Origin: a virus
Lineage: Duplodnaviria > Heunggongvirae > Uroviricota > Caudoviricetes
DNA: 23,984 nucleotides
Reading direction: 5' to 3' (one strand)
IMG/VR virus record: IMGVR_UViG_2740892370_000017
Span: 1-23,984 of that record
In this document: piece after piece, positions 1 to 23,984 of the stretch
Layout of the letters: the number at the start of each line of letters is the position of its first letter
Position numbering within the stretch: position 1 is the first letter of the stretch
The notes under the pieces: generated by a model
Told to the model about the DNA's origin: nothing
The model's database searches: none
Seen by the model: the letters and a program-made list of their open reading frames with translations, nothing else
Made by a program: the position numbers and the translations under genes

Positions 1-273
1 ATGAAGCAATGGCGAGATGATATTAAACGGTTCTTTGCAACTTACTTCATGATTAATTACGAAACAGGAATGCTTGAATGGATTGATGGTGGAGAGGTTA
101 AGACAAGAGATGACGCTTACGGTAATCCAATGATTCGTTATGGCACTCGTGATTATTATGTGAAATATGTCATCTGGTTTTTGCATCATGAAGTTCAGGC
201 AACTAAAAAAATTATCTTCAGGGATGGTAATAAAAGAAATTGCCACCCAAACAATTTACTACTGGAGATTTAA
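1..273 (+). CDS. HNH endonuclease-like protein, C-terminal part (5' end cut by window edge)
   Basis: ORF runs from window start; C-terminal motif ...WFLHHE...IFRDGNKRNCHPNNLLL resembles the H-N-(N/H) core of HNH nucleases (H..DGN..N...NL). Stop TAA 271-273 overlaps next ATG (TAATG). Confidence 0.45.
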   Translation: MKQWRDDIKRFFATYFMINYETGMLEWIDGGEVKTRDDAYGNPMIRYGTRDYYVKYVIWFLHHEVQATKKIIFRDGNKRNCHPNNLLLEI

Positions 274-473
274 TGCTATGTATTAAATTCGAATATTTGA
301 CAGATAAAATGATTAAGCATGTATCAGACCTGCTCATCAAAGAAGATGGTTTCGGTGATGTTTGCAATCCAAAAGATATCTTCATTCACGCCACCAGCCC
401 AAATGAAACACTGAAAACAGCAGTTACAGCGGAATGGTTTGAACGAAATAAAGTAGAATTAGGCTATTGGTAG
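273..473 (+). CDS. hypothetical small protein (about 66 aa)
   Basis: ATG at 273 overlaps stop of upstream ORF (TAATG, translational coupling); track ORF 240..473 is same frame with an earlier, less likely start. No recognisable motif. Confidence 0.35.
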   Translation: MLCIKFEYLTDKMIKHVSDLLIKEDGFGDVCNPKDIFIHATSPNETLKTAVTAEWFERNKVELGYW

Positions 474-652
474 TCCGAGACTTTAAGAGAAATTAGAAAA
501 ACAGCTTCTCAGACGCTCTCAATCGCATTCTAACGCAAAAAACTATCTTATTTTAGGGTGGGTAATACCACTGTACAGGCTACCCCTGAAAAAGACTGTT
601 TAGCTCGTTACAGAGCGATTGAGGAGGTCTGGTAAAAAGGAGATTTTAGGAA

Positions 653-976
653 ATGAACAATTACGAATTACAGATTTTCGTTGATAGCGACACCGCTATG
701 ATGATTCAGGCTTTCACTGATGTAGGTGTTAGCATTGACTTTGACAGGCTGTTAAGGCTAATGGCTGATAACTCAGAAACAATTGAAGATTTTATTCAGT
801 CGGTGGAGTTTAACGAGCCTCGAATGATGCTACCAATTAAAGACAGCAACATGAAAAGATTGGTTATCGAGCAAACGAACAAATACAGCATTAGCCCTGA
901 AAGATATCTCAAGGCAGCTATAGCAATTTTGTACGCTGACAATATTTTGGTGACGGATTCGAAGGTGGTGCATTAA
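653..976 (+). CDS. hypothetical protein (107 aa)
   Basis: ATG 653 preceded by AAGGAG (637-642); AT-rich codon usage consistent with neighbours; no recognisable domain. Confidence 0.5.
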   Translation: MNNYELQIFVDSDTAMMIQAFTDVGVSIDFDRLLRLMADNSETIEDFIQSVEFNEPRMMLPIKDSNMKRLVIEQTNKYSISPERYLKAAIAILYADNILVTDSKVVH

Positions 977-1077
977 TGGGCTTAATAATTGCTTGGACGG
1001 CTTTGGGTTTATTTGTTGGTTGCTGGGTAGGTAATACGGTAAATAAGAATTGATGTTACCAATCTGTTAAAAAGCTG

Positions 1078-1106
1078 TTGACAAATAACCTTGAGCATGA
1101 CATAAT
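1078..1106 (+). promoter_or_regulatory. candidate sigma70 promoter (TTGACA -17 nt- CATAAT, with TG upstream of -10)
   Basis: TTGACA at 1078-1083, 17-nt spacer, CATAAT at 1101-1106 with TGa immediately upstream (extended -10 like). Followed by hairpin AGAGAG-aattg-CTCTCT at 1116-1132 and a leader of about 295 nt before the ATG at 1408. Confidence 0.45.
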
Positions 1107-1407
1107 TTTAATTATAGAGAGAATTGCTCTCTTATTTCTTTCAACAATTCCATCTACATCTAGGGATAGTTATTCTGAAAGGTGCAATGCTTTTCGCTAC
1201 ATGACCTCTTATATAACCTGAGAGGTCATCTCGAAAAGTACTCTTGTTCATTCATTATTGAATCCTTTGCCCTTCACAGAAATGTTTAGGGCTTTTTCAG
1301 TTTTTAAAAGCACACTTGGCAGGTTCTTGTTCAGTCAGACTCTTCACCTCTGATTGCTGAGTGTGCTTCTATAAATTGAAATAACAAATAAACTAAGAGG
1401 TGAACGA

Positions 1408-2109
1408 ATGATTCGAGATGAACATGAAATGATTATCGAAAACAAACCAAGTGCACTTGATATTCACGAATTAAGTTTGCGTGAATCTTTTGATAGAGCT
1501 TGGCGGGAATCACACGAAGTAAAAAGAAGTCCTTATATTCCACCAGAACCACTCGAGATTCCAAGAGTTGAAATTGATTTTTCGATGAATGAGGAATGTG
1601 AGCTTGATTTGAAACTGAAGCTACAACGCCGATATTTCCAAGCTATTAAAGACTCTCAAGAAGCAATGAGAAGTGTTTACGAGAAAATTCAGTCCAAGCT
1701 TGAAGACGAAATTGACGAAATGGCTATTTTGATGGAGCTTCAAACCAATTCTTATGCTTATTTCTCTCGACTAGACCGTGATGGTTGGGGGTATGACCCT
1801 GTAGAGATTGGTAAAGTGATTGCAGATTTACCAGAAGGTCAAAGAGTTGTTCGTACAGAAAGAGCTGTCAGAGCACCACATCGACTGTCTCTAATTGTTG
1901 CTGATAAATCACAAGCTGAGCTTGAAGAAATTGCCAAAGAGAAACTGATGAAAGCAAGAGAAAATGAGATTAATTTGCTGAAATCAAGACTGGCTAAGCT
2001 GATTAGTGACCATCAAAAAATCGCTAAGGAATACAAACAAGAGCTTGCACAGATTAGTAGCTTCAATGACTTTTTGAGTGTTCCACGAGAATTTAGTAAA
2101 ACTATTTGA
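1408..2109 (+). CDS. hypothetical protein (233 aa), charged and probably coiled-coil-rich
   Basis: ATG 1408 with strong SD AAGAGGTG 5 nt upstream; long ORF; C-terminal half rich in E/K/L heptad-like stretches; no recognised catalytic motif. Confidence 0.6.
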   Translation: MIRDEHEMIIENKPSALDIHELSLRESFDRAWRESHEVKRSPYIPPEPLEIPRVEIDFSMNEECELDLKLKLQRRYFQAIKDSQEAMRSVYEKIQSKLEDEIDEMAILMELQTNSYAYFSRLDRDGWGYDPVEIGKVIADLPEGQRVVRTERAVRAPHRLSLIVADKSQAELEEIAKEKLMKARENEINLLKSRLAKLISDHQKIAKEYKQELAQISSFNDFLSVPREFSKTI

Positions 2110-2131
2110 TTATGCATATGTGAGGTGATGA

Positions 2132-2347
2132 ATGATTGATTTGCAACAGCGTTATGAAACTATTAAGTCGGCTTGTGAAAACTTAAAGTTACAAGCCAAT
2201 CCAGCCTTAAGAATTAAAAGCAAACGTCAAGTTATCACCTCACACAAACCAAAAACACGCAAGATTCCAAAGTGGTGTATTGACCGTATCCCTTCCGATG
2301 CTCAAATCATAGGTGAAACGGAATTACATTATCTTGTCAGACATTAA
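2132..2347 (+). CDS. hypothetical small basic protein (71 aa)
   Basis: ATG 2132 with SD GAGGTGA; 22-nt gap after upstream gene; K/R-rich. Confidence 0.5.
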   Translation: MIDLQQRYETIKSACENLKLQANPALRIKSKRQVITSHKPKTRKIPKWCIDRIPSDAQIIGETELHYLVRH

Positions 2348-2374
2348 AAAAGAATTGGTTGGGTAAAAATCAAC

Positions 2375-2420
2375 GGGAGAGATTATCTGGATGGCAATCT
2401 AGGTAACTCTCCTTTTTTTT
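2375..2420 (+). terminator. candidate intrinsic terminator
   Basis: GGAGAG (2376-2381) ... CTCTCC (2407-2412) stem followed by T8 (2413-2420); loop is long (25 nt) so the structure is only moderately convincing. Lies between the 71-aa gene and the tape-measure-like gene. Confidence 0.4.
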
Positions 2421-2455
2421 GTATATGAACGCTTAACAGAGGTGAAATATGAACA

Positions 2456-4531
2456 ATGGCACAATTTAAAGTTGATAGTTTTATCGTTGAACTAGGCTTC
2501 AGCGAGAACGTTATTAAGGGCTTGCAAAGAGTTGAAAAGGCAGCTTTGCAGTCAGCACAAAGAATTGAACGTAATTTGAATAGGGCGTTTAAGGTCGATA
2601 CCAAGCAACTTGACAGCAATCTGACAAGTTCTTTAGGGCAACTTGAAAGGAAGTTTAATAAGACCTTTGACAAGATTGAGCAGCGTTTTAAAAACACTAG
2701 AGCGTTTAAGATTAAAACGGAAATTGAGGATACTTTAAAGCCACTTAGACAGCCAAGACAGCCACGAATTAGCGGAAACAGAGCAATCACAGCAGCTTAT
2801 TCAGCTAATATGACCAAGCTGAAAGGTCTTAACCCAATTGTCGAGAAATACATTAAGAGTCAGTTTTACGCATTAAGTAGTAAATCCAAGACACTTGGGA
2901 ACGAAGCTTTTAATCGTGAGTTAGCAAAGTTAAATCAAAATCTACGTGAAACACTTTCTAAGTTTAACAAGACCACCAGCAAAAATAATCACAGTGAAAA
3001 GGCTTCGAATGGTCTGGATGTATTAGCTACAAGTGCAATCAAAGCAGGTACAGCCATTTATAGTTTTCAGACAGCCTTAGAAGCTTACAGGCGGATTATG
3101 GAGATTGGTCTGAAAAAAGAAGCATCACAACGAGCGGCACAATTCGTTTTAGGTGATGAAGGTGCTAAACGAGCTACAGAATTTGTTAAGAATCTTGCTA
3201 ATAACACTGGTGTTGACCAGATTGAAACATTAAGCAGTTTTGCTAAGTTTTCCGCTGGTGCTGGTGATATGGATGCAGGCCAGAAAGAATCCTTATTTTC
3301 TAATGTGATTGGTACATCCAGATTAATGGGGCTAAGCACTGATGAAATTAACGGGATTTTAAAAGCTTTTGAGCAGATGGCGAGCAAGGGCAAGATTCAA
3401 GCTGAAGAATTACGCGGTCAGTTAGGGGACAGAATGGCAGGTGCTTTTCAGTTATTTGCCAGAAGTCTTGGGATGACTACGGAAGAATTAGACAAGGCCA
3501 TGAAAGACGGTAAGGTTCTTTCTAAAGATGTTCTTCCTAAAGTATCCGCTGAAATGGGAAGGATGATTGATAAAGCTGGTGGATGGGAAAAGATTATTAA
3601 CTCTACTCAGACGCAGTTAGGCCGCTTAAGTAATTCATGGAATAATAATCTGGCCTTAATGTTCGATGGTTCACAGGAAGGTCTGGTAGATTTTACAAGG
3701 TCACTGACTAATTTACTTAATTCACTAGGTGGTCAATCTAAAAATCTTGGTGAACATTTTGGCGACCTGATGAAAAGCATGTCAAACGGTATTGATGATT
3801 TAACCACGATTAGCTACCGAGTGCAGGGATTCTTTGACAGAGTGACCCTTGCTTACAGAGAATTAAATGACACTCAAAAAGCTGTAGCTGATGGTATCGC
3901 AAATGGCCTGTTAAGTGCATTAAAGGGACTTGCTGGTATTGTCGCTGTAAGGTCTGGTATTGGTGCTGTAGGTGGTATCTGGAACTTAATTAGGGCTATT
4001 TCCACGCTTGGAAATGTAGCAAATACAGCAGCAGGAAGAATTAATTCACGTTCCGGTAGTGTTGAAGGTGGTAAAGGAAAATTATCTGTAGCTGATGCAA
4101 TTACCAAAGTAATGATTGTCGGTATGGCAACTGATGTGATTAACTCCATTGTTAAACCGTTCTATGAACGTCAGATGAGTAAGTCAGATAATCCAATTGA
4201 CAAAGTTGTAAGGTCAAAGGTGGAACCTACAGACCAAGCATTGTCTGGTGACATGAACTCTTTAGCCGCTGTTTTATGGGCTATGGTTCAGGGCAAATCA
4301 AAAGATGTTCCACAGTTTTCACCTGAAGCATTAAATAATCTGAAAGGTCGAGTGGAAACATTCACACAAGATTTAAAGGTTATCAAGCCGTCAGTAAATA
4401 TTCAGCCTCAGACAATCAATATCACAACTCAGACGGTACTTGATGGAAAGGTTATTGATGAAAGAACCACATCGCATATTAATCGTATGCAGGAAGATAC
4501 CTTGATTAGCTCAGCTTACCCAGAGGAATAA
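2456..4531 (+). CDS. phage tail tape-measure-like protein (691 aa)
   Basis: Long, largely helical ORF; central segment ...GLSTDEINGILKAFEQMASKGKIQAEELRGQLGDRMAGAFQLFARSLGMTTEELDKAMKDGKV... matches the pattern of the conserved tape-measure core (G.S.D...AL....G.I.AEEL..QL.DR...A...A...G.TTEEL...M.DG.V) as I recall it from lambda gpH-type proteins; Gly-rich hydrophobic stretch LKGLAGIVAVRSGIGAVGGIW typical of such proteins. SD AGAGGTG upstream. Confidence 0.55.
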   Translation: MAQFKVDSFIVELGFSENVIKGLQRVEKAALQSAQRIERNLNRAFKVDTKQLDSNLTSSLGQLERKFNKTFDKIEQRFKNTRAFKIKTEIEDTLKPLRQPRQPRISGNRAITAAYSANMTKLKGLNPIVEKYIKSQFYALSSKSKTLGNEAFNRELAKLNQNLRETLSKFNKTTSKNNHSEKASNGLDVLATSAIKAGTAIYSFQTALEAYRRIMEIGLKKEASQRAAQFVLGDEGAKRATEFVKNLANNTGVDQIETLSSFAKFSAGAGDMDAGQKESLFSNVIGTSRLMGLSTDEINGILKAFEQMASKGKIQAEELRGQLGDRMAGAFQLFARSLGMTTEELDKAMKDGKVLSKDVLPKVSAEMGRMIDKAGGWEKIINSTQTQLGRLSNSWNNNLALMFDGSQEGLVDFTRSLTNLLNSLGGQSKNLGEHFGDLMKSMSNGIDDLTTISYRVQGFFDRVTLAYRELNDTQKAVADGIANGLLSALKGLAGIVAVRSGIGAVGGIWNLIRAISTLGNVANTAAGRINSRSGSVEGGKGKLSVADAITKVMIVGMATDVINSIVKPFYERQMSKSDNPIDKVVRSKVEPTDQALSGDMNSLAAVLWAMVQGKSKDVPQFSPEALNNLKGRVETFTQDLKVIKPSVNIQPQTINITTQTVLDGKVIDERTTSHINRMQEDTLISSAYPEE

Positions 4532-4620
4532 ACAATGTTAGAACTACTAATATTTATTGCCACACATGGCAATCTATTAATCTTTATCTAGTATGACGAT
4601 TCAACTATGAATAGTCGAAT

Positions 4621-4675
4621 GCTACGTGAAATCTTCTGAACAGATACCAACATCAAAAATTAGATTTCACGTAGC
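4621..4675. repeat. 14-bp perfect inverted repeat with 27-nt spacer
   Basis: GCTACGTGAAATCT (4621-4634) and AGATTTCACGTAGC (4662-4675) are exact reverse complements; not followed by a T-run. In the 173-bp gap between the tape-measure-like gene and the 254-aa gene. Confidence 0.6.
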
Positions 4676-4704
4676 TCACGCTTAACAGAATAGGAATAAC
4701 AACA

Positions 4705-5469
4705 ATGTTTGACACAAAGCAAATTAGATACTCAGGTAAAGATGGTATCTATTTTCACCTTAGAGATAATGTAGAATCTTTTCTTGCCTTAACAGCTACT
4801 GAACAGATGGACTATGACTCACCGATGATGGTGACAACTCAGGCTATGCAATCGGGGCAAACTATCACTGATAATGTTCAGAGAGCACCTAAGACCATCT
4901 CTATCAGCGGTGTTGTAGTGGTTGATTCGACGGGTTCAGTTCTATTAACCAGACAGGGGCAACTTGTAGAGACCTTTATTTCTACGGTTGAACAATGGCG
5001 AGACCAGAAGCAAATCATCACTATTGTTTGTAGAGATGGAATAGCTATCACTGATAGTATCATTACTCAGTTTAAAGCGAGTAAAGAGCATACCATTGCT
5101 AACGGTCTTCGTATTCAGATGACCTTCCAAGGTGTAGAGTTTCGTTCAATCGTAGGTCAGACTGATATTTCGGCTGCAACTGGCAAGACCGCTACCACGA
5201 ATGATGGTGGTGCTACCAGCAAAAAGAATACAGGGAACACTACAACGAGCCTTGGAAGCCCTATGCTGACCTGTAAAGAGCTTTTTAGCTATTCGGCAAG
5301 TGAGTTATCAGATGAAGCGCTAAAAGCCCGTGTAACGTGCTCTAAGAGCGTTAGCGTTAAAAATGGTGAGAGCACCTTCACAGCCTCAGCTAATGAGCAA
5401 GCTTCAAAGGTGCTTAAGTCGGGTAATGCTTTACGGAAGTTTAGTGTGAATCCTAACAAGCGCTACTGA
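4705..5469 (+). CDS. hypothetical protein (254 aa), Ser/Thr-rich C-terminal half
   Basis: Clean ORF immediately after tape-measure-like gene; weak SD; could be a tail-associated protein by position only. Confidence 0.55.
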
Positions 5470-5483
5470 CGATAGAATCTCAA

Positions 5484-7007
5484 CTATATGATAACCTCAT
5501 CAACATCTATTAAACCCCTCTCAGTGACTTCAGAAAGCGACTGTATAGCCTCTGTAACGTTGTCTGAGGGGGTTTCTGTTATTGGTAGGTCAATTAACTT
5601 ACCGTTGTGAAAAGTTACTTTGCAGCGACGTTTAGCGGTATTTAAAACTACCTCTTTAACAGCACTTTTGATTATCAGTTGTGCTTCAATCCTTCCCGCC
5701 TTTGTAGTCAAGTCACAATCAGACAAACAACCCACATCAATAGATTTAAGGCGTTGTGTCTCCTTCTCGATATCCGCATCAACCTGTGATAACTCATTCT
5801 TTAGTTGTTTTAGTTTGCTGGTAATAGCGGACAAGTCTTCAATTTCAAGTGATAGTTGTACCAGCTTTTCTATATTGCTTGAGATGTGTTCACGGTGTAG
5901 CCTCAACATATCTATGGTATTCGTCGTATCGCTATCAAATCGGTCAAGACGAGATAGCAGGGTAAGCAATGTACCATCGGTTTGCTTACGTGACAGCCCT
6001 TTAGCACTACAACGGTTTTCATTACGAAGAGGACAACGATAAATCCCGTTTCTTGTATCGCTAAAGCCTGTGATAATCAGAGCATGACCACATTCAGAAC
6101 AACGGATAACACCTTTAAAGAGATTCACACTCAATGGTTTACCTGAAACAGGTTTTCGACCGTAACGAGAATGTGATAGTTGTTGAACTTTGTAGAATGT
6201 TGTTTCATCTATAATTGCAGGATAATAACCAGCTATCTCCTCACAGCCTTTAGGGGTGAAGTAACCAATTACAGAGCGATTCTTCAGAAGGTCTTGCACT
6301 GAGGTTTGACCAAACTTACCCGGCTTATACTGGCTCATCGACTGGTGACCTTCATCATTAAGAGTTCTGACAATCTCCCAGATAGACTTACCCTCTAACC
6401 GTAGCTGAAAGCACCTCTTCACAGTCTCCACTTTCTCAGGTATCACAGAGAAGCTTTTACGGTCATCATTAAGCTTAAGCCATGCAGGACAACGTTTAGA
6501 AACTTTGATACCAGCTTTAGCAGCCTCTTTCTTGGCATCCCATGCAGCCTGTATACGCTCAGATTTACGCAAACTCTCCTCATGCGCCCTTTGCATTATC
6601 AAAATGCTTTTAATCAGAGCTAGCGGGTCTCTAAGAGATTCCCTTGTGTAATGTTCACCATCGGACAAGGTGACCACATCTACACCAGAACGCAGGATGT
6701 TTCTTAATAGCTCCGAAGCAATATCTATGTCTTGACGTGACAAACGGTCTAAACTCTCGATTAGTAGTGTATCACCAGCTTTAACAAGCCCTTTCTCGAT
6801 AGCGGTTAAGAAGTCACCTAAGCCACCTTTCAAGTGCTTACCAGTGAACCCACTCACCCCCAAATCACGGAAGGATAAATCTTGGTCAAGGTAGTACTCA
6901 GGATGAGCCTTAAGCCAGTCATTAACCATCTTAGACTGTCTGCGTAGTGAGTCGCCTTTGGCTTGTCGCTCAGAACTGAATCTGATGTAGCTGATTACAC
7001 GTTTCAT
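5484..7007 (-). CDS. large serine recombinase (resolvase/invertase-type catalytic domain plus recombinase and zinc-ribbon regions)
   Basis: N-terminus MKRVISYIRFSSERQ... has the Y.R.SS..Q catalytic serine motif of serine recombinases; 507 aa with Cys-rich CSECGH...YRC segment and C-terminal coiled-coil, typical of large serine integrases. ATG 7007 with SD GAGGTG. Confidence 0.85.
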   Translation of the reverse strand: MKRVISYIRFSSERQAKGDSLRRQSKMVNDWLKAHPEYYLDQDLSFRDLGVSGFTGKHLKGGLGDFLTAIEKGLVKAGDTLLIESLDRLSRQDIDIASELLRNILRSGVDVVTLSDGEHYTRESLRDPLALIKSILIMQRAHEESLRKSERIQAAWDAKKEAAKAGIKVSKRCPAWLKLNDDRKSFSVIPEKVETVKRCFQLRLEGKSIWEIVRTLNDEGHQSMSQYKPGKFGQTSVQDLLKNRSVIGYFTPKGCEEIAGYYPAIIDETTFYKVQQLSHSRYGRKPVSGKPLSVNLFKGVIRCSECGHALIITGFSDTRNGIYRCPLRNENRCSAKGLSRKQTDGTLLTLLSRLDRFDSDTTNTIDMLRLHREHISSNIEKLVQLSLEIEDLSAITSKLKQLKNELSQVDADIEKETQRLKSIDVGCLSDCDLTTKAGRIEAQLIIKSAVKEVVLNTAKRRCKVTFHNGKLIDLPITETPSDNVTEAIQSLSEVTERGLIDVDEVII

Positions 7008-7057
7008 TGTTCACCTCACCTAATAACCCCTAGATTGTATCGTTTTAGATGGTGTAT

Positions 7058-7516
7058 TTAAACGTGTCTAATAAAAATCACCCGATTAACGCCGCGCTGA
7101 TGTAAACCGCGATTAAGAGTTTGTTCCTCTTCCCCTTTGGCGAAAAACTGTGGATGGCGGACTTCCACACCATAATTAAATTCGCCAGGGAGAGAATCGA
7201 GAAAATGCCAAAGCGCAGGCAGCTCCCGTGGGCCGAATGTGGCAGGCAGTTGCAGCCAGTATTGCCCAATGCGCGGAGCCAACGGTGACATGCGGGTCAA
7301 AAATTCAGTCACTAAATCATCGCAATGTCGTAATGCTGCCTGATGCGAAATGGTCGCCGGAAACTTAAAACAGAAGCGGAAGTCATCTGTGGTCTGTTCA
7401 CGCCAGCGCAGGACAACCTCGGGTTTCGGCAGGGCGTAAAGCGTGGTGTTGCCCTCCACGCAGTTAACATGACGGGTATTGAAGGCTAACCCACTGATTT
7501 TAATAAGTCTCTTGTG
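7058..7516 (-). pseudogene. yecE: remnant of a chromosomal DUF72-family gene (probably yecE), truncated at both ends
   Basis: GC-richer ORF wedged between two integrase genes. Track start at 7459 is GTG and the frame stays open upstream to a stop at 7517-7519 with no ATG, overlapping the integrase 3' end. At the other end the ORF terminates a few codons after the composition switches to AT-rich sequence near 7075. Identification as yecE is from memory. Confidence 0.45.
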
Positions 7517-8799
7517 TCACTTTGGTGACCATGGGACATCATTGGGACATAATCTGCCAGCTTCTGATTCAGCATTGCGATCTGTTCTGCATTGCTGTCA
7601 GTCATCCATGCTCCGTATACATTGAACACCATCTGGGCACTTGCATGACCCATCTGGCTGGCAATGAAGCTTGGATTTGCTCCGGCAGATAATGACCAGC
7701 ACGCATAAGTGTGTCGTGACTGGTATGCCTTTCGATGCCTGATGCCTGCACGCTTAATAGCTGATTCCCATGAGTCGCCAATGGAATCTACCTTGTAGAT
7801 AAAACCTACCTGTTTGCTTTTTCTAACCACCTGGGGGTTAAATACGAAAGTACATTCATGATTCACTGAACGTCCATATTCACGTAGTTGAACCTTGATG
7901 TGGTGCTGCTTACCCAGTCTTGTCATTTCAGCCTGATTTTTCAGGACACTGATAGCGGGCTGGATAAGATGTATAACCCTGTTAGTACTTGCTTCAGTTT
8001 TAGGTAGAGTGAACTCATCGAGTTTCGTATAATTGCGCCGGATAGTAATTGTTCCTGCTTTCAGATCGATATCTTCCCAGGCCAGGGAGACCAGTTCACC
8101 ATGACGCATTCCTGTGTACACAGCCAATGACCACAGGTTTTTTGTCTGCTGATGTCGGCAAGCATCTATCAGGCGAATAAATTCGTCACGAGTTAGCGGA
8201 TCTGGCTCTGCCCTGGCTTTTTTAAGAGGCTTAATTCCCTCGAAGGGATTTGCTTCTAAGTAACCGTGATCTGCAGCAAACTGAAACATTCCAGCGATTG
8301 TCGTCATGTAATAATTTACTGTGACAACGCTTCGTCCTTTTACCGGAGCCTTACCTTTTGTTGGATTTTGGTGTCCGGTCAGCAAATCTTTCCTGATATA
8401 CAGCAATTCCTCTTTGGTCACCGTTGACACCAGTCTGCTACCTCCAATTTTCGGAACCATCGTTCTTGCAACGGATTCATAACGATTGAATGCATTTGCA
8501 GAGATTTCCATTCGTTTCAGATCCAGCCACTTTTCTTCAAGTTCTTTCACCGTAATTTCTTTTTTACTTACCCCAAAAGCCTGAAGGTTAGGGGAGTCAG
8601 GGAACTGTGCAGCATAATCAAAGTTTCCTGTGCGGATGGCAAAACATACCGATGTCCGCAGTTCTCCAGCGATCTTCCTGTTCTTGGCAGTGTCAGGGAC
8701 ACCAAGATTTTCCCTGACACGTTTACCTTTAAAATTAAACCAGATGCGCAATGTGCCACCGTGGTTTTCGACGCCTGTTGGATATTTGACTTTATCCAT
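7486..8799 (-). CDS. int: phage tyrosine integrase (lambdoid/Rac-like family)
   Basis: 437 aa; N-terminal ...PTGVENHGGTLRIWFNFKGKRVRENL... resembles the arm-binding domain of Rac/P4-like integrases; C-terminal catalytic residues present (R in ...GMRHGEL..., H-x-x-R in ...RHTYACW..., Y in ...VYGAWM). Confidence 0.9.
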   Translation of the reverse strand: MDKVKYPTGVENHGGTLRIWFNFKGKRVRENLGVPDTAKNRKIAGELRTSVCFAIRTGNFDYAAQFPDSPNLQAFGVSKKEITVKELEEKWLDLKRMEISANAFNRYESVARTMVPKIGGSRLVSTVTKEELLYIRKDLLTGHQNPTKGKAPVKGRSVVTVNYYMTTIAGMFQFAADHGYLEANPFEGIKPLKKARAEPDPLTRDEFIRLIDACRHQQTKNLWSLAVYTGMRHGELVSLAWEDIDLKAGTITIRRNYTKLDEFTLPKTEASTNRVIHLIQPAISVLKNQAEMTRLGKQHHIKVQLREYGRSVNHECTFVFNPQVVRKSKQVGFIYKVDSIGDSWESAIKRAGIRHRKAYQSRHTYACWSLSAGANPSFIASQMGHASAQMVFNVYGAWMTDSNAEQIAMLNQKLADYVPMMSHGHQSDTRDLLKSVG

Positions 8800-8854
8800 T
8801 GATACCTCCAGACGCCCAAGAGCGAAACGAGCTTACATACTTCATGGCATTAAA

Positions 8855-9091
8855 TCACCCAGGTTGTTTGTTTTTCATTGAAGCGACCCAGGCATCTATT
8901 GCTTTTCTGTTATACATACATTCGCTGGATGGCTTTGGATTACCATCTGGTGATACGTGAATATACTCTCTTCCTACCATCCAGCATTCTTTCCGGGCTC
9001 GGAGAATTGTGCCTGGTTTGAGCCCGGTAATTGCGATAAGAACGCTTTCACAAACCCATTCATTGGGAGCCAGTTGAATCACATTGCTCAT
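8855..9091 (-). CDS. xis: excisionase-like protein
   Basis: 78-aa ORF immediately upstream of int on the same strand, the canonical xis position; sequence resembles lambdoid excisionase-like small proteins as I recall them. Confidence 0.6.
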   Translation of the reverse strand: MSNVIQLAPNEWVCESVLIAITGLKPGTILRARKECWMVGREYIHVSPDGNPKPSSECMYNRKAIDAWVASMKNKQPG

Positions 9092-9099
9092 ACATTACC

Positions 9100-9246
9100 T
9101 CACACAACACTCAGCCCACGGCAGTGGCACCACACTTCAAACATTCGTTTCACAATTTCACGACAGTAGAAACCGTCAACATCTCGCGTCAGGTCATAGC
9201 GATTGCCGTAACGCTGGCGCACCCATAGCTCAAACGCTTTATTCAT
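9100..9246 (-). CDS. hypothetical small protein (48 aa)
   Basis: Not in the ORF track (too short). ATG at 9246 with SD GGAAG; reads MNKAFELWVRQRYGNRYDLTRDVDGFYCREIVKRMFEVWCHCRGLSVV; stop 9100-9102 lies 8 nt before the xis start. Tightly packed with neighbours. Confidence 0.35.
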   Translation of the reverse strand: MNKAFELWVRQRYGNRYDLTRDVDGFYCREIVKRMFEVWCHCRGLSVV

Positions 9247-9249
9247 TCT

Positions 9250-9492
9250 TTACTTCCTTTTCATGGCCCGTAATTTTTTCAGATGAGCTTCCTGCTCTGT
9301 TTCTGCCAGAATTTGTCGGTATTCCTGGTGATCAATCCGTTCAAACAGTTCATTGAAATCGTTTATTTTTACTGACTGTGTTCGCCCATCCATTCTTCTG
9401 TACAACACAGTGTTGTTTATGCAGCGAACAATTTTTACCGGGTAATCGGCATTGTCGGTATACAGTTGTCCCTGATTAATCAAAGAGAACAT
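9250..9492 (-). CDS. hypothetical protein (80 aa)
   Basis: Track ORF 9250..9615 overlaps the next gene; internal ATG at 9492 (MFSLINQ...) has SD AGGAG and removes the overlap. Confidence 0.5.
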   Translation of the reverse strand: MFSLINQGQLYTDNADYPVKIVRCINNTVLYRRMDGRTQSVKINDFNELFERIDHQEYRQILAETEQEAHLKKLRAMKRK

Positions 9493-9523
9493 TTTTTCTC
9501 CTGCTCTCTGAATAGCGAGAACT

Positions 9524-9895
9524 TCAGAGCCGTATGTTTGTAGCGGGTTCAATACTGATAATTTCTGCTGAGATAAGCATCCCGGCAAGCCAGAGCTCTC
9601 CGGACAGGTCTTCATCCTGGCATATCAGTTCGCCAATATTAATGGTGGCCATGATGTCTGTTTCCCCTGTACGCTCATCCTCGACTTCTTCATAAGGCAG
9701 CGTTGCGTACAGGCTTTCAATAGCGCAACTGATAACATCGAGTCCGGTCAGGTTGCCACCGACAGTGACTTCGAATGTTTCGCGGTATTCCCATAGCCCG
9801 AAAGTTAATCGAACGGTTTGTTTTGCCATGCGTCCGCATGACGTCAGATTTGGGTCATAGTTCATTATTTGCGGTTGAGTATTATGAGTGTTCAT
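9524..9895 (-). CDS. hypothetical protein (123 aa), acidic
   Basis: ATG 9895 with SD-like AGGGA; no recognised motif. Confidence 0.5.
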   Translation of the reverse strand: MNTHNTQPQIMNYDPNLTSCGRMAKQTVRLTFGLWEYRETFEVTVGGNLTGLDVISCAIESLYATLPYEEVEDERTGETDIMATINIGELICQDEDLSGELWLAGMLISAEIISIEPATNIRL

Positions 9896-9936
9896 CTGCT
9901 TTTCCCTTAGCCCGACGGTCTGCCGGGCATATTAAG

Positions 9937-10267
9937 TTATTTAACCTGGATAAATGGTGTATTGGCACCACTGGTCATGTATTGCGGCAGCGTGCCGTTC
10001 CATTTATTGATGGCTTCCAGCTCCACAACACCGGGGTTCTGACGCAGAGCTTCACCGCGTAAACGAATAGCATCGGCTTCAGCCTGGGCTTTTGTGCGAA
10101 TCGCATCAGCCTGTCCAGTAGCGACCAACCCCGACCACTTCACCGACGCCTTTGTCGTCGTCAAGTTTGTTGACTTTGATGCCCACATTACCAGGCTCAA
10201 CACGATCACAACCGACAAGGCCAATGGCAGGCAGAACAATGGCTAAAGAAAAAATAATTTTTTTCAT
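9937..10267 (-). pseudogene. lipoprotein gene remnant, frameshifted (N-terminal signal/lipobox in one frame, SPFH/band-7-like C-terminal tail in another)
   Basis: Frame A from ATG 10267: MKKIIFSLAIVLPAIGLVGCDRVEPGNVGIKVNKLDDDKGVGEVV... (signal peptide plus LVGC lipobox) stops at 10106; frame B (track 9937..10239) continues ...VATGQADAIRTKAQAEADAIRLRGEALRQNPGVVELEAINKWNGTLPQYM..., which resembles the C-terminal tail of prohibitin/HflC-type proteins. Total is far shorter than an intact protein of that type. Confidence 0.4.
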
Positions 10268-10452
10268 CTTTTATCCTTGGTGAAAGAAAGCCCCTTATAA
10301 ATGGCACAAATGCACGGCGGGGTCAGACACGCCAGAGCAAAGCCAGAAATCACTGCTACCGTATCCTTCATTGATATGAGGGCCGGAACGATTAATCCGT
10401 AAATACATGAGATAATTGCCAGTGATATAACTATTTTGAAATAAATGTTCAT
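10264..10452 (-). CDS. small hydrophobic membrane protein (62 aa)
   Basis: ATG 10452 with strong SD AGGAGG 5 nt upstream; two hydrophobic stretches; stop overlaps lipoprotein ATG as ATGA. Confidence 0.55.
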   Translation of the reverse strand: MNIYFKIVISLAIISCIYGLIVPALISMKDTVAVISGFALACLTPPCICAIYKGLSFTKDKR

Positions 10453-10512
10453 GGTCCTCCTGATGTATGCGGCTTGCCTTATTTAATTGCGTCATGGTTA
10501 ATTTCGTTTACG

Positions 10513-10905
10513 TCAGAATGGTTTTGTTGCCATCAGTTCGTAATATCCGGCGCTCCATGTGTCATATTTTCTGAACCATTTTTCTGTATACTGTTTCCTG
10601 GCGATGAGTCTGCGCAGTCGTCTGATTGTTCGCTGGTGTGCGCGGGTATACTCTGTGGTTGATTCTCCACGTTTCCATATCTCATTCCCGTTGAAGATAA
10701 AACGCTTGTCAGGATAGCGTTGCCGGAATCCTGAACGTTCAAAAGCGCGGGTGGTCATAAAGAATGCCAGGTAACGAATTGCCGTTTTTCGGGTGAGGCA
10801 TTTTTTTGTTCTTCCGTGGCGTGTTACAAAAAATAACGGGCCGACGGGTGTATCATGTTTCTGTAATGCCTGGTCAATGGCGCTGGCGGTGCGGTTGTCG
10901 ATCAT
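10513..10905 (-). CDS. hypothetical protein (130 aa), basic
   Basis: ATG 10905; ATGA overlap with upstream track ORF; no recognised motif. Confidence 0.5.
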   Translation of the reverse strand: MIDNRTASAIDQALQKHDTPVGPLFFVTRHGRTKKCLTRKTAIRYLAFFMTTRAFERSGFRQRYPDKRFIFNGNEIWKRGESTTEYTRAHQRTIRRLRRLIARKQYTEKWFRKYDTWSAGYYELMATKPF

Positions 10906-11091
10906 TTCTTTATTTCTCCCGAATAACGTTCATGACTCATTACTTCCCAGTTCCGGCCGTCGCCTTTCGATAACAGCCGCCAGCAACGGTTAACCTTCAG
11001 ACTGAGATATCCGGTGCGCTGTATCCGATGCGGAAATATCCGTCGGCATCGGTACAACAACAGGACCTGCAATGCCTGCCGGTGGATCCGC

Positions 11092-11307
11092 TCAGGAATG
11101 CGTGTTGCTGTTAATGCCACCGGTTTCCTCCTGAGCAGGTGCTGTTATCTGATACCCCGCTCTTTCTGCCAGCCGTATGAATGTATCCATGCTGGCAATC
11201 AGCTCGCCATCGCGGACTTTGCAGACACCTGTGACTTGGCCATTTTCAATTGTCATAACGATCTGCACTTTTTCGCGCACAACAGATACAGGGGATAAAT
11301 TAGCCAT
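11092..11307 (-). CDS. hypothetical protein (71 aa)
   Basis: ATG 11307 with SD GAGGA 8 nt upstream; protein-like composition. Confidence 0.5.
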   Translation of the reverse strand: MANLSPVSVVREKVQIVMTIENGQVTGVCKVRDGELIASMDTFIRLAERAGYQITAPAQEETGGINSNTHS

Positions 11308-11432
11308 CAGTTAATTCCTCCACTGGTATATTTTTCTTTCGCGTAATCAATAACCTCTTGAAAAAGGTTGTCTATAATTAACTTTCCGGTTTCAGTCAGG
11401 TATTCAGTATGTTGATTAATCCCGATAGCATT

Positions 11433-11666
11433 CTAGTATGCAGTGTGGATTTCGGTTTCACCCTCCACCCGGCCCAATTCACCACGGGTAATACCTTCGA
11501 AGCGTAACAGCAACTGGTTTATAAACTGTTCAGTTATTTCTATAGTCGCAATGTTCCCATCCGGAAGGTCAACAATAAGCAGATTACCACCTGTTTTACG
11601 TTTTATTCGATGGAGTGCCGCAACAGCTATACGGCGACGATATGTATTAATGGGTTCATATGCCAT
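11433..11666 (-). CDS. hypothetical small protein (77 aa) with Arg-rich N-terminus
   Basis: ATG 11666; N-terminal ...TYRRRIAVAALHRIKRK... is Arg-rich; sits just below a 200-bp AT-rich intergenic region where a leftward early promoter would be expected. An N-like antiterminator role is speculation. Confidence 0.45.
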   Translation of the reverse strand: MAYEPINTYRRRIAVAALHRIKRKTGGNLLIVDLPDGNIATIEITEQFINQLLLRFEGITRGELGRVEGETEIHTAY

Positions 11667-11865
11667 TTGTTATTTCCCGTATGCTTTACGCAGAAATAAG
11701 CAGGCAATATGCATGTAATTTTCACCGTGTTGTGCAATAAGACAGGCTGTTTTGTGTGATGTCTTATGTTTTATAAAAGTCATAATAAAGGCTCCAGTGG
11801 ATTAAGTGTGTGATAATCCCCGGCGATTAAGCCGTAATATATTGTTCAGCGATAATATGTTTTAT

Positions 11866-12066
11866 TTAACTGGATAGTTCTTTTTCAGTTGCTGCTTCAG
11901 CATAGCAACGTGCAAATTCAAGAACTTCATCACCTGTTCTTTTTATTGCATCGTTGTCTGACATTTGTAATACGACAACTGCGCATAATAAATCATGGAT
12001 ATTGTTTGCAAAGGAATCCGGTGCCAGGCATAAGCCTTCATACTTATCATGGATATTGCCAGTCAT
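11866..12066 (-). CDS. hypothetical small protein (66 aa)
   Basis: Track ORF 11866..12108 overlaps the upstream gene; internal ATG 12066 (MTGNIHDKYEG...) has SD AAAGGAG 8 nt upstream and starts 5 nt after the upstream stop. Confidence 0.45.
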   Translation of the reverse strand: MTGNIHDKYEGLCLAPDSFANNIHDLLCAVVVLQMSDNDAIKRTGDEVLEFARCYAEAATEKELSS

Positions 12067-12071
12067 TGTTG

Positions 12072-12743
12072 CTACTCCTTTGCTTCTGATTTTCCCGTTA
12101 ACAACCACACCAGGTCACAATTAAGCGCACTGGCCAGTGGTACTATCTGATCAGCAGGAACTTCACAGATGCCGCATTCCCAGTCGTTTATGGGGGCACT
12201 GTAGGTATGAATCATGCGGGCAAGATCAGCTTCAGTTAAGCCCAGTTTTTTACGGGCGCTTTTGATGCGTGCGCCAATACTTTCCACATGGACTTCAGGC
12301 GCATTTACGCGAATAGCTGACTCGCTGTTTTTTTCACTCAGCAGAGAAAGCGGATCGCATCCCAGGACGTTTGCCAGGGGGATAAGCATGCTGATGGTTG
12401 GTTCGTACTCTCCGCTCTCCCATTGCAGAATAATCTCTTCGTCAAGATCGAGTAGTCTGGCCAGTTCGGTGGTCGTCAAGCCGCAGGCTTCACGTTGGGT
12501 ACGGATTTTTCCAAAAAAGTGACTATGCGAAACCATAGCTTTTGCCTCACATAGTTTTTCTGCAAAAATTGATGCAGTTTCTTCTGTTTTTTGCAGGGAA
12601 CGCATCAGGCATCTGATTGCATTATAAACCCTCTCACTTTCTGCTCCGTTTTCTGACATGTAGGAATAGATCATTCCAAGCAGCGAGCCGCCTTCTTGTA
12701 TTTGTGCTGCAATTTCATCCATCACCTTAACTGCATGCTTCAT
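12072..12743 (-). CDS. double helix-turn-helix (XRE-type) DNA-binding protein (223 aa)
   Basis: Two HTH_XRE-like segments (...GLTTTELARLLDLDEEIILQWESGEYEPTISMLIPLANVLGCDPLSLL... and ...GLTEADLARMIH...INDWECGICEVPADQIVPLASALNCDLVWLLTG). ATG 12743 with SD AGGAGG. Lies immediately downstream of cI on the same strand. Confidence 0.7.
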   Translation of the reverse strand: MKHAVKVMDEIAAQIQEGGSLLGMIYSYMSENGAESERVYNAIRCLMRSLQKTEETASIFAEKLCEAKAMVSHSHFFGKIRTQREACGLTTTELARLLDLDEEIILQWESGEYEPTISMLIPLANVLGCDPLSLLSEKNSESAIRVNAPEVHVESIGARIKSARKKLGLTEADLARMIHTYSAPINDWECGICEVPADQIVPLASALNCDLVWLLTGKSEAKE

Positions 12744-12919
12744 ATGAGCCTCCTGTTGTTTTAATTTTACAATAGCTAAAGCGTTTGGTTATGTCAATCG
12801 CTATAGCTATGCATTTTGAGCAGCAAAGAACAGATTATGAGAGAAATGAGACGATACGTAGGGAGTTGAGATACAGGAAAGTAGAGCAGCTGCGCAATAC
12901 AGCTGCCGGTGATGTTGAC

Positions 12920-13624
12920 TTATCCGACCCTGTTATACTGGATTGACTGATGAATGAGAACTTTCCCCATTATGAATAGATGTTCTTCAGCTGATTCACT
13001 TATAAACCATTCCTTGTAGGCCGGATTGTCTGATATAACAGCAAGTTGCATCCCTTGCATTTGCAGGCGTTTGATATGGAAGGTGTGCCCAAAAATAAAA
13101 ACATAGATACCGTCAGTTTCAAAATTTCTGACGGATACGTCGACAAACACCTGATCTCCTGCACACAGAGTAGGAGCCATGCTGTCGCCATCAACTGTTA
13201 TCATCTTTATGATATTTGCTGGCCTGCTACAGAACAGACGTCTTGCGGCGTCATGTGAAAATTCTATAGCATGGACCGTTTCTGCAAAATCTGAAACAAG
13301 GAATGTTCCTGGTCCCGCGCTGGCAGCGATATCCAGGACTTCCACACGAAAAATATCCTTATCATTTTCCAGCGGGGAATATGATACCTGTGGTGTCGGA
13401 TTGCAGGATGTGCTTTCTTCTGGGGTCATAGGACCAACACCGTACGATAGCCACTCGGGGCGCACGTTCAGGGTATTGGCTATCTCCACAACTTTCCTGG
13501 AGCCTGTGGCACCATTAACCAGTTTATTTACGCTCGATTGAGCCATGCCAACCTCTCTGGCCAGTTTTCCCTGCGAGTATCCGCGGATAGTCATAGCTAA
13601 CTGTAGCCTGTCTGAAAAGCTCAT
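12920..13624 (-). CDS. cI: cI-like phage repressor (N-terminal HTH, C-terminal LexA/S24-type autopeptidase domain)
   Basis: From ATG 13624 (SD AAGGAGG): MSFSDRLQLAMTIRGYSQGKLAREVGMAQSSVNKLVNG... (HTH); C-terminal ...VDGDSMAPTL... and ...HIKRL... match the Ser/Lys dyad context of S24 peptidases. Divergent from the Cro-like gene. Confidence 0.85.
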   Translation of the reverse strand: MSFSDRLQLAMTIRGYSQGKLAREVGMAQSSVNKLVNGATGSRKVVEIANTLNVRPEWLSYGVGPMTPEESTSCNPTPQVSYSPLENDKDIFRVEVLDIAASAGPGTFLVSDFAETVHAIEFSHDAARRLFCSRPANIIKMITVDGDSMAPTLCAGDQVFVDVSVRNFETDGIYVFIFGHTFHIKRLQMQGMQLAVISDNPAYKEWFISESAEEHLFIMGKVLIHQSIQYNRVG

Positions 13625-13747
13625 AAGTCCTCCTTTTTCTGCCCTTTTAGTGTATCGCCTTAGCGATATATACACAAACCGCTTTTCCGCACATTGTAAT
13701 CGCTTTGATCAATCGCTATAGTGAATGGAATCAGGTTGGAGGTCGAT
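13625..13747. promoter_or_regulatory. cI-cro divergent control region with operator candidates
   Basis: 16-bp perfect palindrome TATCGCCTTAGCGATA at 13653-13668; additional ATCGC half-site copies at about 13697 and 13710; 13-mer TCAATCGCTATAG at 13708-13720 recurs at 12794-12806 upstream of the double-HTH gene. Confidence 0.5.
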
Positions 13748-14011
13748 ATGAAAAATGAAGGTATAGCCAAGGCTGTAGATATTGCGGGAAGCCAGATTGC
13801 TCTGGCTAGGCGTTGTGGTCGCGCGCAGTCAACAATTTGCGACTGGCTGAATGGGAAGAAAAAAATTTCTCCTGAATTTGTTCCGTCTCTGGTTAAGGCG
13901 GTCGATGGGAAAGTCCAGGCGTATGAATTTCGTCCTGATCTACCGGAGCTTTTCCCACACCCAAGCTTAGCGCACACAGAAGATGGAGTGTGCGAAGGAG
14001 ATAAACAGTGA
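13748..14011 (+). CDS. cro: Cro-like small HTH regulator (87 aa)
   Basis: ATG 13748 with SD GGAGG 7 nt upstream; ...IAGSQIALARRCGRAQSTICDWLNGKK... is HTH-like; divergent from cI across the operator region. Confidence 0.6.
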   Translation: MKNEGIAKAVDIAGSQIALARRCGRAQSTICDWLNGKKKISPEFVPSLVKAVDGKVQAYEFRPDLPELFPHPSLAHTEDGVCEGDKQ

Positions 14012-14715
14012 ATACAGCAATTTTTACCGACAAAGCATCTATGACCAGCGTTGAGATTGCTGAGTTGGTTGGTAAGCGCCATGACAATGTAAAACGCACT
14101 ATTGAAACATTAGCCAAAGGTGGTGTTGTCCGGTCTCCTCAAATTGAGGTTTCCGAAAGAATCAATAACTTAGGGTTTAAAGTTCAACACGAGCATTATC
14201 TGTTTGAAGGCGAACAAGGCAAACGCGACAGCATTATTGTTGTCGCACAGCTTTGCCCTGAATTCACCGCCCGCCTGGTAGACCGCTGGCGTGAACTGGA
14301 AGAACAGATCCGTAAGCCAATGAGCGAAATCGAAATGGTTGCCGCGATGGCGCTCGAGGCTGTTCGCCAACAAAGACGTCTTGAGCATGTGGAAGAGAAA
14401 GTCATCCACGTTACCGAAACAGTCGAGCAAATCAAAAGAGGCACCATACGCGATGGTTATGCAGGCTACCGTCAGCTGGTGGCGAAAACGGGTATGTCAG
14501 ATGCGAAATGTCGCAATCTGGTGAACGCATATCAGATCCCTACTGACACCCATGAATTTATGACGCCGGATGGATTGTTGTCTCGTCGCGCGATTGTTGC
14601 AGTAGAACCCTTCATGTCTGCTTTTCATCGCATGATGAGTGAAGCAGAACCACGGGGTACTCGCTGGTATCACCCGAAGATGGGGCTGTTCCAGGCGCTG
14701 GGCTGGCAGGGGTAA
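14008..14715 (+). CDS. phage antirepressor/regulatory protein (Rha/ORF6N-like N-terminus)
   Basis: GTG 14008 overlaps the cro stop; SD AAGGAG 7 nt upstream. N-terminal ...MTSVEIAELVGKRHDNVKRTIETL... matches the conserved FGKRHDNV-type motif of Rha/ORF6N antirepressor-like proteins. Confidence 0.6.
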   Translation: MNTAIFTDKASMTSVEIAELVGKRHDNVKRTIETLAKGGVVRSPQIEVSERINNLGFKVQHEHYLFEGEQGKRDSIIVVAQLCPEFTARLVDRWRELEEQIRKPMSEIEMVAAMALEAVRQQRRLEHVEEKVIHVTETVEQIKRGTIRDGYAGYRQLVAKTGMSDAKCRNLVNAYQIPTDTHEFMTPDGLLSRRAIVAVEPFMSAFHRMMSEAEPRGTRWYHPKMGLFQALGWQG

Positions 14716-14734
14716 TTATGCTCACAGGTAACAC

Positions 14735-14914
14735 ATGCAAGTACTCAATCGCTGGTTCCGTGATGGAAGAGGGCGTCGCGTCCACGTTATACGCTGGGAG
14801 CCTGAAACACAGCGGGTTATTTACCTGCGTGATGGTTATCCGGATGAGTGCTTCAGCCCACTATGGTTGTTTCGTCGTGATTTTGTTGAGTGCGAAGCGC
14901 CACCAGCATATTGA
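14735..14914 (+). CDS. hypothetical small protein (59 aa)
   Basis: Not reported separately by the track. Frame from ATG 14735 reads MQVLNRWFRDGRGRRVHVIRWEPETQRVIYLRDGYPDECFSPLWLFRRDFVECEAPPAY, more protein-like than the overlapping frame of the 340-aa track ORF. Confidence 0.4.
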   Translation: MQVLNRWFRDGRGRRVHVIRWEPETQRVIYLRDGYPDECFSPLWLFRRDFVECEAPPAY

Positions 14915-15188
14915 TTCTGCAATTCCGGGACGTTACACTGCTCAGGCACCTTATAAAGCGGGTGCCGGGATTGGCGTCCTGAAACTTACAGAAGAGCATA
15001 ACCGCGCTCATGCGGTTTTTTCATGTCATGAGCATTGCTACGCCCAAATTATGGTGGGGCGTGCAGGGGCATCGCAAGATGCGCCGGGTTCTTCTGTGAC
15101 CGGTTACGCCAACCCTGTACGTCTCACCACCTCTGTGATTGGCGTCCCATGTGGTGAGTGTTTTAAACTCACAGAAGGGGCTGTCATC

Positions 15189-15740
15189 ATGACTACTCTC
15201 CCAACCATCGCTCAACCTGAACTTTGCATTGTTGCTGGCAAAGTGGTTACTTCTTCTCTGTCTGTTGCCTGTTATTTCCGCAAACAACACAAAAATGTCA
15301 TTCAAAAAATTGCGTCTCTTGAATGCTCTGCCGAATTTACTGAGCTGAATTTTCAGCCCAGTGAATACACCGACGCATCAGGCCGCAAACTCCCTTGTTA
15401 CCAAATCACCCGCGACGGTTTTGCATTTCTTGCTATGGGTTTCACGGGTAAACGTGCTGCCCGGTTCAAAGAAGCATACATCAATGCCTTTAACCAGATG
15501 GAGAGGTGCTTATCAGGAGTTGGTGCGGCTGATATGCCATCTGTCGCACAAAACGCCAGAGGCGTATACCTGCATTTGCGAGAAATCCACCAAATCTGGA
15601 CAAGCCAGCTTTATCCCATGCTTAAGGCTGTTGAATCTCCGCTGGCTAGCAAACTGTACGACCGTGTAGGTGATGCTGTTTTTGGTGCTGCACTTGTTGA
15701 TTCCAGACTGAACGGTTCTGACAAGGAGGCGCACCCATGA
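15189..15740 (+). CDS. Rha-family phage regulatory protein (183 aa)
   Basis: Internal ATG 15189 of track ORF 14718..15740; ...YFRKQHKNVIQKIASL... and ...ITRDGFAFLAMGFTGKRAARFKEAYINAFNQME... match the pRha domain pattern (FGKRHDNV.R.I.NL ... MTRDGF.LLAMGFTGKKA..FK.AYI.AFN.ME) as I recall it. Confidence 0.65.
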   Translation: MTTLPTIAQPELCIVAGKVVTSSLSVACYFRKQHKNVIQKIASLECSAEFTELNFQPSEYTDASGRKLPCYQITRDGFAFLAMGFTGKRAARFKEAYINAFNQMERCLSGVGAADMPSVAQNARGVYLHLREIHQIWTSQLYPMLKAVESPLASKLYDRVGDAVFGAALVDSRLNGSDKEAHP

Positions 15741-15970
15741 TTCGCCGCGTCGTTAGTTCCCTGTATCACCGATACAACCACTGCCCCCGTGTGGGGCAGT
15801 GGTTCACCACCAGCAACGGTCACGTTCTGCGGGTTTGCCTGGTCAATACAGAAAGCCAGAAGGTTGTCTGCCAGGTTCAGGGATGTACTCATACCCTGAG
15901 TTATCCGCTGGTGGCGTTTCAGTCCGGAAAAATGTTTAAACGCCTGGGAGGTGGCTATGCGTCCGTCTGA
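15737..15970 (+). CDS. hypothetical small Cys/His-containing protein (77 aa)
   Basis: ATGA overlap with Rha gene stop; Cys/His pattern (HCPRVG...CLVN...CQVQGCTH) could be a small zinc-binding fold; function unknown. Confidence 0.45.
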   Translation: MIRRVVSSLYHRYNHCPRVGQWFTTSNGHVLRVCLVNTESQKVVCQVQGCTHTLSYPLVAFQSGKMFKRLGGGYASV

Positions 15971-16850
15971 TCTTCTGCTCGATTTTGGACATCCGGTTGC
16001 TTATTACCCTGGGCTCGTTAAATACATGGGAAGTCCGCACGCTGTTATTTTCTTTGGTCAGATTTTTTACTGGCAGGATAAAGCACATGCAGCGGAAGGC
16101 GTACATAAAACGCGTGAAGAGATACAACACGAAACAGGACTTACATTTGAACAACAGGCTGTAGCGCGTAAGTATCTTGTGTCCAGAGGCATTTTGGTTG
16201 AAACCAACAAGCGTCTTGAGCACAAAATGTTCTACCGTATAGATTGTGAGCGCCTTAATGAAATTATCAATGAAAACAATCAGTTTTCCCGAAATGGGGA
16301 AACCCGTTTTCGGGAAACTGTAAAACCCAATTTCGCGGAGGAGGGAAAGCCTTCACCGCGGACACGGGAAACCCCTCGCCGCGGAGAAGGGAAAACCAAT
16401 TTCGATCTTACAGAGAATACAACAGAGATTACTTCAGAGAATACTACAGAGAGTAAAAACACTATTGGCGCATCCGCTGACGCGTCTGCACCAGCACGTT
16501 CTGCCCGACAGGAATATTCACCGGAATTTGAACAGGCCTGGCAGGAATATCCCAAACGTGCTGGTGGTAATTCCAAGTCAGCAGCCTTCAAAGCCTGGAA
16601 AGCCCGTATCAGGGAAGGTGTGACACCCGAAACCATGCTCAACGGTGTGAAACGCTATGCCGCCTGGGTGCGTGTCTCAGGAAATACCGGCACCCAGTTC
16701 GTGAAGCAGGCATCGACGTTCTTTGGCCCCGATCGGCACTTTGACGAATCCTGGCAACAGTCAGCAGCTCCCGGAGGTGGGCGGGGCAAAAGCCTCCCGA
16801 TCTCGGGATTCAGTGAACAGGACTACGGCTCAACGAACTTCAACTGGTGA
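15957..16850 (+). CDS. replication initiator (lambda O-like) with internal origin repeats
   Basis: ATG 15957 with SD GGAGG 5 nt upstream; N-terminal region HTH-like; the coding sequence contains direct-repeat arrays (16288-16458); followed directly by helicase loader and DnaB-like genes. Confidence 0.65.
   Translation: MRPSDLLLDFGHPVAYYPGLVKYMGSPHAVIFFGQIFYWQDKAHAAEGVHKTREEIQHETGLTFEQQAVARKYLVSRGILVETNKRLEHKMFYRIDCERLNEIINENNQFSRNGETRFRETVKPNFAEEGKPSPRTRETPRRGEGKTNFDLTENTTEITSENTTESKNTIGASADASAPARSARQEYSPEFEQAWQEYPKRAGGNSKSAAFKAWKARIREGVTPETMLNGVKRYAAWVRVSGNTGTQFVKQASTFFGPDRHFDESWQQSAAPGGGRGKSLPISGFSEQDYGSTNFNW
16288..16458. repeat. candidate replication origin: GGGAAAC-type repeats and four 12-bp-phased CAGAGAnTA iterons
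   Basis: GGGAAA(C) recurs about five times between 16297 and 16396 with inverted element CCCGAAA/TTTCGGG (16288-16314); CAGAGAATAC, CAGAGATTAC, CAGAGAATAC, CAGAGAGTAA begin at 16411, 16423, 16435, 16447, exactly 12 bp apart, encoding the repetitive peptide TENTTEITSENTTES. Confidence 0.55.
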
Positions 16851-16867
16851 TTTTGTGGGGTGTGAAA

Positions 16868-17758
16868 ATGATTAATTTCCTGAACAAACAACACATGCAA
16901 CACGACAAAGCGCAATTACTCAACCGCAGTGCGGAGCTGGAGGAGGAGATGCAGTTTGCCCGTGCCGGGAAGCGTCCGTGGCGCTGTGAGCACTGGCTGG
17001 CAAGCGATGAGACTGCAGAGTGTGAGAAGCACGGAAAATATACTCGTCTGGTGTTGAAAGGGCCAGATATTCGCGGAGAAACCATCAAACGGGTATCCGG
17101 ATGTCCGCGCTGCATCGCAGAAGAACTGGATCACGTGCATGACGAATTACGCGCCCTGAAGGTTCGTGAATTACTCGATCAGGCCGGTATTGCCCGCCGC
17201 TTTGAGAACTGCGAGTTTGAGAACTATCAGGCTGTGAATGCCGGGGCTCAGCGGAATCTTGATGCCTGCCAGCGTTATGTCGATGCCTGGAAGGATCACC
17301 TCGCGGCGGGTACCAGCATGATCATGATTGGCAATTGCGGTACCGGGAAAAATCACCTGGCTGTATCAATGGCAAAAAATATTATTCGCCACCACCTGGC
17401 GACCGTCGAAATTACGGATGTTATGCGACTGACCCGCGCTGTGAAAAATACATGGCGTCACAATTCTGAACGCACTGAAGATGAAGTTATTGACCATTTT
17501 GTATCACTGGACCTGCTCATCATTGATGAAGTCGGTGTTCAGTTTGGCACGCCTGCCGAGATAACCATCCTGCAGGAAATCATCAACGCGCGTTACGAAA
17601 GTATTCTGCCAACAATTCTGATCAGCAACCTGACGTTTGACCAGCTTAAGGAGTCCATTGGTGAGCGAATTGTAGATCGCGTTACTGACGGCGGGCGTAA
17701 CCGCCTGGTGTTTGGCTGGGAGAGCTACCGGGCAAATATCGGAGGTGTTGCCGCATGA
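16868..17758 (+). CDS. DnaC/IstB-like AAA+ helicase loader
   Basis: Walker A ...GNCGTGKNHLA... and Walker B ...LLIIDEVG...; positioned between the initiator and the DnaB-like helicase. ATG 16868 chosen over the earlier track start. Confidence 0.8.
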   Translation: MINFLNKQHMQHDKAQLLNRSAELEEEMQFARAGKRPWRCEHWLASDETAECEKHGKYTRLVLKGPDIRGETIKRVSGCPRCIAEELDHVHDELRALKVRELLDQAGIARRFENCEFENYQAVNAGAQRNLDACQRYVDAWKDHLAAGTSMIMIGNCGTGKNHLAVSMAKNIIRHHLATVEITDVMRLTRAVKNTWRHNSERTEDEVIDHFVSLDLLIIDEVGVQFGTPAEITILQEIINARYESILPTILISNLTFDQLKESIGERIVDRVTDGGRNRLVFGWESYRANIGGVAA

Positions 17759-19155
17759 CCAGCCAGAACAACCCGGCATGGCGTAACGATGACCTGGAAG
17801 GTGCGGTGATTGGCGCGTTTTTTCTGCGTGGGGCTGATCCGGAAGTGATGGATATTCTGGCCACGCTTCCGGCGGATGTATTTTTCGTGCGTCAGTACCG
17901 GGATATTTACGCGGGGATTTGCAGACAGGCCCGCGTATCCGGCGTCATTGACCCCGTGCTGCTGTGCAATGAGATGCCGGAACTTGCCCCGGTGATTACC
18001 GACACCGGGCGCAAAACCTGGGTGAAGTCTTCACTGGAGCACTATGTTGCAGCGCTGCGACGCAATGCCGCACTGCGCGATGCAGAAAAAACACTGACTG
18101 AAGCATTACAGAATTTACGTGATGCACATACCTGCGAAGCGGCAGAAGATGCCCTGAAGGATGCGCAGAACATGATGGCCTCACTGTCGACCGGAAAGGG
18201 CGTCATTCAGCCGGTTCACATTGATGATGTCCTTCCGGAAGTGGTGGGCCGTGTTGAATGCCGGAATCAGGGACTGGAGAAATCCAGGGCGCTGATGACC
18301 GGTATTGATGAACTGGACGCAAAAACGGGCGGTATGGAGCCCGGAGACCTGGTATTCATTGCCGCCCGTCCTTCGATGGGGAAAACAGAACTTGCGCTGG
18401 ACATCATCGACAAGGTGACTGAGCAGGGGCATGGCGTGCTTCTGTTCACCATGGAGATGGCGAACATCCAGATTGGTGAACGTATGGTGTCTGCAGCAGG
18501 GGGAATGCCGGTATCCCGTCTTAAGTCTGTTGCCCGTTTTGAAGATGAAGACTGGGCGCGTTTCTCACAGGGCGTGGGACGAATGACGGGGCGTAATATC
18601 TGGATGGTGGACCAGGCAAATCTGACCATTGATGAGATATGTGCAACCACGAGGTACCACCGGATGAAGCATCCGGAAACGGCGCTGGTGGTGGTCGATT
18701 ACCTCGGCCTGATTAAAACCCGCAGCACGGGGCGTCACGACCTTGCGGTGGGGGAAATCTCAAAGGGACTTAAAAGCCTGGCAAAATCCGGCGGTTTTCC
18801 GCTGATTGCTCTGAGCCAGCTCTCCCGCGGCGTGGAATCCAGACCCAATAAACGTCCCATGAACTCAGACCTGAAAAACTCCGGGGAAATCGAGGCTGAT
18901 GCCGACATCATTCTGATGCTTTACAGGGATGAGGTGTATAACCCGGATACACAGGCGAGAGGCATAGCAGAAATCAACATCACGAAACAGCGTAATGGCA
19001 CGCTCGGGACCATTTACCGGCGTTTTCATAACGGACATTTTCTGCCTGTGGACCAGGAGAGTGCCCGGGTTCTTTCCACACCCATGACGCCGGGCAATCC
19101 GCGCAGATACAGCAATAACCGCATGTCGGGCAGTAAAGCGGAGCGTTTATTTTGA
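17755..19155 (+). CDS. replicative DNA helicase, DnaB family
   Basis: 466 aa; Walker A ...ARPSMGKTELAL..., ...VVVDYLGLI... and ...LSQLSRGVESRPNKRPMNSDLKNSGEIEADADII... are characteristic DnaB C-terminal RecA-fold motifs; ATGA overlap with loader gene. Confidence 0.9.
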   Translation: MTSQNNPAWRNDDLEGAVIGAFFLRGADPEVMDILATLPADVFFVRQYRDIYAGICRQARVSGVIDPVLLCNEMPELAPVITDTGRKTWVKSSLEHYVAALRRNAALRDAEKTLTEALQNLRDAHTCEAAEDALKDAQNMMASLSTGKGVIQPVHIDDVLPEVVGRVECRNQGLEKSRALMTGIDELDAKTGGMEPGDLVFIAARPSMGKTELALDIIDKVTEQGHGVLLFTMEMANIQIGERMVSAAGGMPVSRLKSVARFEDEDWARFSQGVGRMTGRNIWMVDQANLTIDEICATTRYHRMKHPETALVVVDYLGLIKTRSTGRHDLAVGEISKGLKSLAKSGGFPLIALSQLSRGVESRPNKRPMNSDLKNSGEIEADADIILMLYRDEVYNPDTQARGIAEINITKQRNGTLGTIYRRFHNGHFLPVDQESARVLSTPMTPGNPRRYSNNRMSGSKAERLF

Positions 19156-19409
19156 ATAACAGAACAGCCACTGTTTCACCGGAACAACTTCGTCGCCAGG
19201 CGCAGGAGATGCTTCGTTGTGCTGAACAGATGGAAAAAATGAGCGTGGCAAAGGATACGCTCCGCAAGCAGCTTACTCCGGCGCTTCGTGATCTGCTGCA
19301 GGCAAAACACCGCACACAAAAGGCGGTGGATGAGCTGGTGGATTGCGTGGCGGAACTGGAAGGCAAGGTAAGCCAGTTTGAAACTCTGGTGAAGGAGTTT
19401 ACTGCGTGA
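19152..19409 (+). CDS. hypothetical small protein (about 85 aa), probably helical
   Basis: Track start is TTG overlapping the DnaB stop; an internal ATG (about 19209) is an alternative start. Confidence 0.4.
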   Translation: MNNRTATVSPEQLRRQAQEMLRCAEQMEKMSVAKDTLRKQLTPALRDLLQAKHRTQKAVDELVDCVAELEGKVSQFETLVKEFTA

Positions 19410-19454
19410 TGGCTGAATTTTTTCTCCTGTGTTCATGCAATATCGTTCGCTGAG

Positions 19455-20450
19455 GTGACCGTGAGAGCATTGTTGACTCCTGAAATTGCCCCGCGAATGG
19501 GGATTGTATTGTTCAGACCCGGTTCAGAGCTGATGCCCCTGTTTATGCAGGGGCGTGTCCTGCTGGAGCCTGAGCCGGAACGTTATTCATCTTTCGCCAG
19601 TGGTGCCGTTCCGGCGGCATCACAACCGCTGGCGGATGATCCTGCCGTTCGGGCCGTGTTCCGCAATGAGGCAGTGATCCGTCGTGCTGGTGGCGTGGAA
19701 TGTCTTGAAAGCTGGTTACTTCGTGAAAAAGGCTGCCAGTGGCTTCATTCCGACTGGCACAGCGAGAACATGACCACAATGCGACACGCGCCGGGCGCAA
19801 TCCGTCTGTGCTGGCACTGCGATAACCAGCTGCGCGATCAGTTCACGGAACGGCTGGAATCAATGGCAACGGATAACTGTGCCCGCTGGGTGTTGTCTGT
19901 TGTGCGTCGGGATCTCGGTTTTGATGACAGTCACGTTGTGACAATGCCGGAACTGTGCTGGTGGCTGGTTCGTAATGATCTGGCGGATGCCTTACCGGAA
20001 AGCGCAGCCCGTAAGGCACTGAGATTACCGAATCCTGTTGTGCCGTCTGTCACCCGGGAAAGTGACCTTGTGCCTTCGGTTCCTGCCACCAGCATCATCC
20101 AGGATAAGGCGAAAAAGGTGCTGGCGCTGAAAGTGGATCCGGAGTCGCCGGAGTCTTTTATGTTACGCCCAAAACGTCGCCGCTGGGTTAATGAAAAGTA
20201 CACGCGCTGGGTTAAGACACAGCCGTGCGCATGTTGTGGAAAGCCTGCTGATGATCCCCACCACCTGATAGGCCACGGTCAGGGGGGAATGGGTACAAAA
20301 GCGCATGACCTCTTTGTGTTGCCTTTGTGCAGAAAGCATCACGACGAGCTGCATGCGGATACCGTGGCATTTGAAGAGAAGTATGGCTCCCAGCTGGAGC
20401 TGATATTTCGTTTTATCGATCGCGCGCTGGCAACTGGCGTGCTGGCCTGA
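19455..20450 (+). CDS. DUF968/HNH-like putative nuclease (nin-region type protein)
   Basis: C-terminal ...PCACCGKPADDPHHLIGHGQGGMGTKAHDLFVLPLCRKHHDELH... is a Cys/His HNH-like module of the kind found in lambdoid nin-region proteins such as E. coli YdfU (from memory). Start uncertain (GTG 19455 or ATG near 19497). Confidence 0.55.
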   Translation: MTVRALLTPEIAPRMGIVLFRPGSELMPLFMQGRVLLEPEPERYSSFASGAVPAASQPLADDPAVRAVFRNEAVIRRAGGVECLESWLLREKGCQWLHSDWHSENMTTMRHAPGAIRLCWHCDNQLRDQFTERLESMATDNCARWVLSVVRRDLGFDDSHVVTMPELCWWLVRNDLADALPESAARKALRLPNPVVPSVTRESDLVPSVPATSIIQDKAKKVLALKVDPESPESFMLRPKRRRWVNEKYTRWVKTQPCACCGKPADDPHHLIGHGQGGMGTKAHDLFVLPLCRKHHDELHADTVAFEEKYGSQLELIFRFIDRALATGVLA

Positions 20451-20467
20451 TTTTGTGGATAAAGTTT

Positions 20468-20833
20468 ATGCGTGATATTCAGATGGTTCTGGATCGTTGG
20501 GGTGCATGGGCGGCGAGTGATAGTTCTGGGGTAGACTATTCGCCTATAGCTGCTGGGTTTAAAGGGCTTCTTCCCTATACAAGCAAAACACGTCAGGCTT
20601 GTTCAGATAGTGATGCATTAATTATTGAAGGTTGTCTTGCTCGTCTAAAGCAAAAAAGACCTGAAGAACACTCGCTTCTTGTTGCCCATTACCTATACGG
20701 TATCTCTAAAAGAAAGCTCGCCAAAGCTCGTAAAAAGGATGAGAAACTAATACGCATTGAGATACAGATGGCTGAGGGTTTTGTTGAAGGCTGTCTCTCA
20801 ATGCTTGATCTTTGTCTGGAAATGGACCAATAG
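20468..20833 (+). CDS. Q: late-gene antiterminator Q-like protein
   Basis: From ATG 20468: MRDIQMVLDRWGAWAA...IAAGFKGL...C.DSDALIIEGCLARLK... matches the N-terminal signature I recall for E. coli lambdoid Q-family antiterminators (MRDIQMVLERWGAWAA...); position after the replication/nin genes is canonical. Confidence 0.6.
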   Translation: MRDIQMVLDRWGAWAASDSSGVDYSPIAAGFKGLLPYTSKTRQACSDSDALIIEGCLARLKQKRPEEHSLLVAHYLYGISKRKLAKARKKDEKLIRIEIQMAEGFVEGCLSMLDLCLEMDQ

Positions 20834-20845
20834 ACTACCAGAATA

Positions 20846-20880
20846 GAAACTGCCGCTCAGCTTTGCGGATCGGCAGTTTC
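20846..20880. terminator. 10-bp inverted repeat hairpin between convergent Q gene and minus-strand operon
   Basis: GAAACTGCCG (20846-20855) and CGGCAGTTTC (20871-20880), 15-nt loop, 13 nt after the Q stop and overlapping the last codons of the minus-strand gene 20857..21279; no clear T-run on either strand. Confidence 0.4.
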
Positions 20881-21279
20881 TGATGGTGTAATGTTACGCG
20901 CAGATGTTTCGAGTATAGATTCCCTTCCGATTGATACCAAAATTTCGATTGTTCTTGCTTTAGCCTGCATCAATGTTGATTTTATTTCAGGACTTAAGTG
21001 GTCAGATCGTAACTGCTTCTCAATCTCAGCCAAATCACGCTTGCATTTTGCTCTTTTGGCTGCGTCCTCTGGAGATTCGAAACCATGCCTCGAAATAAAC
21101 CAATTCATGACGTAAGTTAAAGTTGCCGCAACACCCGGTACCAATGCGTAGGCTACAGTTCGCCACACGCTATTAGGGTCGGTTAAAATCGCGCTAACAA
21201 GAACACTTAGAATTGCTCCCCAGCCACCAGTTGAAAGGGTAGCTTTTCCTGTACTTAGACCTTTAGTTTGAGAATTCAT
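20857..21279 (-). CDS. small membrane protein with two predicted transmembrane helices and charged C-terminal tail (140 aa)
   Basis: Hydrophobic segments WGAILSVLVSAIL and TVAYALVPGVAATLTYVMNWFI followed by K/R/E-rich tail; ATG 21279 overlaps stop of upstream gene (ATGA). Last gene of a three-gene minus-strand operon. Confidence 0.6.
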   Translation of the reverse strand: MNSQTKGLSTGKATLSTGGWGAILSVLVSAILTDPNSVWRTVAYALVPGVAATLTYVMNWFISRHGFESPEDAAKRAKCKRDLAEIEKQLRSDHLSPEIKSTLMQAKARTIEILVSIGRESILETSARNITPSETADPQS

Positions 21280-21524
21280 TTTCGTTTTGAATTCTCCGCA
21301 ATTGCCTCTTCAATGAGGGTTGTTAGCATTTTTCCCTTTTTACTTGGAACTTTTATTACTAGCGTCTTAGTCACTCCGGATTCTTCATCGTGATATCGGA
21401 ATTCGAAGACTTTTGTAGGGAATAGTCGACGCCAAAGCAAGGCTGACGCTGAATAGCAAAAACGACTAAAGGCAGGGATGATCATTATCACCCCAATCCA
21501 GAAGATCAGTTGTGCTATCTGCAT
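21276..21524 (-). CDS. small single-pass membrane protein (about 82 aa)
   Basis: ATG 21524 (MQIAQLIFWIGVIMIIPAF...) preferred; track ORF begins at TTG 21545, which abuts the upstream stop. N-terminal TM helix then charged soluble tail. Confidence 0.5.
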   Translation of the reverse strand: MQIAQLIFWIGVIMIIPAFSRFCYSASALLWRRLFPTKVFEFRYHDEESGVTKTLVIKVPSKKGKMLTTLIEEAIAENSKRK

Positions 21525-21541
21525 GTTCAGTGTCACTTTTG

Positions 21542-22411
21542 TCAAGCCTCAGCAGGGCGTTTTCGTTTTACTTTGGTTATAGCATACTTGGTTGTGGCAT
21601 TTCGCGCAGTGAAAGTTTTTATAGTTTTTAGCTCAACAACAAACAAATCTTCTTTTGTAAAACTGATGATTCCATTTTGAACTTGGTGTATAAACAACTG
21701 ATCTTCAAATGTAACAGCATGCTCCTCGCCTAAATAATCGATTCTCCAACCCTTTGTACCCTCGAAGTTGATCTGTACGAATCTAACATTGACTTCTTCT
21801 ACAGACTCTTCTTTTTCAAGTAGTGTACCTCTAGGCAGCGGTTTGATCTCTTCAGTTTCACTTCCTTCAAGACGAACGACTTCTTCGCCTTCATCATTTA
21901 GCACCTTAAATACTGCACCTTGTTTGCCGTCTAATGGTGCACGAACTACATTCACAAGGGCATCACGGACTTCAGGATCTGTTACTAACTTAGCCACTGA
22001 GTCATGGCAAACAATTTCTTCCCCTTCAAGTTCAAGAACAGATTCTTCTGTTCCTGCCCGTTTTGTTACCGAAATTACTTTCTTGCTGCCCAGTTGGCGG
22101 ATTAGTGATAATGCTGGAGCTCCAATAGCAGCCCCGGCTATCCCTGTTAGGCCAATCACTTTTGCGACGTCGACGGCATGAGGAACAAGCTCCATCATCG
22201 TATAGGATACGCCGAGTGATCCCGCTTCTGCTGGATTAGTAACCATTAACTTAACGGTTTGTTGACCGTCATTAAGTCTTTTATCAGCTGCTGATATTAA
22301 ATCTGCCATCGAACCTATGGAGATGCTTAATGTTTTGGCATCAATTTTATGCTGTGCTAATTCGTTATCCTCTGCATCGTAGAAGATCTGAAAAGAAGTT
22401 GTTTTAGTCAC
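21542..22411 (-). CDS. hypothetical protein (289 aa) with central hydrophobic Gly/Ala-rich segment and acidic regions
   Basis: Long clean ORF, first gene of the minus operon; GTG start at 22411 (uncertain); hydrophobic stretch VAKVIGLTGIAGAAIGAPALSLI; E-rich repeats; no motif I can assign. Confidence 0.6.
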   Translation of the reverse strand: MTKTTSFQIFYDAEDNELAQHKIDAKTLSISIGSMADLISAADKRLNDGQQTVKLMVTNPAEAGSLGVSYTMMELVPHAVDVAKVIGLTGIAGAAIGAPALSLIRQLGSKKVISVTKRAGTEESVLELEGEEIVCHDSVAKLVTDPEVRDALVNVVRAPLDGKQGAVFKVLNDEGEEVVRLEGSETEEIKPLPRGTLLEKEESVEEVNVRFVQINFEGTKGWRIDYLGEEHAVTFEDQLFIHQVQNGIISFTKEDLFVVELKTIKTFTARNATTKYAITKVKRKRPAEA

Positions 22412-22534
22412 TCTTTGCTCGCTATGTCTTGACTTTTTTCCATAAAATACCTTTTTTGGGTATAAAAAACATTATCGCGGTCCGCAAAAATTGCGTTACT
22501 GTGTTAAGAGTGGTTACTTCGCCACACAGCTTAA

Positions 22535-22556
22535 ACCCGCCGTCGAGCGGTTTTTT
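22535..22556 (+). terminator. candidate intrinsic terminator on plus strand
   Basis: CCCGC (22535-22539), loop CGTCGA, GCGG (22546-22549), then T7 (22550-22556); A-T pairs extend the stem. No plus-strand gene lies directly upstream. Confidence 0.45.
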
Positions 22557-22679
22557 TGTACCTGTAAACCTGGTGCAGTACAGTAAACACGCTGGTGGCG
22601 GTGAATACCTGTCTTTCAGCTTGCTGGCTTTTTCGACAAGAGTTATTGGTATGTCATGTCAACCAGAAGGGAAAAAGAC

Positions 22680-22883
22680 ATGCTAAAACAGCAAGATATG
22701 ACAGAAACCGCCGCCGCAGTCCTTCATTTCTTACCTGCTGACAAGTGGGTAACGCCACGCATGATGACGAGAACTACAGGAGTAAGCGAAGCCCGGTGCC
22801 AGTTAATACTGACTCAGTTAGTTCTGGCGGGTCTGGCGAAGGATAACGGCGGGTACGGGAATAAATTCAGACGCTGCCAGTAA
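22680..22883 (+). CDS. hypothetical small protein (about 67 aa), possibly DNA-binding
   Basis: ATG 22680 with SD GAAGGG about 8 nt upstream (track start 22656 is same frame but lacks an SD); upstream of the methyltransferase gene. Confidence 0.4.
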   Translation: MLKQQDMTETAAAVLHFLPADKWVTPRMMTRTTGVSEARCQLILTQLVLAGLAKDNGGYGNKFRRCQ

Positions 22884-23033
22884 TGGCGGTTTCCTGCTGT
22901 GAAAATGGGCGGCTGGTGGGTGTTGGTAGCACCTGCCAGCCATTCGCTCATGCTTACTGGTCACAAGCGAACCATGGCCCACTGCTTTAGCGCAAAAGCA
23001 GAGTGAGCCTACCAGAGTTACGCTTACTGATCC

Positions 23034-23984
23034 ATGAAAAATACTGTAAAAATAAACAGTGTTGATTTAATCAACGCTGATTGCCTGCATTTTATTCAGT
23101 CCCTGCCTGATGATTCCATTGACCTGATTGTTACCGATCCGCCGTACTTCAAGGTGAAACCCAACGGCTGGGACAATCAGTGGAAAGGGGACGAAGATTA
23201 CCTTAAGTGGCTGGACCACTGTCTTGCGCAGTTCTGGCGGGTGCTGAAACCTGCAGGAAGTCTATACCTGTTCTGTGGGCATCGCCTGGCATCTGACACC
23301 GAAATCATGATGCGTGAGCGGTTTAACGTGCTGAACCATATCATCTGGGCAAAGCCGTCCGGACGCTGGAACGGGTGTAACAAGGAAAGCCTGCGGGCGC
23401 ATTTTCCGGCCACAGAGCGCATTCTGTTCGCGGAACATTATCAGGGGCCGTATCGCCCGAAAGATGATGGCTGTGAGGCGAAGGGCAGGGCACTGGAACA
23501 GCATGTGATGGCCCCGCTGATTGCTTACTTTCGTGATGCGCGCGCTGCCCTGGGGATAACGGCAAAACAGATTGCAGATGCCACAGGAAAGAAAAACATG
23601 GTGTCGCACTGGTTCAGTGCCAGTCAGTGGCAGCTGCCGAACGAAAGCGATTATCTGAAATTACAGGCCCTGTTTGCCCGGGTGGCAGAAGAGAAGCATC
23701 AGCGCGGTGAACTGGAATGGCCCCACCACCAGCTGGTGGATACGTATACGTCACTGAACCGGCAGTATGTGGAGCTGCAGAGTGAATATAAGCATCTGCG
23801 GCGGTATTTTGGTGTGACGGCGCAGGTGCCGTACACGGATGTGTGGACATATAAACCGGTGCAGTTCTATCCCGGGAAACATCCGTGCGAAAAACCGGCA
23901 GAAATGCTGCAGCAGATAATCAGCGCAAGCAGTCGTCCGGGTGACCTGGTTGCAGATTTTTTATGGGCTCAGGTTCAATGGTAA
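23034..23984 (+). CDS. N6-adenine DNA methyltransferase (DPPY motif), apparently frameshifted near its 3' region
   Basis: Motif IV ...IVTDPPYF... near N-terminus; reading frame stops at window end with ...DLVADFLWAQVQW*, whereas a shift in the T6 run at 23957-23962 reads ...DFFMGSGS..., the canonical AdoMet motif I (FxGxG). Confidence 0.75.
   Translation: MKNTVKINSVDLINADCLHFIQSLPDDSIDLIVTDPPYFKVKPNGWDNQWKGDEDYLKWLDHCLAQFWRVLKPAGSLYLFCGHRLASDTEIMMRERFNVLNHIIWAKPSGRWNGCNKESLRAHFPATERILFAEHYQGPYRPKDDGCEAKGRALEQHVMAPLIAYFRDARAALGITAKQIADATGKKNMVSHWFSASQWQLPNESDYLKLQALFARVAEEKHQRGELEWPHHQLVDTYTSLNRQYVELQSEYKHLRRYFGVTAQVPYTDVWTYKPVQFYPGKHPCEKPAEMLQQIISASSRPGDLVADFLWAQVQW

Follow-up and report, generated by a model that had tools for sequence, protein, structure and literature searches.

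The first 7,075 nucleotides of the window (the whole 23,984-nt stretch analysed here) form the right 7 kb, or two-thirds, of an 11,111-bp island in Escherichia coli, and comparison with K-12 shows this island to be an integrative mobile element, inserted by a large serine recombinase at an AA dinucleotide within yecE. Because it carries its own copies of two Felix O1-like tail-building proteins, the island looks like a satellite of those phages, and we lean towards reading it as a PLE-like satellite of virulent Felix O1-like myophages (Ounavirinae) that builds chimeric tails. No published description of the island was found; if the reading is correct, this is a previously undescribed satellite of Felix O1-like phages. 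Of the readings offered in an earlier note on this DNA, the evidence favours a satellite-like element; an island reusing a tape-measure-like domain is also a correct description. Features within the window are collected in Table 1.

Table 1. Features of the island portion of the window (positions are those of the window)
Feature	Position	Strand	Remarks
HNH-like ORF, complete, 90 aa	1..273	+	ATG at window base 1; phrog_959; L010 7546-7818
66-aa ORFan	273..473	+	Conserved in the island family; gene call L010 7818-8018
107-aa ORFan	653..976	+	C-terminal half ribbon-helix-helix-like, by eye only
25-codon ORF	976..1053	+	Hydrophobic peptide MGLIIAWTALGLFVGCWVGNTVNKN; start-stop coupled (TAATG) to the 107-aa gene
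Sigma-70-type promoter	1078..1106	+	TTGACA-17-(TG)CATAAT; 11/12 matches
Candidate non-coding RNA, ~190 nt	1113..1304	+	MFE -54.5 kcal/mol, z -4.9
233-aa island-specific protein	1408..2109	+	Mostly long helices (predicted); conserved central DRDGWGYD motif
71-aa basic protein	2132..2347	+	N-terminal helix, basic linker, small beta domain
Intrinsic terminator ahead of the tape measure gene	2375..2420	+	17-bp hairpin, -22.6 kcal/mol, z -5.7, then U8
Tape measure protein, 691 aa	2456..4531	+	PF20155 3e-20; phrog_4036 7e-98; Bas63 gp17 (PDB 9ndy_F) 4e-76
Conserved cis module	4621..4689	+	Perfect 14-nt inverted repeat (GCTACGTGAAATCT, 27-nt gap, AGATTTCACGTAGC), then ACGCTTAACAGA
Tube initiator (Dit-like), 254 aa	4705..5469	+	PF21821; phrog_3721 2e-126; Bas63 gp18 (PDB 9ndy_A) 1e-101
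Large serine recombinase, 507 aa, island integrase	5484..7007	-	Resolvase, Recombinase and Zn_ribbon_recom domains; phrog_95 integrase 3e-80
Promoter-like site of the recombinase	7034..7062	-	TTTAAA-17-TACAAT; -35 hexamer within the att arm
attR	7052..7075	.	Island-side half-site (GTGTATTTAAACGTGTCTAATA) and crossover dinucleotide AA; attL/attR compared with K-12 yecE

Extending the sequence leftwards, as the earlier note had proposed, located the other boundary, attL, about 4 kb outside the window, and the full island was recovered from the source contig and from many E. coli genomes. Between the window and attL lie a small resolvase, a Dam methylase, repeat-rich non-coding DNA and small ORFans (184 and 93 aa). 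With a GC content of 39.6% in window positions 1-7074, against 48.4% for the rest of the window (7075-23984) and 51.8% for the K-12 flank, the island is compositionally distinct, as had been noted, although not from everything to its right, since GC dips to 41-43% at 20.5-22.5 kb in the neighbouring prophage. Its GC content is close to that of phage phiSUSP1 (39.8%).

The right boundary at 7075 proved exact: the crossover AA lies at 7074-7075, with yecE-derived sequence restarting at 7074, and attL, attR and attB are clean when compared with K-12 yecE. Around the AA, 16 of 22 positions of the reconstructed attP are symmetric, making it a quasi-palindrome. This predicted junction is contiguous in L014, a lone free-form, island-only metagenome contig of 11,473 bp (6x assembly coverage) from a divergent relative of the window's island, and an excised form of the island therefore exists. 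The junction was not found in IMG/VR, where all six contigs with the island are integrated copies. The domains of the recombinase confirm its earlier identification, although not the outward orientation then ascribed to it, as the gene reads from the island edge inward and is convergent with the 254-aa gene. Its putative promoter, overlapping the att arm, suggests autoregulation.

Related islands occur in Escherichia, Shigella, Citrobacter and Mangrovibacter, with differing recombinases and insertion sites; the alternative sites are one adjoining tonB, a Citrobacter locus and two Mangrovibacter loci. At least five lineages from four genera share a compact 10.5-12 kb layout that places the tail pair at one end, and modules are shuffled among the island lineages. 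Within E. coli, island-specific DNA was present in 257 of 5,426 complete genomes, at up to three copies per genome.

The profile matches of the tape-measure-like gene bear out its earlier naming, and its best matches are all to Felix O1-like phages, while the 254-aa gene that follows, left unnamed before, is recognisable as a Dit_like tube initiator. Their Bas63 homologues are labelled tape measure (gp17) and tube initiator (gp18) in PDB 9ndy, and in phiSUSP1 the two genes are adjacent and ordered as in the island. In Ounavirinae these two proteins start the tail tube and measure out its length. By homology, the tail genes are thus of myovirus (Ounavirinae) and not siphovirus type. The earlier note had also raised the possibility that the region is the right arm of an ordinary siphovirus prophage whose remaining tail genes lie just to the left. 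A prophage arm is ruled out: the island holds no further tail, head or lysis genes beyond the tape measure and tube initiator, its left end lies just 4 kb past the window, and that 4 kb contains no tail genes.

Identity to the phage proteins is unevenly distributed. The tape measure is about 30% identical overall to that of phiSUSP1, with 80-84% identity to phage over residues 1-45, 42-44% over residues 231-400, 43-50% over the last 31 residues and about 20% in the remainder; in Bas63, the last 25 residues of the tape measure touch the hub. The tube initiator is 70% identical to the phiSUSP1 gene product encoded directly 3' of the tape measure (62-71% across Ounavirinae proteins), reaching 76-82% in residues 1-185, the tube-like domain, and about 40% in the C-terminal extension; of the 50,697 phage records, 299-301 contain a homologue of it, nearly all of them Felix O1-like. 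On these alignments conservation is selective, the tape measure ends and the tube-like domain being kept while the tape measure interior has diverged. Judged by their reading frames and substitution ratios (dN/dS 0.1-0.3 for the tape measure), both tail genes are intact and under purifying selection, with phage-like termini retained. Island tape measures and island tube initiators each group into a single clade separate from their phage counterparts, pointing to one ancient capture.

No tail tube, sheath, chaperone or frameshift pair precedes the tape measure gene (no matches among the upstream genes), in line with the frameshift pair the earlier note had missed there, and the terminator suspected in that note does separate it from them. 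This terminator gates the tail-gene pair: the hairpin and T-run are kept at the equivalent place in six E. coli and Citrobacter lineages, and both Mangrovibacter islands have a terminator there of different sequence. The two tail genes are separated by a 173-bp spacer containing the conserved cis module, which all E. coli and Citrobacter lineages keep ahead of the tube-initiator gene and which lies ahead of the tape measure gene in L003 and L015; a remnant of its 12-mer lies 5' of the window's tape measure gene (2429-2440), and L010, in which position 7546 corresponds to window base 1, has a third copy near its left end.

The rest of the island is largely without recognisable relatives. Besides the tail pair, its phage matches are homing-endonuclease-type genes only, the other core genes having no homologue in the 50,697 phage records. 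The HNH-like gene, formerly taken as partial, is complete, and its match to PF13392 HNH_3 is weak (23.5 bits, under the 24.8 cut-off). The 66-aa ORFan has no Pfam or PADLOC match; the 107-aa ORFan has no Pfam or PHROG match and no homologue in the phage records, but 3,459 close relatives, the best 120 of which are all from Escherichia or Shigella. An equivalent of the hydrophobic mini-ORF coupled to it is present in other lineages of alignment A3. The 233-aa protein, in which no motif had been recognised before, indeed matches nothing in Pfam, PHROG, PADLOC or the PDB; it falls in just 12 representative clusters among 1.84 billion proteins, with an AF2 pLDDT of 58 and a dN/dS of 0.15-0.2. The 71-aa family (pLDDT 79) is confined to Escherichia, Shigella, Citrobacter and Kluyvera and has no fold match in the PDB or BFVD. 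The sigma-70-type promoter hexamers are nearly invariant across eight island lineages. The candidate RNA, which belongs to no Rfam family, comprises a 5' hairpin with compensatory changes, a conserved GTGCAATGCTTT, a long hairpin and a GCCCT..AGGGC terminator with U-run; it is about 91% identical in DNA between L010 and L014, against just 26% for the flanking 233-aa proteins.

For the island's induction, replication, packaging, transfer and helper dependence, we infer the following course. In an uninfected cell the tail pair would be silent; infection by a Felix O1-like phage would activate and excise the island, which might replicate from the repeat-rich region left of the window, where a set of repeats is the candidate origin: L010 has two 48-nt copies separated by 95 bp, and L014 ends with four iterons of 22-23 nt. 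It would then express its own tape measure and tube initiator, and these could join the hub, tube, sheath and fibres made by the phage to form chimeric tails. Such tails should be slightly shorter, since the island tape measure has 691 residues against 742-746 in four Ounavirinae of E. coli, Salmonella and Citrobacter (51-55 fewer). Heads made by the helper would take up the island DNA and transduce it, to the detriment of the helper, with five or six ORFans (those of 107, 233 and 71 aa in the window and of 184 and 93 aa to its left) and the candidate RNA possibly serving regulation, replication and hijacking.

Several observations weigh against the satellite reading. No small terminase, pac site, capsid-size redirector, replication initiator or tail assembly chaperone was recognised in the island, and repeats equivalent to the candidate origin are weak in the Citrobacter and Mangrovibacter islands. 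phiSUSP1 lacks the cis motif, which leaves no shared promoter to tie island to phage, and complementarity of the candidate RNA to phiSUSP1 does not exceed chance. The tube initiator of the Citrobacter island resembles its E. coli phage homologues at least as closely as those of Citrobacter phages, so a host-tracking signal is absent. Insertion sequences also interrupt some E. coli island copies.

A less probable reading, to which we give perhaps a minor share of belief, is that of a defence island that is not transduced, whose tail proteins act as dominant-negative or decoy subunits blocking Felix O1-like tube polymerisation. Once in the baseplate hub, these subunits would block or derail the growing tube, leaving infected cells to shed particles that lack tails or are defective, to the protection of the clonal population; the recombinase would account solely for the original acquisition. 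Conserved interfaces around a diverged tape measure interior suit a poison subunit no less than a functional one. Packaging and capsid functions were not recognised in the island, and blocking tail assembly is an established logic (Tai, PMC11364771; Rta of PLE11, PMC12987554). However, the tail-assembly inhibitors known so far are single small proteins and not full-length structural homologues, PADLOC models do not match the island core genes, and a plug would need less than a complete 691-aa tape measure, whose dN/dS is about 0.2 throughout, together with a full tube initiator. Defence also leaves transfer unexplained: a free attP, the variety of sites and genera and the shuffled modules are signs that the element moves actively, yet no conjugation genes were seen. 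As both roles coexist in PLE, it is partly a sub-case of the satellite reading rather than exclusive of it.

Very unlikely is the decayed prophage from a low-GC donor that the earlier note had considered, an inert remnant whose tail genes were left by a temperate Felix O1-like relative or captured by chance and have no present role. The phage-like composition, the phage-derived recognisable content and the interrupted E. coli copies would suit it. Against this stand a compact 11-12 kb unit with clean attL and attR, island ORFs that are all unbroken with dN/dS of 0.1-0.3, a layout recurring across lineages, genera, recombinases and sites, a terminator gate conserved out to Mangrovibacter, island proteins in their own old clades, a free attP form, and other core genes lacking phage homologues. 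Ounavirinae, moreover, are virulent phages.

Also very unlikely, by a small margin the least likely, is an element moving by conjugative mobilisation or generalised transduction whose tail proteins are not helper-specific and serve, for example, superinfection exclusion at DNA entry: tape measure proteins do act in genome entry and are targets of exclusion systems, and the helper is a presumed one, but no conjugation or mobilisation genes (relaxase, oriT-associated or transfer) were seen in the island, exclusion gives a cytoplasmic tube initiator no obvious role, and homologues restricted to one phage subfamily and paired in phage order speak for assembly with phage parts. HK97 references on entry and exclusion are cited in PMC12609058.

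Among known systems, the tail module of Ounavirinae (Bas63 gp17/gp18, phiSUSP1, Felix O1 relatives) contains direct homologues of the island pair in the same order. There, the pair is part of a complete module running through sheath, tube, chaperones, the pair itself, hub, spike and wedges, its stop and start codons overlapping, whereas the island pair stands alone, split by a spacer and with a terminator upstream. The cf-PICIs and PICIs of Enterobacteriaceae also sit in the chromosomes of these hosts, are similar in size and depend on helper tails (as we infer for the island), and putative tape measure genes occur in some cf-PICIs (PMC12987554, Extended Data Fig. 10); these elements differ in having tyrosine integrases, pri-rep modules, small-terminase or full capsid modules and temperate helpers, none of which applies to the island. 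EPIPs of Mycolicibacterium (preprint, PMC12822802) are satellite candidates that also combine a serine integrase with a tape measure gene, and their tail length is altered relative to the helper. Unlike the island, they parasitise a temperate siphovirus prophage, encode small terminase, head-tail connectors and scaffold/capsid-type genes, and were isolated as particles. Tai systems, which occur in prophages, PICIs and P4-like elements (PMC11364771), and Rta of PLE11 similarly target phage tail assembly from a mobile element, but as single small inhibitors without tail-protein homology, in contrast to the full-length structural homologues of the island.

A precedent backed by experiment exists in Vibrio cholerae, where PLEs parasitise the virulent myophage ICP1 as satellites and integrate via a large serine recombinase (PMC12987554). 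PLEs have a tape measure (20% identical to that of ICP1), a chaperone (20%) and a baseplate hub (41%) of their own and build chimeric tails, deletion of the tape measure lowering transduction by 96-99.9% (PMC12987554). No homology between PLE and island genes was detected, PLE having been compared by description and not by sequences. PLE roles have been shown experimentally, whereas the island is read from its DNA. Hosts and phage families also differ (the island resides in Enterobacteriaceae, with Ounavirinae as presumed phage), as do the integration sites, superintegron repeats for PLE as opposed to protein-coding or intergenic sites such as yecE and next to tonB; all PLEs have a tail assembly chaperone, none being recognisable in the island, and in the island a tube initiator takes the place of their hub protein. 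Yet both elements are small (about 18 kb for PLE and 11 kb for the island, about one-eighth of the presumed helper genome), use a large serine recombinase as integrase, have a virulent myophage helper (implied for the island) and consist mostly of ORFans apart from a diverged tape measure and a baseplate-proximal tail protein of their own. The small RNA SviR of PLE is paralleled by the conserved non-coding RNA candidate, and in both elements the tape measure has diverged far and the hub-side protein less (20-41% between PLE and ICP1, PMC12987554).

The AT-rich left end of the window belongs to a discrete mobile element inserted into the Escherichia coli gene yecE. Window base 1 corresponds to position 7546 of the source contig JHEX01000020.1 (assembly GCA_000695135.1; hereafter L010), to which the window is identical, and extending the sequence leftwards, as the earlier note had proposed, located the other boundary at yecE, 4 kb outside the window. 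Comparison with K-12 yecE places the break in the gene at L010 3507/3508 and its continuation at 14619 (window 7074), so that the island measures 11,111 bp, with only its left 4 kb lying beyond the window (see table). The compositional distinctness and gene content that the note had described for the first 7 kb were borne out with four corrections: the recombinase, said to point outward, reads inward; the HNH nuclease, taken as partial, is a complete ORF; the 254-aa protein, not recognised there, can be identified as a Dit-like tube initiator; and the GC content of 39.6% is lower than that of the remaining window (48.4%) and of the K-12 flank (51.8%), although not distinct from everything to the right, since the neighbouring prophage also has a low-GC stretch.

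Features of the island, of related islands and of the adjoining prophage. Positions are those of the window unless a contig is named (L010, source contig; L001, L003 and L015, loci of related islands).
Feature	Position	Strand	Remarks
Left 4 kb, outside the window			189-aa small serine resolvase, Dam-type methylase, repeat-rich non-coding region, 62-aa ORF, 184-aa and 93-aa ORFs
Variable cargo slot	L010 3980-5723; L001 15712-16545; L003 5726-6250		Left end of the island
Repeat-rich non-coding region	L010 5750-6200; L001 18265-18554		Two 48-nt copies 95 bp apart in both
HNH-like ORF, complete, 90 aa	1-273	+	
ORFans of 66 aa and 107 aa		+	After the HNH-like ORF
Hydrophobic-peptide ORF, 25 codons	976-1053		TAATG-coupled to the stop of the 107-aa gene
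Non-coding stretch, 430 bp			Between the 107-aa and 233-aa ORFans
Sigma-70 promoter and candidate RNA, ~190 nt	1078-1304		In the non-coding stretch
ORFans of 233 aa and 71 aa		+	After the non-coding stretch
Intrinsic terminator	2375-2420	+	17-bp hairpin, -22.6 kcal/mol, z -5.7, then U8
Remnant of the control-module 12-mer	2429-2440		ACGCTTAACAGA
Tape measure, 691 aa	2456-4531	+	PF20155, phrog_4036
Control module	4621-4689; L010 3833-3925; L003 ~11094; L015 ~6304		CTACGTGAAA/TTTCACGTAG palindrome and ACGCTTAACAGA
Tube initiator (Dit-like), 254 aa	4705-5469	+	PF21821
Large serine recombinase, 507 aa	5484-7007	-	
Promoter-like site for the recombinase	7062-7034	-	TTTAAA-17-TACAAT
yecE fragment	7076-7467		Between island and prophage
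Lambdoid prophage	7468-23984		
Tyrosine integrase of the prophage, 437 aa	7486-8799	-	
isrK and C4 antisense RNA matches	14946-15134	+	RF01394, 61 bits; RF01695, 80 bits; above gathering score

Integration is site-specific and of the serine-recombinase type. The recombinase combines the Resolvase, Recombinase and zinc-ribbon domains of a serine integrase of about 500 aa in one protein (PF00239, 4.7e-20; PF07508, 3.7e-15; PF13408, 5e-07). The attB site reads CTGTCT-AA-AATCACC, with the crossover fixed at the AA dinucleotide by two att variants among relatives, and the reconstructed attP is a 46-bp quasi-palindrome whose arms are symmetric at 16 of 22 positions; a dinucleotide crossover, the lack of a long direct repeat and a dyad-symmetric attP are all as found for serine integrases. 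The -35 hexamer of a promoter-like site for the recombinase falls within an att-site arm, suggesting that the bound recombinase would be able to repress its own gene.

The condition under which the earlier note would have abandoned its reading, that the region is the arm of a complete siphovirus prophage, does not hold, the island standing alone in yecE without further structural genes. Beyond the tape measure and tube initiator (the tail pair), no head, sheath, tube, chaperone, hub, fibre or lysis gene was found in the island, and the other core proteins have no match in 50,697 phage records or in the full genome of the Ounavirinae phage phiSUSP1, except for homing-endonuclease-type genes of the HNH and AP2 kinds. 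In E. coli A15, PEC122 and WP9-S17-ESBL-11, the island lies alone between the yecE halves, spanning 11.7-11.9 kb with the same core order. We therefore reject an ordinary prophage arm, the left boundary lying only 4 kb past the window, as well as a complete or remnant prophage of Ounavirinae or siphovirus type, since attL and attR enclose 11,111 bp without another structural gene.

A second element begins 394 bp from the island, beyond a fragment of yecE. This lambdoid prophage is of the Stx-converting type, which is known to use yecE; it has genes for a cI-like repressor, O/P-like replication proteins, DnaB, a Q-like protein and a DNA methylase, and over about half its length it is 90-91% identical to Stx2a- and Stx2d-converting phages and to non-Stx 'PPyecE' phages. 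Hence, yecE has been hit twice, by two unrelated integrases. This prophage also contains matches to isrK and C4 antisense RNA, together the immunity RNA pair of P1/P7 type.

Both members of the tail pair have homologues in Ounavirinae, the virulent myophages that include Felix O1, phiSUSP1 and Bas63. The tape measure scores 73 bits against PF20155 (TMP_3; cut-off 41), matches chain F of the solved Bas63 virion (9ndy_F) at 4e-76 and aligns end to end with the phiSUSP1 tape measure at about 30% identity; a profile match above cut-off together with full-length alignment to a protein of a solved virion identifies it, by homology, as an Ounavirinae-type tape measure. The 254-aa protein is, on the same kind of evidence, a homologue of the myophage tube initiator, Bas63 gp18 (9ndy_A, 1e-101; PF21821, 64 bits, cut-off 24). 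In Felix O1-like phages, the gene immediately 3' of that for the tape measure encodes a protein about 70% identical to it, and among the 50,697 phage records 299-301 contain a match, virtually all of these being Ounavirinae. In the Bas63 structure (PDB 9ndy), the corresponding proteins are named tape measure gp17 and tube initiator gp18; the latter is a hexamer adapting the trimeric hub to the tail tube, while the last 25 residues of the tape measure touch the hub and the hub-complex tip protein, abbreviated PA (PMC12609058). Confinement of both tail homologues to Ounavirinae, together with a GC content equal to that of the phage, ties the island to one presumed helper lineage in the sense of relatedness, not of interaction.

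Conservation along both proteins is uneven, and the interface regions are phage-like. Compared with four phages, residues 1-45 of the island tape measure are 80-84% identical, the TMP_3 core (residues 231-400) 42-44%, the last 31 residues 43-50% and the other regions 17-21%. The tube-like domain of the tube initiator (residues 1-185) is 76-82% identical to those of the four phages, and its C-terminal extension about 40%. Between island alleles, dN/dS ratios lie at 0.1-0.3 (tape measure, tube initiator, 233-aa protein and recombinase), and the ORFs are all intact. Neighbour-joining trees group the island tube initiators in a single clade, which has the Felixounavirus/Suspvirus/Mooglevirus group as its sister and lies within the Hafnia and Erwinia phage outgroups; the tape measures of the islands also fall into one clade, on a long branch. 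Taken together, regional conservation, low dN/dS and single clades are what an old capture, made once and with function maintained since, would leave behind; they do not have the look of decay. Tracking of the host by the tube initiator was rejected, as the copy in the Citrobacter island is not nearer to those of Citrobacter phages.

The pair also appears to be under control of its own. Six E. coli and Citrobacter lineages have an intrinsic terminator immediately 5' of the tape measure gene, as do, with a different sequence, both islands of Mangrovibacter yixingensis. Ahead of the tube-initiator gene, all E. coli and Citrobacter lineages carry a control module in which a perfect inverted repeat of 14 nt, its arms 27 nt apart, is followed by the 12-mer ACGCTTAACAGA; in some lineages this module substitutes for the terminator ahead of the tape measure gene, and a third copy is found near the left end of L010. 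Changes in the module arms between lineages are non-compensatory, which would fit a protein-binding site better than an RNA hairpin. The tail pair may be read as a gated late module.

Additionally, the 430-bp non-coding stretch contains a sigma-70 promoter that hardly varies between lineages, followed by a candidate RNA with compensatory changes in its 5' hairpin and an intrinsic terminator at its end (z -4.9). This DNA is about 91% identical between L010 and L014, a related metagenome contig, in which the flanking proteins are 26% identical; recombinase and left-end segments aside, it is among the best-conserved DNA of the two. The candidate belongs to no Rfam family, nor did any Rfam family match elsewhere inside the island. 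Neither shared promoters nor RNA complementarity was found to connect the island with phiSUSP1: the 12-mer and the CTACGTGA palindrome are absent or at chance level there, speaking against a promoter shared with the helper, and the candidate RNA is complementary to the phage over 13 nt at most, a length that shuffled controls also give, speaking against an antisense regulator of the phage. Just upstream of the candidate RNA, a 25-codon ORF with equivalents in other lineages might encode a small membrane peptide or a toxin-like product.

The 233-aa protein matches nothing in Pfam, PHROG, PADLOC or PDB, its AF2 model is poor (pLDDT 58), and an exhaustive profile search recovered a family of only 12 clusters. 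For the 71-aa protein, a role as Rta-like inhibitor was rejected because its fair AF2 model has no structural match in PDB or BFVD and its family no Vibrio relative. In the Citrobacter freundii island, where the recombinase occupies the opposite end, a 317-aa HTH_36 protein stands where the 184-aa gene is otherwise found; as the 184-aa protein resembles neither this protein nor any PDB entry, we discarded it as a candidate replication initiator. A repeat-rich region lies upstream of the 184-aa operon, the position that the HTH_36 gene takes in Citrobacter relatives, and a 13-nt tandem array (GGTTAAGAAGGTC) was seen in the related island L001 only. The left end is a variable cargo slot, holding either the small resolvase and Dam methylase or a 277-aa membrane/coiled-coil protein, which has no PADLOC model match, with or without an AP2-type homing-endonuclease-like gene. 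Across the island, the only PADLOC-DB 2.0 matches were those of the Dam gene to an orphan methyltransferase and, weakly, of the small resolvase to a CARF model; with no core gene matched, the island does not qualify as a known anti-phage defence system.

The distribution of the family is wide but patchy. Among 5,426 complete E. coli genomes, 492 are matched by the 7.1-kb query and 257 by the island-specific segment encoding the 233-aa and 71-aa proteins; every match lies on the chromosome, and a genome has up to three. Some copies are interrupted by insertion sequences, and in many E. coli genomes (matches H167-H197) only the 71-aa end of that segment is left, beside a transposase gene, so that insertion-disrupted or partly deleted copies are common. 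Two E. coli relatives, L015 and L031, share the core but adjoin tonB and have a recombinase only 35% identical, and further members occur in E. albertii, a second Citrobacter and Shigella flexneri. Mangrovibacter yixingensis harbors two distant copies of about 10.5 kb at different loci (L029, L030). Both encode a small resolvase as well as a large serine recombinase, together with a tape measure of 707-709 aa and a tube initiator of 253-254 aa that is about 40% identical to that of the window. Identity with SpLE2 of O157:H7 Sakai was dropped because Sakai yecE is intact.

A free attP form exists in the family. A degenerate attP pattern, impossible in an integrated copy, had no match in IMG/VR and one in a metagenome collection, namely L014 (ERZ1090866 NODE-760, features at 1-116 and 2940-2976), an 11,473-bp contig of island sequence only, without chromosomal flank, in which exactly the predicted attP connects the recombinase end and the resolvase/Dam end. 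One end of this contig lies in four iterons of 22-23 nt (GGTGWCATTTTGTC...) and the other in Nextera adapter; these iterons may be a replication origin or just an assembly break point. Its length equals that of L031 by coincidence, as the sequences differ. The junction points to a circle or concatemer of a family member in nature, and, coming from one low-coverage contig of a divergent relative, counts as support for an excised form, not as proof. Compared with L010, the yecE-type recombinase of L014 is 93% identical, the tape measure 47% and the 233-aa protein 26%, indicating that modules have been shuffled between lineages.

On balance, we lean towards the island being a satellite of Felix O1-like phages. 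Infection by such a phage would activate the island, which would replicate from its repeat region and contribute its tail pair to chimeric tails, about 7% shorter on account of the tape measure length (691 versus 742-746 residues); the island would then be packaged and transduced, with the helper paying the cost. No evidence of packaging was found in IMG/VR, where the six island-bearing contigs are integrated copies adjoining yecE or a prophage; for helper-induced excision, replication or packaging, the attP-bearing contig L014 was the one indirect sign. Alternatively, the island might interfere with tail assembly and not be transduced, which we consider unlikely; interference and transduction coexist in PLE, the Vibrio cholerae satellite of phage ICP1. 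A remnant or an island with unrelated functions, taken together, is more improbable still, the maintained tail pair arguing against decay. As for the broader form of the satellite reading, we put it at even chances that these islands represent an undescribed Enterobacteriaceae satellite family that preys on strictly virulent Felix O1-like phages, uses serine integrases to enter several sites and redirects tail assembly; such a family would swap the tape measure and tube initiator, the proteins by which polymerisation of the tube is initiated and its length fixed.

To our knowledge, satellites of virulent phages are known mainly from PLE and ICP1 in cholera, where they shape epidemics. If the satellite reading is true, E. 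coli, Shigella and Citrobacter would hold a counterpart aimed at Felix O1-like phages, and chimeric-tail piracy, known since 2026 and only from Vibrio PLEs, would become a general strategy with a tractable E. coli model and a helper, Bas63, whose virion structure is solved. The tape measure and tube-initiator step would be a candidate control point for such piracy, and the solved helper structure helps the design of tests. Ounavirinae are widely employed for typing of Salmonella and E. coli, for biocontrol and in therapy cocktails; with the family in roughly 5-9% of complete E. coli genomes, island carriage could reduce phage yield or alter host range. PGAP labels the pair 'tape measure protein' and 'phage baseplate protein', and the prophage calls of IMG/VR fuse the island with the neighbouring Stx-type prophage, so the family has been hidden in plain sight.

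Among known elements, the island has the general attributes of a satellite, being mobile, with its own integrase and an incomplete set of virion genes. The marks of PICIs, cf-PICIs and P4-like elements (tyrosine integrase, primase-replicase, small terminase/capsid module, sid/psu/delta) are absent as Pfam or PHROG domains from every island protein, and these classes were rejected. A full-text literature search turned up no account of satellites of Felix O1 or Ounavirinae phages, nor of yecE islands with a serine recombinase. Serine integrase and tape measure gene occur together in the EPIPs of Mycolicibacterium (PMC12822802). PLE is a serine-integrase island parasitising the virulent myophage ICP1; a 2026 study showed that it has genes for a tape measure, chaperone and baseplate hub of its own, that it forms chimeric tails and that its transduction requires the tape measure (PMC12987554). 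The same study notes that PLE-like elements of other vibrios and some cf-PICIs carry tape measure genes, and does not mention this island family (PMC12987554). The island likewise has a serine recombinase and its own tape measure, but it sits in yecE, whereas PLE integrates into V. cholerae repeats, and it differs in host, in helper family and in having no recognisable chaperone or frameshift pair; neither the 233-aa profile nor the 184-aa protein found a match in the PDB, which contains the PLE1 chaperone (5IR0). On these grounds, we do not file the island as a PLE. PLE is nonetheless the closest known system, and on present evidence the island appears to work like it.

Follow-up and report, generated by a model that had tools for sequence, protein, structure and literature searches.

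An inverted repeat between the tape measure and Dit-like genes of an Escherichia coli island belongs to a widespread family of palindromic DNA elements

The gap that separates the tape measure gene from the Dit-like gene in an island of the Escherichia coli chromosome carries an inverted repeat that represents, at this locus, a widespread and unannotated family of palindromic DNA elements of about 55 bp. The element is made of two inverted 16-bp half-sites standing at a fixed distance, with a centre of about 21 bp between them; the family consensus reads CGCTACGTRAAWTCTG for the first half-site, followed by the centre of about 21 nt and then by CAGAWTTYACGTAGCG. The copy described here comes from a stretch of 23,984 nucleotides, which we call the window. 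We tentatively favour a reading in which the element is a double-stranded DNA site recognised in a sequence-specific manner, that is, an operator or an accessory site, and at the same time a junction of mosaic recombination, because its half-sites are conserved in sequence, their spacing is rigid, covariation is absent and the element is found in both orientations.

The island and the gap between its tail genes

The window is a piece of E. coli chromosome. Its bases 1 to about 7050, with a G+C content of 37–42%, are part of a low-GC element of about 11 kb lodged in yecE (DUF72), and from 7457 on a phiP27/Stx-like lambdoid prophage sits in the same yecE gene; a complete island without the neighbouring prophage is available at 3802–15077 of locus L001. 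The island starts with genes for a methyltransferase of the Dam family carrying an HTH tail, a lambda-O-like replication initiator, whose gene contains iterons, and several small unknown proteins, and goes on with a 233-aa protein, a 71-aa protein, the tape measure protein, the Dit-like protein and, on the opposite strand, a large serine recombinase. In the window, the tape measure gene occupies 2456–4531 on the plus strand (phrog_4036, E = 7e-98, and the RefSeq annotation of near-identical copies), and the Dit-like gene, a “phage baseplate protein” gene, lies at 4705–5469 on the same strand (phrog_3721, E = 2e-126; Pfam Dit_like PF21821 in the L001 copy). The serine recombinase gene is found at 5484–7007 on the minus strand (phrog_95), convergent with the Dit-like gene, and its L001 copy shows Resolvase, Recombinase and Zn_ribbon_recom domains. 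This gene content suggests that the island is a satellite-like element of Felix-O1-like phages: the Dit-like gene shares 72–76% nucleotide identity with genes of Ounavirinae phages (Felixounavirus, Mooglevirus). A search with the Dit-like protein for relatives outside E. coli returned only three loci (E. albertii, Citrobacter and Shigella), and our literature search found no publication on this island family.

In the closest phage, Silverhawkium, the chaperone genes are followed by the tape measure gene and then by the Dit-like gene (gp66), and the tape measure stop either overlaps the next start or is separated from it by no more than 20 nt (GAATAATGTTATGGGATAACAACATG). Both halves of this tight phage junction persist in the window, GGAATAAACAATGTTAG at 4525–4541 and GGAATAACAACAATG at 4693–4707, with about 150 nt between them, from which we infer that the gap and its repeat are an island-specific insertion. 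The gap has two parts. The optional left part (4532–4611, plus strand) opens with a copy of the ancestral tape measure stop/Dit start junction (AGGAATAAACAATGTT) and holds an 18-codon ORF (4535–4591) and a small hairpin, TTGCCAcacaTGGCAA (4557–4572); it is 100% identical in L001, L005, L016, L017 and L018, and absent from islands in which the second part abuts the tape measure stop. This second part is a discrete non-coding module of about 70 nt between the two genes, the “D copy” (4612–4690, plus strand, as delimited by the edges of BLAST matches in E. coli genomes), made of the palindromic element and a tail. The ribosome-binding site of the Dit-like gene, AGGAA, follows at 4693–4697, 17 nt past the 3' arm of the palindrome.

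The 5' arm, GCTACGTGAAATCT (4621–4634, plus strand), and the 3' arm, AGATTTCACGTAGC (4662–4675, plus strand), are 100% complementary over 14 bp, with 27 nt between them. The preliminary description had reported this perfect repeat at 4621–4675, in the gap 3' of the tape measure gene, and had considered it improbable by chance and not a typical intrinsic terminator; all of this was borne out. By 300 first-order Markov simulations, a window should contain 0.007 perfect inverted repeats that reach 14 bp or more and enclose a loop of 3–60 nt, as against the one observed. An intrinsic terminator, with its short G+C-rich stem, 3–8-nt loop and adjoining T-run, was rejected: the loop is 27 nt long, the inner side of the stem is A+T-rich, the stem is followed on its 3' side by CTCACGCTTAAC with no T-run, and a consensus scan of 4200–5600 found no terminator-like or sigma-70-like site. 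The same description had also placed a smaller repeat, TTGCCA-caca-TGGCAA, at 4548–4563; the repeat does exist, but nine bases to the right, at 4557–4572.

Between the arms, the variable centre or “loop” (4635–4661, plus strand) comes in three or four sequence types with a conserved ATAC(C) midway. It resembles the iterons of the island's replication initiator gene (TACCCAC..TGA..AAAAT) and a DnaA box, too weakly for this likeness to be of use. Its last base opens a −10-like TAnnnT hexamer, here TAGATT (4661–4666, plus strand), a putative promoter element. Downstream of the 3' arm comes the nearly invariant, island-specific tail TCACGCTTAACAG (4676–4688, plus strand), which contains the motif CTTAACAG; the island part of the window has 5 copies of this motif where 0.77 would be expected, and L001 has 7 where 0.78 would be. 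The conserved base patterns within the arms are (G)CTACGTGAA at 4621–4630 and TTYACGTAG(C) at 4666–4675.

The insertion has no counterpart that we could find on the phage side. Neither the module nor the arms, the tail or the profile is found in the 88.8-kb genome of Silverhawkium, and a search of 50,697 phage records with the 101-nt module query, at E values up to 10, found no match. On these two results we rejected the idea that the module mimics a promoter or packaging site of a helper phage. The possibility that the loop seeds antisense pairing with phage RNA was likewise discarded, as no phage record is complementary to it, and a 13-nt match between the loop and the Dit-like gene (CTTCTGAACAGAT/CTACTGAACAGAT) is at chance level by our rough estimate.

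Conservation of the half-sites and of their spacing

Of 5426 complete E. coli genomes, 450 contain the module according to BLAST searches with positions 4600–4700; the matches fall at 580 places, all of them chromosomal and none covered by an annotation; the alignments begin at 4610 or 4620 and finish at 4689. Each genome carries the module at one to six places. We inspected the context of about 30 of the 580 places, and in all of them the module stands between a tape measure gene and a Dit-like gene with the serine recombinase gene adjoining, in islands located at yecE or beside tonB, lpxL or wrbA. Since the copies are so few per genome, chromosomal, and island-borne wherever inspected, the element is not a genome-wide repeat.

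We collected 47 distinct island-type copies overall, 28 of which, as distinct module copies, form our alignment A1. What the island copies have in common is (G)CTACGTGAA, TTYACGTAG(C), a distance of 35–36 nt between the two and the tail CTCACGCTTAA; conservation of each arm is limited to its outer 9–10 bp, with positions 4623–4629 almost invariant. The perfect 14-bp form seen in the window is rare, with only 5 of the 450 genomes matching the 101-nt query at 99% identity or more, and in the most frequent of the close variants (98% identity), GTGAtTTCT, two pairs of the stem are lost. The exact 14-bp stem is thus a minority state.

The element extends well beyond E. coli. A scan of IMG/VR and metagenome contigs with the pattern CTACGTGAA-N30-40-TTYACGTAG, which allows 11 spacings, matched 28 IMG/VR contigs and at least 120 metagenome contigs; as the pattern fixed 9 + 9 arm bases, their conservation outside E. 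coli is partly imposed by the scan, which also misses divergent relatives. Among the 152 sites listed, 120 (79%) show exactly 53 bp between the outer ends of the arms, and as one length dominates although 11 were permitted, we take most of the matches to be real relatives. The taxa named in the records are Pantoea, Lelliottia, Citrobacter, E. albertii and Shigella. The 96 distinct non-island members share the form ..aGGcgwCG-CTACGTGAAATCTG-(about 21 nt, often A-rich then GCAGGGG)-CAGATTTCACGTAG-CGCnnCC.., without the island-specific tail. The 14-bp stem of the window matches this consensus, whereas the majority of island copies have diverged from it. On some contigs the element is present twice, 0.2–3.7 kb apart.

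One could still view the repeat as a chance palindrome or as a functionless relic of rearrangement, and the left part of the gap does resemble a relic of the ancestral gene junction. We hold this to be extremely unlikely: besides the chance expectation given above, the module is the best conserved piece among otherwise diverged islands, and at least 150 unrelated contigs share identical arms set at one fixed distance.

The element, a 16-bp palindrome around a centre of 21 nt, is able to form a hairpin or a cruciform, and may hence have a single-stranded or RNA function. As a hairpin in a polycistronic mRNA of the tail genes, it would set the ratio of tape measure to Dit-like protein, whether by protecting the 3' end of the tape measure message, by offering a cut to RNase III or by masking or exposing the downstream ribosome-binding site. 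Several observations agree with such a role, namely the strong fold predicted for the gap (4532–4704; −41.1 kcal/mol, z = −6.2), the location of the element on the sense strand between co-oriented genes with a ribosome-binding site 17 nt further on, the ability of most family members to form a stem of 14–17 bp, and a C-to-T change in the 3' arm that turns a pair into G.U on the sense strand in 17 of the 28 aligned island copies. The pattern of variation, however, is not that of a conserved structured RNA. No compensatory change was seen in the seven core pairs across these 28 copies; the 14-pair helix is paired at 83.9%, versus 83.5% after shuffling, a value reached by 202 of 500 shuffles; and the RNAalifold consensus amounts to only 7 bp at −4.15 kcal/mol. 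The inner four pairs (AATCT/AGATT) are formed in only about 45–60% of island copies, so that the stem extension is open in about half of them, and the commonest near-identical variant breaks it. Across the 96 family members the two arms vary independently: the R/Y position shows A.C mismatches (31%) more often than G.U on the same strand (G.T in the DNA, 22%), the W position fails to pair in 40%, and the flanks outside the arms pair barely above shuffled controls and are often non-complementary. The loop of 27–35 nt has no conserved inner structure, no T-run follows, and the element stands in either orientation to genes, including in divergent intergenic regions.

Known RNA families did not offer an identity either. 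With Rfam 15, the best match to the gap element is mir-137, at 19.8 bits versus a threshold of 56.7 bits (E = 0.26); a search of the whole window gave no match at the site, and six family loci gave none. For one metagenome contig, a Vibrio RNA family scored weakly, below the threshold. A nut-type antitermination site, in which boxA, CGCTCTT(T)A, stands next to a short hairpin, was also considered and rejected: the tail CGCTTAAC lacks two to three boxA bases, the likeness of CGCTTAACAG needs a deletion of 2–3 nt, and the tail is island-specific. An RNA function is therefore, in our opinion, unlikely. Among the three candidates of the preliminary description, it is the RNA processing or stability element that loses ground, for want of covariation, with A.C as frequent as G.U, an extension unpaired in about half of the copies and no Rfam match; the protein-binding operator gains from half-sites that are invariant in sequence and fixed in spacing, and the recombination-type site from homology breakpoints at the arms and from related elements beside lox-cre and resD genes.

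Mosaicism and mobility at the element

Identity to the window shifts abruptly at the module. In L016, it is 95% for the 3' end of the tape measure gene, 100% for the left gap, 87% for the module, 70% for the Dit-like gene and 92% for the recombinase gene; the corresponding values are 99%, 100%, 75% and 96% in L018 and 98%, 100%, 77% and 71% in L017, the recombinase gene being unaligned in both. In L002, L004 and L020, the 3' end of the tape measure gene cannot be aligned and the module is 81–90% identical. In BLAST comparisons with other islands, the matches start precisely at 4610 or 4620. These shifts and match starts indicate that the element marks an exchange point of island modules, and, as the best-conserved stretch of the region, it may also serve as a crossover point. 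The centre itself appears reassorted, its left and right halves occurring in nearly all combinations (B, C or D on the left; TATTTT or TAGAAT on the right).

Many islands have a second copy of the element, the “U” copy, just upstream of the tape measure start and after a terminator-like hairpin with a T-run; we found it in L001, L002, L003, L011, L013, L017, L023, L025, L026 and L032. From reading the sequence, the corresponding U position of the window (2375–2439, plus strand) has the terminator-like hairpin GGGAGAG..CTCTCC (2375–2412) and a T8 run (2413–2420), then ACGCTTAACAG (2429–2439), without the palindrome that other islands have there. The palindrome is also missing from L033, which has another small hairpin at this position, and from L034, which has nothing.

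These features raise the possibility of a recombination-active or mobile palindrome, an exchange or insertion unit with a secondary effect on expression, which would spread among mobile elements and shuffle the genes that it flanks. It could be the target of a recombinase acting in trans, or else a selfish repeat prone to hairpin formation (MITE/REPIN-like). Such a unit would explain that the U site is polymorphic (palindrome, different small hairpin, nothing, or tail only), that the tape measure gene is bracketed like a cassette by two direct copies in many islands, that homology to other islands breaks at the arms, that the halves of the centre reassort freely and that the flanks outside the arms are often non-complementary. 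The pairs of copies on some contigs, the site-specific recombinase genes lying within 3 kb at about 40% of the non-island loci, and the IS3-family elements inserted inside the element in L003 and L007 may be added to this list. Against it, no target-site duplication is seen: instead of a direct repeat, the bases at the arms prolong the inverted one (GCG..CGC). None of the 96 loci links the element with a RAYT or another transposase, and the island's own recombinase is a serine integrase acting at the island ends. The arms, about 21 bp apart, do not suit the core site of a tyrosine recombinase, and separate lox-like sites are found 30–55 nt away at the three Cre-like loci that we read. The low number of chromosomal, island-borne copies in E. 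coli also argues against it. Weighing both sides, we regard a mobile palindrome as possible, but not probable.

Like REP, REPIN and MITE sequences, the element is intergenic, hairpin-forming and polymorphic in presence or absence, and its arms mutate independently; unlike them, it is present in few copies per genome, is accompanied by neither a RAYT nor a transposase, shows no target duplication and has the same arms from one genus to another, while REPINs are lineage-specific. With 1–6 places per E. coli genome versus tens to hundreds, and no RAYT-like cluster near the 96 loci, we rejected a REP/REPIN identity. Inverted repeats beside tyrosine recombinase genes are also a property of loxP and of the attC sites of integrons. 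A lox site, however, has a 13-8-13 architecture, and the distance between our arms far exceeds the 6–8-bp crossover region that the 11–13-bp arms of such core sites enclose; at L038, L052 and L179, lox-like 13-8-13 sites lie 30–55 nt off, as separate entities, and a lox-type core site was thus dismissed. As for attC, the island tail contains GCTTAAC, which fits the inverse-core pattern RYYYAAC. In attC sites, RYYYAAC and GTTRRRY stand at opposite ends and the folded strand shows extrahelical bases; here, the single RYYYAAC box has no partner, the stem is uninterrupted and the tail is confined to island copies, so this identity was rejected too.

A bolder proposal, which we consider distinctly improbable, is that the palindrome is the recognition site of an unrecognised DNA-exchange system common to plasmids, chromosomal islands and phage satellites, with genes bracketed by two copies, such as the tape measure gene, being swapped as cassettes. 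If this were true, a recombinase acting in trans or strand switching at hairpins would carry out the swap, that machinery would also account for the regular placement of the element between lox-like sites and cre-like genes, and satellites could change their tail-gene alleles quickly in an arms race with their Felix-O1-like helpers.

Neighbouring genes and a possible operator or accessory function

The genes beside the non-island elements were also surveyed, the ORFs of metagenome loci being called with a simple ORF finder. The element is mostly intergenic, lying between divergent genes in 23 cases, tandem genes in 31 and convergent genes in nine; in 20 cases it overlaps an ORF of at least 100 aa, and in 19 it is at the edge of the locus. 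A Cre-like gene is present within 3 kb at 28 of the 96 non-island loci and a ResD-like gene at 12 of them, which together make up the 40% mentioned above. At 16 loci, a Cre-like gene of 341–361 aa starts 3–39 nt from the element (15 of them at 19–39 nt) and reads away from it; the proteins are full-length Cre homologues (E = 1e-77 to PDB Cre). The three Cre-like loci that we read, L038, L052 and L179, the latter from a Pantoea agglomerans plasmid, share the same layout: a lox-like 13-8-13 site, 30–55 nt, the element, 19–39 nt and the start of the recombinase gene. At seven loci, a full-length ResD-like gene of 248–268 aa starts 24–100 nt from the element, and its product is about 51% identical to the resolvase encoded after ccdAB on IncF plasmids. 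An eighth ResD-like locus holds only a 71-aa fragment. The element is not, for all that, the site of the F-plasmid ResD system, as the F-type region upstream of ccdAB-resD lacks it, and no counterpart is seen at lox-cre of P1, where the annotation, the level at which we compared, has a LexA box, cra and three promoters, but not this palindrome.

The likeness to plasmid multimer-resolution accessory sequences, such as cer and psi with ArgR, ArcA and PepA, lies in the conserved non-core element beside a tyrosine-recombinase resolution site and its gene (L038, L052 and L179). The difference is that our element bears no similarity to ARG or ArcA boxes and also occurs far from resolution sites, as in the island. 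Palindromic operators of global regulators are known on mobile elements as well, for example the KorB OB sites of IncP plasmids. Here, too, several genes or operons of mobile DNA are preceded by the same palindrome, it is the sequence and not the pairing that is conserved, and the geometry is fixed. Known operators of this kind are contiguous palindromes of 13–20 bp, whereas the present element consists of two 16-bp half-sites about 21 bp apart. To our knowledge, it has no cognate regulator.

A third comparison concerns the PeSL (promoter-early stem-loop) cassettes of T4-type phages and the “boundary” or linker sequences of lambdoid phages, conserved intergenic sequences that mark homology breakpoints. 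Our element resembles them as a short conserved intergenic stem-loop cassette flanking genes that are shuffled between related genomes, and the breakpoints of homology coincide with it. It differs from PeSL in that its arms are invariant in sequence across distant replicons (plasmids, chromosomes and the satellite-like island), in its fixed geometry of two half-sites and in its promoter, which is only putative. This promoter would be provided by the TAnnnT hexamer, in which T1, A2 and T6 (4661–4666) are invariant in 47 of 47 distinct island copies. The island forms are TATTTT, TAGAAT, TAGATT, TAATTT and TAGTTT, and the wider family has CAGAWT. A scan for a sigma-70 promoter (−35 and −10 hexamers 16–18 bp apart) found none at the element, and the island copies share no conserved −35 upstream of the hexamer; its promoter activity is therefore a suggestion made by the sequence, and the conservation of TAnnnT may reflect ancestry rather than selection, as it is fixed within one lineage.

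Returning to the operator or accessory site that we tentatively favour, the two inverted half-sites (CGCTACGTRAAWTCTG) conserved in sequence at a fixed spacing are what such a site would look like, and both protein binding and a regulatory effect are proposed on these grounds. A symmetric sequence-specific protein, encoded by the host or by the element itself, would recognise both half-sites on double-stranded DNA. The site, placed just upstream of an accompanying gene, would then act as an operator or accessory site for that gene, be it the Dit-like gene here, the tape measure gene with the second copy in many sister islands, or a Cre-like or ResD-like recombinase gene elsewhere. By its insertion into an ancestrally tight junction, the element would have uncoupled the Dit-like gene from the tape measure gene, and in many islands the tape measure gene would likewise have been freed from its tight, phage-type coupling. 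Some observations count against an operator: the asymmetric centre has no consistent orientation to the downstream gene, the U copy is dispensable, being missing in the window, L033 and L034, and no protein family is common to the island and the other element loci. No shared candidate regulator was found near the elements.

The element appears to be undescribed: we found no annotation, Rfam family or paper for it, and the literature that contains its arm sequences as text consists only of unrelated primers and probes. The same half-sites with the same spacing on E. coli islands, on Pantoea and IncF-type plasmids, where multimer-resolution recombinase genes adjoin, and on partly Vibrio-like metagenome contigs make a shared cis-element that points to a common trans-acting factor across mobile elements. 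For those who work with Cre-like recombinases, a conserved element between the lox-like site and the gene is to be reckoned with on such plasmids. As for the island, about 8% of complete E. coli genomes carry it, and the element offers the clearest starting point for understanding its gene control: how tape measure and Dit-like genes derived from Felix-O1-like phages may be switched on and how their alleles may be exchanged.

Repeated motifs, hairpins and insertions around the palindromic module

The island is strongly enriched in the octamer CTTAACAG: the window has five copies (749, 2432, 3908, 4681 and 4788) where 0.77 are expected, and L001, a complete copy of the island, has seven (4176, 4685, 4908, 10433, 11909, 12682 and 12789) where 0.78 are expected. 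All of these copies lie within the island, and the tail of each palindromic module holds one of them. The replication-initiator gene of the island contains a second type of repeat, the iterons (T)TTACCCACTGAGTCAAAAT (L001 6360-6450). Many module copies have TACCCAC, a 7-mer of these iterons, in their centre, where the window reads ATACCAAC; this 7-mer also occurs upstream of a gene coding for a 107 aa protein (L001 8362).

The gap between the tape-measure gene and the Dit-like baseplate gene varies on both sides of the module. Its left part, which is 100% identical in the five other islands that have it and absent from the remaining ones, contains in the window a hydrophobic ORF of 18 codons, MLELLIFIATHGNLLIFI (4535-4591), and ahead of this ORF the ancestral RBS and start are duplicated. 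On the other side, many islands (L002, L004 and L016, among others) carry a second big-loop hairpin some 20-90 nt past the module and before the RBS of the Dit-like gene, formed by AAAGGCTTGG and CTAAGCCTTT around 20 nt. In these island copies, the hairpin has the direct repeat ATCAAAGG on both sides; it is cleanly missing in the sister island L017, and no such hairpin is present between the module and the Dit-like RBS in the window.

The palindrome itself is interrupted by IS3-family elements (with ends TGAACCGCCCCGGG) in two independent loci of sister islands, namely L003 (6263-6290) and L007 (9317-9368 and 4323-4351). One of the two insertions lies in the 5' arm and has removed the Dit-like gene; the other lies near the 3' arm and is accompanied by a rearrangement.

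Putative recombination sites in the wider family

Outside the island, on contigs of plasmids or of a phage-plasmid-like type, Cre homologues are preceded by unannotated lox-like sites with a 13-8-13 organization (L038 6593-6626; L052 ~308-341; L179 ~3312-3345), for example, ATAACTCCATATA-ACACCCAT-TATATGGAGTTAT. The site of the Pantoea agglomerans plasmid (L179), TAACTTCGTATA-ATTGTTCT-TATACGAAGTCA, has arms almost the same as those of loxP. In one metagenome contig (L059 1537-2727), two copies of the palindromic element flank a 1.7-kb stretch that has no ORF of at least 60 aa; a dif-like site, ACGCATAATGTATATTATGTTAAAT, lies within this bracketed stretch, and a gene for a 438 aa tyrosine integrase is located just downstream of it.

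Putative expression signals around the tail genes

Directly 5' of the tape-measure gene, the window contains a terminator-like hairpin (GGGAGAG..CTCTCC followed by T8, within 2375-2455). An RBS, GAGGTG, is then followed by an out-of-frame ATG (2449) ahead of the annotated start (2456), opening a mini-ORF of six codons that overlaps this start; expression of the tape-measure gene may depend on read-through and translational coupling. At the other end, the Dit-like and serine recombinase genes are convergent, and the interval that separates their stops is only 14 nt long and lacks a terminator (5469-5484); tail-gene transcription would, therefore, enter the integrase gene in antisense.

Gene content, spread and genomic neighbourhood of the island

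The low-GC integrative island is about 11 kb long (window 1-7050; complete copy at L001 3802-15077), and copies were found inserted at yecE and on the tonB, lpxL and wrbA sides. In the window, it directly adjoins a phiP27/Stx-phage-like lambdoid prophage (7457-23984) inserted in the same yecE gene, so that two different elements split this gene. This prophage carries a tyrosine integrase gene (7486-8799, minus strand) and, according to Rfam, a C4 antisense RNA (15047-15134) and isrK (14946-15022).

Among 5426 complete E. coli genomes, 404 match the 1.5-kb segment that runs from the 3' end of the tape-measure gene through the gap and the Dit-like gene (window 4000-5500), and 109 of the matches are full-length. 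We found no literature on this island. With its large serine recombinase, lambda-O-like replication initiator and Dam-HTH methyltransferase, together with a block coding for a 233 aa protein, a 71 aa protein, the tape-measure protein and the Dit-like protein, kin of those of lytic Ounavirinae (Felix-O1-like) phages, it appears to be a phage satellite or an anti-phage island not described so far.

Follow-up and report, generated by a model that had tools for sequence, protein, structure and literature searches.

The phage phiP27 integrates in yecE. This gene is known as a hot spot for lambdoid Stx and effector prophages (PMC8112680, PMC3603311); the published yecE att region for phages is 21 bp long and contains GCAGTTAA, and activity has been reported for yecE-integrating phages (PMC8112680). 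No report that connects yecE, including the target at nt 473-479, with a serine recombinase was found in the open-access literature. Large serine recombinases (LSRs), such as those of phiC31 and Bxb1 and IntA of the PLE, are three-domain proteins whose genes are located at the very end of the element. Their attP and attB resemble each other in a short core only, and imperfect inverted repeats surround a central dinucleotide in attP; integration is clean and duplicates no more of the target than the common core.

Satellites of Enterobacteria and Vibrionaceae include PICI, cf-PICI, P4-like elements and PICMI (PMC10085698, PMC10803314). In the case of the PLE of Vibrio cholerae, the satellite's own tail tape-measure protein (TMP) is built into satellite virions, and interference with tail assembly is known as a defence strategy (PMC11364771; PMC12987554 for both). 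For Felix O1 or Ounavirinae phages, no relevant report on satellites was found in the open-access literature.

How does a hot-spot gene look when two unrelated integrases have used it? We analysed 23,984 nucleotides of an IMG/VR virus record (IMGVR_UViG_2740892370_000017), called the window below, in which an internal piece of yecE lies between the genes for a serine recombinase and a tyrosine integrase. With a probability of about 93%, yecE was cut here twice by two unrelated site-specific recombination systems, and its middle 394 bp were left stranded between the two elements. The features at and around the junctions are as follows, with the strand where one applies.

1-7073: right-hand ~7 kb of an ~11.2-kb integrative island, as judged from complete related copies; its left ~4.2 kb are outside the window
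5484-7007, minus strand: LSR of 507 aa, the island integrase, with Resolvase (PF00239), Recombinase (PF07508) and Zn_ribbon_recom (PF13408) domains; phrog_95 integrase
7034-7062, minus strand: sigma-70-like promoter candidate for the recombinase gene, from a consensus scan only (TTTAAA, 17-nt spacer, TACAAT), overlapping the island att arm
7052-7073: island-side att arm GTGTATTTAAACGTGTCTAATA, half of attP, conserved in all copies
7074-7080: 7-bp overlap AAAATCA containing the serine-recombinase crossover, from K-12 attB against the left and right junctions of island copy L002, and likewise of L003
7074-7467, minus strand: internal yecE (DUF72) fragment, nt 86-479 of 819, by ungapped K-12 alignment, DUF72 profile and megablast
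7457-7467: common att core of the tyrosine integrase, CACGCAGTTAA, 11 bp, here in attL, by three-way identity with attR and attB
7468-7479: phage-derived segment with imperfect yecE homology (8/12 matches in the yecE alignment), part of the attP core region
7468-23984: left 16.5 kb of a lambdoid prophage of ~52 kb, from int to a DNA methyltransferase gene, by identity to O103:H2-type genomes; the window ends inside it
7486-8799, minus strand: tyrosine integrase of 437 aa with Arm-DNA-bind_2 (PF12167) and Phage_integrase (PF00589) domains
8855-9091, minus strand: prophage excisionase gene, an ORF whose matching gene is annotated 'excisionase family protein' (DUF1233 in relatives)

The stranded piece of yecE

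Positions 7074-7467 correspond, on the minus strand, to nt 479-86 of yecE, that is, 394 bp if both crossover cores are counted, or 406 bp with the imperfect phage/host homology added, which extends to 7479. A sequence-only reading of this DNA, which had recognised a yecE/DUF72 fragment here, estimated it at about 460 bp, and this estimate was too long. The alignment with K-12 yecE nt 86-479 has no gaps (97-99.7% identity) and fixes both breakpoints, at nt 86 and nt 479. The identity of the gene was read correctly: the ORF at 7058-7459 matches DUF72 (PF01904, E=1.3e-31), and megablast finds the segment, annotated as yecE or DUF72, in 5,419 of 5,426 complete E. coli genomes at 95-99.7% nucleotide identity, which excludes a chance match. 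Indeed, the frame has no ATG, is open from 7516 and has its first listed start at GTG 7459, as had been described, and the neighbouring recombinase ATG at 7007 and integrase stop at 7486 (7486-7488) are also where that reading had put them. It had further seen a switch of composition near 7075, with the coding sequence ending a few codons beyond it. The switch is real, an abrupt GC step from 0.43 to 0.535 around 7074-7100, though the breakpoint is now refined to 7074, and the ORF ends in 16 nt that belong to the island (7058-7073). At the other end, 7468-7516 are prophage DNA, and the GC change there is milder than that at the left junction. yecE is in three pieces here and is inactive.

Two attachment sites in one gene

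The prophage can be followed to both ends. Its core CACGCAGTTAA is identical in attL of the window, in attR of genomes 12009 and 2015C-3163 and in attB of K-12, and falls inside the published 21-bp yecE att region used by Stx/effector phages at this hot spot (PMC8112680). Here attR is taken from genomes 100% identical to the window over 7074-23984; these are O103:H2-type genomes without the island, in which the far prophage end, and the core repeat that the sequence-only reading had proposed to look for there, adjoin yecD. Thus the right junction is an attL, as had been suggested. The tyrosine integrase is WP_000362001.1 in the annotation of O103:H2 and other genomes. Compared with the lambdoid Stx/effector prophages of the yecE hot spot, this prophage has the same target gene, the same att region, the same int-proximal attL layout and, likewise, a lambda-type integrase with an arm-binding domain together with an excisionase. 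The yecE prophage of O103:H2-type genomes also carries T3SS effector genes (nleG and espW are found in these genomes), so that there is no essential difference from the known prophages. stx genes were not found in the yecE prophage of the 100%-identical reference genomes, and the window ends before that region. Genome H175, in which yecE abuts bet, was considered as a third insertion site and rejected, being a deletion derivative of the prophage.

For the island, complete copies measure 11.1-11.4 kb between the two yecE junctions (L002, L003). The 7-bp sequence AAAATCA is common to the near and far island junctions and to empty yecE, and no yecE sequence is lost, so that both junctions fall at one position of yecE, nt 473-479, which is the island attB. 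It was proposed earlier that the serine-recombinase element came in by a second, independent insertion, and this holds. As to its core, which had been expected near 7010-7080, the overlap is found at 7074-7080, within which sequence alone does not place the crossover dinucleotide. The predicted attP is GTGTATTTAAACGTGTCTAATA-AAAATCA-TCAAGGTCTAAATACAC, and joining of both arms would give the stretch GTGTCTAATAAAAATCATCAAGGTC; the arms form a 9-bp inverted repeat, GTGTATTTA/TAAATACAC, whose centre of symmetry is the AA with which the core begins. attP and attB are dissimilar, with a common core of only 7 bp. The window has the recombinase-proximal junction of the island and the int-proximal attL of the prophage, and both recombinase genes turn their attachment-proximal ends to the fragment, as had been noticed.

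The LSR has the N-terminal motifs YIRFSSERQ (YIRFSS...Q) and DRLSR in its translation, and is conserved at 92-96% among E. coli copies (dN/dS 0.12-0.21). Like phiC31, Bxb1 and PLE IntA, it is a three-domain LSR encoded at the very end of its element, it uses unlike attP and attB with a short core and imperfect attP inverted repeats about the centre, and its integration is clean. It differs from known LSRs in that no recombinase in phage records exceeds 36% identity to it. A known temperate phage as the source of the recombinase was sought by tblastn in 50,697 phage records and rejected, the best matches being YbcK-like lambdoid proteins of 36% identity. A recombination directionality factor was not identified in the island. 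With its defined attP and attB of ~46 bp, this LSR is a candidate tool for genome engineering.

Does the island ever leave the chromosome? The predicted attP is matched exactly over 32 nt in a metagenome contig of 11,473 bp (L023), which is circularly permuted and has no yecE flanks. This single contig, with an adapter on one of its ends, indicates that an excised, attP-bearing form of the island exists. Another metagenome contig of 11,186 bp (L032) was considered as a second circle and rejected, as it has neither attP nor a terminal overlap.

How the gene came to be in three pieces

The window holds one junction of each element, and we infer the far junctions from related genomes. In one event, a lambda-type tyrosine integrase would have recombined attP of the ~52-kb prophage with attB at yecE nt 86-96, the core CACGCAGTTAA, by which the first 96 nt of yecE would have come to lie ~52 kb to the right of attL, adjoining yecD. 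In the other, the LSR of the ~11.2-kb island would have recombined its attP with attB at nt 473-479, and the last 347 nt of yecE would now be located beyond the island, adjoining yecN. The two insertion sites are 377 bp apart, so that neither insertion damages the att site of the other element. Since both events are conservative, excision of one element should not require that of the other, and yecE should be whole again once both are gone. The 100% identity of 7074-23984 with genomes that have no island indicates that the island probably arrived after the prophage in this lineage.

Occupancy of yecE can be counted among the 5,426 complete E. coli genomes. The island junction is present in 279 and the prophage junction in 507, with both in at least 11; the island stands alone in ~268 and the prophage alone in ~496. 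Thus, empty (K-12), singly occupied (hundreds) and doubly occupied (at least 11) forms of yecE, which the sequence-only reading had named as the strains to look for, all exist. Prophage-only genomes retain an intact island attB (for example L004). Both junctions with the same spacing are seen in 11 of the 5,426 genomes, and further double occupancies in eight IMG/VR loci, two draft genomes and one Citrobacter freundii genome. These separate and joint counts argue that the insertions are independent and recurrent. Co-occupancy is below random expectation (11 observed against 26 expected, hypergeometric P=4e-4), a figure confounded by phylogeny and by the fact that megablast misses an integrase type of only 72% identity. 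The deficit could hint at interference; because of phylogenetic structure and detection limits, however, we do not take it as evidence of exclusion.

Two other accounts of the locus were weighed. It might be supposed that the stretch 7058-7516 is a small gene in its complete form, or an unrelated ORF, rich in GC, with two recombinase genes as chance neighbours, and an ORF with a GTG start is in fact listed at 7058-7459. This is almost certainly wrong, because the alignments refute it: only profile positions 22-138 of 217 of DUF72 are matched, the gap-free alignment at 97-99.7% identity covers just nt 86-479, and in related genomes the remaining parts of yecE sit beyond both elements, the 3′ part beside yecN and the 5′ part beside yecD. 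The fragment is incomplete at both ends and derived from yecE. Or, a single composite element with both recombinases may have inserted, its yecE piece being an internal duplication or a capture by recombination. The adjacency of the two elements and the recurrence of the arrangement at constant spacing would fit such an element. Nevertheless, it is very improbable, as hundreds of genomes have the island without the prophage or the reverse, with the junction unchanged (~268 and ~496), island and prophage variants are combined in a mosaic manner (67-100% identity), the island exists as its own circle, and the fragment is a colinear single-copy part of yecE and not a duplicate. The double insertion is an ordinary event, and is a clean textbook case of one hot-spot gene and two recombinase families. 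It is also useful for calling boundaries of prophages and islands in STEC genomes: automated tools fuse both elements, and have done so in every IMG/VR record examined.

Genes carried by the island

A side observation, absent from the sequence-only reading, is that the element with the serine recombinase is no prophage but a satellite-like island of 11 kb. Apart from the recombinase gene, the following genes of the island are to be mentioned.

1408-2109, plus strand: island-specific protein of 233 aa, function unassigned, with no Pfam, PHROG or PADLOC match
2456-4531, plus strand: TMP gene, 691 aa (TMP_3, phrog_4036)
4705-5469, plus strand: tail-tube initiator (Dit-like) gene (PF21821, phrog_3721, PDB 9ndy_A)

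Over its full length, the TMP has ~30% identity with that of Felix O1-like phages, and the two genes match at the DNA level at their start; the island gene is intact in 12 of 12 other copies (dN/dS 0.16-0.37). For the tube initiator (dN/dS 0.11-0.25), the PDB match is 9ndy_A ('Tube initiator protein (gp018)', E=1e-101), and identity to Moogle gp65, encoded beside the phage TMP, is 66% in amino acids and ~74% in nucleotides. The pair is collinear with the Ounavirinae TMP (gp66) and gp65 of virulent Felix O1-like phages, in which the tube-initiator gene comes directly after that of TMP. Both genes are hypervariable yet under purifying selection; together with the recombinase gene they are intact in every copy examined (dN/dS 0.11-0.37). 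The island itself has a near-constant size of 11.1-11.5 kb and a conserved gene order among copies that differ by 5-33% in DNA, and this order is kept in more than 15 further copies. The 233-aa protein has relatives confined to E. coli, Shigella and Citrobacter, and a PDB sequence search was as negative for it as the profile scans.

TMP and the tube initiator are the only virion genes seen; capsid, terminase, packaging and capsid-remodelling genes were not recognised in the island by Pfam and PHROG, and the same scans showed no AlpA, pri-rep or Sid/Psu/Delta genes. For a tail assembly chaperone, the ORFs upstream of TMP were compared with that of Moogle by tblastn, BLASTP and hhalign with negative results, distant folds being outside these tests, and the AlphaFold model of a 107-aa ORF, with a pLDDT of 45, was set aside as too poor. 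A PADLOC scan of the island gave no defence system; its only matches were an orphan methyltransferase model and, marginally, LmuB. It is to be noted that where a Dam gene is present, the island copy also contains non-coding segments that are common to Felix O1-like phages (254 phages).

What might the island be?

In its probable way of working, the island resembles the PLE satellites. Both are small islands integrated by an LSR (11 kb here, about 18 kb for the PLE), and both encode their own TMP and a baseplate/tube-proximal protein whose gene adjoins the TMP gene of the helper. In both cases the two proteins have diverged from those of a virulent myovirus, to 30% and 66% identity in this island and to 20% and 41% in PLE11 (TMP and BhuB). 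In the PLE, they replace those of the helper to give chimeric tails. A further likeness is the replication-initiator-like gene that some island copies carry. On the other side, the host and the presumed helper differ (E. coli and Ounavirinae), the target here is a different one, a protein-coding gene, a tail assembly chaperone is not recognised in the island, and a RepA_N-type initiator is not seen. With PICI, cf-PICI, P4-like elements and PICMI (PMC10085698, PMC10803314), the island has in common its size range, an integrase at one end, and an incomplete set of virion genes along with candidate regulatory DNA shared with a phage, but its integrase is a serine and not a tyrosine recombinase, and its presumed helper is a virulent myovirus.

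Most likely, the island either is a satellite similar to the PLE or interferes with the tails of virulent Felix O1-like phages, and in its sequence it looks like an undescribed satellite of these lytic phages. A tentative proposal by analogy, to which we give somewhat less than even odds, is that it corresponds in E. coli to the PLEs of Vibrio and would be the first satellite recognised for virulent Felix O1-like phages (Ounavirinae). In such a life cycle, phage infection would switch the island on through a phage-like palindromic control segment upstream of the operon; the island would be excised by the LSR and then multiply; its TMP and tube initiator would make chimeric tails for island-carrying particles and disturb phage tail assembly; and the extreme allelic diversity of both genes would record an arms race with the phages.

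The island may instead be a mobile anti-phage defence island, never packaged, whose decoy TMP and tube initiator poison the assembly of Felix O1-like tails. An arms race predicts tail genes that are hypervariable under purifying selection in this case too, tail-assembly interference is an established strategy (PMC11364771, PMC12987554), and both the lack of any recognised packaging, capsid-remodelling or terminase-related gene and that of a stand-alone island contig in IMG/VR agree with it. However, known defence families are unmatched in PADLOC, excision or replication induced by a helper would agree with the phage-common non-coding segments and with the free circle, and the PLE precedent is of a satellite that builds its own TMP into its virions (PMC12987554); on balance, pure defence appears rather unlikely. 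Could the island simply be a decayed and inactive remnant of a larger prophage? Two leftover virion genes without capsid or terminase genes might look so, and PGAP labels the tail genes as ordinary phage proteins. Yet decay is hard to reconcile with a constant size of 11.1-11.5 kb and a constant gene order despite 5-33% DNA divergence, with intact recombinase, TMP and tube-initiator genes (dN/dS 0.11-0.37) in all copies examined, and with the existence of an excised form bearing attP. In addition, the tail genes derive from strictly virulent phages without an integrase, and recombinases in phage records do not exceed 36% identity, so that a remnant is quite improbable. Should the island indeed be a satellite or tail-interference element against Felix O1-like phages, there would be consequences for how such phages can be used. 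In E. coli, it would then also provide a tractable model of the 'chimeric tail' strategy, which has so far been demonstrated in Vibrio PLEs only.

Distribution of the island

About 5% of complete E. coli genomes carry the island. In a scan of one genome per species, only a 548-bp contaminant-like contig matched, from which close relatives seem essentially confined to Escherichia, Shigella and Citrobacter. In IMG/VR, the island is found only beside prophages inside predicted proviruses; the attP pattern and stand-alone island contigs are absent from this collection, which thus gives no sign of island packaging. Klebsiella has related LSR islands, with different cargo, at the homologous position of its yecE, which suggests a wider family of yecE-targeting islands.

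Two insertions in one hot-spot gene are an ordinary phenomenon, and half of the present case is published. What is added here is the exact breakpoints of both yecE insertions, together with the nature of the left element. This is a widespread and apparently undescribed island, a candidate for a satellite resembling the PLEs of Vibrio cholerae, or for tail interference, against Felix O1-like phages.

A piece of yecE between two recombinase genes

The sequence-only reading placed a host gene remnant between a serine recombinase gene and a tyrosine integrase gene. The ORF list and Pfam show these features, with the ATG-less open frame, where it put them:

5484-7007, minus strand: large serine recombinase (LSR), 507 aa; Pfam Resolvase, Recombinase and Zn_ribbon_recom
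7058-7459, minus strand: DUF72 ORF, 133 aa; Pfam DUF72, profile positions 22-138 of 217
7486-8799, minus strand: tyrosine integrase, 437 aa; Pfam Arm-DNA-bind_2 and Phage_integrase

No ATG occurs in the DUF72 frame, which stays open from 7516 to a stop at 7058-7060, and GC content rises from 0.43 to 0.535 over about 7074-7100, at the left edge of the fragment, where a composition switch near 7075 had been noticed. Besides the DUF72 match, the identity of this GC-rich remnant with yecE is borne out by megablast: 7000-7560 matches 5,419 of the 5,426 complete E. coli genomes, in genes annotated yecE/DUF72, and the matches run from 7074 to a right-hand limit at 7467-7479. Intact yecE in a K-12 derivative has 819 nt and is flanked by yecN and yecD. 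In an ungapped alignment to it, yecE nt 479 corresponds to window 7074 and nt 86 to 7467, and just 8 of the 12 bases at 7468-7479 match yecE. Because of these two breakpoints, the host-derived piece is put at 394 bp from the middle of the gene, covering approximately codons 29-160 of 272. Thus, the fragment is indeed an incomplete piece of yecE, shorter than the approximately 460 bp first proposed; the finding as such is real and was correctly interpreted.

The prophage on the right

The right junction is an attL, that of a lambdoid prophage inserted at the known hot spot in yecE, and the biology of this half is not new. Nakamura et al. (PMC8112680) described a 21-bp att within yecE, containing GCAGTTAA, and called the gene a hot spot for Stx phages, and Bobay et al. 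(PMC3603311) listed it among prophage-disrupted genes. Several O103:H2-type genomes match window 7074-23984 with 100% identity. Two of them, 12009 and 2015C-3163, have a prophage of about 52 kb that carries int, xis, early genes, the Q region, lysis genes, lambda-like head and tail genes and T3SS effectors (nleG, espW) in this order, up to a 96-nt yecE 5′ remnant adjoining yecD; no stx is annotated in the prophage of either. The junction in the window, its counterpart at the far prophage end and K-12 attB have an 11-bp core, CACGCAGTTAA (7457-7467), in common. The reconstructed attP reads ...CCCGTAT-CACGCAGTTAA-CATGACGGG..., with CCCGT/ACGGG inverted repeats.

Two Rfam matches above the gathering score lie adjacent to each other inside the prophage:

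14946-15022, plus strand: isrK RNA
15047-15134, plus strand: C4 antisense RNA

Two types of tyrosine integrase, with about 72% DNA identity, use the same yecE site (IMG/VR loci L007, L008, L010 and L014 compared with window 7486-8799). In prophage-only genomes PGAP calls a 256-aa DUF72 protein, WP_042854221.1, whose first codons are phage DNA (strain 2015C-3163, L024 6778-7548, equivalent to the window up to about 7504), and prophage insertion alone may leave a YecE with an altered N-terminus instead of a null allele. A yecE-bet fusion in strain 23CRST022 (L018, 5455-6815), considered as a third integration site, arose from the yecE prophage by a deletion that removed int and the att junction. 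It is to be noted that the provirus calls of IMG/VR treat prophage, yecE piece and island as a single 'viral' contig.

The island on the left and its att sites

The left junction is a second, independent insertion, made by the serine recombinase. The whole island, 11.1-11.4 kb in strains 2011C-4315 (L002) and N51 (L003), sits between a 348-nt yecE 3′ remnant adjoining yecN and the remaining yecE. In a three-way alignment, the far junction tracks yecE through ...GTCTAAAATCA, and at the recombinase-proximal junction yecE resumes at AAAATCACCCG...; the two overlap by 7 bp, AAAATCA (7074-7080), with no other yecE bases lost or duplicated. Both junctions therefore lie at one yecE position, in agreement with the independent insertion suggested earlier, and the att core falls within 7010-7080, where it had been sought. 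Joining the two arms predicts an attP of GTGTATTTAAACGTGTCTAATA-AAAATCA-TCAAGGTCTAAATACAC, in which 9-bp inverted repeats can be read, symmetric about the AA at the core start. Upstream of the recombinase gene there is a site matching the promoter consensus:

7034-7062, minus strand: promoter-like site (TTTAAA, 17-nt spacer, TACAAT), a consensus match only

As it overlaps the island att arm, recombinase expression could depend on site occupancy.

A 32-nt string across the predicted attP has one exact match in the metagenome collection, at 2938-2969 inside an 11,473-bp contig (L023; ERZ1090866 NODE-760). This contig represents the complete island in circularly permuted form, its two ends meeting at one and the same island coordinate, and it contains no yecE sequence. 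A Nextera adapter at one end means that it is no polished circle. Since its attP is internal to the contig and was predicted independently, the island does exist as an excised circle or concatemer. This is the first definition of these serine att sites, and the natural attP-bearing circle supports them.

Occupancy of yecE

Junctions among the 5,426 complete E. coli genomes searched
Island junction (query: window 6874-7273): 279 genomes
Prophage junction (query: window 7280-7680): 507 genomes
Both, at the same ~406-bp spacing (query: 300 bp of each element joined): 11 genomes

Singly and doubly occupied strains, which the sequence-only reading proposed to look for, are thus both at hand; the 11 double ones are 87-95% identical to the joined query, and prophage-only genomes (such as L004) keep the island attB intact. 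In IMG/VR, 8 of 8 recombinase-bearing loci are doubly occupied, with integrases of two types (72% and 85-94% nt identity to that of the window). Double occupancy is also found in 2 of 6 draft-genome places and in one Citrobacter freundii genome. As the variants at doubly occupied loci differ, the double arrangement arose repeatedly. Co-occupancy is 11 observed against 26 expected under independence (P=4e-4), a deficit that we leave uninterpreted, since both the megablast threshold and lineage structure introduce bias. Identity of 7074-23984 to island-free genomes suggests that in the lineage of the window the island came second.

Gene content of the island

The serine-recombinase element is not a prophage. 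Capsid, portal and terminase genes are absent, and no PADLOC defence model matches the island. The order in a complete copy is as follows:

Left end: ~1 kb of non-coding DNA
Variable left module: a Dam-type methyltransferase and an HTH_36 protein matching PHROG replication initiators, replaced in other copies by a small resolvase and further ORFs
After this module: several small ORFs without matches
Window 1-273: HNH-like ORF, 90 aa, weak (HNH_3 just under the Pfam cut-off; phrog_959)
Next: island-specific protein, 233 aa
Between this gene and the TMP gene: 71-aa ORF
Tail tape-measure protein (TMP): TMP_3, phrog_4036
Between the TMP and recombinase genes: Dit-like protein (tube initiator)
Very end, opposite strand: recombinase

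The HNH-like ORF begins exactly at window base 1. Recombinase, TMP and tube initiator are intact in all 12 other island copies, among which both tail genes are far more variable than the recombinase.

Divergence between island copies
Recombinase: 92-96% aa identity (within E. coli), dN/dS 0.12-0.21
TMP: 42-95% aa identity, dN/dS 0.16-0.37
Tube initiator: 58-98% aa identity, dN/dS 0.11-0.25

Being intact, under purifying selection by their low dN/dS and wide-ranging in identity, the tail genes are functional and hypervariable, and they are swapped as a cassette.

Kinship with Felix O1-like phages

The TMP and Dit-like genes (window 2456-5469) are collinear with the TMP gene and its neighbor in 267 Felix O1-like, strictly virulent myoviruses (Ounavirinae), and have no DNA-level match in other kinds of phage. 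In a comparison with phage Moogle (NC_027293), identity is 66% between the Dit-like protein and gp65 and 30% between the TMP and gp66; the remaining island ORFs have no homologue in Moogle. The Dit-like protein also matches a solved 'tube initiator protein (gp018)' (PDB 9ndy, E=1e-101).

Two non-coding segments at the left of the island, outside the window, resemble non-coding regions of 254 Felix O1-like phages at 70-88% identity (L003 9763-9800 and 9974-10031; Moogle 67072-67127 and 75591-75709). One of them, 58 bp with a GATATCC-N6-GGATATC palindrome, shares 88% identity with the divergent intergenic region of Moogle gp86/gp87, and seven island copies have it about 60 bp upstream of their Dam gene. 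The other matches the 1.6-kb repeat-rich non-coding region of the phage, with 11-bp-periodic CTATATAG-type repeats in common. These segments are candidate signals for helper-responsive control or for replication/packaging, and may mimic ori or pac. Eight times 11.2 kb is about 90 kb, close to a Felix O1-like genome (86-90 kb), so far only a numerical coincidence; it would allow concatemers to be packed into full-size heads, as reported for PICMI satellites.

Comparison with PLEs and other yecE islands

The closest functional analogue of the island is the PLE family, LSR-integrated satellites of the virulent myovirus ICP1 in Vibrio cholerae. PLEs have genes of their own for TMP (20% identical to that of ICP1), tail assembly chaperone (20%) and baseplate hub protein (41%), and these products take the place of the phage proteins in PLE virions (PMC12987554, 2026). 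Like a PLE, the island is small, uses an LSR and has a TMP gene paired with a hub-proximal gene, both of virulent-myovirus origin; unlike a PLE, it has a different host, presumed helper family and target site, and no recognisable tail assembly chaperone. Probably, the island works like a PLE, with a presumed helper and putative packaging; we do not class it as one. In the open-access literature, we found no paper linking Felix O1-like phages with satellites, or yecE with a serine recombinase.

In Klebsiella pneumoniae (L021/L022, 9602-21162), a 48%-identical recombinase marks an island of about 10.7 kb at the homologous yecE position, in opposite orientation and with an HTH_36 protein and a small resolvase as cargo and no tail genes. 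Because of this shared position, there appears to be an LSR clade specialised on yecE as preferred target. Elsewhere in the chromosome of E. coli 2785200 (L020, 10001-13934), a 68%-identical recombinase lies between a Lip_A_acyltrans-family (PF03279) gene on its upstream side and MFS-transporter and MsyB genes on its downstream side. The cargo that follows it is limited to about 3 kb, with one ORF and a small resolvase, and the element is a minimal or decayed relative.

Follow-up and report, generated by a model that had tools for sequence, protein, structure and literature searches.

In the 23,984-nt stretch of viral DNA analysed here (the window), a candidate promoter with flanking operator-like sites lies between the cI-type repressor gene and the two genes downstream of it (Table 1), which argues that the pair heads a repressor-controlled early-left operon, in the position of lambda N, and should be repressed in the lysogen. 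For the locus as a whole, the explanation that we favor, and to which we give about an even chance of being correct, is that the pair encodes a regulator and a hairpin partner that act from behind OL/PL with modulation of the SinI/SinR kind.

Table 1. Features of the cI-adjacent region, in positions of the window
Feature	Positions	Strand	Details	Basis
66-aa free-standing helical-hairpin protein gene	11866-12066	-		ORF; RefSeq CDS WP_032162797, identical coordinates
Segment without counterpart in long-form loci	12048-12096	-	last codons of regulator gene, 5-nt gap, first codons of 66-aa gene	blastn
223-aa two-HTH regulator gene	12072-12743	-		ORF; RefSeq CDS WP_244469444, identical coordinates
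HTH2 of regulator	12084-12287	-	aa 153-220	Pfam, AlphaFold2
HTH1 of regulator	12333-12515	-	aa 77-137	Pfam, AlphaFold2
Predicted helical hairpin of regulator	12528-12743	-	aa 1-72	AlphaFold2
Immunity cassette	12507-13994	.	hairpin-coding 5' end of regulator gene, OL/PL, cI, OR, cro	blastn against Stx2_EH2246
Candidate PL	12769-12797	-	-35 TTGACA (12797-12792), 17-nt spacer, -10 TATTGT (12774-12769)	best promoter match
OL1, operator-like site	12772-12785	.	ATAGCTAAAGCGTT; covers PL spacer and -10	2 mismatches to palindrome
13-mer, copy 1	12794-12806	+	TCAATCGCTATAG	exact match
OL2, operator-like site	12797-12810	.	ATCGCTATAGCTAT; abuts/overlaps PL -35, holds most of the 13-mer	1 mismatch to ATCGC-N4-GCGAT
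Hairpin directly past cI stop	12885-12907	-	9-bp stem, no clear U tract	RNA fold
cI-type repressor gene	12920-13624	-	234 aa from ATG 13624; N-terminal HTH and S24 peptidase domain	Pfam (Peptidase_S24 E 9.8e-18, HTH_3 E 7.4e-8); RefSeq CDS, identical coordinates
Perfect palindromic operator, OR3-like	13654-13667	.	ATCGCCTTAGCGAT; cI side of cI-cro region	operator scan
PR	13694-13722		TTGTAA 13694-13699, 17 nt, TATAGT 13717-13722	promoter scan
13-mer, copy 2	13709-13721	+	TCAATCGCTATAG; overlaps OR site 13712-13725 and PR -10	exact match
cro-like gene	13748-14011	+	87 aa, YdaS-type HTH	Pfam (YdaS_toxin E 1.3e-15); RefSeq CDS

The gene pair and the promoter in front of it

The initial annotation had described a 223-aa reading frame with two HTH domains, a 66-aa frame starting 5 nt after its stop, and a 176-bp region upstream of the pair. 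All of this is borne out by the open reading frames, RefSeq and Pfam: the ATG of the 66-aa gene lies 5 nt past the TAG of the 223-aa gene, and the 176 bp (12744-12919) make up the spacer between cI and the 223-aa gene, which has an AGGAGG upstream of it at 12749-12754. The candidate PL within this spacer is the best sigma-70 match between 11500 and 14100, agreeing at 10 of 12 positions, and its architecture recurs in five other loci (L034, L044, L012, L013 and the Salmonella locus L083). Operator-like sites cluster around the repressor gene: four of the ten matches in the 24 kb scanned fall within the two intergenic regions flanking cI (binomial P 5e-6), matches with no mismatch or one occur only there, and the OR3-like palindrome is the sole zero-mismatch match in the window. 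The 13-mer is found exactly twice in the whole window. Its first copy stands where the initial annotation had put it, and the second is indeed in the cI-cro region, at 13709-13721 instead of the 13708-13720 given there. A 13-mer common to both intergenic regions arose in 6 of 5000 shuffles (P ~1e-3), and the analytic expectation is 5e-4. Judged from sequence, the 13-mer belongs to a repressor/Cro-type operator, and because of this membership we consider the pair very probably to be under cI/Cro control, as had been proposed at the outset.

Comparison with relatives points the same way. The Salmonella locus, with a cI that is 67% identical and has its recognition helix unchanged, shares the OL/PL layout; its counterpart of OL2 is the perfect palindrome ATCGCTATAGCGAT and that of OL1 is ATCGCTATAGCTAT, which overlaps its -10. 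At this locus perfect palindromes overlap both the -35 and the -10, and they are found again in its own OR. Other immunity types of the gene family carry an intrinsic terminator and a TTGACA-17-TATTAT/TAATAT promoter after cI, together with type-specific palindromes common to their own OR. As a general operator test over eight immunity types, the spacer between repressor and regulator was compared with the same phage's OR for exact k-mers in common; the test was rejected, with a clear signal only in type A (longest match 13 nt) and two B types (11 nt); in the remaining types sharing was at background, 8-9 nt, and degenerate palindromes were picked out by eye instead.

The 66-nt stretch 12860-12925, which holds the hairpin after cI, folds at -16.5 kcal/mol (z -2.4). 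The terminator scan did not call this hairpin, and the Salmonella locus has one of different sequence at the same place; it is probably a weak terminator or the 3' end of the cI transcript. With no U tract at the hairpin, read-through from PRM into the pair is possible in the lysogen for this immunity type.

In lambda the interval between cI and OL/PL is occupied by rexA and rexB, which the lysogen transcribes together with cI, and the initial annotation had placed the pair in such a slot, with a lysogeny-expressed exclusion function as one option. The likeness extends to the strand of cI, to the place directly downstream of it and to the read-through just mentioned. In other lambdoid prophages the slot does carry genes expressed in the lysogen, such as paaA2-parE2 of CP-933P (PMC8630535). 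CP-933P resembles the phage studied here in being a lambdoid prophage of E. coli and in having a Cro of the YdaS type, and its PL (PL933P) was found through operators and promoter elements common to PR and then confirmed experimentally; however, its paaR2-paaA2-parE2 region has a genuine toxin-antitoxin pair co-transcribed with the repressor, whereas nothing lies between cI and PL here. The rexAB analogy fails because a strong operator-flanked promoter sits between cI and the pair, which puts the pair at the N position instead. In addition, other immunity types have a clear terminator at that place, there is no homology to rexA-rexB (Pfam detects no RexA or RexB similarity), and PADLOC matches the large protein only to generic HTH entries and the small one to nothing, with no defence family among the matches. 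A cassette co-transcribed with cI in the lysogen and serving exclusion or defence is thus very unlikely.

Domains of the regulator and their distribution

The 223-aa protein belongs to the XRE/Cro-C1 HTH family: HTH_3 (PF01381) aligns to two stretches, residues 80-131 and ~157-220 (E 1.1e-17), with 64.3 bits at a cut-off of 23. The AlphaFold2 model (pLDDT 77) adds an N-terminal hairpin of helices 2-32 and 37-72 at pLDDT about 80, and a disordered linker between HTH1 and HTH2. The HTH domains are each folded like, and 33-39% identical to, those of P22 C2 and 434 repressor/Cro (target-normalised TM-score 0.89-0.92 to P22 C2 and 434 Cro). Unlike in those proteins, they stand in tandem in one chain, no S24 or other C-terminal domain follows, and the recognition helix of HTH1, DEEIILQWE, is acidic. 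HTH1 as a whole is strongly acidic, with a pI of 4.2 (9.4 for the N-terminal domain of cI, taken as a control from the same window), and the full protein has a pI of 5.0 and a net charge of -11. Because of this acidity, and because variants with HTH1 only exist, canonical DNA binding by the conserved HTH core appears doubtful.

Searches with the parts gave little. Foldseek with the 223-aa model against PDB and BFVD returned single HTH domains and generic CI/HTH proteins only; the regulator's own hairpin, which we call type A, had no Pfam match and, as a lone query, found four fragmentary E. coli proteins and no free-standing family. Its profile gave no signal against all other hairpin types, a weak negative with profiles this shallow.

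As the first leftward gene behind an operator-flanked promoter adjoining cI, the regulator gene resembles lambda N in position, but its product does not: where the N antiterminator is a small basic protein with an arginine-rich RNA-binding motif, the regulator is acidic, lacks such a motif, carries two HTH domains and has no sequence in common with N. The pair could also be of the CII/CIII kind and establish lysogeny: the regulator would switch on promoters of repressor and integrase that lie beyond the immunity cassette, and the small helical protein would protect it in the way that CIII of lambda protects CII. Expression is predicted to be early, heteroimmune phages have the HTH part in common, as is the case for lambda cII, and a Rha-family gene follows cro, with no cII-type gene there. 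The regulator moreover matches phrog_4836 (E 5.6e-55), labelled 'CII-like regulator', and the annotation of phage ASU11 reads 'putative CII repressor'. These labels are annotation only (PHROG, GenBank), however, and Pfam gives no match to Phage_CII or CIII at E up to 0.1. A search of the conserved DNA right of cro for a CII-type promoter, site or repeat turned up nothing convincing, and the acidity of the regulator also counts against this role, which we consider unlikely.

The distribution of the hairpin differs from that of the rest of the pair. The immunity cassette, which takes in the hairpin-coding end of the regulator gene, is not homologous to the heteroimmune Stx2 phage Stx2_EH2246, whereas its flanks are 97% and 80% identical. 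The block 12500-13760 occurs in 20 of 5426 E. coli genomes, every time at full length, and the flanking HTH and small-gene DNA in 319 genomes. Hairpins form eight clusters and repressors seven, and each hairpin cluster occurs with a single repressor cluster without mixing. The HTH part and the small gene, by contrast, are common to heteroimmune prophages, Stx phages among them; the small gene is 94-100% identical across these prophages and does not co-vary with hairpin type. Hairpin and immunity genes lie less than 400 bp apart, and this closeness alone could account for their linkage. When the window is compared with the Salmonella relative, identity is 44% for the hairpin and 42% and 39% for the HTH domains, and by this measure the hairpin is conserved no better than the HTH domains.

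The 66-aa protein

The small protein is predicted to fold into two helices (19-34 and 39-65, pLDDT 76) and is acidic, with a pI of 4.4. It matches phrog_4587 (E 2.6e-35), and a library-wide phmmer search with it returned 13 representatives only, so its family is narrow. Its relatives include the N-domain of type-B regulators, to which it is 45-47% identical (hhalign probability 97.7%, E 2.5e-12), whereas sequence and profile comparison with the type-A hairpin of its own neighbour detected no similarity, again a weak negative with shallow profiles. We take the 66-aa frame to be a real gene because a Shine-Dalgarno AAGGAG (12075-12080), made by the last two codons of the 223-aa gene, lies 8 nt upstream of it and because its dN/dS over 15 alleles is 0.17-0.19, indicative of purifying selection and equal to that of the HTH part of the neighbouring gene.

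In many relatives the homologue of this protein is the C-terminal domain of a 121-127-aa protein encoded 170-770 bp away, and elsewhere it is absent; Pfam finds nothing in the 121-aa long form. The 5-nt gap is kept in most two-HTH E. coli loci, and in Salmonella loci the small gene is tightly coupled behind the regulator with 3-nt gaps. Homology of the window to two long-form loci (L037 and L038) stops at 12097 and resumes at 12047 in blastn, and about 430 nt of these loci are missing from the window. By its sequence, then, the 66-aa protein looks like a shortened derivative of the longer one. It might even be a relic without function, left behind when a deletion took away the 5' half of the 121-127-aa gene, given that the junction is visible and that one natural allele has a premature stop at codon 36. 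The low dN/dS, with 13 synonymous and 9 non-synonymous segregating changes, the well-placed Shine-Dalgarno and the presence of several 66-aa alleles on at least 1000 contigs each make loss of function most unlikely.

A toxin-antitoxin-like pair had been among the initial suggestions. In a type II pair the HTH protein would be the antitoxin and the 66-aa protein the toxin, and the tight coupling with the HTH protein upstream, along with weak sub-threshold Pfam matches of YdaS/MqsA type (generic HTH), would fit it. Yet the presumed toxin is an acidic two-helix hairpin homologous to regulator N-domains, Pfam and PADLOC match it to no toxin or defence family, its homologue is fused into a distant longer protein or absent in many relatives, one natural allele is truncated, and a separate ParE-like gene lies farther down the operon. 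We find this reading scarcely credible.

Could the hairpin or the small protein inactivate the cognate cI or Cro? Such a second switch layer, also among the initial suggestions, would work in the manner of MOR of TP901-1, AimX/AimC or the TF-smORF modules. It would be made from PL once repression weakens and would give positive feedback toward lysis. It would agree with the one repressor cluster per hairpin cluster, with a regulator gene directly adjoining cI and with an acidic HTH1 that looks ill suited to DNA binding. Small non-proteolytic antirepressors beside XRE-type factors are documented: in phage TF-smORF induction modules the smORF is divergent, is switched on by the factor and has the cognate repressor as its specific target (PMC10432266, Silpe et al. 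2023), and small proteins set repressor activity in AimX/AimC (bioRxiv 10.1101/2025.11.23.689978). Here, too, a phage HTH factor sits beside a small protein in the lysis-lysogeny region. However, the genes of our pair are co-directional rather than divergent, being separated by 5 nt, translationally coupled and served by a common upstream promoter. Heteroimmune phages have one and the same small protein, which therefore cannot be immunity-specific and so is presumably not specific for the cognate cI. The linkage of hairpin and repressor is confounded by their proximity, and an Ash/Rha-type gene that the prophage carries behind isrK and C4 RNAs may already supply an antirepressor-type function. 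We hold this possibility to be unlikely, though it deserves to be kept in view.

Proposed function in lambdoid switches

Returning to the favored model of a regulator and hairpin partner behind OL/PL, we envision that the hairpin after cI ends the cI message and that the strong sigma-70 promoter then drives the pair. Because the same operator type flanks PR, PRM and PL, cI would silence the pair in the lysogen and Cro would lower its expression later. The 223-aa protein would be a modular early regulator, a two-helix hairpin and two HTH domains joined by flexible linkers, in which the hairpin could drive oligomerisation by packing into a four-helix bundle in the dimer. The hairpin-coding segment is part of the immunity cassette, with at least eight unrelated-looking types each tied to one repressor type, and the HTH part is exchanged freely among heteroimmune phages and would have its targets outside the immunity region. 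Because the hairpin follows immunity type while the HTH part is exchanged freely, we propose that the hairpin is interchangeable and probably sets pairing partners.

The precedent that we have in mind is SinR/SinI and SlrR/SlrA of Bacillus subtilis, in which an XRE HTH regulator is accompanied by a small homologous two-helix protein (PMC3163267). As there, an XRE-type HTH regulator with a predicted two-helix module adjoins a small two-helix protein. The module, however, stands at the N-terminus here but at the C-terminus in SinR, neither protein of the pair is similar in sequence to SinR or SinI, and the small protein resembles the module found in other members of the family rather than that of its own neighbour. 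The 66-aa protein, a free-standing hairpin of the type-B kind, would most likely act as a domain-only paralogue that associates with hairpin-bearing partners, in the manner of SinI with SinR, and alters their oligomeric state. Because the neighbour's hairpin is of type A, its partner is more likely to be itself, another hairpin protein or the type-B regulator of another prophage.

Taken further, the hypervariable hairpin might be a specificity code for polylysogens, in which each immunity type's regulator pairs only with itself or its own repressor, and the free type-B hairpin a decoy that poisons the type-B regulators of co-resident or superinfecting heteroimmune prophages. We regard this extension as quite unlikely; if true, it would amount to a device for competition between prophages in STEC strains with many lambdoid prophages, Stx phages included.

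The regulator family is a promoter-proximal early-left gene in many E. coli and Salmonella prophages, among them Stx1a-, Stx2a- and Stx2d-converting phages, and is uncharacterised; literature searches found neither a characterised homologue nor a tandem-HTH early-left regulator. The position of the pair behind its own promoter indicates that not all genes downstream of cI are rex-type and lysogen-expressed. A conserved HTH body whose immunity-linked hairpin can be swapped, with free hairpin paralogues encoded in the same operon, suggests that lambdoid switches have a previously undescribed layer of protein interactions. Neither N nor cII is annotated at its customary position in these phages, which makes the regulator a prime candidate for one of the steps in the lysis-lysogeny or induction programme behind the release of Shiga toxin.

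Predicted early-left position of the pair

The window covers a lambdoid prophage whose insertion site adjoins yecN/yecE, and it matches, at 100% identity, the chromosomes of several E. coli strains, some of them Shiga-toxigenic. No cII-type gene was found 3' of cro, the region there being taken up by two Rha-family genes, and the leftward operon has no annotated N-type gene. Within the early operon that runs rightward, an isrK Hfq-binding RNA and a C4 antisense RNA (14946-15134) overlap the annotated 5' end of the second Rha-family gene, an arrangement that we take to resemble the P1 immI/Gifsy-1 IsrK-type control of an antirepressor.

Features of the prophage and of the 223-aa protein (AlphaFold2 model)
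Feature	Position	Strand	Details
Integrase gene	7486-8799
ParE-like gene	10902-11120	minus	72 aa; Pfam E 2.2e-16
71-aa ORF	11092-11307	minus	no family match
RefSeq pseudogene	11307-11666	minus	internal stop; 77-aa ORF remains (11433-11666)
37-aa ORF	11670-11783		GGAG upstream
66-aa gene	11866-12066	minus
223-aa gene	12072-12743	minus	AGGAGG 5 nt before ATG
Spacer, 223-aa gene to cI			176 bp
Operator-like site	12772-12785		covers promoter spacer and -10
Sigma-70 promoter candidate	12797 to 12769	minus	TTGACA-17-TATTGT; region's best match
Operator-like site	12797-12810		abuts promoter -35
Hairpin, 9-bp stem	12885-12907	minus	directly 3' of cI stop; surrounding 66 nt fold at -16.5 kcal/mol
cI	12920-13624	minus	HTH and S24 peptidase
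cI-cro control region			123 bp
Operator-like site	13654-13667		perfect palindrome; cI side of cI-cro region
Operator-like site	13712-13725		overlaps -10 of PR (TTGTAA-17-TATAGT)
cro	13748-14011	plus	YdaS-type HTH; Rha-family gene follows
Rha-family gene	14008-14715	plus
Ash/Rha-domain gene	14844-15740	plus
isrK RNA	14946-15022	plus	Rfam, 61 bits
C4 RNA	15047-15134	plus	Rfam, 80 bits
Q-type antiterminator	near 20468-20833
Two long helices	residues 2-32, 37-72
Flexible linker	between helical hairpin and HTH1
HTH1	residues 79-134
Disordered stretch	residues 138-152
HTH2	residues 156-216

Across the 24 kb, ten sites match ATCGC-N4-GCGAT with at most two mismatches; four of them, including the sole zero- and one-mismatch sites, fall within the two intergenic regions flanking cI (binomial P = 5e-6). 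The initial annotation had noted a 13-mer in both regions and suggested repressor/Cro-type control. This hint was a good one. The 13-mer consists of ten operator bases and three flanking bases, and the two regions had a 13-mer in common in 6 of 5000 shuffles; its copies lie at 12794-12806 (plus) and at 13709-13721, the latter one base away from the coordinate first reported. The Salmonella prophage L083 has the same layout, with a cI 67% identical to that of the window (recognition helix identical) and a Cro 62% identical. Its spacer carries a perfect palindrome, ATCGCTATAGCGAT, abutting a TTGATT -35 and TCAATCGCTATAGCTAT overlapping a TATCAT -10, and its cI-cro region contains ATCGCCTTAGCGAT and ATCGCTTTAGCGAT. 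In other immunity types of the regulator family, the repressor-regulator spacer holds first a canonical intrinsic terminator and then a strong promoter (TTGACA-17-TATTAT, TTGACA-17-TAATAT), with flanking palindromes that are type-specific and recur in the same phage's OR, as in locus L034 (ATCGATAAACCGAT and ATCGGTAAACCTAT in the spacer, ATCGGAAAGCCGAT in OR). These comparisons make the assignment more than pattern matching and, together with the promoter and operator-like sites, lead us to conclude that the spacer is a predicted OL/PL and that the pair of 223- and 66-aa genes would head the early-left operon. PL933P of prophage CP-933P was identified by the same reasoning and confirmed with reporters (PMC8630535).

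In the window's immunity type, the hairpin after cI lacks a U tract and escaped a terminator scan, so some PRM read-through past it is possible. In lambda, rexAB are located between cI and OL/PL. The pair would therefore occupy the position of lambda N, and we rejected the proposed rexAB-type reading of its slot because the predicted OL/PL separates it from cI.

The regulator and its small neighbour

Both HTH stretches initially described in the 223-aa protein are present (HTH_3, E 1.1e-17) and are resolved in an AlphaFold2 model (16-row alignment, pLDDT 77); each resembles the DNA-binding domains of P22 C2 and 434 repressor/Cro (33-39% identity). HTH1 (residues 77-137, window 12333-12515, minus) stands out as strongly acidic, at pI 4.2 and a net charge of -7, with a recognition helix that starts DEEIILQWE where P22 C2 has SNVAISQWE, and the whole protein has a pI of 5.0 versus 9.4 for the DNA-binding domain of the window's cI. 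One-HTH variants of the family retain exactly this domain, HTH1, and no other HTH; whether the conserved core binds DNA in the canonical way is thus uncertain, and protein-binding models stay alive; an anti-repressor role is among the rival explanations. In the Salmonella relative HTH1 is not acidic. A CII/CIII-like role, another rival, is echoed by the best PHROG match (phrog_4836, E 5.6e-55), whose label 'CII-like regulator' is annotation only. Databases name the protein 'helix-turn-helix domain-containing protein' or 'transcriptional regulator', and a literature search found no characterised homologue.

The 66-aa gene is indeed tightly linked: its ATG lies 5 nt past the TAG of the upstream gene, whose last two codons make the AAGGAG 8 nt upstream of that ATG. 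A dead remnant is a further rival, yet the 66-aa ORF is a real coding gene under purifying selection, with 13 synonymous and 9 non-synonymous segregating changes among 15 alleles and a dN/dS (0.17-0.19) equal to that of the adjacent HTH-coding part (0.19). One natural allele, in prophage locus L012 (3447-3644), is cut short by a stop at codon 36 (S36*). The 200-bp stretch between the 77-aa ORF and the 66-aa gene (11667-11865) has no annotated gene, although its conservation with Stx phages reaches 97%; the 37-aa ORF lies within it.

The small protein is acidic (pI 4.4) and predicted to form a two-helix hairpin (helices 19-34 and 39-65, pLDDT 76). Pfam and PADLOC gave no match, and 1.84 billion proteins contained 13 representatives, a narrow family. 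Its PHROG matches are phrog_4587, the C-terminal half of phrog_5451 (121 aa) and positions 24-71 of phrog_4836, the N-domain of the regulator family (E 7.7e-5); it is homologous to regulator N-domains. Among the classes of these N-terminal hairpins, type B (for example regulators P0023 and P0060) is 45-47% identical over 42-43 residues by BLASTP (hhalign probability 97.7%, E 2.5e-12) and weak signals came from types C and D, whereas no similarity was detected to the type-A hairpin of its own neighbour. Some other loci carry this hairpin as the C-terminal domain of a longer protein (121-127 aa), whose gene lies 170-770 bp beyond the regulator on its downstream side. Relative to these loci the window lacks ~430 nt and contains a segment without counterpart, 12048-12096, which apparently created the present arrangement of stop, 5-nt gap and start.

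The multi-HTH regulators of Salmonella likewise precede, with 3-nt gaps, genes for 75- and 86-aa proteins, the former weakly similar to the 66-aa protein (E 0.007 in a 14-sequence search). At the Salmonella loci L083 (4714-5284) and L084 (4918-5385), two or three small proteins follow the regulator, some resembling helical-hairpin variants. A Salmonella 116-aa protein is 53% identical to the E. coli 121-aa protein over its N-terminal 47 residues but differs in its C-terminal helical region, and hairpin swapping may therefore extend to a second protein family of the operon.

The toxin-antitoxin-like pair initially suggested is the weakest rival: the 66-aa partner shows none of the features of a toxin, and relatives often lack a homologue or have one that is unlinked or fused. 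A genuine toxin-antitoxin pair in the 'rex slot' is found in CP-933P (PMC8630535). About 750 bp downstream of the pair, in the same operon, the ParE-like gene and the 71-aa ORF upstream of it, which overlap by 29 nt, are a possible toxin-antitoxin pair (10902-11307).

An immunity-linked hairpin module

The window is 97% homologous to the heteroimmune phage Stx2_EH2246 across 11667-12506; homology is absent over 12507-13994 and returns at 80% in the Rha gene. Because it stops at 12506/12507, the immunity cassette has its left boundary exactly at the predicted hairpin/HTH1 junction. Of 5426 complete E. coli genomes, 20 carry the block 12500-13760, full length in every one, versus 319 genomes for the HTH and small-gene DNA, and the type-B cassette follows the same pattern. 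The hairpins of 80 IMG/VR loci fall into eight clusters and the repressors into seven, no hairpin type being paired with more than one repressor cluster, and the same hairpin types sit on one-HTH (136-165 aa) and two-HTH (213-232 aa) bodies; a three-HTH Salmonella relative (304 aa) has a different N-terminal region. The hairpin is thus an interchangeable module travelling with the immunity region, and whatever the HTH body targets must be located elsewhere. The linkage could reflect nothing more than physical proximity. When the window is compared with the Salmonella relative, conservation of the hairpin (44% identity) is no higher than that of HTH1 (42%) or HTH2 (39%).

Because two-helix hairpins that stand alone normally pair and so bury their hydrophobic face, we envision that the hairpin would serve as an oligomerisation module, and that the free hairpin, the 66-aa protein, would modulate hairpin-bearing partners as SinI does SinR. 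SinI acts through a four-helix bundle shared with SinR (PMC3163267), and AimX/AimC (bioRxiv 10.1101/2025.11.23.689978) and TF-smORF modules (PMC10432266) are related phage precedents. The window's regulator bears a different hairpin type, so sequence gives no support for direct contact between the neighbouring proteins. We favor the view that the pair represents an early-left regulator family, widespread and uncharacterised, whose hairpin is swappable and linked to immunity and has a free-standing paralogue. With a function that we infer, this family stands first in the early programme of many prophages of E. coli, among them Stx phages.

Follow-up and report, generated by a model that had tools for sequence, protein, structure and literature searches.

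The window analyzed here, that is, the whole stretch of 23,984 nucleotides, belongs to a lambdoid prophage of E. coli in which the gene for a Q antiterminator (nucleotides 20,453 to 20,833, plus strand; PF06530, E = 1.9e-52) is followed by three genes on the opposite strand, named A, B and C. The block that they form is antisense to both flanking phage operons, and the question that it raises is what such a group of genes does at this position. We propose that it is a candidate phage exclusion or abortive-infection module, expressed in the lysogen and associated with the inner membrane, a reading that in our judgment stands an even chance of being correct.

Organization and conservation of the A-B-C block

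The block consists of three consecutive minus-strand ORFs and begins 23 nt past the Q stop codon. Gene A (21,542 to 22,411) has a GTG start, codes for 289 amino acids and is defined by its ORF as well as by family matches. Gene B (21,276 to 21,545) codes for 89 amino acids if translation starts at the TTG at 21,545 and for 82 if it starts at the ATG at 21,524, which is the probable start as judged from relatives. Gene C (20,857 to 21,279), defined by its ORF, codes for 140 amino acids and is convergent with Q; its ATG overlaps the stop codon of B in the sequence ATGA at 21,276-21,279. A sequence-only reading of the same DNA had described three antisense genes directly after Q, the ATGA overlap, a Gly/Ala-rich hydrophobic segment in A, a single-pass membrane protein for B and one with two TM segments for C, and all of these features were seen, the membrane segments of B and C as one and two hydrophobic helices. 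The leader of A (22,412 to 22,465, minus strand) is part of the insert, its boundary being set by the comparison with strain A24 described below. It includes an 11-codon upstream ORF (ATG at 22,443 to TGA at 22,408), the stop codon of which overlaps the GTG start of A, and an A6 run in which one extra A would put the upstream ATG in frame. There is a 300-amino acid variant of A (P0001).

The three genes are real and not chance ORFs, because the trio is kept in relatives down to 30-37% identity of A and because, in comparison to a class of relatives with 90-92% identity, pN is low (0.04-0.13) while pS is near saturation (0.57-0.82). In the same comparison dN/dS was 0.02-0.03 for A, 0.08-0.12 (at the widest, 0.08-0.14) for B and about 0.06 for C, so that each gene of the trio is subject to strong purifying selection. 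When 37 unique loci are compared in pairs, the identities of A, B and C rise and fall together (r = 0.91-0.94), and the correlation between the identities of A and those of the adjacent Q is 0.24. A, B and C co-evolve as one unit of selection.

The only hydrophobic, Gly/Ala-rich stretch of A spans residues 85-104, and its equivalent is not hydrophobic in every A subfamily. Protein B has one hydrophobic helix, at the N-terminus, that is followed by basic residues, which suggests that its C-terminus is cytoplasmic. A homologous gene coding for 79-95 amino acids is found between A and C in all related loci, and B is missing from the RefSeq (PGAP) annotation of every E. coli genome examined. Protein C has hydrophobic helices at about residues 18-31 and 38-65 followed by a helical C-terminal half, and the alignments showed a conserved juxtamembrane motif, NWxISRHGxESPEDAAKRxKCKRD. 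The helices of C are modeled by AF2 at low confidence (pLDDT 57.8), too low for a fold search. Comparison of B and C to Pfam, NCBIfam, PHROGs and PADLOC returned nothing meaningful.

The insertion slot between Q and the late region

In the related E. coli prophage of strain A24 the sequence that corresponds to nucleotides 22,466 to 22,560 of the window begins no more than about 20 nt past the Q stop codon, and the slot is empty. Since in A24 Q is joined directly to the element found upstream of A in the window, this comparison makes the block an insertion between Q and a presumed late promoter and terminator. In strain Ecol_224 the same slot is filled by a different antisense gene, and the block or a diverged variant of it was found in 43 of 5426 complete E. 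coli genomes. Of 50 related IMG/VR viral contigs, 48 have the whole trio, and in each of these it is convergent with a Q gene located 16-42 nt beyond C. The proposal that the block occupies a cargo, or moron, position, and the expectation that its presence would vary among relatives, are thus well supported by the empty slot of A24, the other cargo of Ecol_224 and the genome counts, although not by base composition. Sample 60-mers inside the block had been described as about 35% GC against 50-58% in the flanking genes; the measured values are 42.4% for the block, 43.0% for Q and 45.8% for the whole window, high-GC neighbors being limited to the DUF968 gene (56%) and the methylase (52.5%). Composition therefore fails to separate the block from Q, and the argument for foreign DNA based on GC content was rejected.

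The non-coding element at 22,466 to 22,560 (plus strand), which begins CGCGGTCCGCAAAAATTGCGTTACTGTGTTAAGAGTGGTTAC, is linked to Q and belongs to the flank rather than to the module. It includes an intrinsic terminator at 22,539-22,560, located by a terminator scan, and it has been conserved beside A in loci of Klebsiella, Serratia, Edwardsiella and Tatumella. This element would include a Q-dependent late promoter, the Q-utilization site and tR'. At the opposite end, RNAfold predicts a stem-loop (20,846 to 20,880) that spans the C stop codon and lies in the 23-nt gap between C and Q, and in the variants that were folded a hairpin of unrelated sequence was found at the same place. This hairpin is likely a bidirectional terminator closing the module. 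The orientation of the block requires that it have its own promoter; a scan of the region upstream of A, with comparison of the loci, did not yield a convincing sigma-70 promoter, the weak matches having 8-9 of 12 positions and a location that is not conserved.

The block can be considered a putative self-contained accessory transcription unit, or moron, placed between Q and the late-promoter region on which Q acts. As in classical lambdoid morons and the cargo found downstream of Q, it is inserted between genes that are adjacent in relatives, it has its own predicted terminator and its slot is variably filled; it differs from classical moron cargo in that its composition is not distinct from that of Q. 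Other lambdoid phages carry Stx toxin genes or the nmpC/lc porin genes in their region downstream of Q. The content of the block is unrelated to these genes and, unlike them, it is antisense and lies between Q and the presumed late promoter instead of downstream of it.

The protein A family and other occurrences of the trio

The sequence-only reading had recognized no family for any of the three proteins, which held true for B and C but not for A. Protein A matches the NCBIfam model NF053583 over its full length (E = 8e-60, 202.7 bits, above the curated cut-off of 60 bits), phrog_3243 (E = 6e-61) and, also over its full length, the PADLOC model PDC-S42 (PDLC05015; E = 8.8e-33, residues 4-287 aligned to profile positions 3-292 of 302). 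The PDC-S42 model was matched by all 51 of the diverse A relatives compared to it. A search of 1.84 billion proteins gave 1865 cluster representatives of the family, almost all about 290 amino acids long, and the family is distributed over many bacterial phyla, environmental and candidate-phyla lineages among them. The residues Asp12, His21, Ser65 and Trp222 are near-invariant. The literal LAPAL motif, found as DLAPALLA in a distant subfamily, corresponds by direct sequence comparison to TLSISIGS in the A protein of the window. The AF2 model of A has a pLDDT of 82.5, and its comparison to solved structures gave no informative match; A is predicted to be a cytoplasmic protein of novel fold. Family, profile and fold searches found no domain of known biochemical activity in A, B or C.

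The same trio is present on Pseudomonas megaplasmids, among insertion sequences and resistance genes and without phage genes, and it is also present in Proteus. In Mu-like prophages and in one metagenomic element it is located after the gene for an XRE-type regulator and other small membrane protein or lipoprotein genes, a position that may be read as analogous to that of rexAB after cI. The module moves between types of element. In the distant LAPAL-subfamily loci A is followed by unrelated non-membrane proteins, and the membrane partners are therefore not universal; some distant A loci adjoin recombinases, and one distant member of the family adjoins an Mrr-like type IV restriction nuclease and a PDC-S07 NUDIX protein. 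At least one locus was obtained by scanning genome contigs with a degenerate pattern derived from the A-family alignment. None of 50,697 deposited phage genomes has protein A, a result that speaks against a core phage function. The position of the trio beside lysis or late regions is consistent, and a role in the phage cycle is possible.

A candidate phage exclusion module and the alternatives

A mechanism by which A, B and C would act in defense can be outlined as follows. The three proteins would be expressed in the lysogen from their own promoter, independently of the phage late operon, and would form an inner-membrane-associated complex. In this complex A, a cytoplasmic protein of about 290 amino acids with a novel fold and a hydrophobic glycine-rich hairpin, may be the sensor or effector, while B, predicted to cross the membrane once and to have its C-terminus in the cytoplasm, and C, the two hydrophobic helices of which would form a hairpin in the membrane and the remainder a helical domain in the cytoplasm, may be its membrane anchors or regulators. 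The complex could shield the host and the prophage from other phages, either by blocking an early step at the membrane or by abortive infection through membrane damage. PDC-S42 is listed as a single-gene candidate in a set of 145 candidate systems, the PDC systems being defined by their embedding in loci of the BREX, DISARM or type I RM kind (Payne et al., bioRxiv 10.1101/2024.01.29.577857). Protein A belongs over its full length to PDC-S42, NF053583 and phrog_3243, but here it heads a co-evolving operon of three genes, the other two of which code for small membrane proteins and are matched by no model, and it occupies a fixed slot of a lambdoid prophage, between Q and the late-region methylase, instead of being embedded in a BREX, DISARM or type I RM locus. 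A literature search returned no paper on PDC-S42, the "LAPAL motif", DUF7946 or the protein accessions, and the DefensePredictor supplements do not include them.

The idea of an exclusion or abortive-infection module had been advanced in the sequence-only reading by its likeness to RexAB. It gains indirect support from the full-length membership of A in a candidate defense family and from the lysogen-type positions of the trio elsewhere, and it finds none in homology to RexAB. The comparison of the A family to RexA using hhalign gave a probability of 0.14% and that of C to RexB by BLASTP an E value of 36, and homology was rejected; the likeness is one of analogy. Like the trio, lambda RexA and RexB are prophage-borne and non-essential, they consist of a cytoplasmic protein of about 280 amino acids and a membrane protein of about 140, and their genes follow cI as the trio of the Mu-like prophages follows its regulator gene. 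The alternative of a cryptic lysis cassette, raised at the same time, is disfavored. Searches of A, B and C against Pfam, PHROG and NCBIfam found no holin, antiholin, endolysin or spanin family, the block runs opposite to the late operon, downstream of it the prophage carries a separate holin, a lysozyme and a gene annotated as "lysis protein", and the trio is found on megaplasmids free of phage genes.

The trio could have a role in the lysogen that has nothing to do with defense, acting as a membrane complex that alters the host envelope, stress tolerance, colonization or virulence. We consider such conversion cargo unlikely. It would agree with a slot that is empty or differently filled in relatives, with the precedent of the Stx and porin genes, with the predicted membrane location of two of the three products and with the carriers of the block, which include pathogenic O103:H2 and related strains and clinical Pseudomonas megaplasmids. 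The taxonomic span of A is nevertheless a poor fit to host-specific virulence, A was catalogued from positions embedded in defense systems, and the searches of the three proteins against Pfam, NCBIfam and PHROGs found no signal peptide, adhesin, toxin or transporter signature. An accessory function in the phage's own lytic cycle, as a regulator of lysis timing of the antiholin type or as a modulator of Q, is a less probable explanation still. In lambda the antisense promoter paQ, situated within the Q gene, reduces Q expression, and convergent transcription from the block into Q would in the same way damp Q and stabilize lysogeny; the convergence with Q at short distance in nearly all the viral contigs is consistent with this. 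Proteins B and C are also holin-like in size and number of helices, and in Mu-like prophages the trio is in the sense orientation directly upstream of the genes for a holin (PF13272) and an SLT endolysin. Against these points, the conserved hairpin between C and Q implies that transcription does not by default continue into Q, the module has been shuffled with respect to Q and exists without Q and without a phage, and the A24 prophage does without the block, in addition to the absence of lysis-family matches and the presence of separate lysis genes already mentioned.

Small hydrophobic proteins are common toxins, and it is conceivable, if quite improbable, that the block is a selfish addiction module of the toxin-antitoxin kind in which a toxic membrane protein and a neutralizing component stabilize the prophage or plasmid that carries them. 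The small, tightly coupled operon with overlapping genes, its small hydrophobic products and its location on plasmids, in prophages and beside recombinases would suit this explanation, as would, weakly, a small RelE/ParE-like ORF that follows one distant locus. None of the three proteins matched a toxin-antitoxin family, however, and an antitoxin would not usually be a 290-amino acid protein with so complex a fold and such strong conservation; the boundary with abortive-infection defense is blurred, so that the two are in part the same hypothesis. The name of NF053583, "LAPAL motif-containing putative phage structural protein", would make A a virion protein and B and C its assembly factors, which we find hardly credible. 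The one further point in its favor was a weak match of the A-family profile to the MS2 coat protein (E = 0.0036), the only match obtained against the PDB, which was treated as due to chance. The module runs antisense to the late operon and lies apart from the cluster of structural genes, closely related prophages and all the deposited phage genomes lack it, and it is present on megaplasmids and in chromosomal contexts other than phages.

If the defense reading is true, a large family that is currently labeled either "putative phage structural protein" or "PDC-S42" would receive its first function, and with it a first architecture of several genes. It would also mean that small membrane partners such as B can escape candidate calls made for one gene at a time, and that the site between Q and its promoter is a precise, easily scanned cargo slot in the class of prophages that carries Shiga toxin, one in which more systems could be sought. 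If the block is not a defense module, it is still an accessory operon, rare but strongly conserved, of pathogenic E. coli prophages and clinical Pseudomonas megaplasmids. More tentatively, and as a possibility rather than a probability, A, B and C may represent a new type of membrane-anchored anti-phage system in which A, with a fold absent from the PDB, would be a sensor and membrane-active effector that is docked to the inner membrane in Gammaproteobacteria by the two small proteins, which present annotation pipelines and defense catalogs overlook, and the gap between Q and the late promoter of Q21-type lambdoid prophages would be a defense hotspot like those of P2 and P4. A small-membrane-protein defense operon found in prophage and satellite hotspots, which carries the name 2TM-1TM-TIR in DefenseFinder and PADLOC and is said to have been described by Rousset and colleagues in 2022, is reportedly of similar design. 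Unlike it, A has no TIR or other recognized effector domain, and the sole PADLOC match of the three proteins is that of A to PDC-S42. The likeness is one of architecture, a cytoplasmic protein of about 300 amino acids together with two membrane proteins, one of a single helix and the other of two, that form exchangeable cargo at a fixed hotspot of a temperate element.

Organization of the A-B-C block

The window corresponds to an E. coli lambdoid prophage and, over the stretch compared, shows 100% identity to O103:H2 and other strains. The Q antiterminator gene (20453-20833, plus strand; PF06530, E 1.9e-52) is followed directly at its 3' end by three genes on the opposite strand. Gene A (21542-22411, GTG start) codes for 289 amino acids, gene B (21276-21545) for 89 amino acids from a TTG codon or 82 from an ATG at 21524, and gene C (20857-21279) for 140 amino acids; the stop codons of C and Q have 23 nt between them. 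The B stop and C start codons share the ATGA overlap that the sequence-only reading had placed at 21276-21279. The same reading had described the block as low-GC, about 35% in sample 60-mers; the measured G+C content is 42.4%, with 43.0% for Q and 45.8% for the whole window, and the proposed contrast applies to just two flanking genes, DUF968 (56%) and the methylase (52.5%), not to Q. RefSeq annotations of the identical sequence include A and C, never B.

An 11-codon upstream ORF (MEKSQDIASKE; minus strand, 22408-22443), whose TGA overlaps the GTG start of A, includes an A6 run. P0001, a 300-amino acid variant with 99% identity, fits the presence of one extra adenine, which would put the upstream ATG in frame. 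The 92% identity class has a comparable stop-start overlap, but the upstream ORF is not universal.

Folding located a stem-loop spanning the C stop codon (20846-20880), between the convergent C and Q. The other variants that were folded have counterparts at the same position with unrelated sequences, which is the signature of a conserved, putative terminator that is probably bidirectional. Because both flanks are transcribed in the opposite direction, the promoter of the block must be located upstream of A; a search of that region for a sigma-70 site found none that was convincing.

The interval between Q and the late region

A synthetic "empty site" query matched E. coli prophages (strain A24, locus L014) where Q is followed directly by sequence corresponding to about 22466-22560 of the window. 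The slot is empty in A24, and the block (about 20834-22465) is therefore an insertion, at the moron or cargo position proposed from the sequence. The comparison of the Q-to-late interval across related prophages, which had been suggested as a check, showed that the block is variably present: in Ecol_224 (L076, 3828-4847) the same slot, bounded by Q on one side and by a small late-region gene and the methylase on the other, carries a different antisense gene coding for a 339-amino acid protein (WP_000357056.1) with no assigned function, no PADLOC match and only a sub-threshold Pfam match (PF24801). One empty and one differently filled slot suggest that this location is a cargo hotspot. Of 5426 complete E. 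coli genomes, only 43 have the block or a diverged variant.

The non-coding element at 22466-22560 (CGCGGTCCGCAAAAATTGCGTTACTGTGTTAAGAGTGGTTAC...), which ends in an intrinsic terminator identified by terminator scan (22539-22560), is conserved beside A in every Q-linked locus of the genera Escherichia, Klebsiella, Serratia, Edwardsiella and Tatumella (L002, L009, L013, L015). Prophages sharing it carry a PF06530-type Q. By likeness to lambda pR'-tR', we infer that it includes the Q-dependent late promoter, the Q-utilisation site and tR'; no good -10/-35 pair is evident in it or at homologous positions. The block would thus be located between Q and its site of action.

Downstream lies a DNA methyltransferase gene (23034-23984). 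Record L001 is identical to the window over 20400-23100, and its methyltransferase gene (14635-15692) is annotated as a frameshifted pseudogene; beyond it are tRNA genes (Ile, Arg and one unassigned) and after these TerB, DUF3927 and a SASA esterase, as is usual in Stx-phage-like late regions. At the left end of the window, two tail genes, tape measure (2456-4531) and Dit-like (4705-5469), and a serine recombinase (5484-7007) look like part of a second prophage; after them come a DUF72 fragment (7058-7459) and a tyrosine integrase (7486-8799), which belongs to the prophage under study; positions 1-8799 look like tandem prophages at one site.

Conservation and distribution of the trio

Homologs of A with 53-59% identity are found in Klebsiella, Serratia and Edwardsiella prophages, each followed by genes for 85 and 132-136 amino acids with the same overlaps. 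Among 50 loci recovered by an IMG/VR scan, 48 have Q beyond A-B-C in convergent orientation, at a distance of 16-42 nt. B and C can be aligned across genera, their hydrophobic helices are conserved, and C has a strongly conserved juxtamembrane motif. When 37 unique loci were compared in pairs, identity of A correlated with identity of B (r = 0.91) and of C (r = 0.94), but hardly with that of the adjacent Q (r = 0.24). Compared with the 90-92% identity class, pN is 0.04-0.13 and pS 0.57-0.82, with synonymous sites near saturation, and dN/dS is 0.02-0.03 for A, 0.08-0.12 for B and about 0.06 for C. These comparisons indicate that A, B and C are real genes forming one evolutionary unit; conservation across genera, co-variation with A and low dN/dS therefore identify B as a genuine gene missed by annotation. 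B (21276-21545) lacks a PGAP annotation in all E. coli genomes examined, despite its conservation and purifying selection.

Beyond lambdoid phages, the trio is also present in Proteus, in a metagenomic element where an HTH regulator and two membrane proteins precede it, and on Pseudomonas megaplasmids, with IS elements and resistance genes around it (A, 308 amino acids and 33% identical; B, 84; C, 139). A tblastn search with A gave no match among 50,697 deposited phage genomes. A diverged copy of A with 69% nucleotide identity is located at 39346-40189 of the 43,337-bp E. coli plasmid record NZ_CP174001.1, possibly a phage-plasmid.

Protein features and possible function

The sequence-only reading recognised no family for the three proteins. 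This stands for B and C, which matched nothing in Pfam, NCBIfam, PHROGs or PADLOC, and fails for A, which over its full length belongs to NCBIfam NF053583 ("LAPAL motif-containing putative phage structural protein"), phrog_3243 (unknown function) and PADLOC PDC-S42. The PDC collection comprises 145 candidate systems picked for their embedding in BREX, DISARM or type I RM loci (Payne et al., bioRxiv 10.1101/2024.01.29.577857); DefensePredictor left them out as unvalidated. When 1.84 billion representatives were searched with a profile, 1865 relatives of A were recovered, nearly all of about 290 amino acids and extending to candidate-phyla and environmental bacteria; all 51 sampled matched PDC-S42, and 13 matched Pfam DUF7946. 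In a distant "LAPAL" subfamily, the genes after A code for unrelated proteins that are not membrane proteins, and nearby genes encode serine recombinases, Mrr-like nucleases and a further PDC candidate.

B has a single N-terminal hydrophobic helix followed by basic residues, and C has two hydrophobic helices followed by long helices. With this layout, the soluble portions of B and C would both be cytoplasmic, in the compartment expected for A, which presumably lacks a signal peptide. A has a single hydrophobic stretch (residues 85-104, Gly/Ala-rich); the model has low confidence there, and in some subfamilies the stretch is not hydrophobic.

Read most economically, the block is an accessory module expressed in the lysogen, with a defence-associated protein, A, as its core, which would have gained two dedicated membrane partners, B and C, in Gammaproteobacteria. 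Its most likely function, at about even odds, is to exclude phages or abort infection at the inner membrane, every functional step being inferred. The analogy to lambda RexAB drawn earlier holds for architecture only; as homology it fails, the homology tests being negative. Among the less likely rivals, the block could serve lysis by the phage itself or control of Q: in Mu-like prophages (L073, L074, 4347-8609) the trio lies in sense, preceded by an XRE regulator and small lipoprotein/membrane genes and immediately followed by a PF13272 holin and an SLT endolysin, whereas in lambdoid phages it is antisense. Lysogenic conversion unrelated to defence and an addiction module are further rivals to a defence function. 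That A is a structural protein, as its NCBIfam name has it, is the alternative least compatible with the context. A has been catalogued previously, only as a single-gene candidate; its obligatory, co-evolving partners B and C, an insertion slot fixed between Q and its presumed promoter, and the conserved putative terminator of the module all appear undescribed in the literature searched.

AF2 modelled A with confidence (pLDDT 82.5, pTM 0.73), and a structure search with the model gave no informative match in PDB or BFVD. Positions 227-284 of the family profile weakly match the beta-sheet region of the MS2/fr coat protein (best E 0.0036), probably by chance. Residues D12, H21, G64, S65, G87, R149, P159, W222, D237 and F240 are invariant or nearly so family-wide. 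In the A3 alignment of the protein A family (mean identity 28%), those nearly invariant include Asp12, His21 and Ser65 of the N-terminal domain and Trp222, Asp237 and Phe240 of the C-terminal domain, which, judging from their conservation, could mark a catalytic or ligand site.

Follow-up and report, generated by a model that had tools for sequence, protein, structure and literature searches.

A likely inherited frameshift pseudogene of an M.EcoGI/M.EcoGII-type adenine methyltransferase in the late region of a lambdoid prophage

Analysis of the window, by which we mean the whole stretch of 23,984 nucleotides studied here, led to the conclusion that its last gene is, with a probability of roughly 0.86, a genuine inherited frameshift pseudogene of an M.EcoGI/M.EcoGII-type methyltransferase, situated among the late genes of a lambdoid prophage at yecE, which we take to be the DUF72 gene beside the integrase. 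The initial annotation had left a choice between a frameshift pseudogene, a slipped-strand on/off switch and a homopolymer sequencing error, and it is the first of these that is supported, namely by intact orthologues with T7 or TTC-containing codons, by a fixed T6 lineage and by a motif I that lies out of frame. An ancestral GAT TTT TTT ATG (Asp-Phe-Phe-Met of motif I) would have lost one T, for which replication slippage in the T7 run would be the simplest route, and translation would then have continued as DFLWAQVQW before reaching a stop; the mutation would have become fixed and been inherited within the prophage lineage, where further decay appears to have begun. The methyltransferase family has already been described and the gene is already flagged as 'frameshifted' in RefSeq, and the event is an ordinary gene-killing mutation.

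Inspection of the window's end bore out, in every detail, what the initial annotation had claimed for a T6 run at 23957–23962, including its coordinates, the two reading frames around it and the position of the DPPY motif. The run TTTTTT at 23957–23962 is the sole T run of six or more bases within 23901–23984, and the window ends with the codons ...GGT GAC CTG GTT GCA GAT TTT TTA TGG GCT CAG GTT CAA TGG TAA. The features referred to below are the following:

23034–23984, plus strand: truncated open reading frame of 316 amino acids followed by TAA (open-reading-frame list, PF01555 match at 1.1e-28, RefSeq label of an identical copy).
23136–23147, plus strand: catalytic motif IV DPPY, amino acids 35–38 (sequence, translation and alignment with solved beta-class methyltransferases).
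23957–23962, plus strand: T6 run, one base shorter by deletion than the T7 (GAT TTT TTT) found in the nearest intact alleles.
23957–23963, plus strand: T_TTT_TTA heptamer created by the deletion, a putative slippery site of the X_XXY_YYZ type in the correct −1 register.
23963–23984, plus strand: start of the −1 frame, ATG GGC TCA GGT TCA ATG GTA A.., read as MGSGSMV and containing the AdoMet-binding motif I (FxGxG).
23982–23984, plus strand: premature TAA of the zero frame, six codons past the T run and identical with the last three bases of the window.

The open reading frame at 23034–23984 encodes 316 amino acids with the C-terminus ...RPGDLVADFLWAQVQW (longer C-terminal stretch DLVADFLWAQVQW) and corresponds to the N-terminal ~88% of a gene for a beta-class N6-adenine DNA methyltransferase of the M.EcoGI/M.EcoGII family. 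Sequence and translation together confirmed that the zero frame reads ...DFLWAQVQW-TAA and stops at the window edge, while translation after the addition of a single T gave ...DLVADFFMGSGSMV... with motif I in frame, as had been proposed. It was also right to expect motif I near the C-terminus of a protein with an early motif IV, beta-class enzymes having motif IV first, then the target-recognition domain and then motif I (PMC5778455). The break falls one codon ahead of motif I, and the downstream frame holds GSGSM at the place of the family-invariant GSGST. With 14 T6, four T7 and one T8 runs in the window, the T6 run as such is unremarkable; the content of the shifted frame is not chance.

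The last 3,951 bases of the window are identical to E. coli 2015C-3163 (NZ_CP027219), and the identity reaches back to ~7,060. In this identical genomic copy the −1 frame runs through 42 codons before its stop (MGSGSMVKAALALGRRAIGVELEAGRFEQTVREVQDFIVRNG-stop, ending ...QDFIVRNG), and the full pseudogene is 107 bases longer than the part inside the window, ending at what would be position 24091. RefSeq labels the corresponding 1,058-base stretch of NZ_CP027219 as 'DNA-methyltransferase, frameshifted', and the same 'frameshifted' label is attached to the gene in a second strain, the chicken-meat isolate 22-245 from Japan.

Profile comparison with PF01555 (N6_N4_Mtase) gave the 316-residue product a score of 101.1 bits against a gathering cut-off of 26.7, covering profile positions 1–188 of 221, and the restoration of one T raised the score to 145.1 bits and the coverage to positions 1–219 of 221. 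Positions 189–221 are thus left uncovered in the 316-residue product, FMGSGS being present solely in the −1 frame. The restored protein aligned with M.EcoGII over the full length at 89% identity (311 of 350 aligned positions), the reference being the sequence printed in the supplement of the SUPREM paper (PMC11551740), which was machine-read and carries a few reading errors. Given this identity, the window gene is, as judged by sequence comparison, an orthologue and member of the M.EcoGI/M.EcoGII group of non-specific adenine methyltransferases. Homologues were found in 2,630 of 5,426 complete E. coli genomes and also in Stx-converting and other lambdoid phages, with the top phage match being 1720a-02, a phage described as carrying an enzyme very similar to M.EcoGII (PMC5778455). 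M.EcoGII itself is a beta-class enzyme of 349 amino acids from an E. coli O104:H4 prophage, has the order DPPY, target-recognition domain, FxGxG, and is silent in the lysogen, its constitutive expression being deleterious (PMC5778455).

The surroundings of the gene are those of a lambdoid prophage, with an integrase at 7486–8799 adjoining the DUF72 gene and a Q antiterminator gene at 20468–20833. The methyltransferase gene lies downstream of Q and upstream of tRNA-Ile/tRNA-OTHER/tRNA-Arg, TerB, DUF3927 and a SASA esterase. The middle tRNA of this Ile/Arg cluster, located just past the window (4182–4263 of our 2015C-3163 locus), is annotated as 'tRNA-OTHER' with a length of 82 nt; the position is occupied by a tRNA-Arg (argN) in related prophages and is absent in strain 22-245, and the 'tRNA-OTHER' of 2015C-3163 may have degenerated or be otherwise unusual. 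Two reverse-strand genes at 20857–22411 (minus strand) separate the Q antiterminator from the methyltransferase, one of which is labelled in another strain as 'LAPAL motif-containing putative phage structural protein'; both are missing from this interval in related prophages and look like an inserted module. In the early region of the prophage, a ParE family toxin-like protein is annotated at 10902–11120 (minus strand), with no obvious annotated partner. Collinearity with 2015C-3163 is absent from position 1 to ~7060, where that strain carries cutC-torYZ-cmoAB-yecN; the window instead shows ~91–92% identity to a different phage-like element (tape measure, baseplate protein, recombinase) beside the DUF72 gene, so that the window's own genome appears to hold two mobile elements in tandem at the DUF72 site. 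Coverage of window positions 1–9000 reaches no more than 94% in any complete genome of the collection.

Comparison with 84 related loci (80 IMG/VR contigs together with E. coli and phage records) revealed that the site codons read GAT TTT TTT (T7) in 36, GAT TTT TTC (GATTTTTTC) in 23 and GAT TTC TTC (GATTTCTTC) in 25, and a frameshift at the site was observed in none of the 84. Intact alleles encode 349 or 352 amino acids and read ...DLVADFFMGSGST... through the site as DFFMGSGST. The sequence ...DFLWAQVQW, which the initial annotation had taken for the result of a broken frame, is accordingly not a conserved native end, as the orthologues continue via DFFMGSGST to their full 349 or 352 residues. 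The alleles closest to the window across the site region carry T7, and the T6 of the window therefore represents a one-base deletion. An intact parent of the window allele, in the form of the restored 352-residue protein, was absent from the protein collection. The downstream 164 bases are 100% identical in only six of the eight complete genomes with T6, the next best match being at 95.7%.

Long-read assemblies often miscall single homopolymer bases, and the T6 run might on this account be a sequencing or assembly error, the true sequence being T7 and the gene intact. This reading is contradicted by the recurrence of the allele. The 38-mer containing T6 was found, identical, in eight complete E. 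coli genomes sequenced by different laboratories in several countries, their isolation sources being given as human, cattle, "mammal" and chicken meat. The exact 316-residue protein was found on 105 contigs (139 blocks of the collection), many of them in short-contig draft assemblies, and the placements listed belong to NCBI assemblies with widely scattered accession numbers. Moreover, all six loci fetched via the window's own protein combine T6 with the same lineage-specific downstream substitutions. A homopolymer sequencing error is thus effectively refuted, and we leave it next to no probability.

The second alternative, a phase-variable (contingency) switch that is on with T7, off with T6 or T8 and reversible within populations, draws on the fact that homopolymers are slippage-prone, and the change from T7 to T6 has indeed recurred in a second, very common allele (L094–L103). 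In this allele T6 was seen in ~10 E. coli assemblies or read-run assemblies (9–10 contigs) and T8 on two contigs, all of which may be true mutations or read errors; with 78–81 differences from the window gene and an end in ...VQR, its T6 form goes back to an independent event. However, these slip variants make up ~1% or less of the copies of an allele whose T7 form is present on at least 1000 contigs, and such a proportion indicates mutation and not a contingency mechanism, while both T6 and T8 variants are missing from a third allele found on 594 contigs. For the window allele, T6 is found on 105 contigs, and T7, T8 and T5 versions were absent from ~15 billion proteins. Exact site counts in complete genomes gave 588 records with T7, eight with T6 (all of them the window allele and one lineage) and none with T8, the T7 and T8 counts being taken from the 'distant' search mode. 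The run is also broken by synonymous TTC codons in 48 of the 84 related loci, and the tract is therefore not preserved by selection among the orthologues. Known phase-variable homopolymers, moreover, are usually 8–9 bases or longer and located near the 5' end of the gene. We consequently regard a slipped-strand switch at this position as very unlikely and the T run as a mild hotspot of mutation, like any other homopolymer of seven bases.

To characterize the inherited pseudogene further, codons of the window lineage were compared with those of the 84 other loci, and nine window-lineage codons were found in none of them:

Upstream of the break, 310 codons: three synonymous changes; non-synonymous changes Y123H and K155E.
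Downstream of the break, 42 codons: no synonymous change; non-synonymous changes T316M, T334A, L347F and stop350R.

None of the 84 other loci departs from Y123, K155, T316 or T334. The conserved threonine of motif I is T316 (GSGST; GSGTT in a solved relative), and its replacement by methionine, which is unique to the window lineage, suggests that the downstream frame may no longer be under selection, although T316M itself may predate or postdate the deletion. Since the chicken-meat strain 22-245 carries T6 without K155E, the latter change most likely arose after the frameshift. The T6 events in the second allele keep an intact downstream GSGST...ELET, and the intact and altered downstream frames would fit a recent event in that allele and an earlier one in the window lineage. 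The change stop350R (TGA to CGA, adding RNG) was also considered as a sign of decay and was rejected, intact 352-residue alleles ending in ...RNG or ...QNG being common. Elsewhere in the same prophage, RefSeq marks two more pseudogenes in the early region of the identical copy, at 9937–10267 (minus strand) and 11307–11666 (minus strand), one of them frameshifted and one with an internal stop; they fit a prophage that is accumulating damage.

Lineage-specific non-synonymous changes have ~15 times the density past the break (4 of 42 codons) that they have before it (2 of 310 codons; Fisher p = 0.002). Free drift of the whole gene would be expected to produce a more even spread, and the downstream excess may reflect residual constraint on the truncated product, different recombination histories or small numbers. 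The same asymmetry could speak for a product that is still functional, in that the 316-residue protein, alone or together with a 42-residue motif-I peptide starting at the ATG at 23963, would bind DNA without methylating it or act by fragment complementation, and some gene callers do call the 42-residue frame separately. In contrast, no Shine-Dalgarno sequence precedes this ATG, the 42-residue frame carries Thr to Met and Thr to Ala replacements at invariant positions, no precedent for a split enzyme was found in the M.EcoGI/M.EcoGII family, and the numbers behind the asymmetry are small and come from mosaic alleles. Residual function of this kind appears highly improbable to us.

Another way in which activity could survive is compensatory −1 ribosomal frameshifting at T_TTT_TTA, which would yield some full-length 352-residue enzyme (...ADFLMGSGSMV..., with the junction peptide DLVADFLMGSGSMVK) and hence a low level of a toxic methyltransferase. 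The heptamer stands in the zero-frame register, is the only one of its kind in the open reading frame and is the same as that of HIV-1 gag-pol, whose U UUU UUA signal has been recapitulated in E. coli (PMC2018615). A hairpin is predicted whose core helix begins 8 nt past the heptamer, within the 5–9 nt spacing expected of a stimulatory structure; its folding energy is −35 kcal/mol when 88 nt are taken (z = −3.4) and −26 kcal/mol when the fold is limited to the 63-nt core (z = −3.2). Cases of a 'savior indel' with compensatory frameshifting at a low level are well recognised (PMC5009743), and the harm done by constitutive M.EcoGII expression (PMC5778455) likewise counts in favour of this reading. 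However, the orthologues, comprising the 84 other loci and the fetched members of the protein cluster, are single-frame, so that nothing here has evolved for frameshifting. Heptamers that work efficiently in E. coli require a ZZN codon made up purely of purines or purely of pyrimidines (PMC4066793), and UUA is heterogeneous, which by this general rule places U_UU.U_UU.A outside the high-efficiency motifs, the text of that study giving no separate figure for it. Motif I of the product would furthermore have Leu in place of Phe and Met in place of Thr, this threonine being invariant in the 84 loci.

The hairpin, too, is predicted in all in-frame orthologues examined, and its covariation does not rise above that of shuffles. 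Among 28 hairpin sequences pairing was kept in 87.5% of cells, every covariation measure was matched by shuffles, and RNAalifold revealed no pair with changes on both sides. In every M.EcoGII-family allele examined, the motif-I coding region is predicted to form this 63-nt hairpin at −26 to −29 kcal/mol (z = −2.7 to −3.6); it covers 23971–23984 of the window and beyond, 3936–3998 of the NZ_CP027219 copy (L001) and the same stretch in L003, L005 and L006. In the outer helix, the codons for GSGST are paired with those for GVELE, and synonymous differences retain the pairing through wobble. The hairpin may simply follow from these conserved codons, and no selected RNA element is claimed. A trace of full-length product is, on these predictions, physically plausible, while nothing suggests selection for it, and we consider rescue by ribosomal frameshifting very unlikely. 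The more specific proposal that the change from T7 to T6 was an accidental 'savior indel', in which an HIV-like slippery site and a pre-existing hairpin tune down, and do not remove, a harmful prophage enzyme, is in our estimation quite unlikely. If it were true, a small percentage of ribosomes would restore the frame and supply a low dose of an adenine methyltransferase that is toxic at full dose, and this would be of wider interest, M.EcoGII being a widely used reagent whose toxicity limits its expression. Transcriptional slippage was also considered and was rejected on general grounds, the run being too short; appreciable slippage of RNA polymerase in E. coli needs runs of ~9 or more A/T.

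For the frameshift pseudogene, the consequences would be as follows. The 316-residue product would retain DPPY and the target-recognition region and would lack motif I together with the last 36–39 residues, which form the AdoMet-binding site; given this loss and the architecture of the family, it should be catalytically dead. As M.EcoGII expression is harmful and the gene is silent in lysogens (PMC5778455), we infer that the loss was probably neutral or mildly beneficial to the host, with a cost to the phage only. One lambdoid prophage lineage, present in O103:H2 and other E. coli, would thus carry a dead copy of an M.EcoGII-type gene, and little is at stake beyond the practical point that methylome and anti-restriction predictions for carrier strains should leave this methyltransferase gene out. 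The case also serves as a worked example of how a fixed homopolymer frameshift can be told from a sequencing error or a phase-variable switch by public sequences alone.

Several known systems invite comparison. With phase-variable methyltransferases (phasevarions) the window gene shares a single-base homopolymer change inside an enzyme gene, whereas neither reversibility nor tract conservation was seen at the window allele. The 'savior indel' frameshifting at the G7 run of HSV thymidine kinase (PMC5009743) is similar in that a single-base homopolymer change likewise produced a slippery sequence, and differs in that a trans-frame product of the window gene is hypothetical. The solved beta-class amino-methyltransferases M.RsrI (1eg2), CcrM (6pbd), M.MboIIA (1g60) and 9c3u/8urk match the DPPY and motif-I lobes of an intact orthologue (E = 4e-24 to 1e-7), with DPFMGSGTT of 9c3u_A (deposited under the name 'Methyltransferase') aligned to DFFMGSGST. 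These enzymes are distant relatives with defined target sequences, and of the two matched stretches the window protein has only the first in its own frame.

The intact alleles of 349 or 352 residues in Stx-converting and other lambdoid phages and prophages, such as Stx2a_1447 BAT32403, WP_000935546 and WP_000935516, show 83–94% DNA identity to the window gene and share its neighbourhood of a small hypothetical gene, the methyltransferase gene and the tRNA-Ile and tRNA-Arg genes, which are followed by TerB, DUF3927 and a SASA esterase in non-Stx prophages and by stx in Stx phages; these alleles keep a single frame through T7 or TTC-interrupted codons, whereas the window allele has T6. M.EcoGII and M.EcoGI, orphan methyltransferases of E. 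coli O104:H4 C227-11, have the same layout of DPPY, target recognition and FxGxG as the window gene and are, like it, carried on a lambdoid prophage. The window copy differs from M.EcoGII in being frameshifted before motif I, with 316 amino acids in frame as opposed to 349, and in reading GSGSM in its downstream frame where the M.EcoGII family has GSGST.
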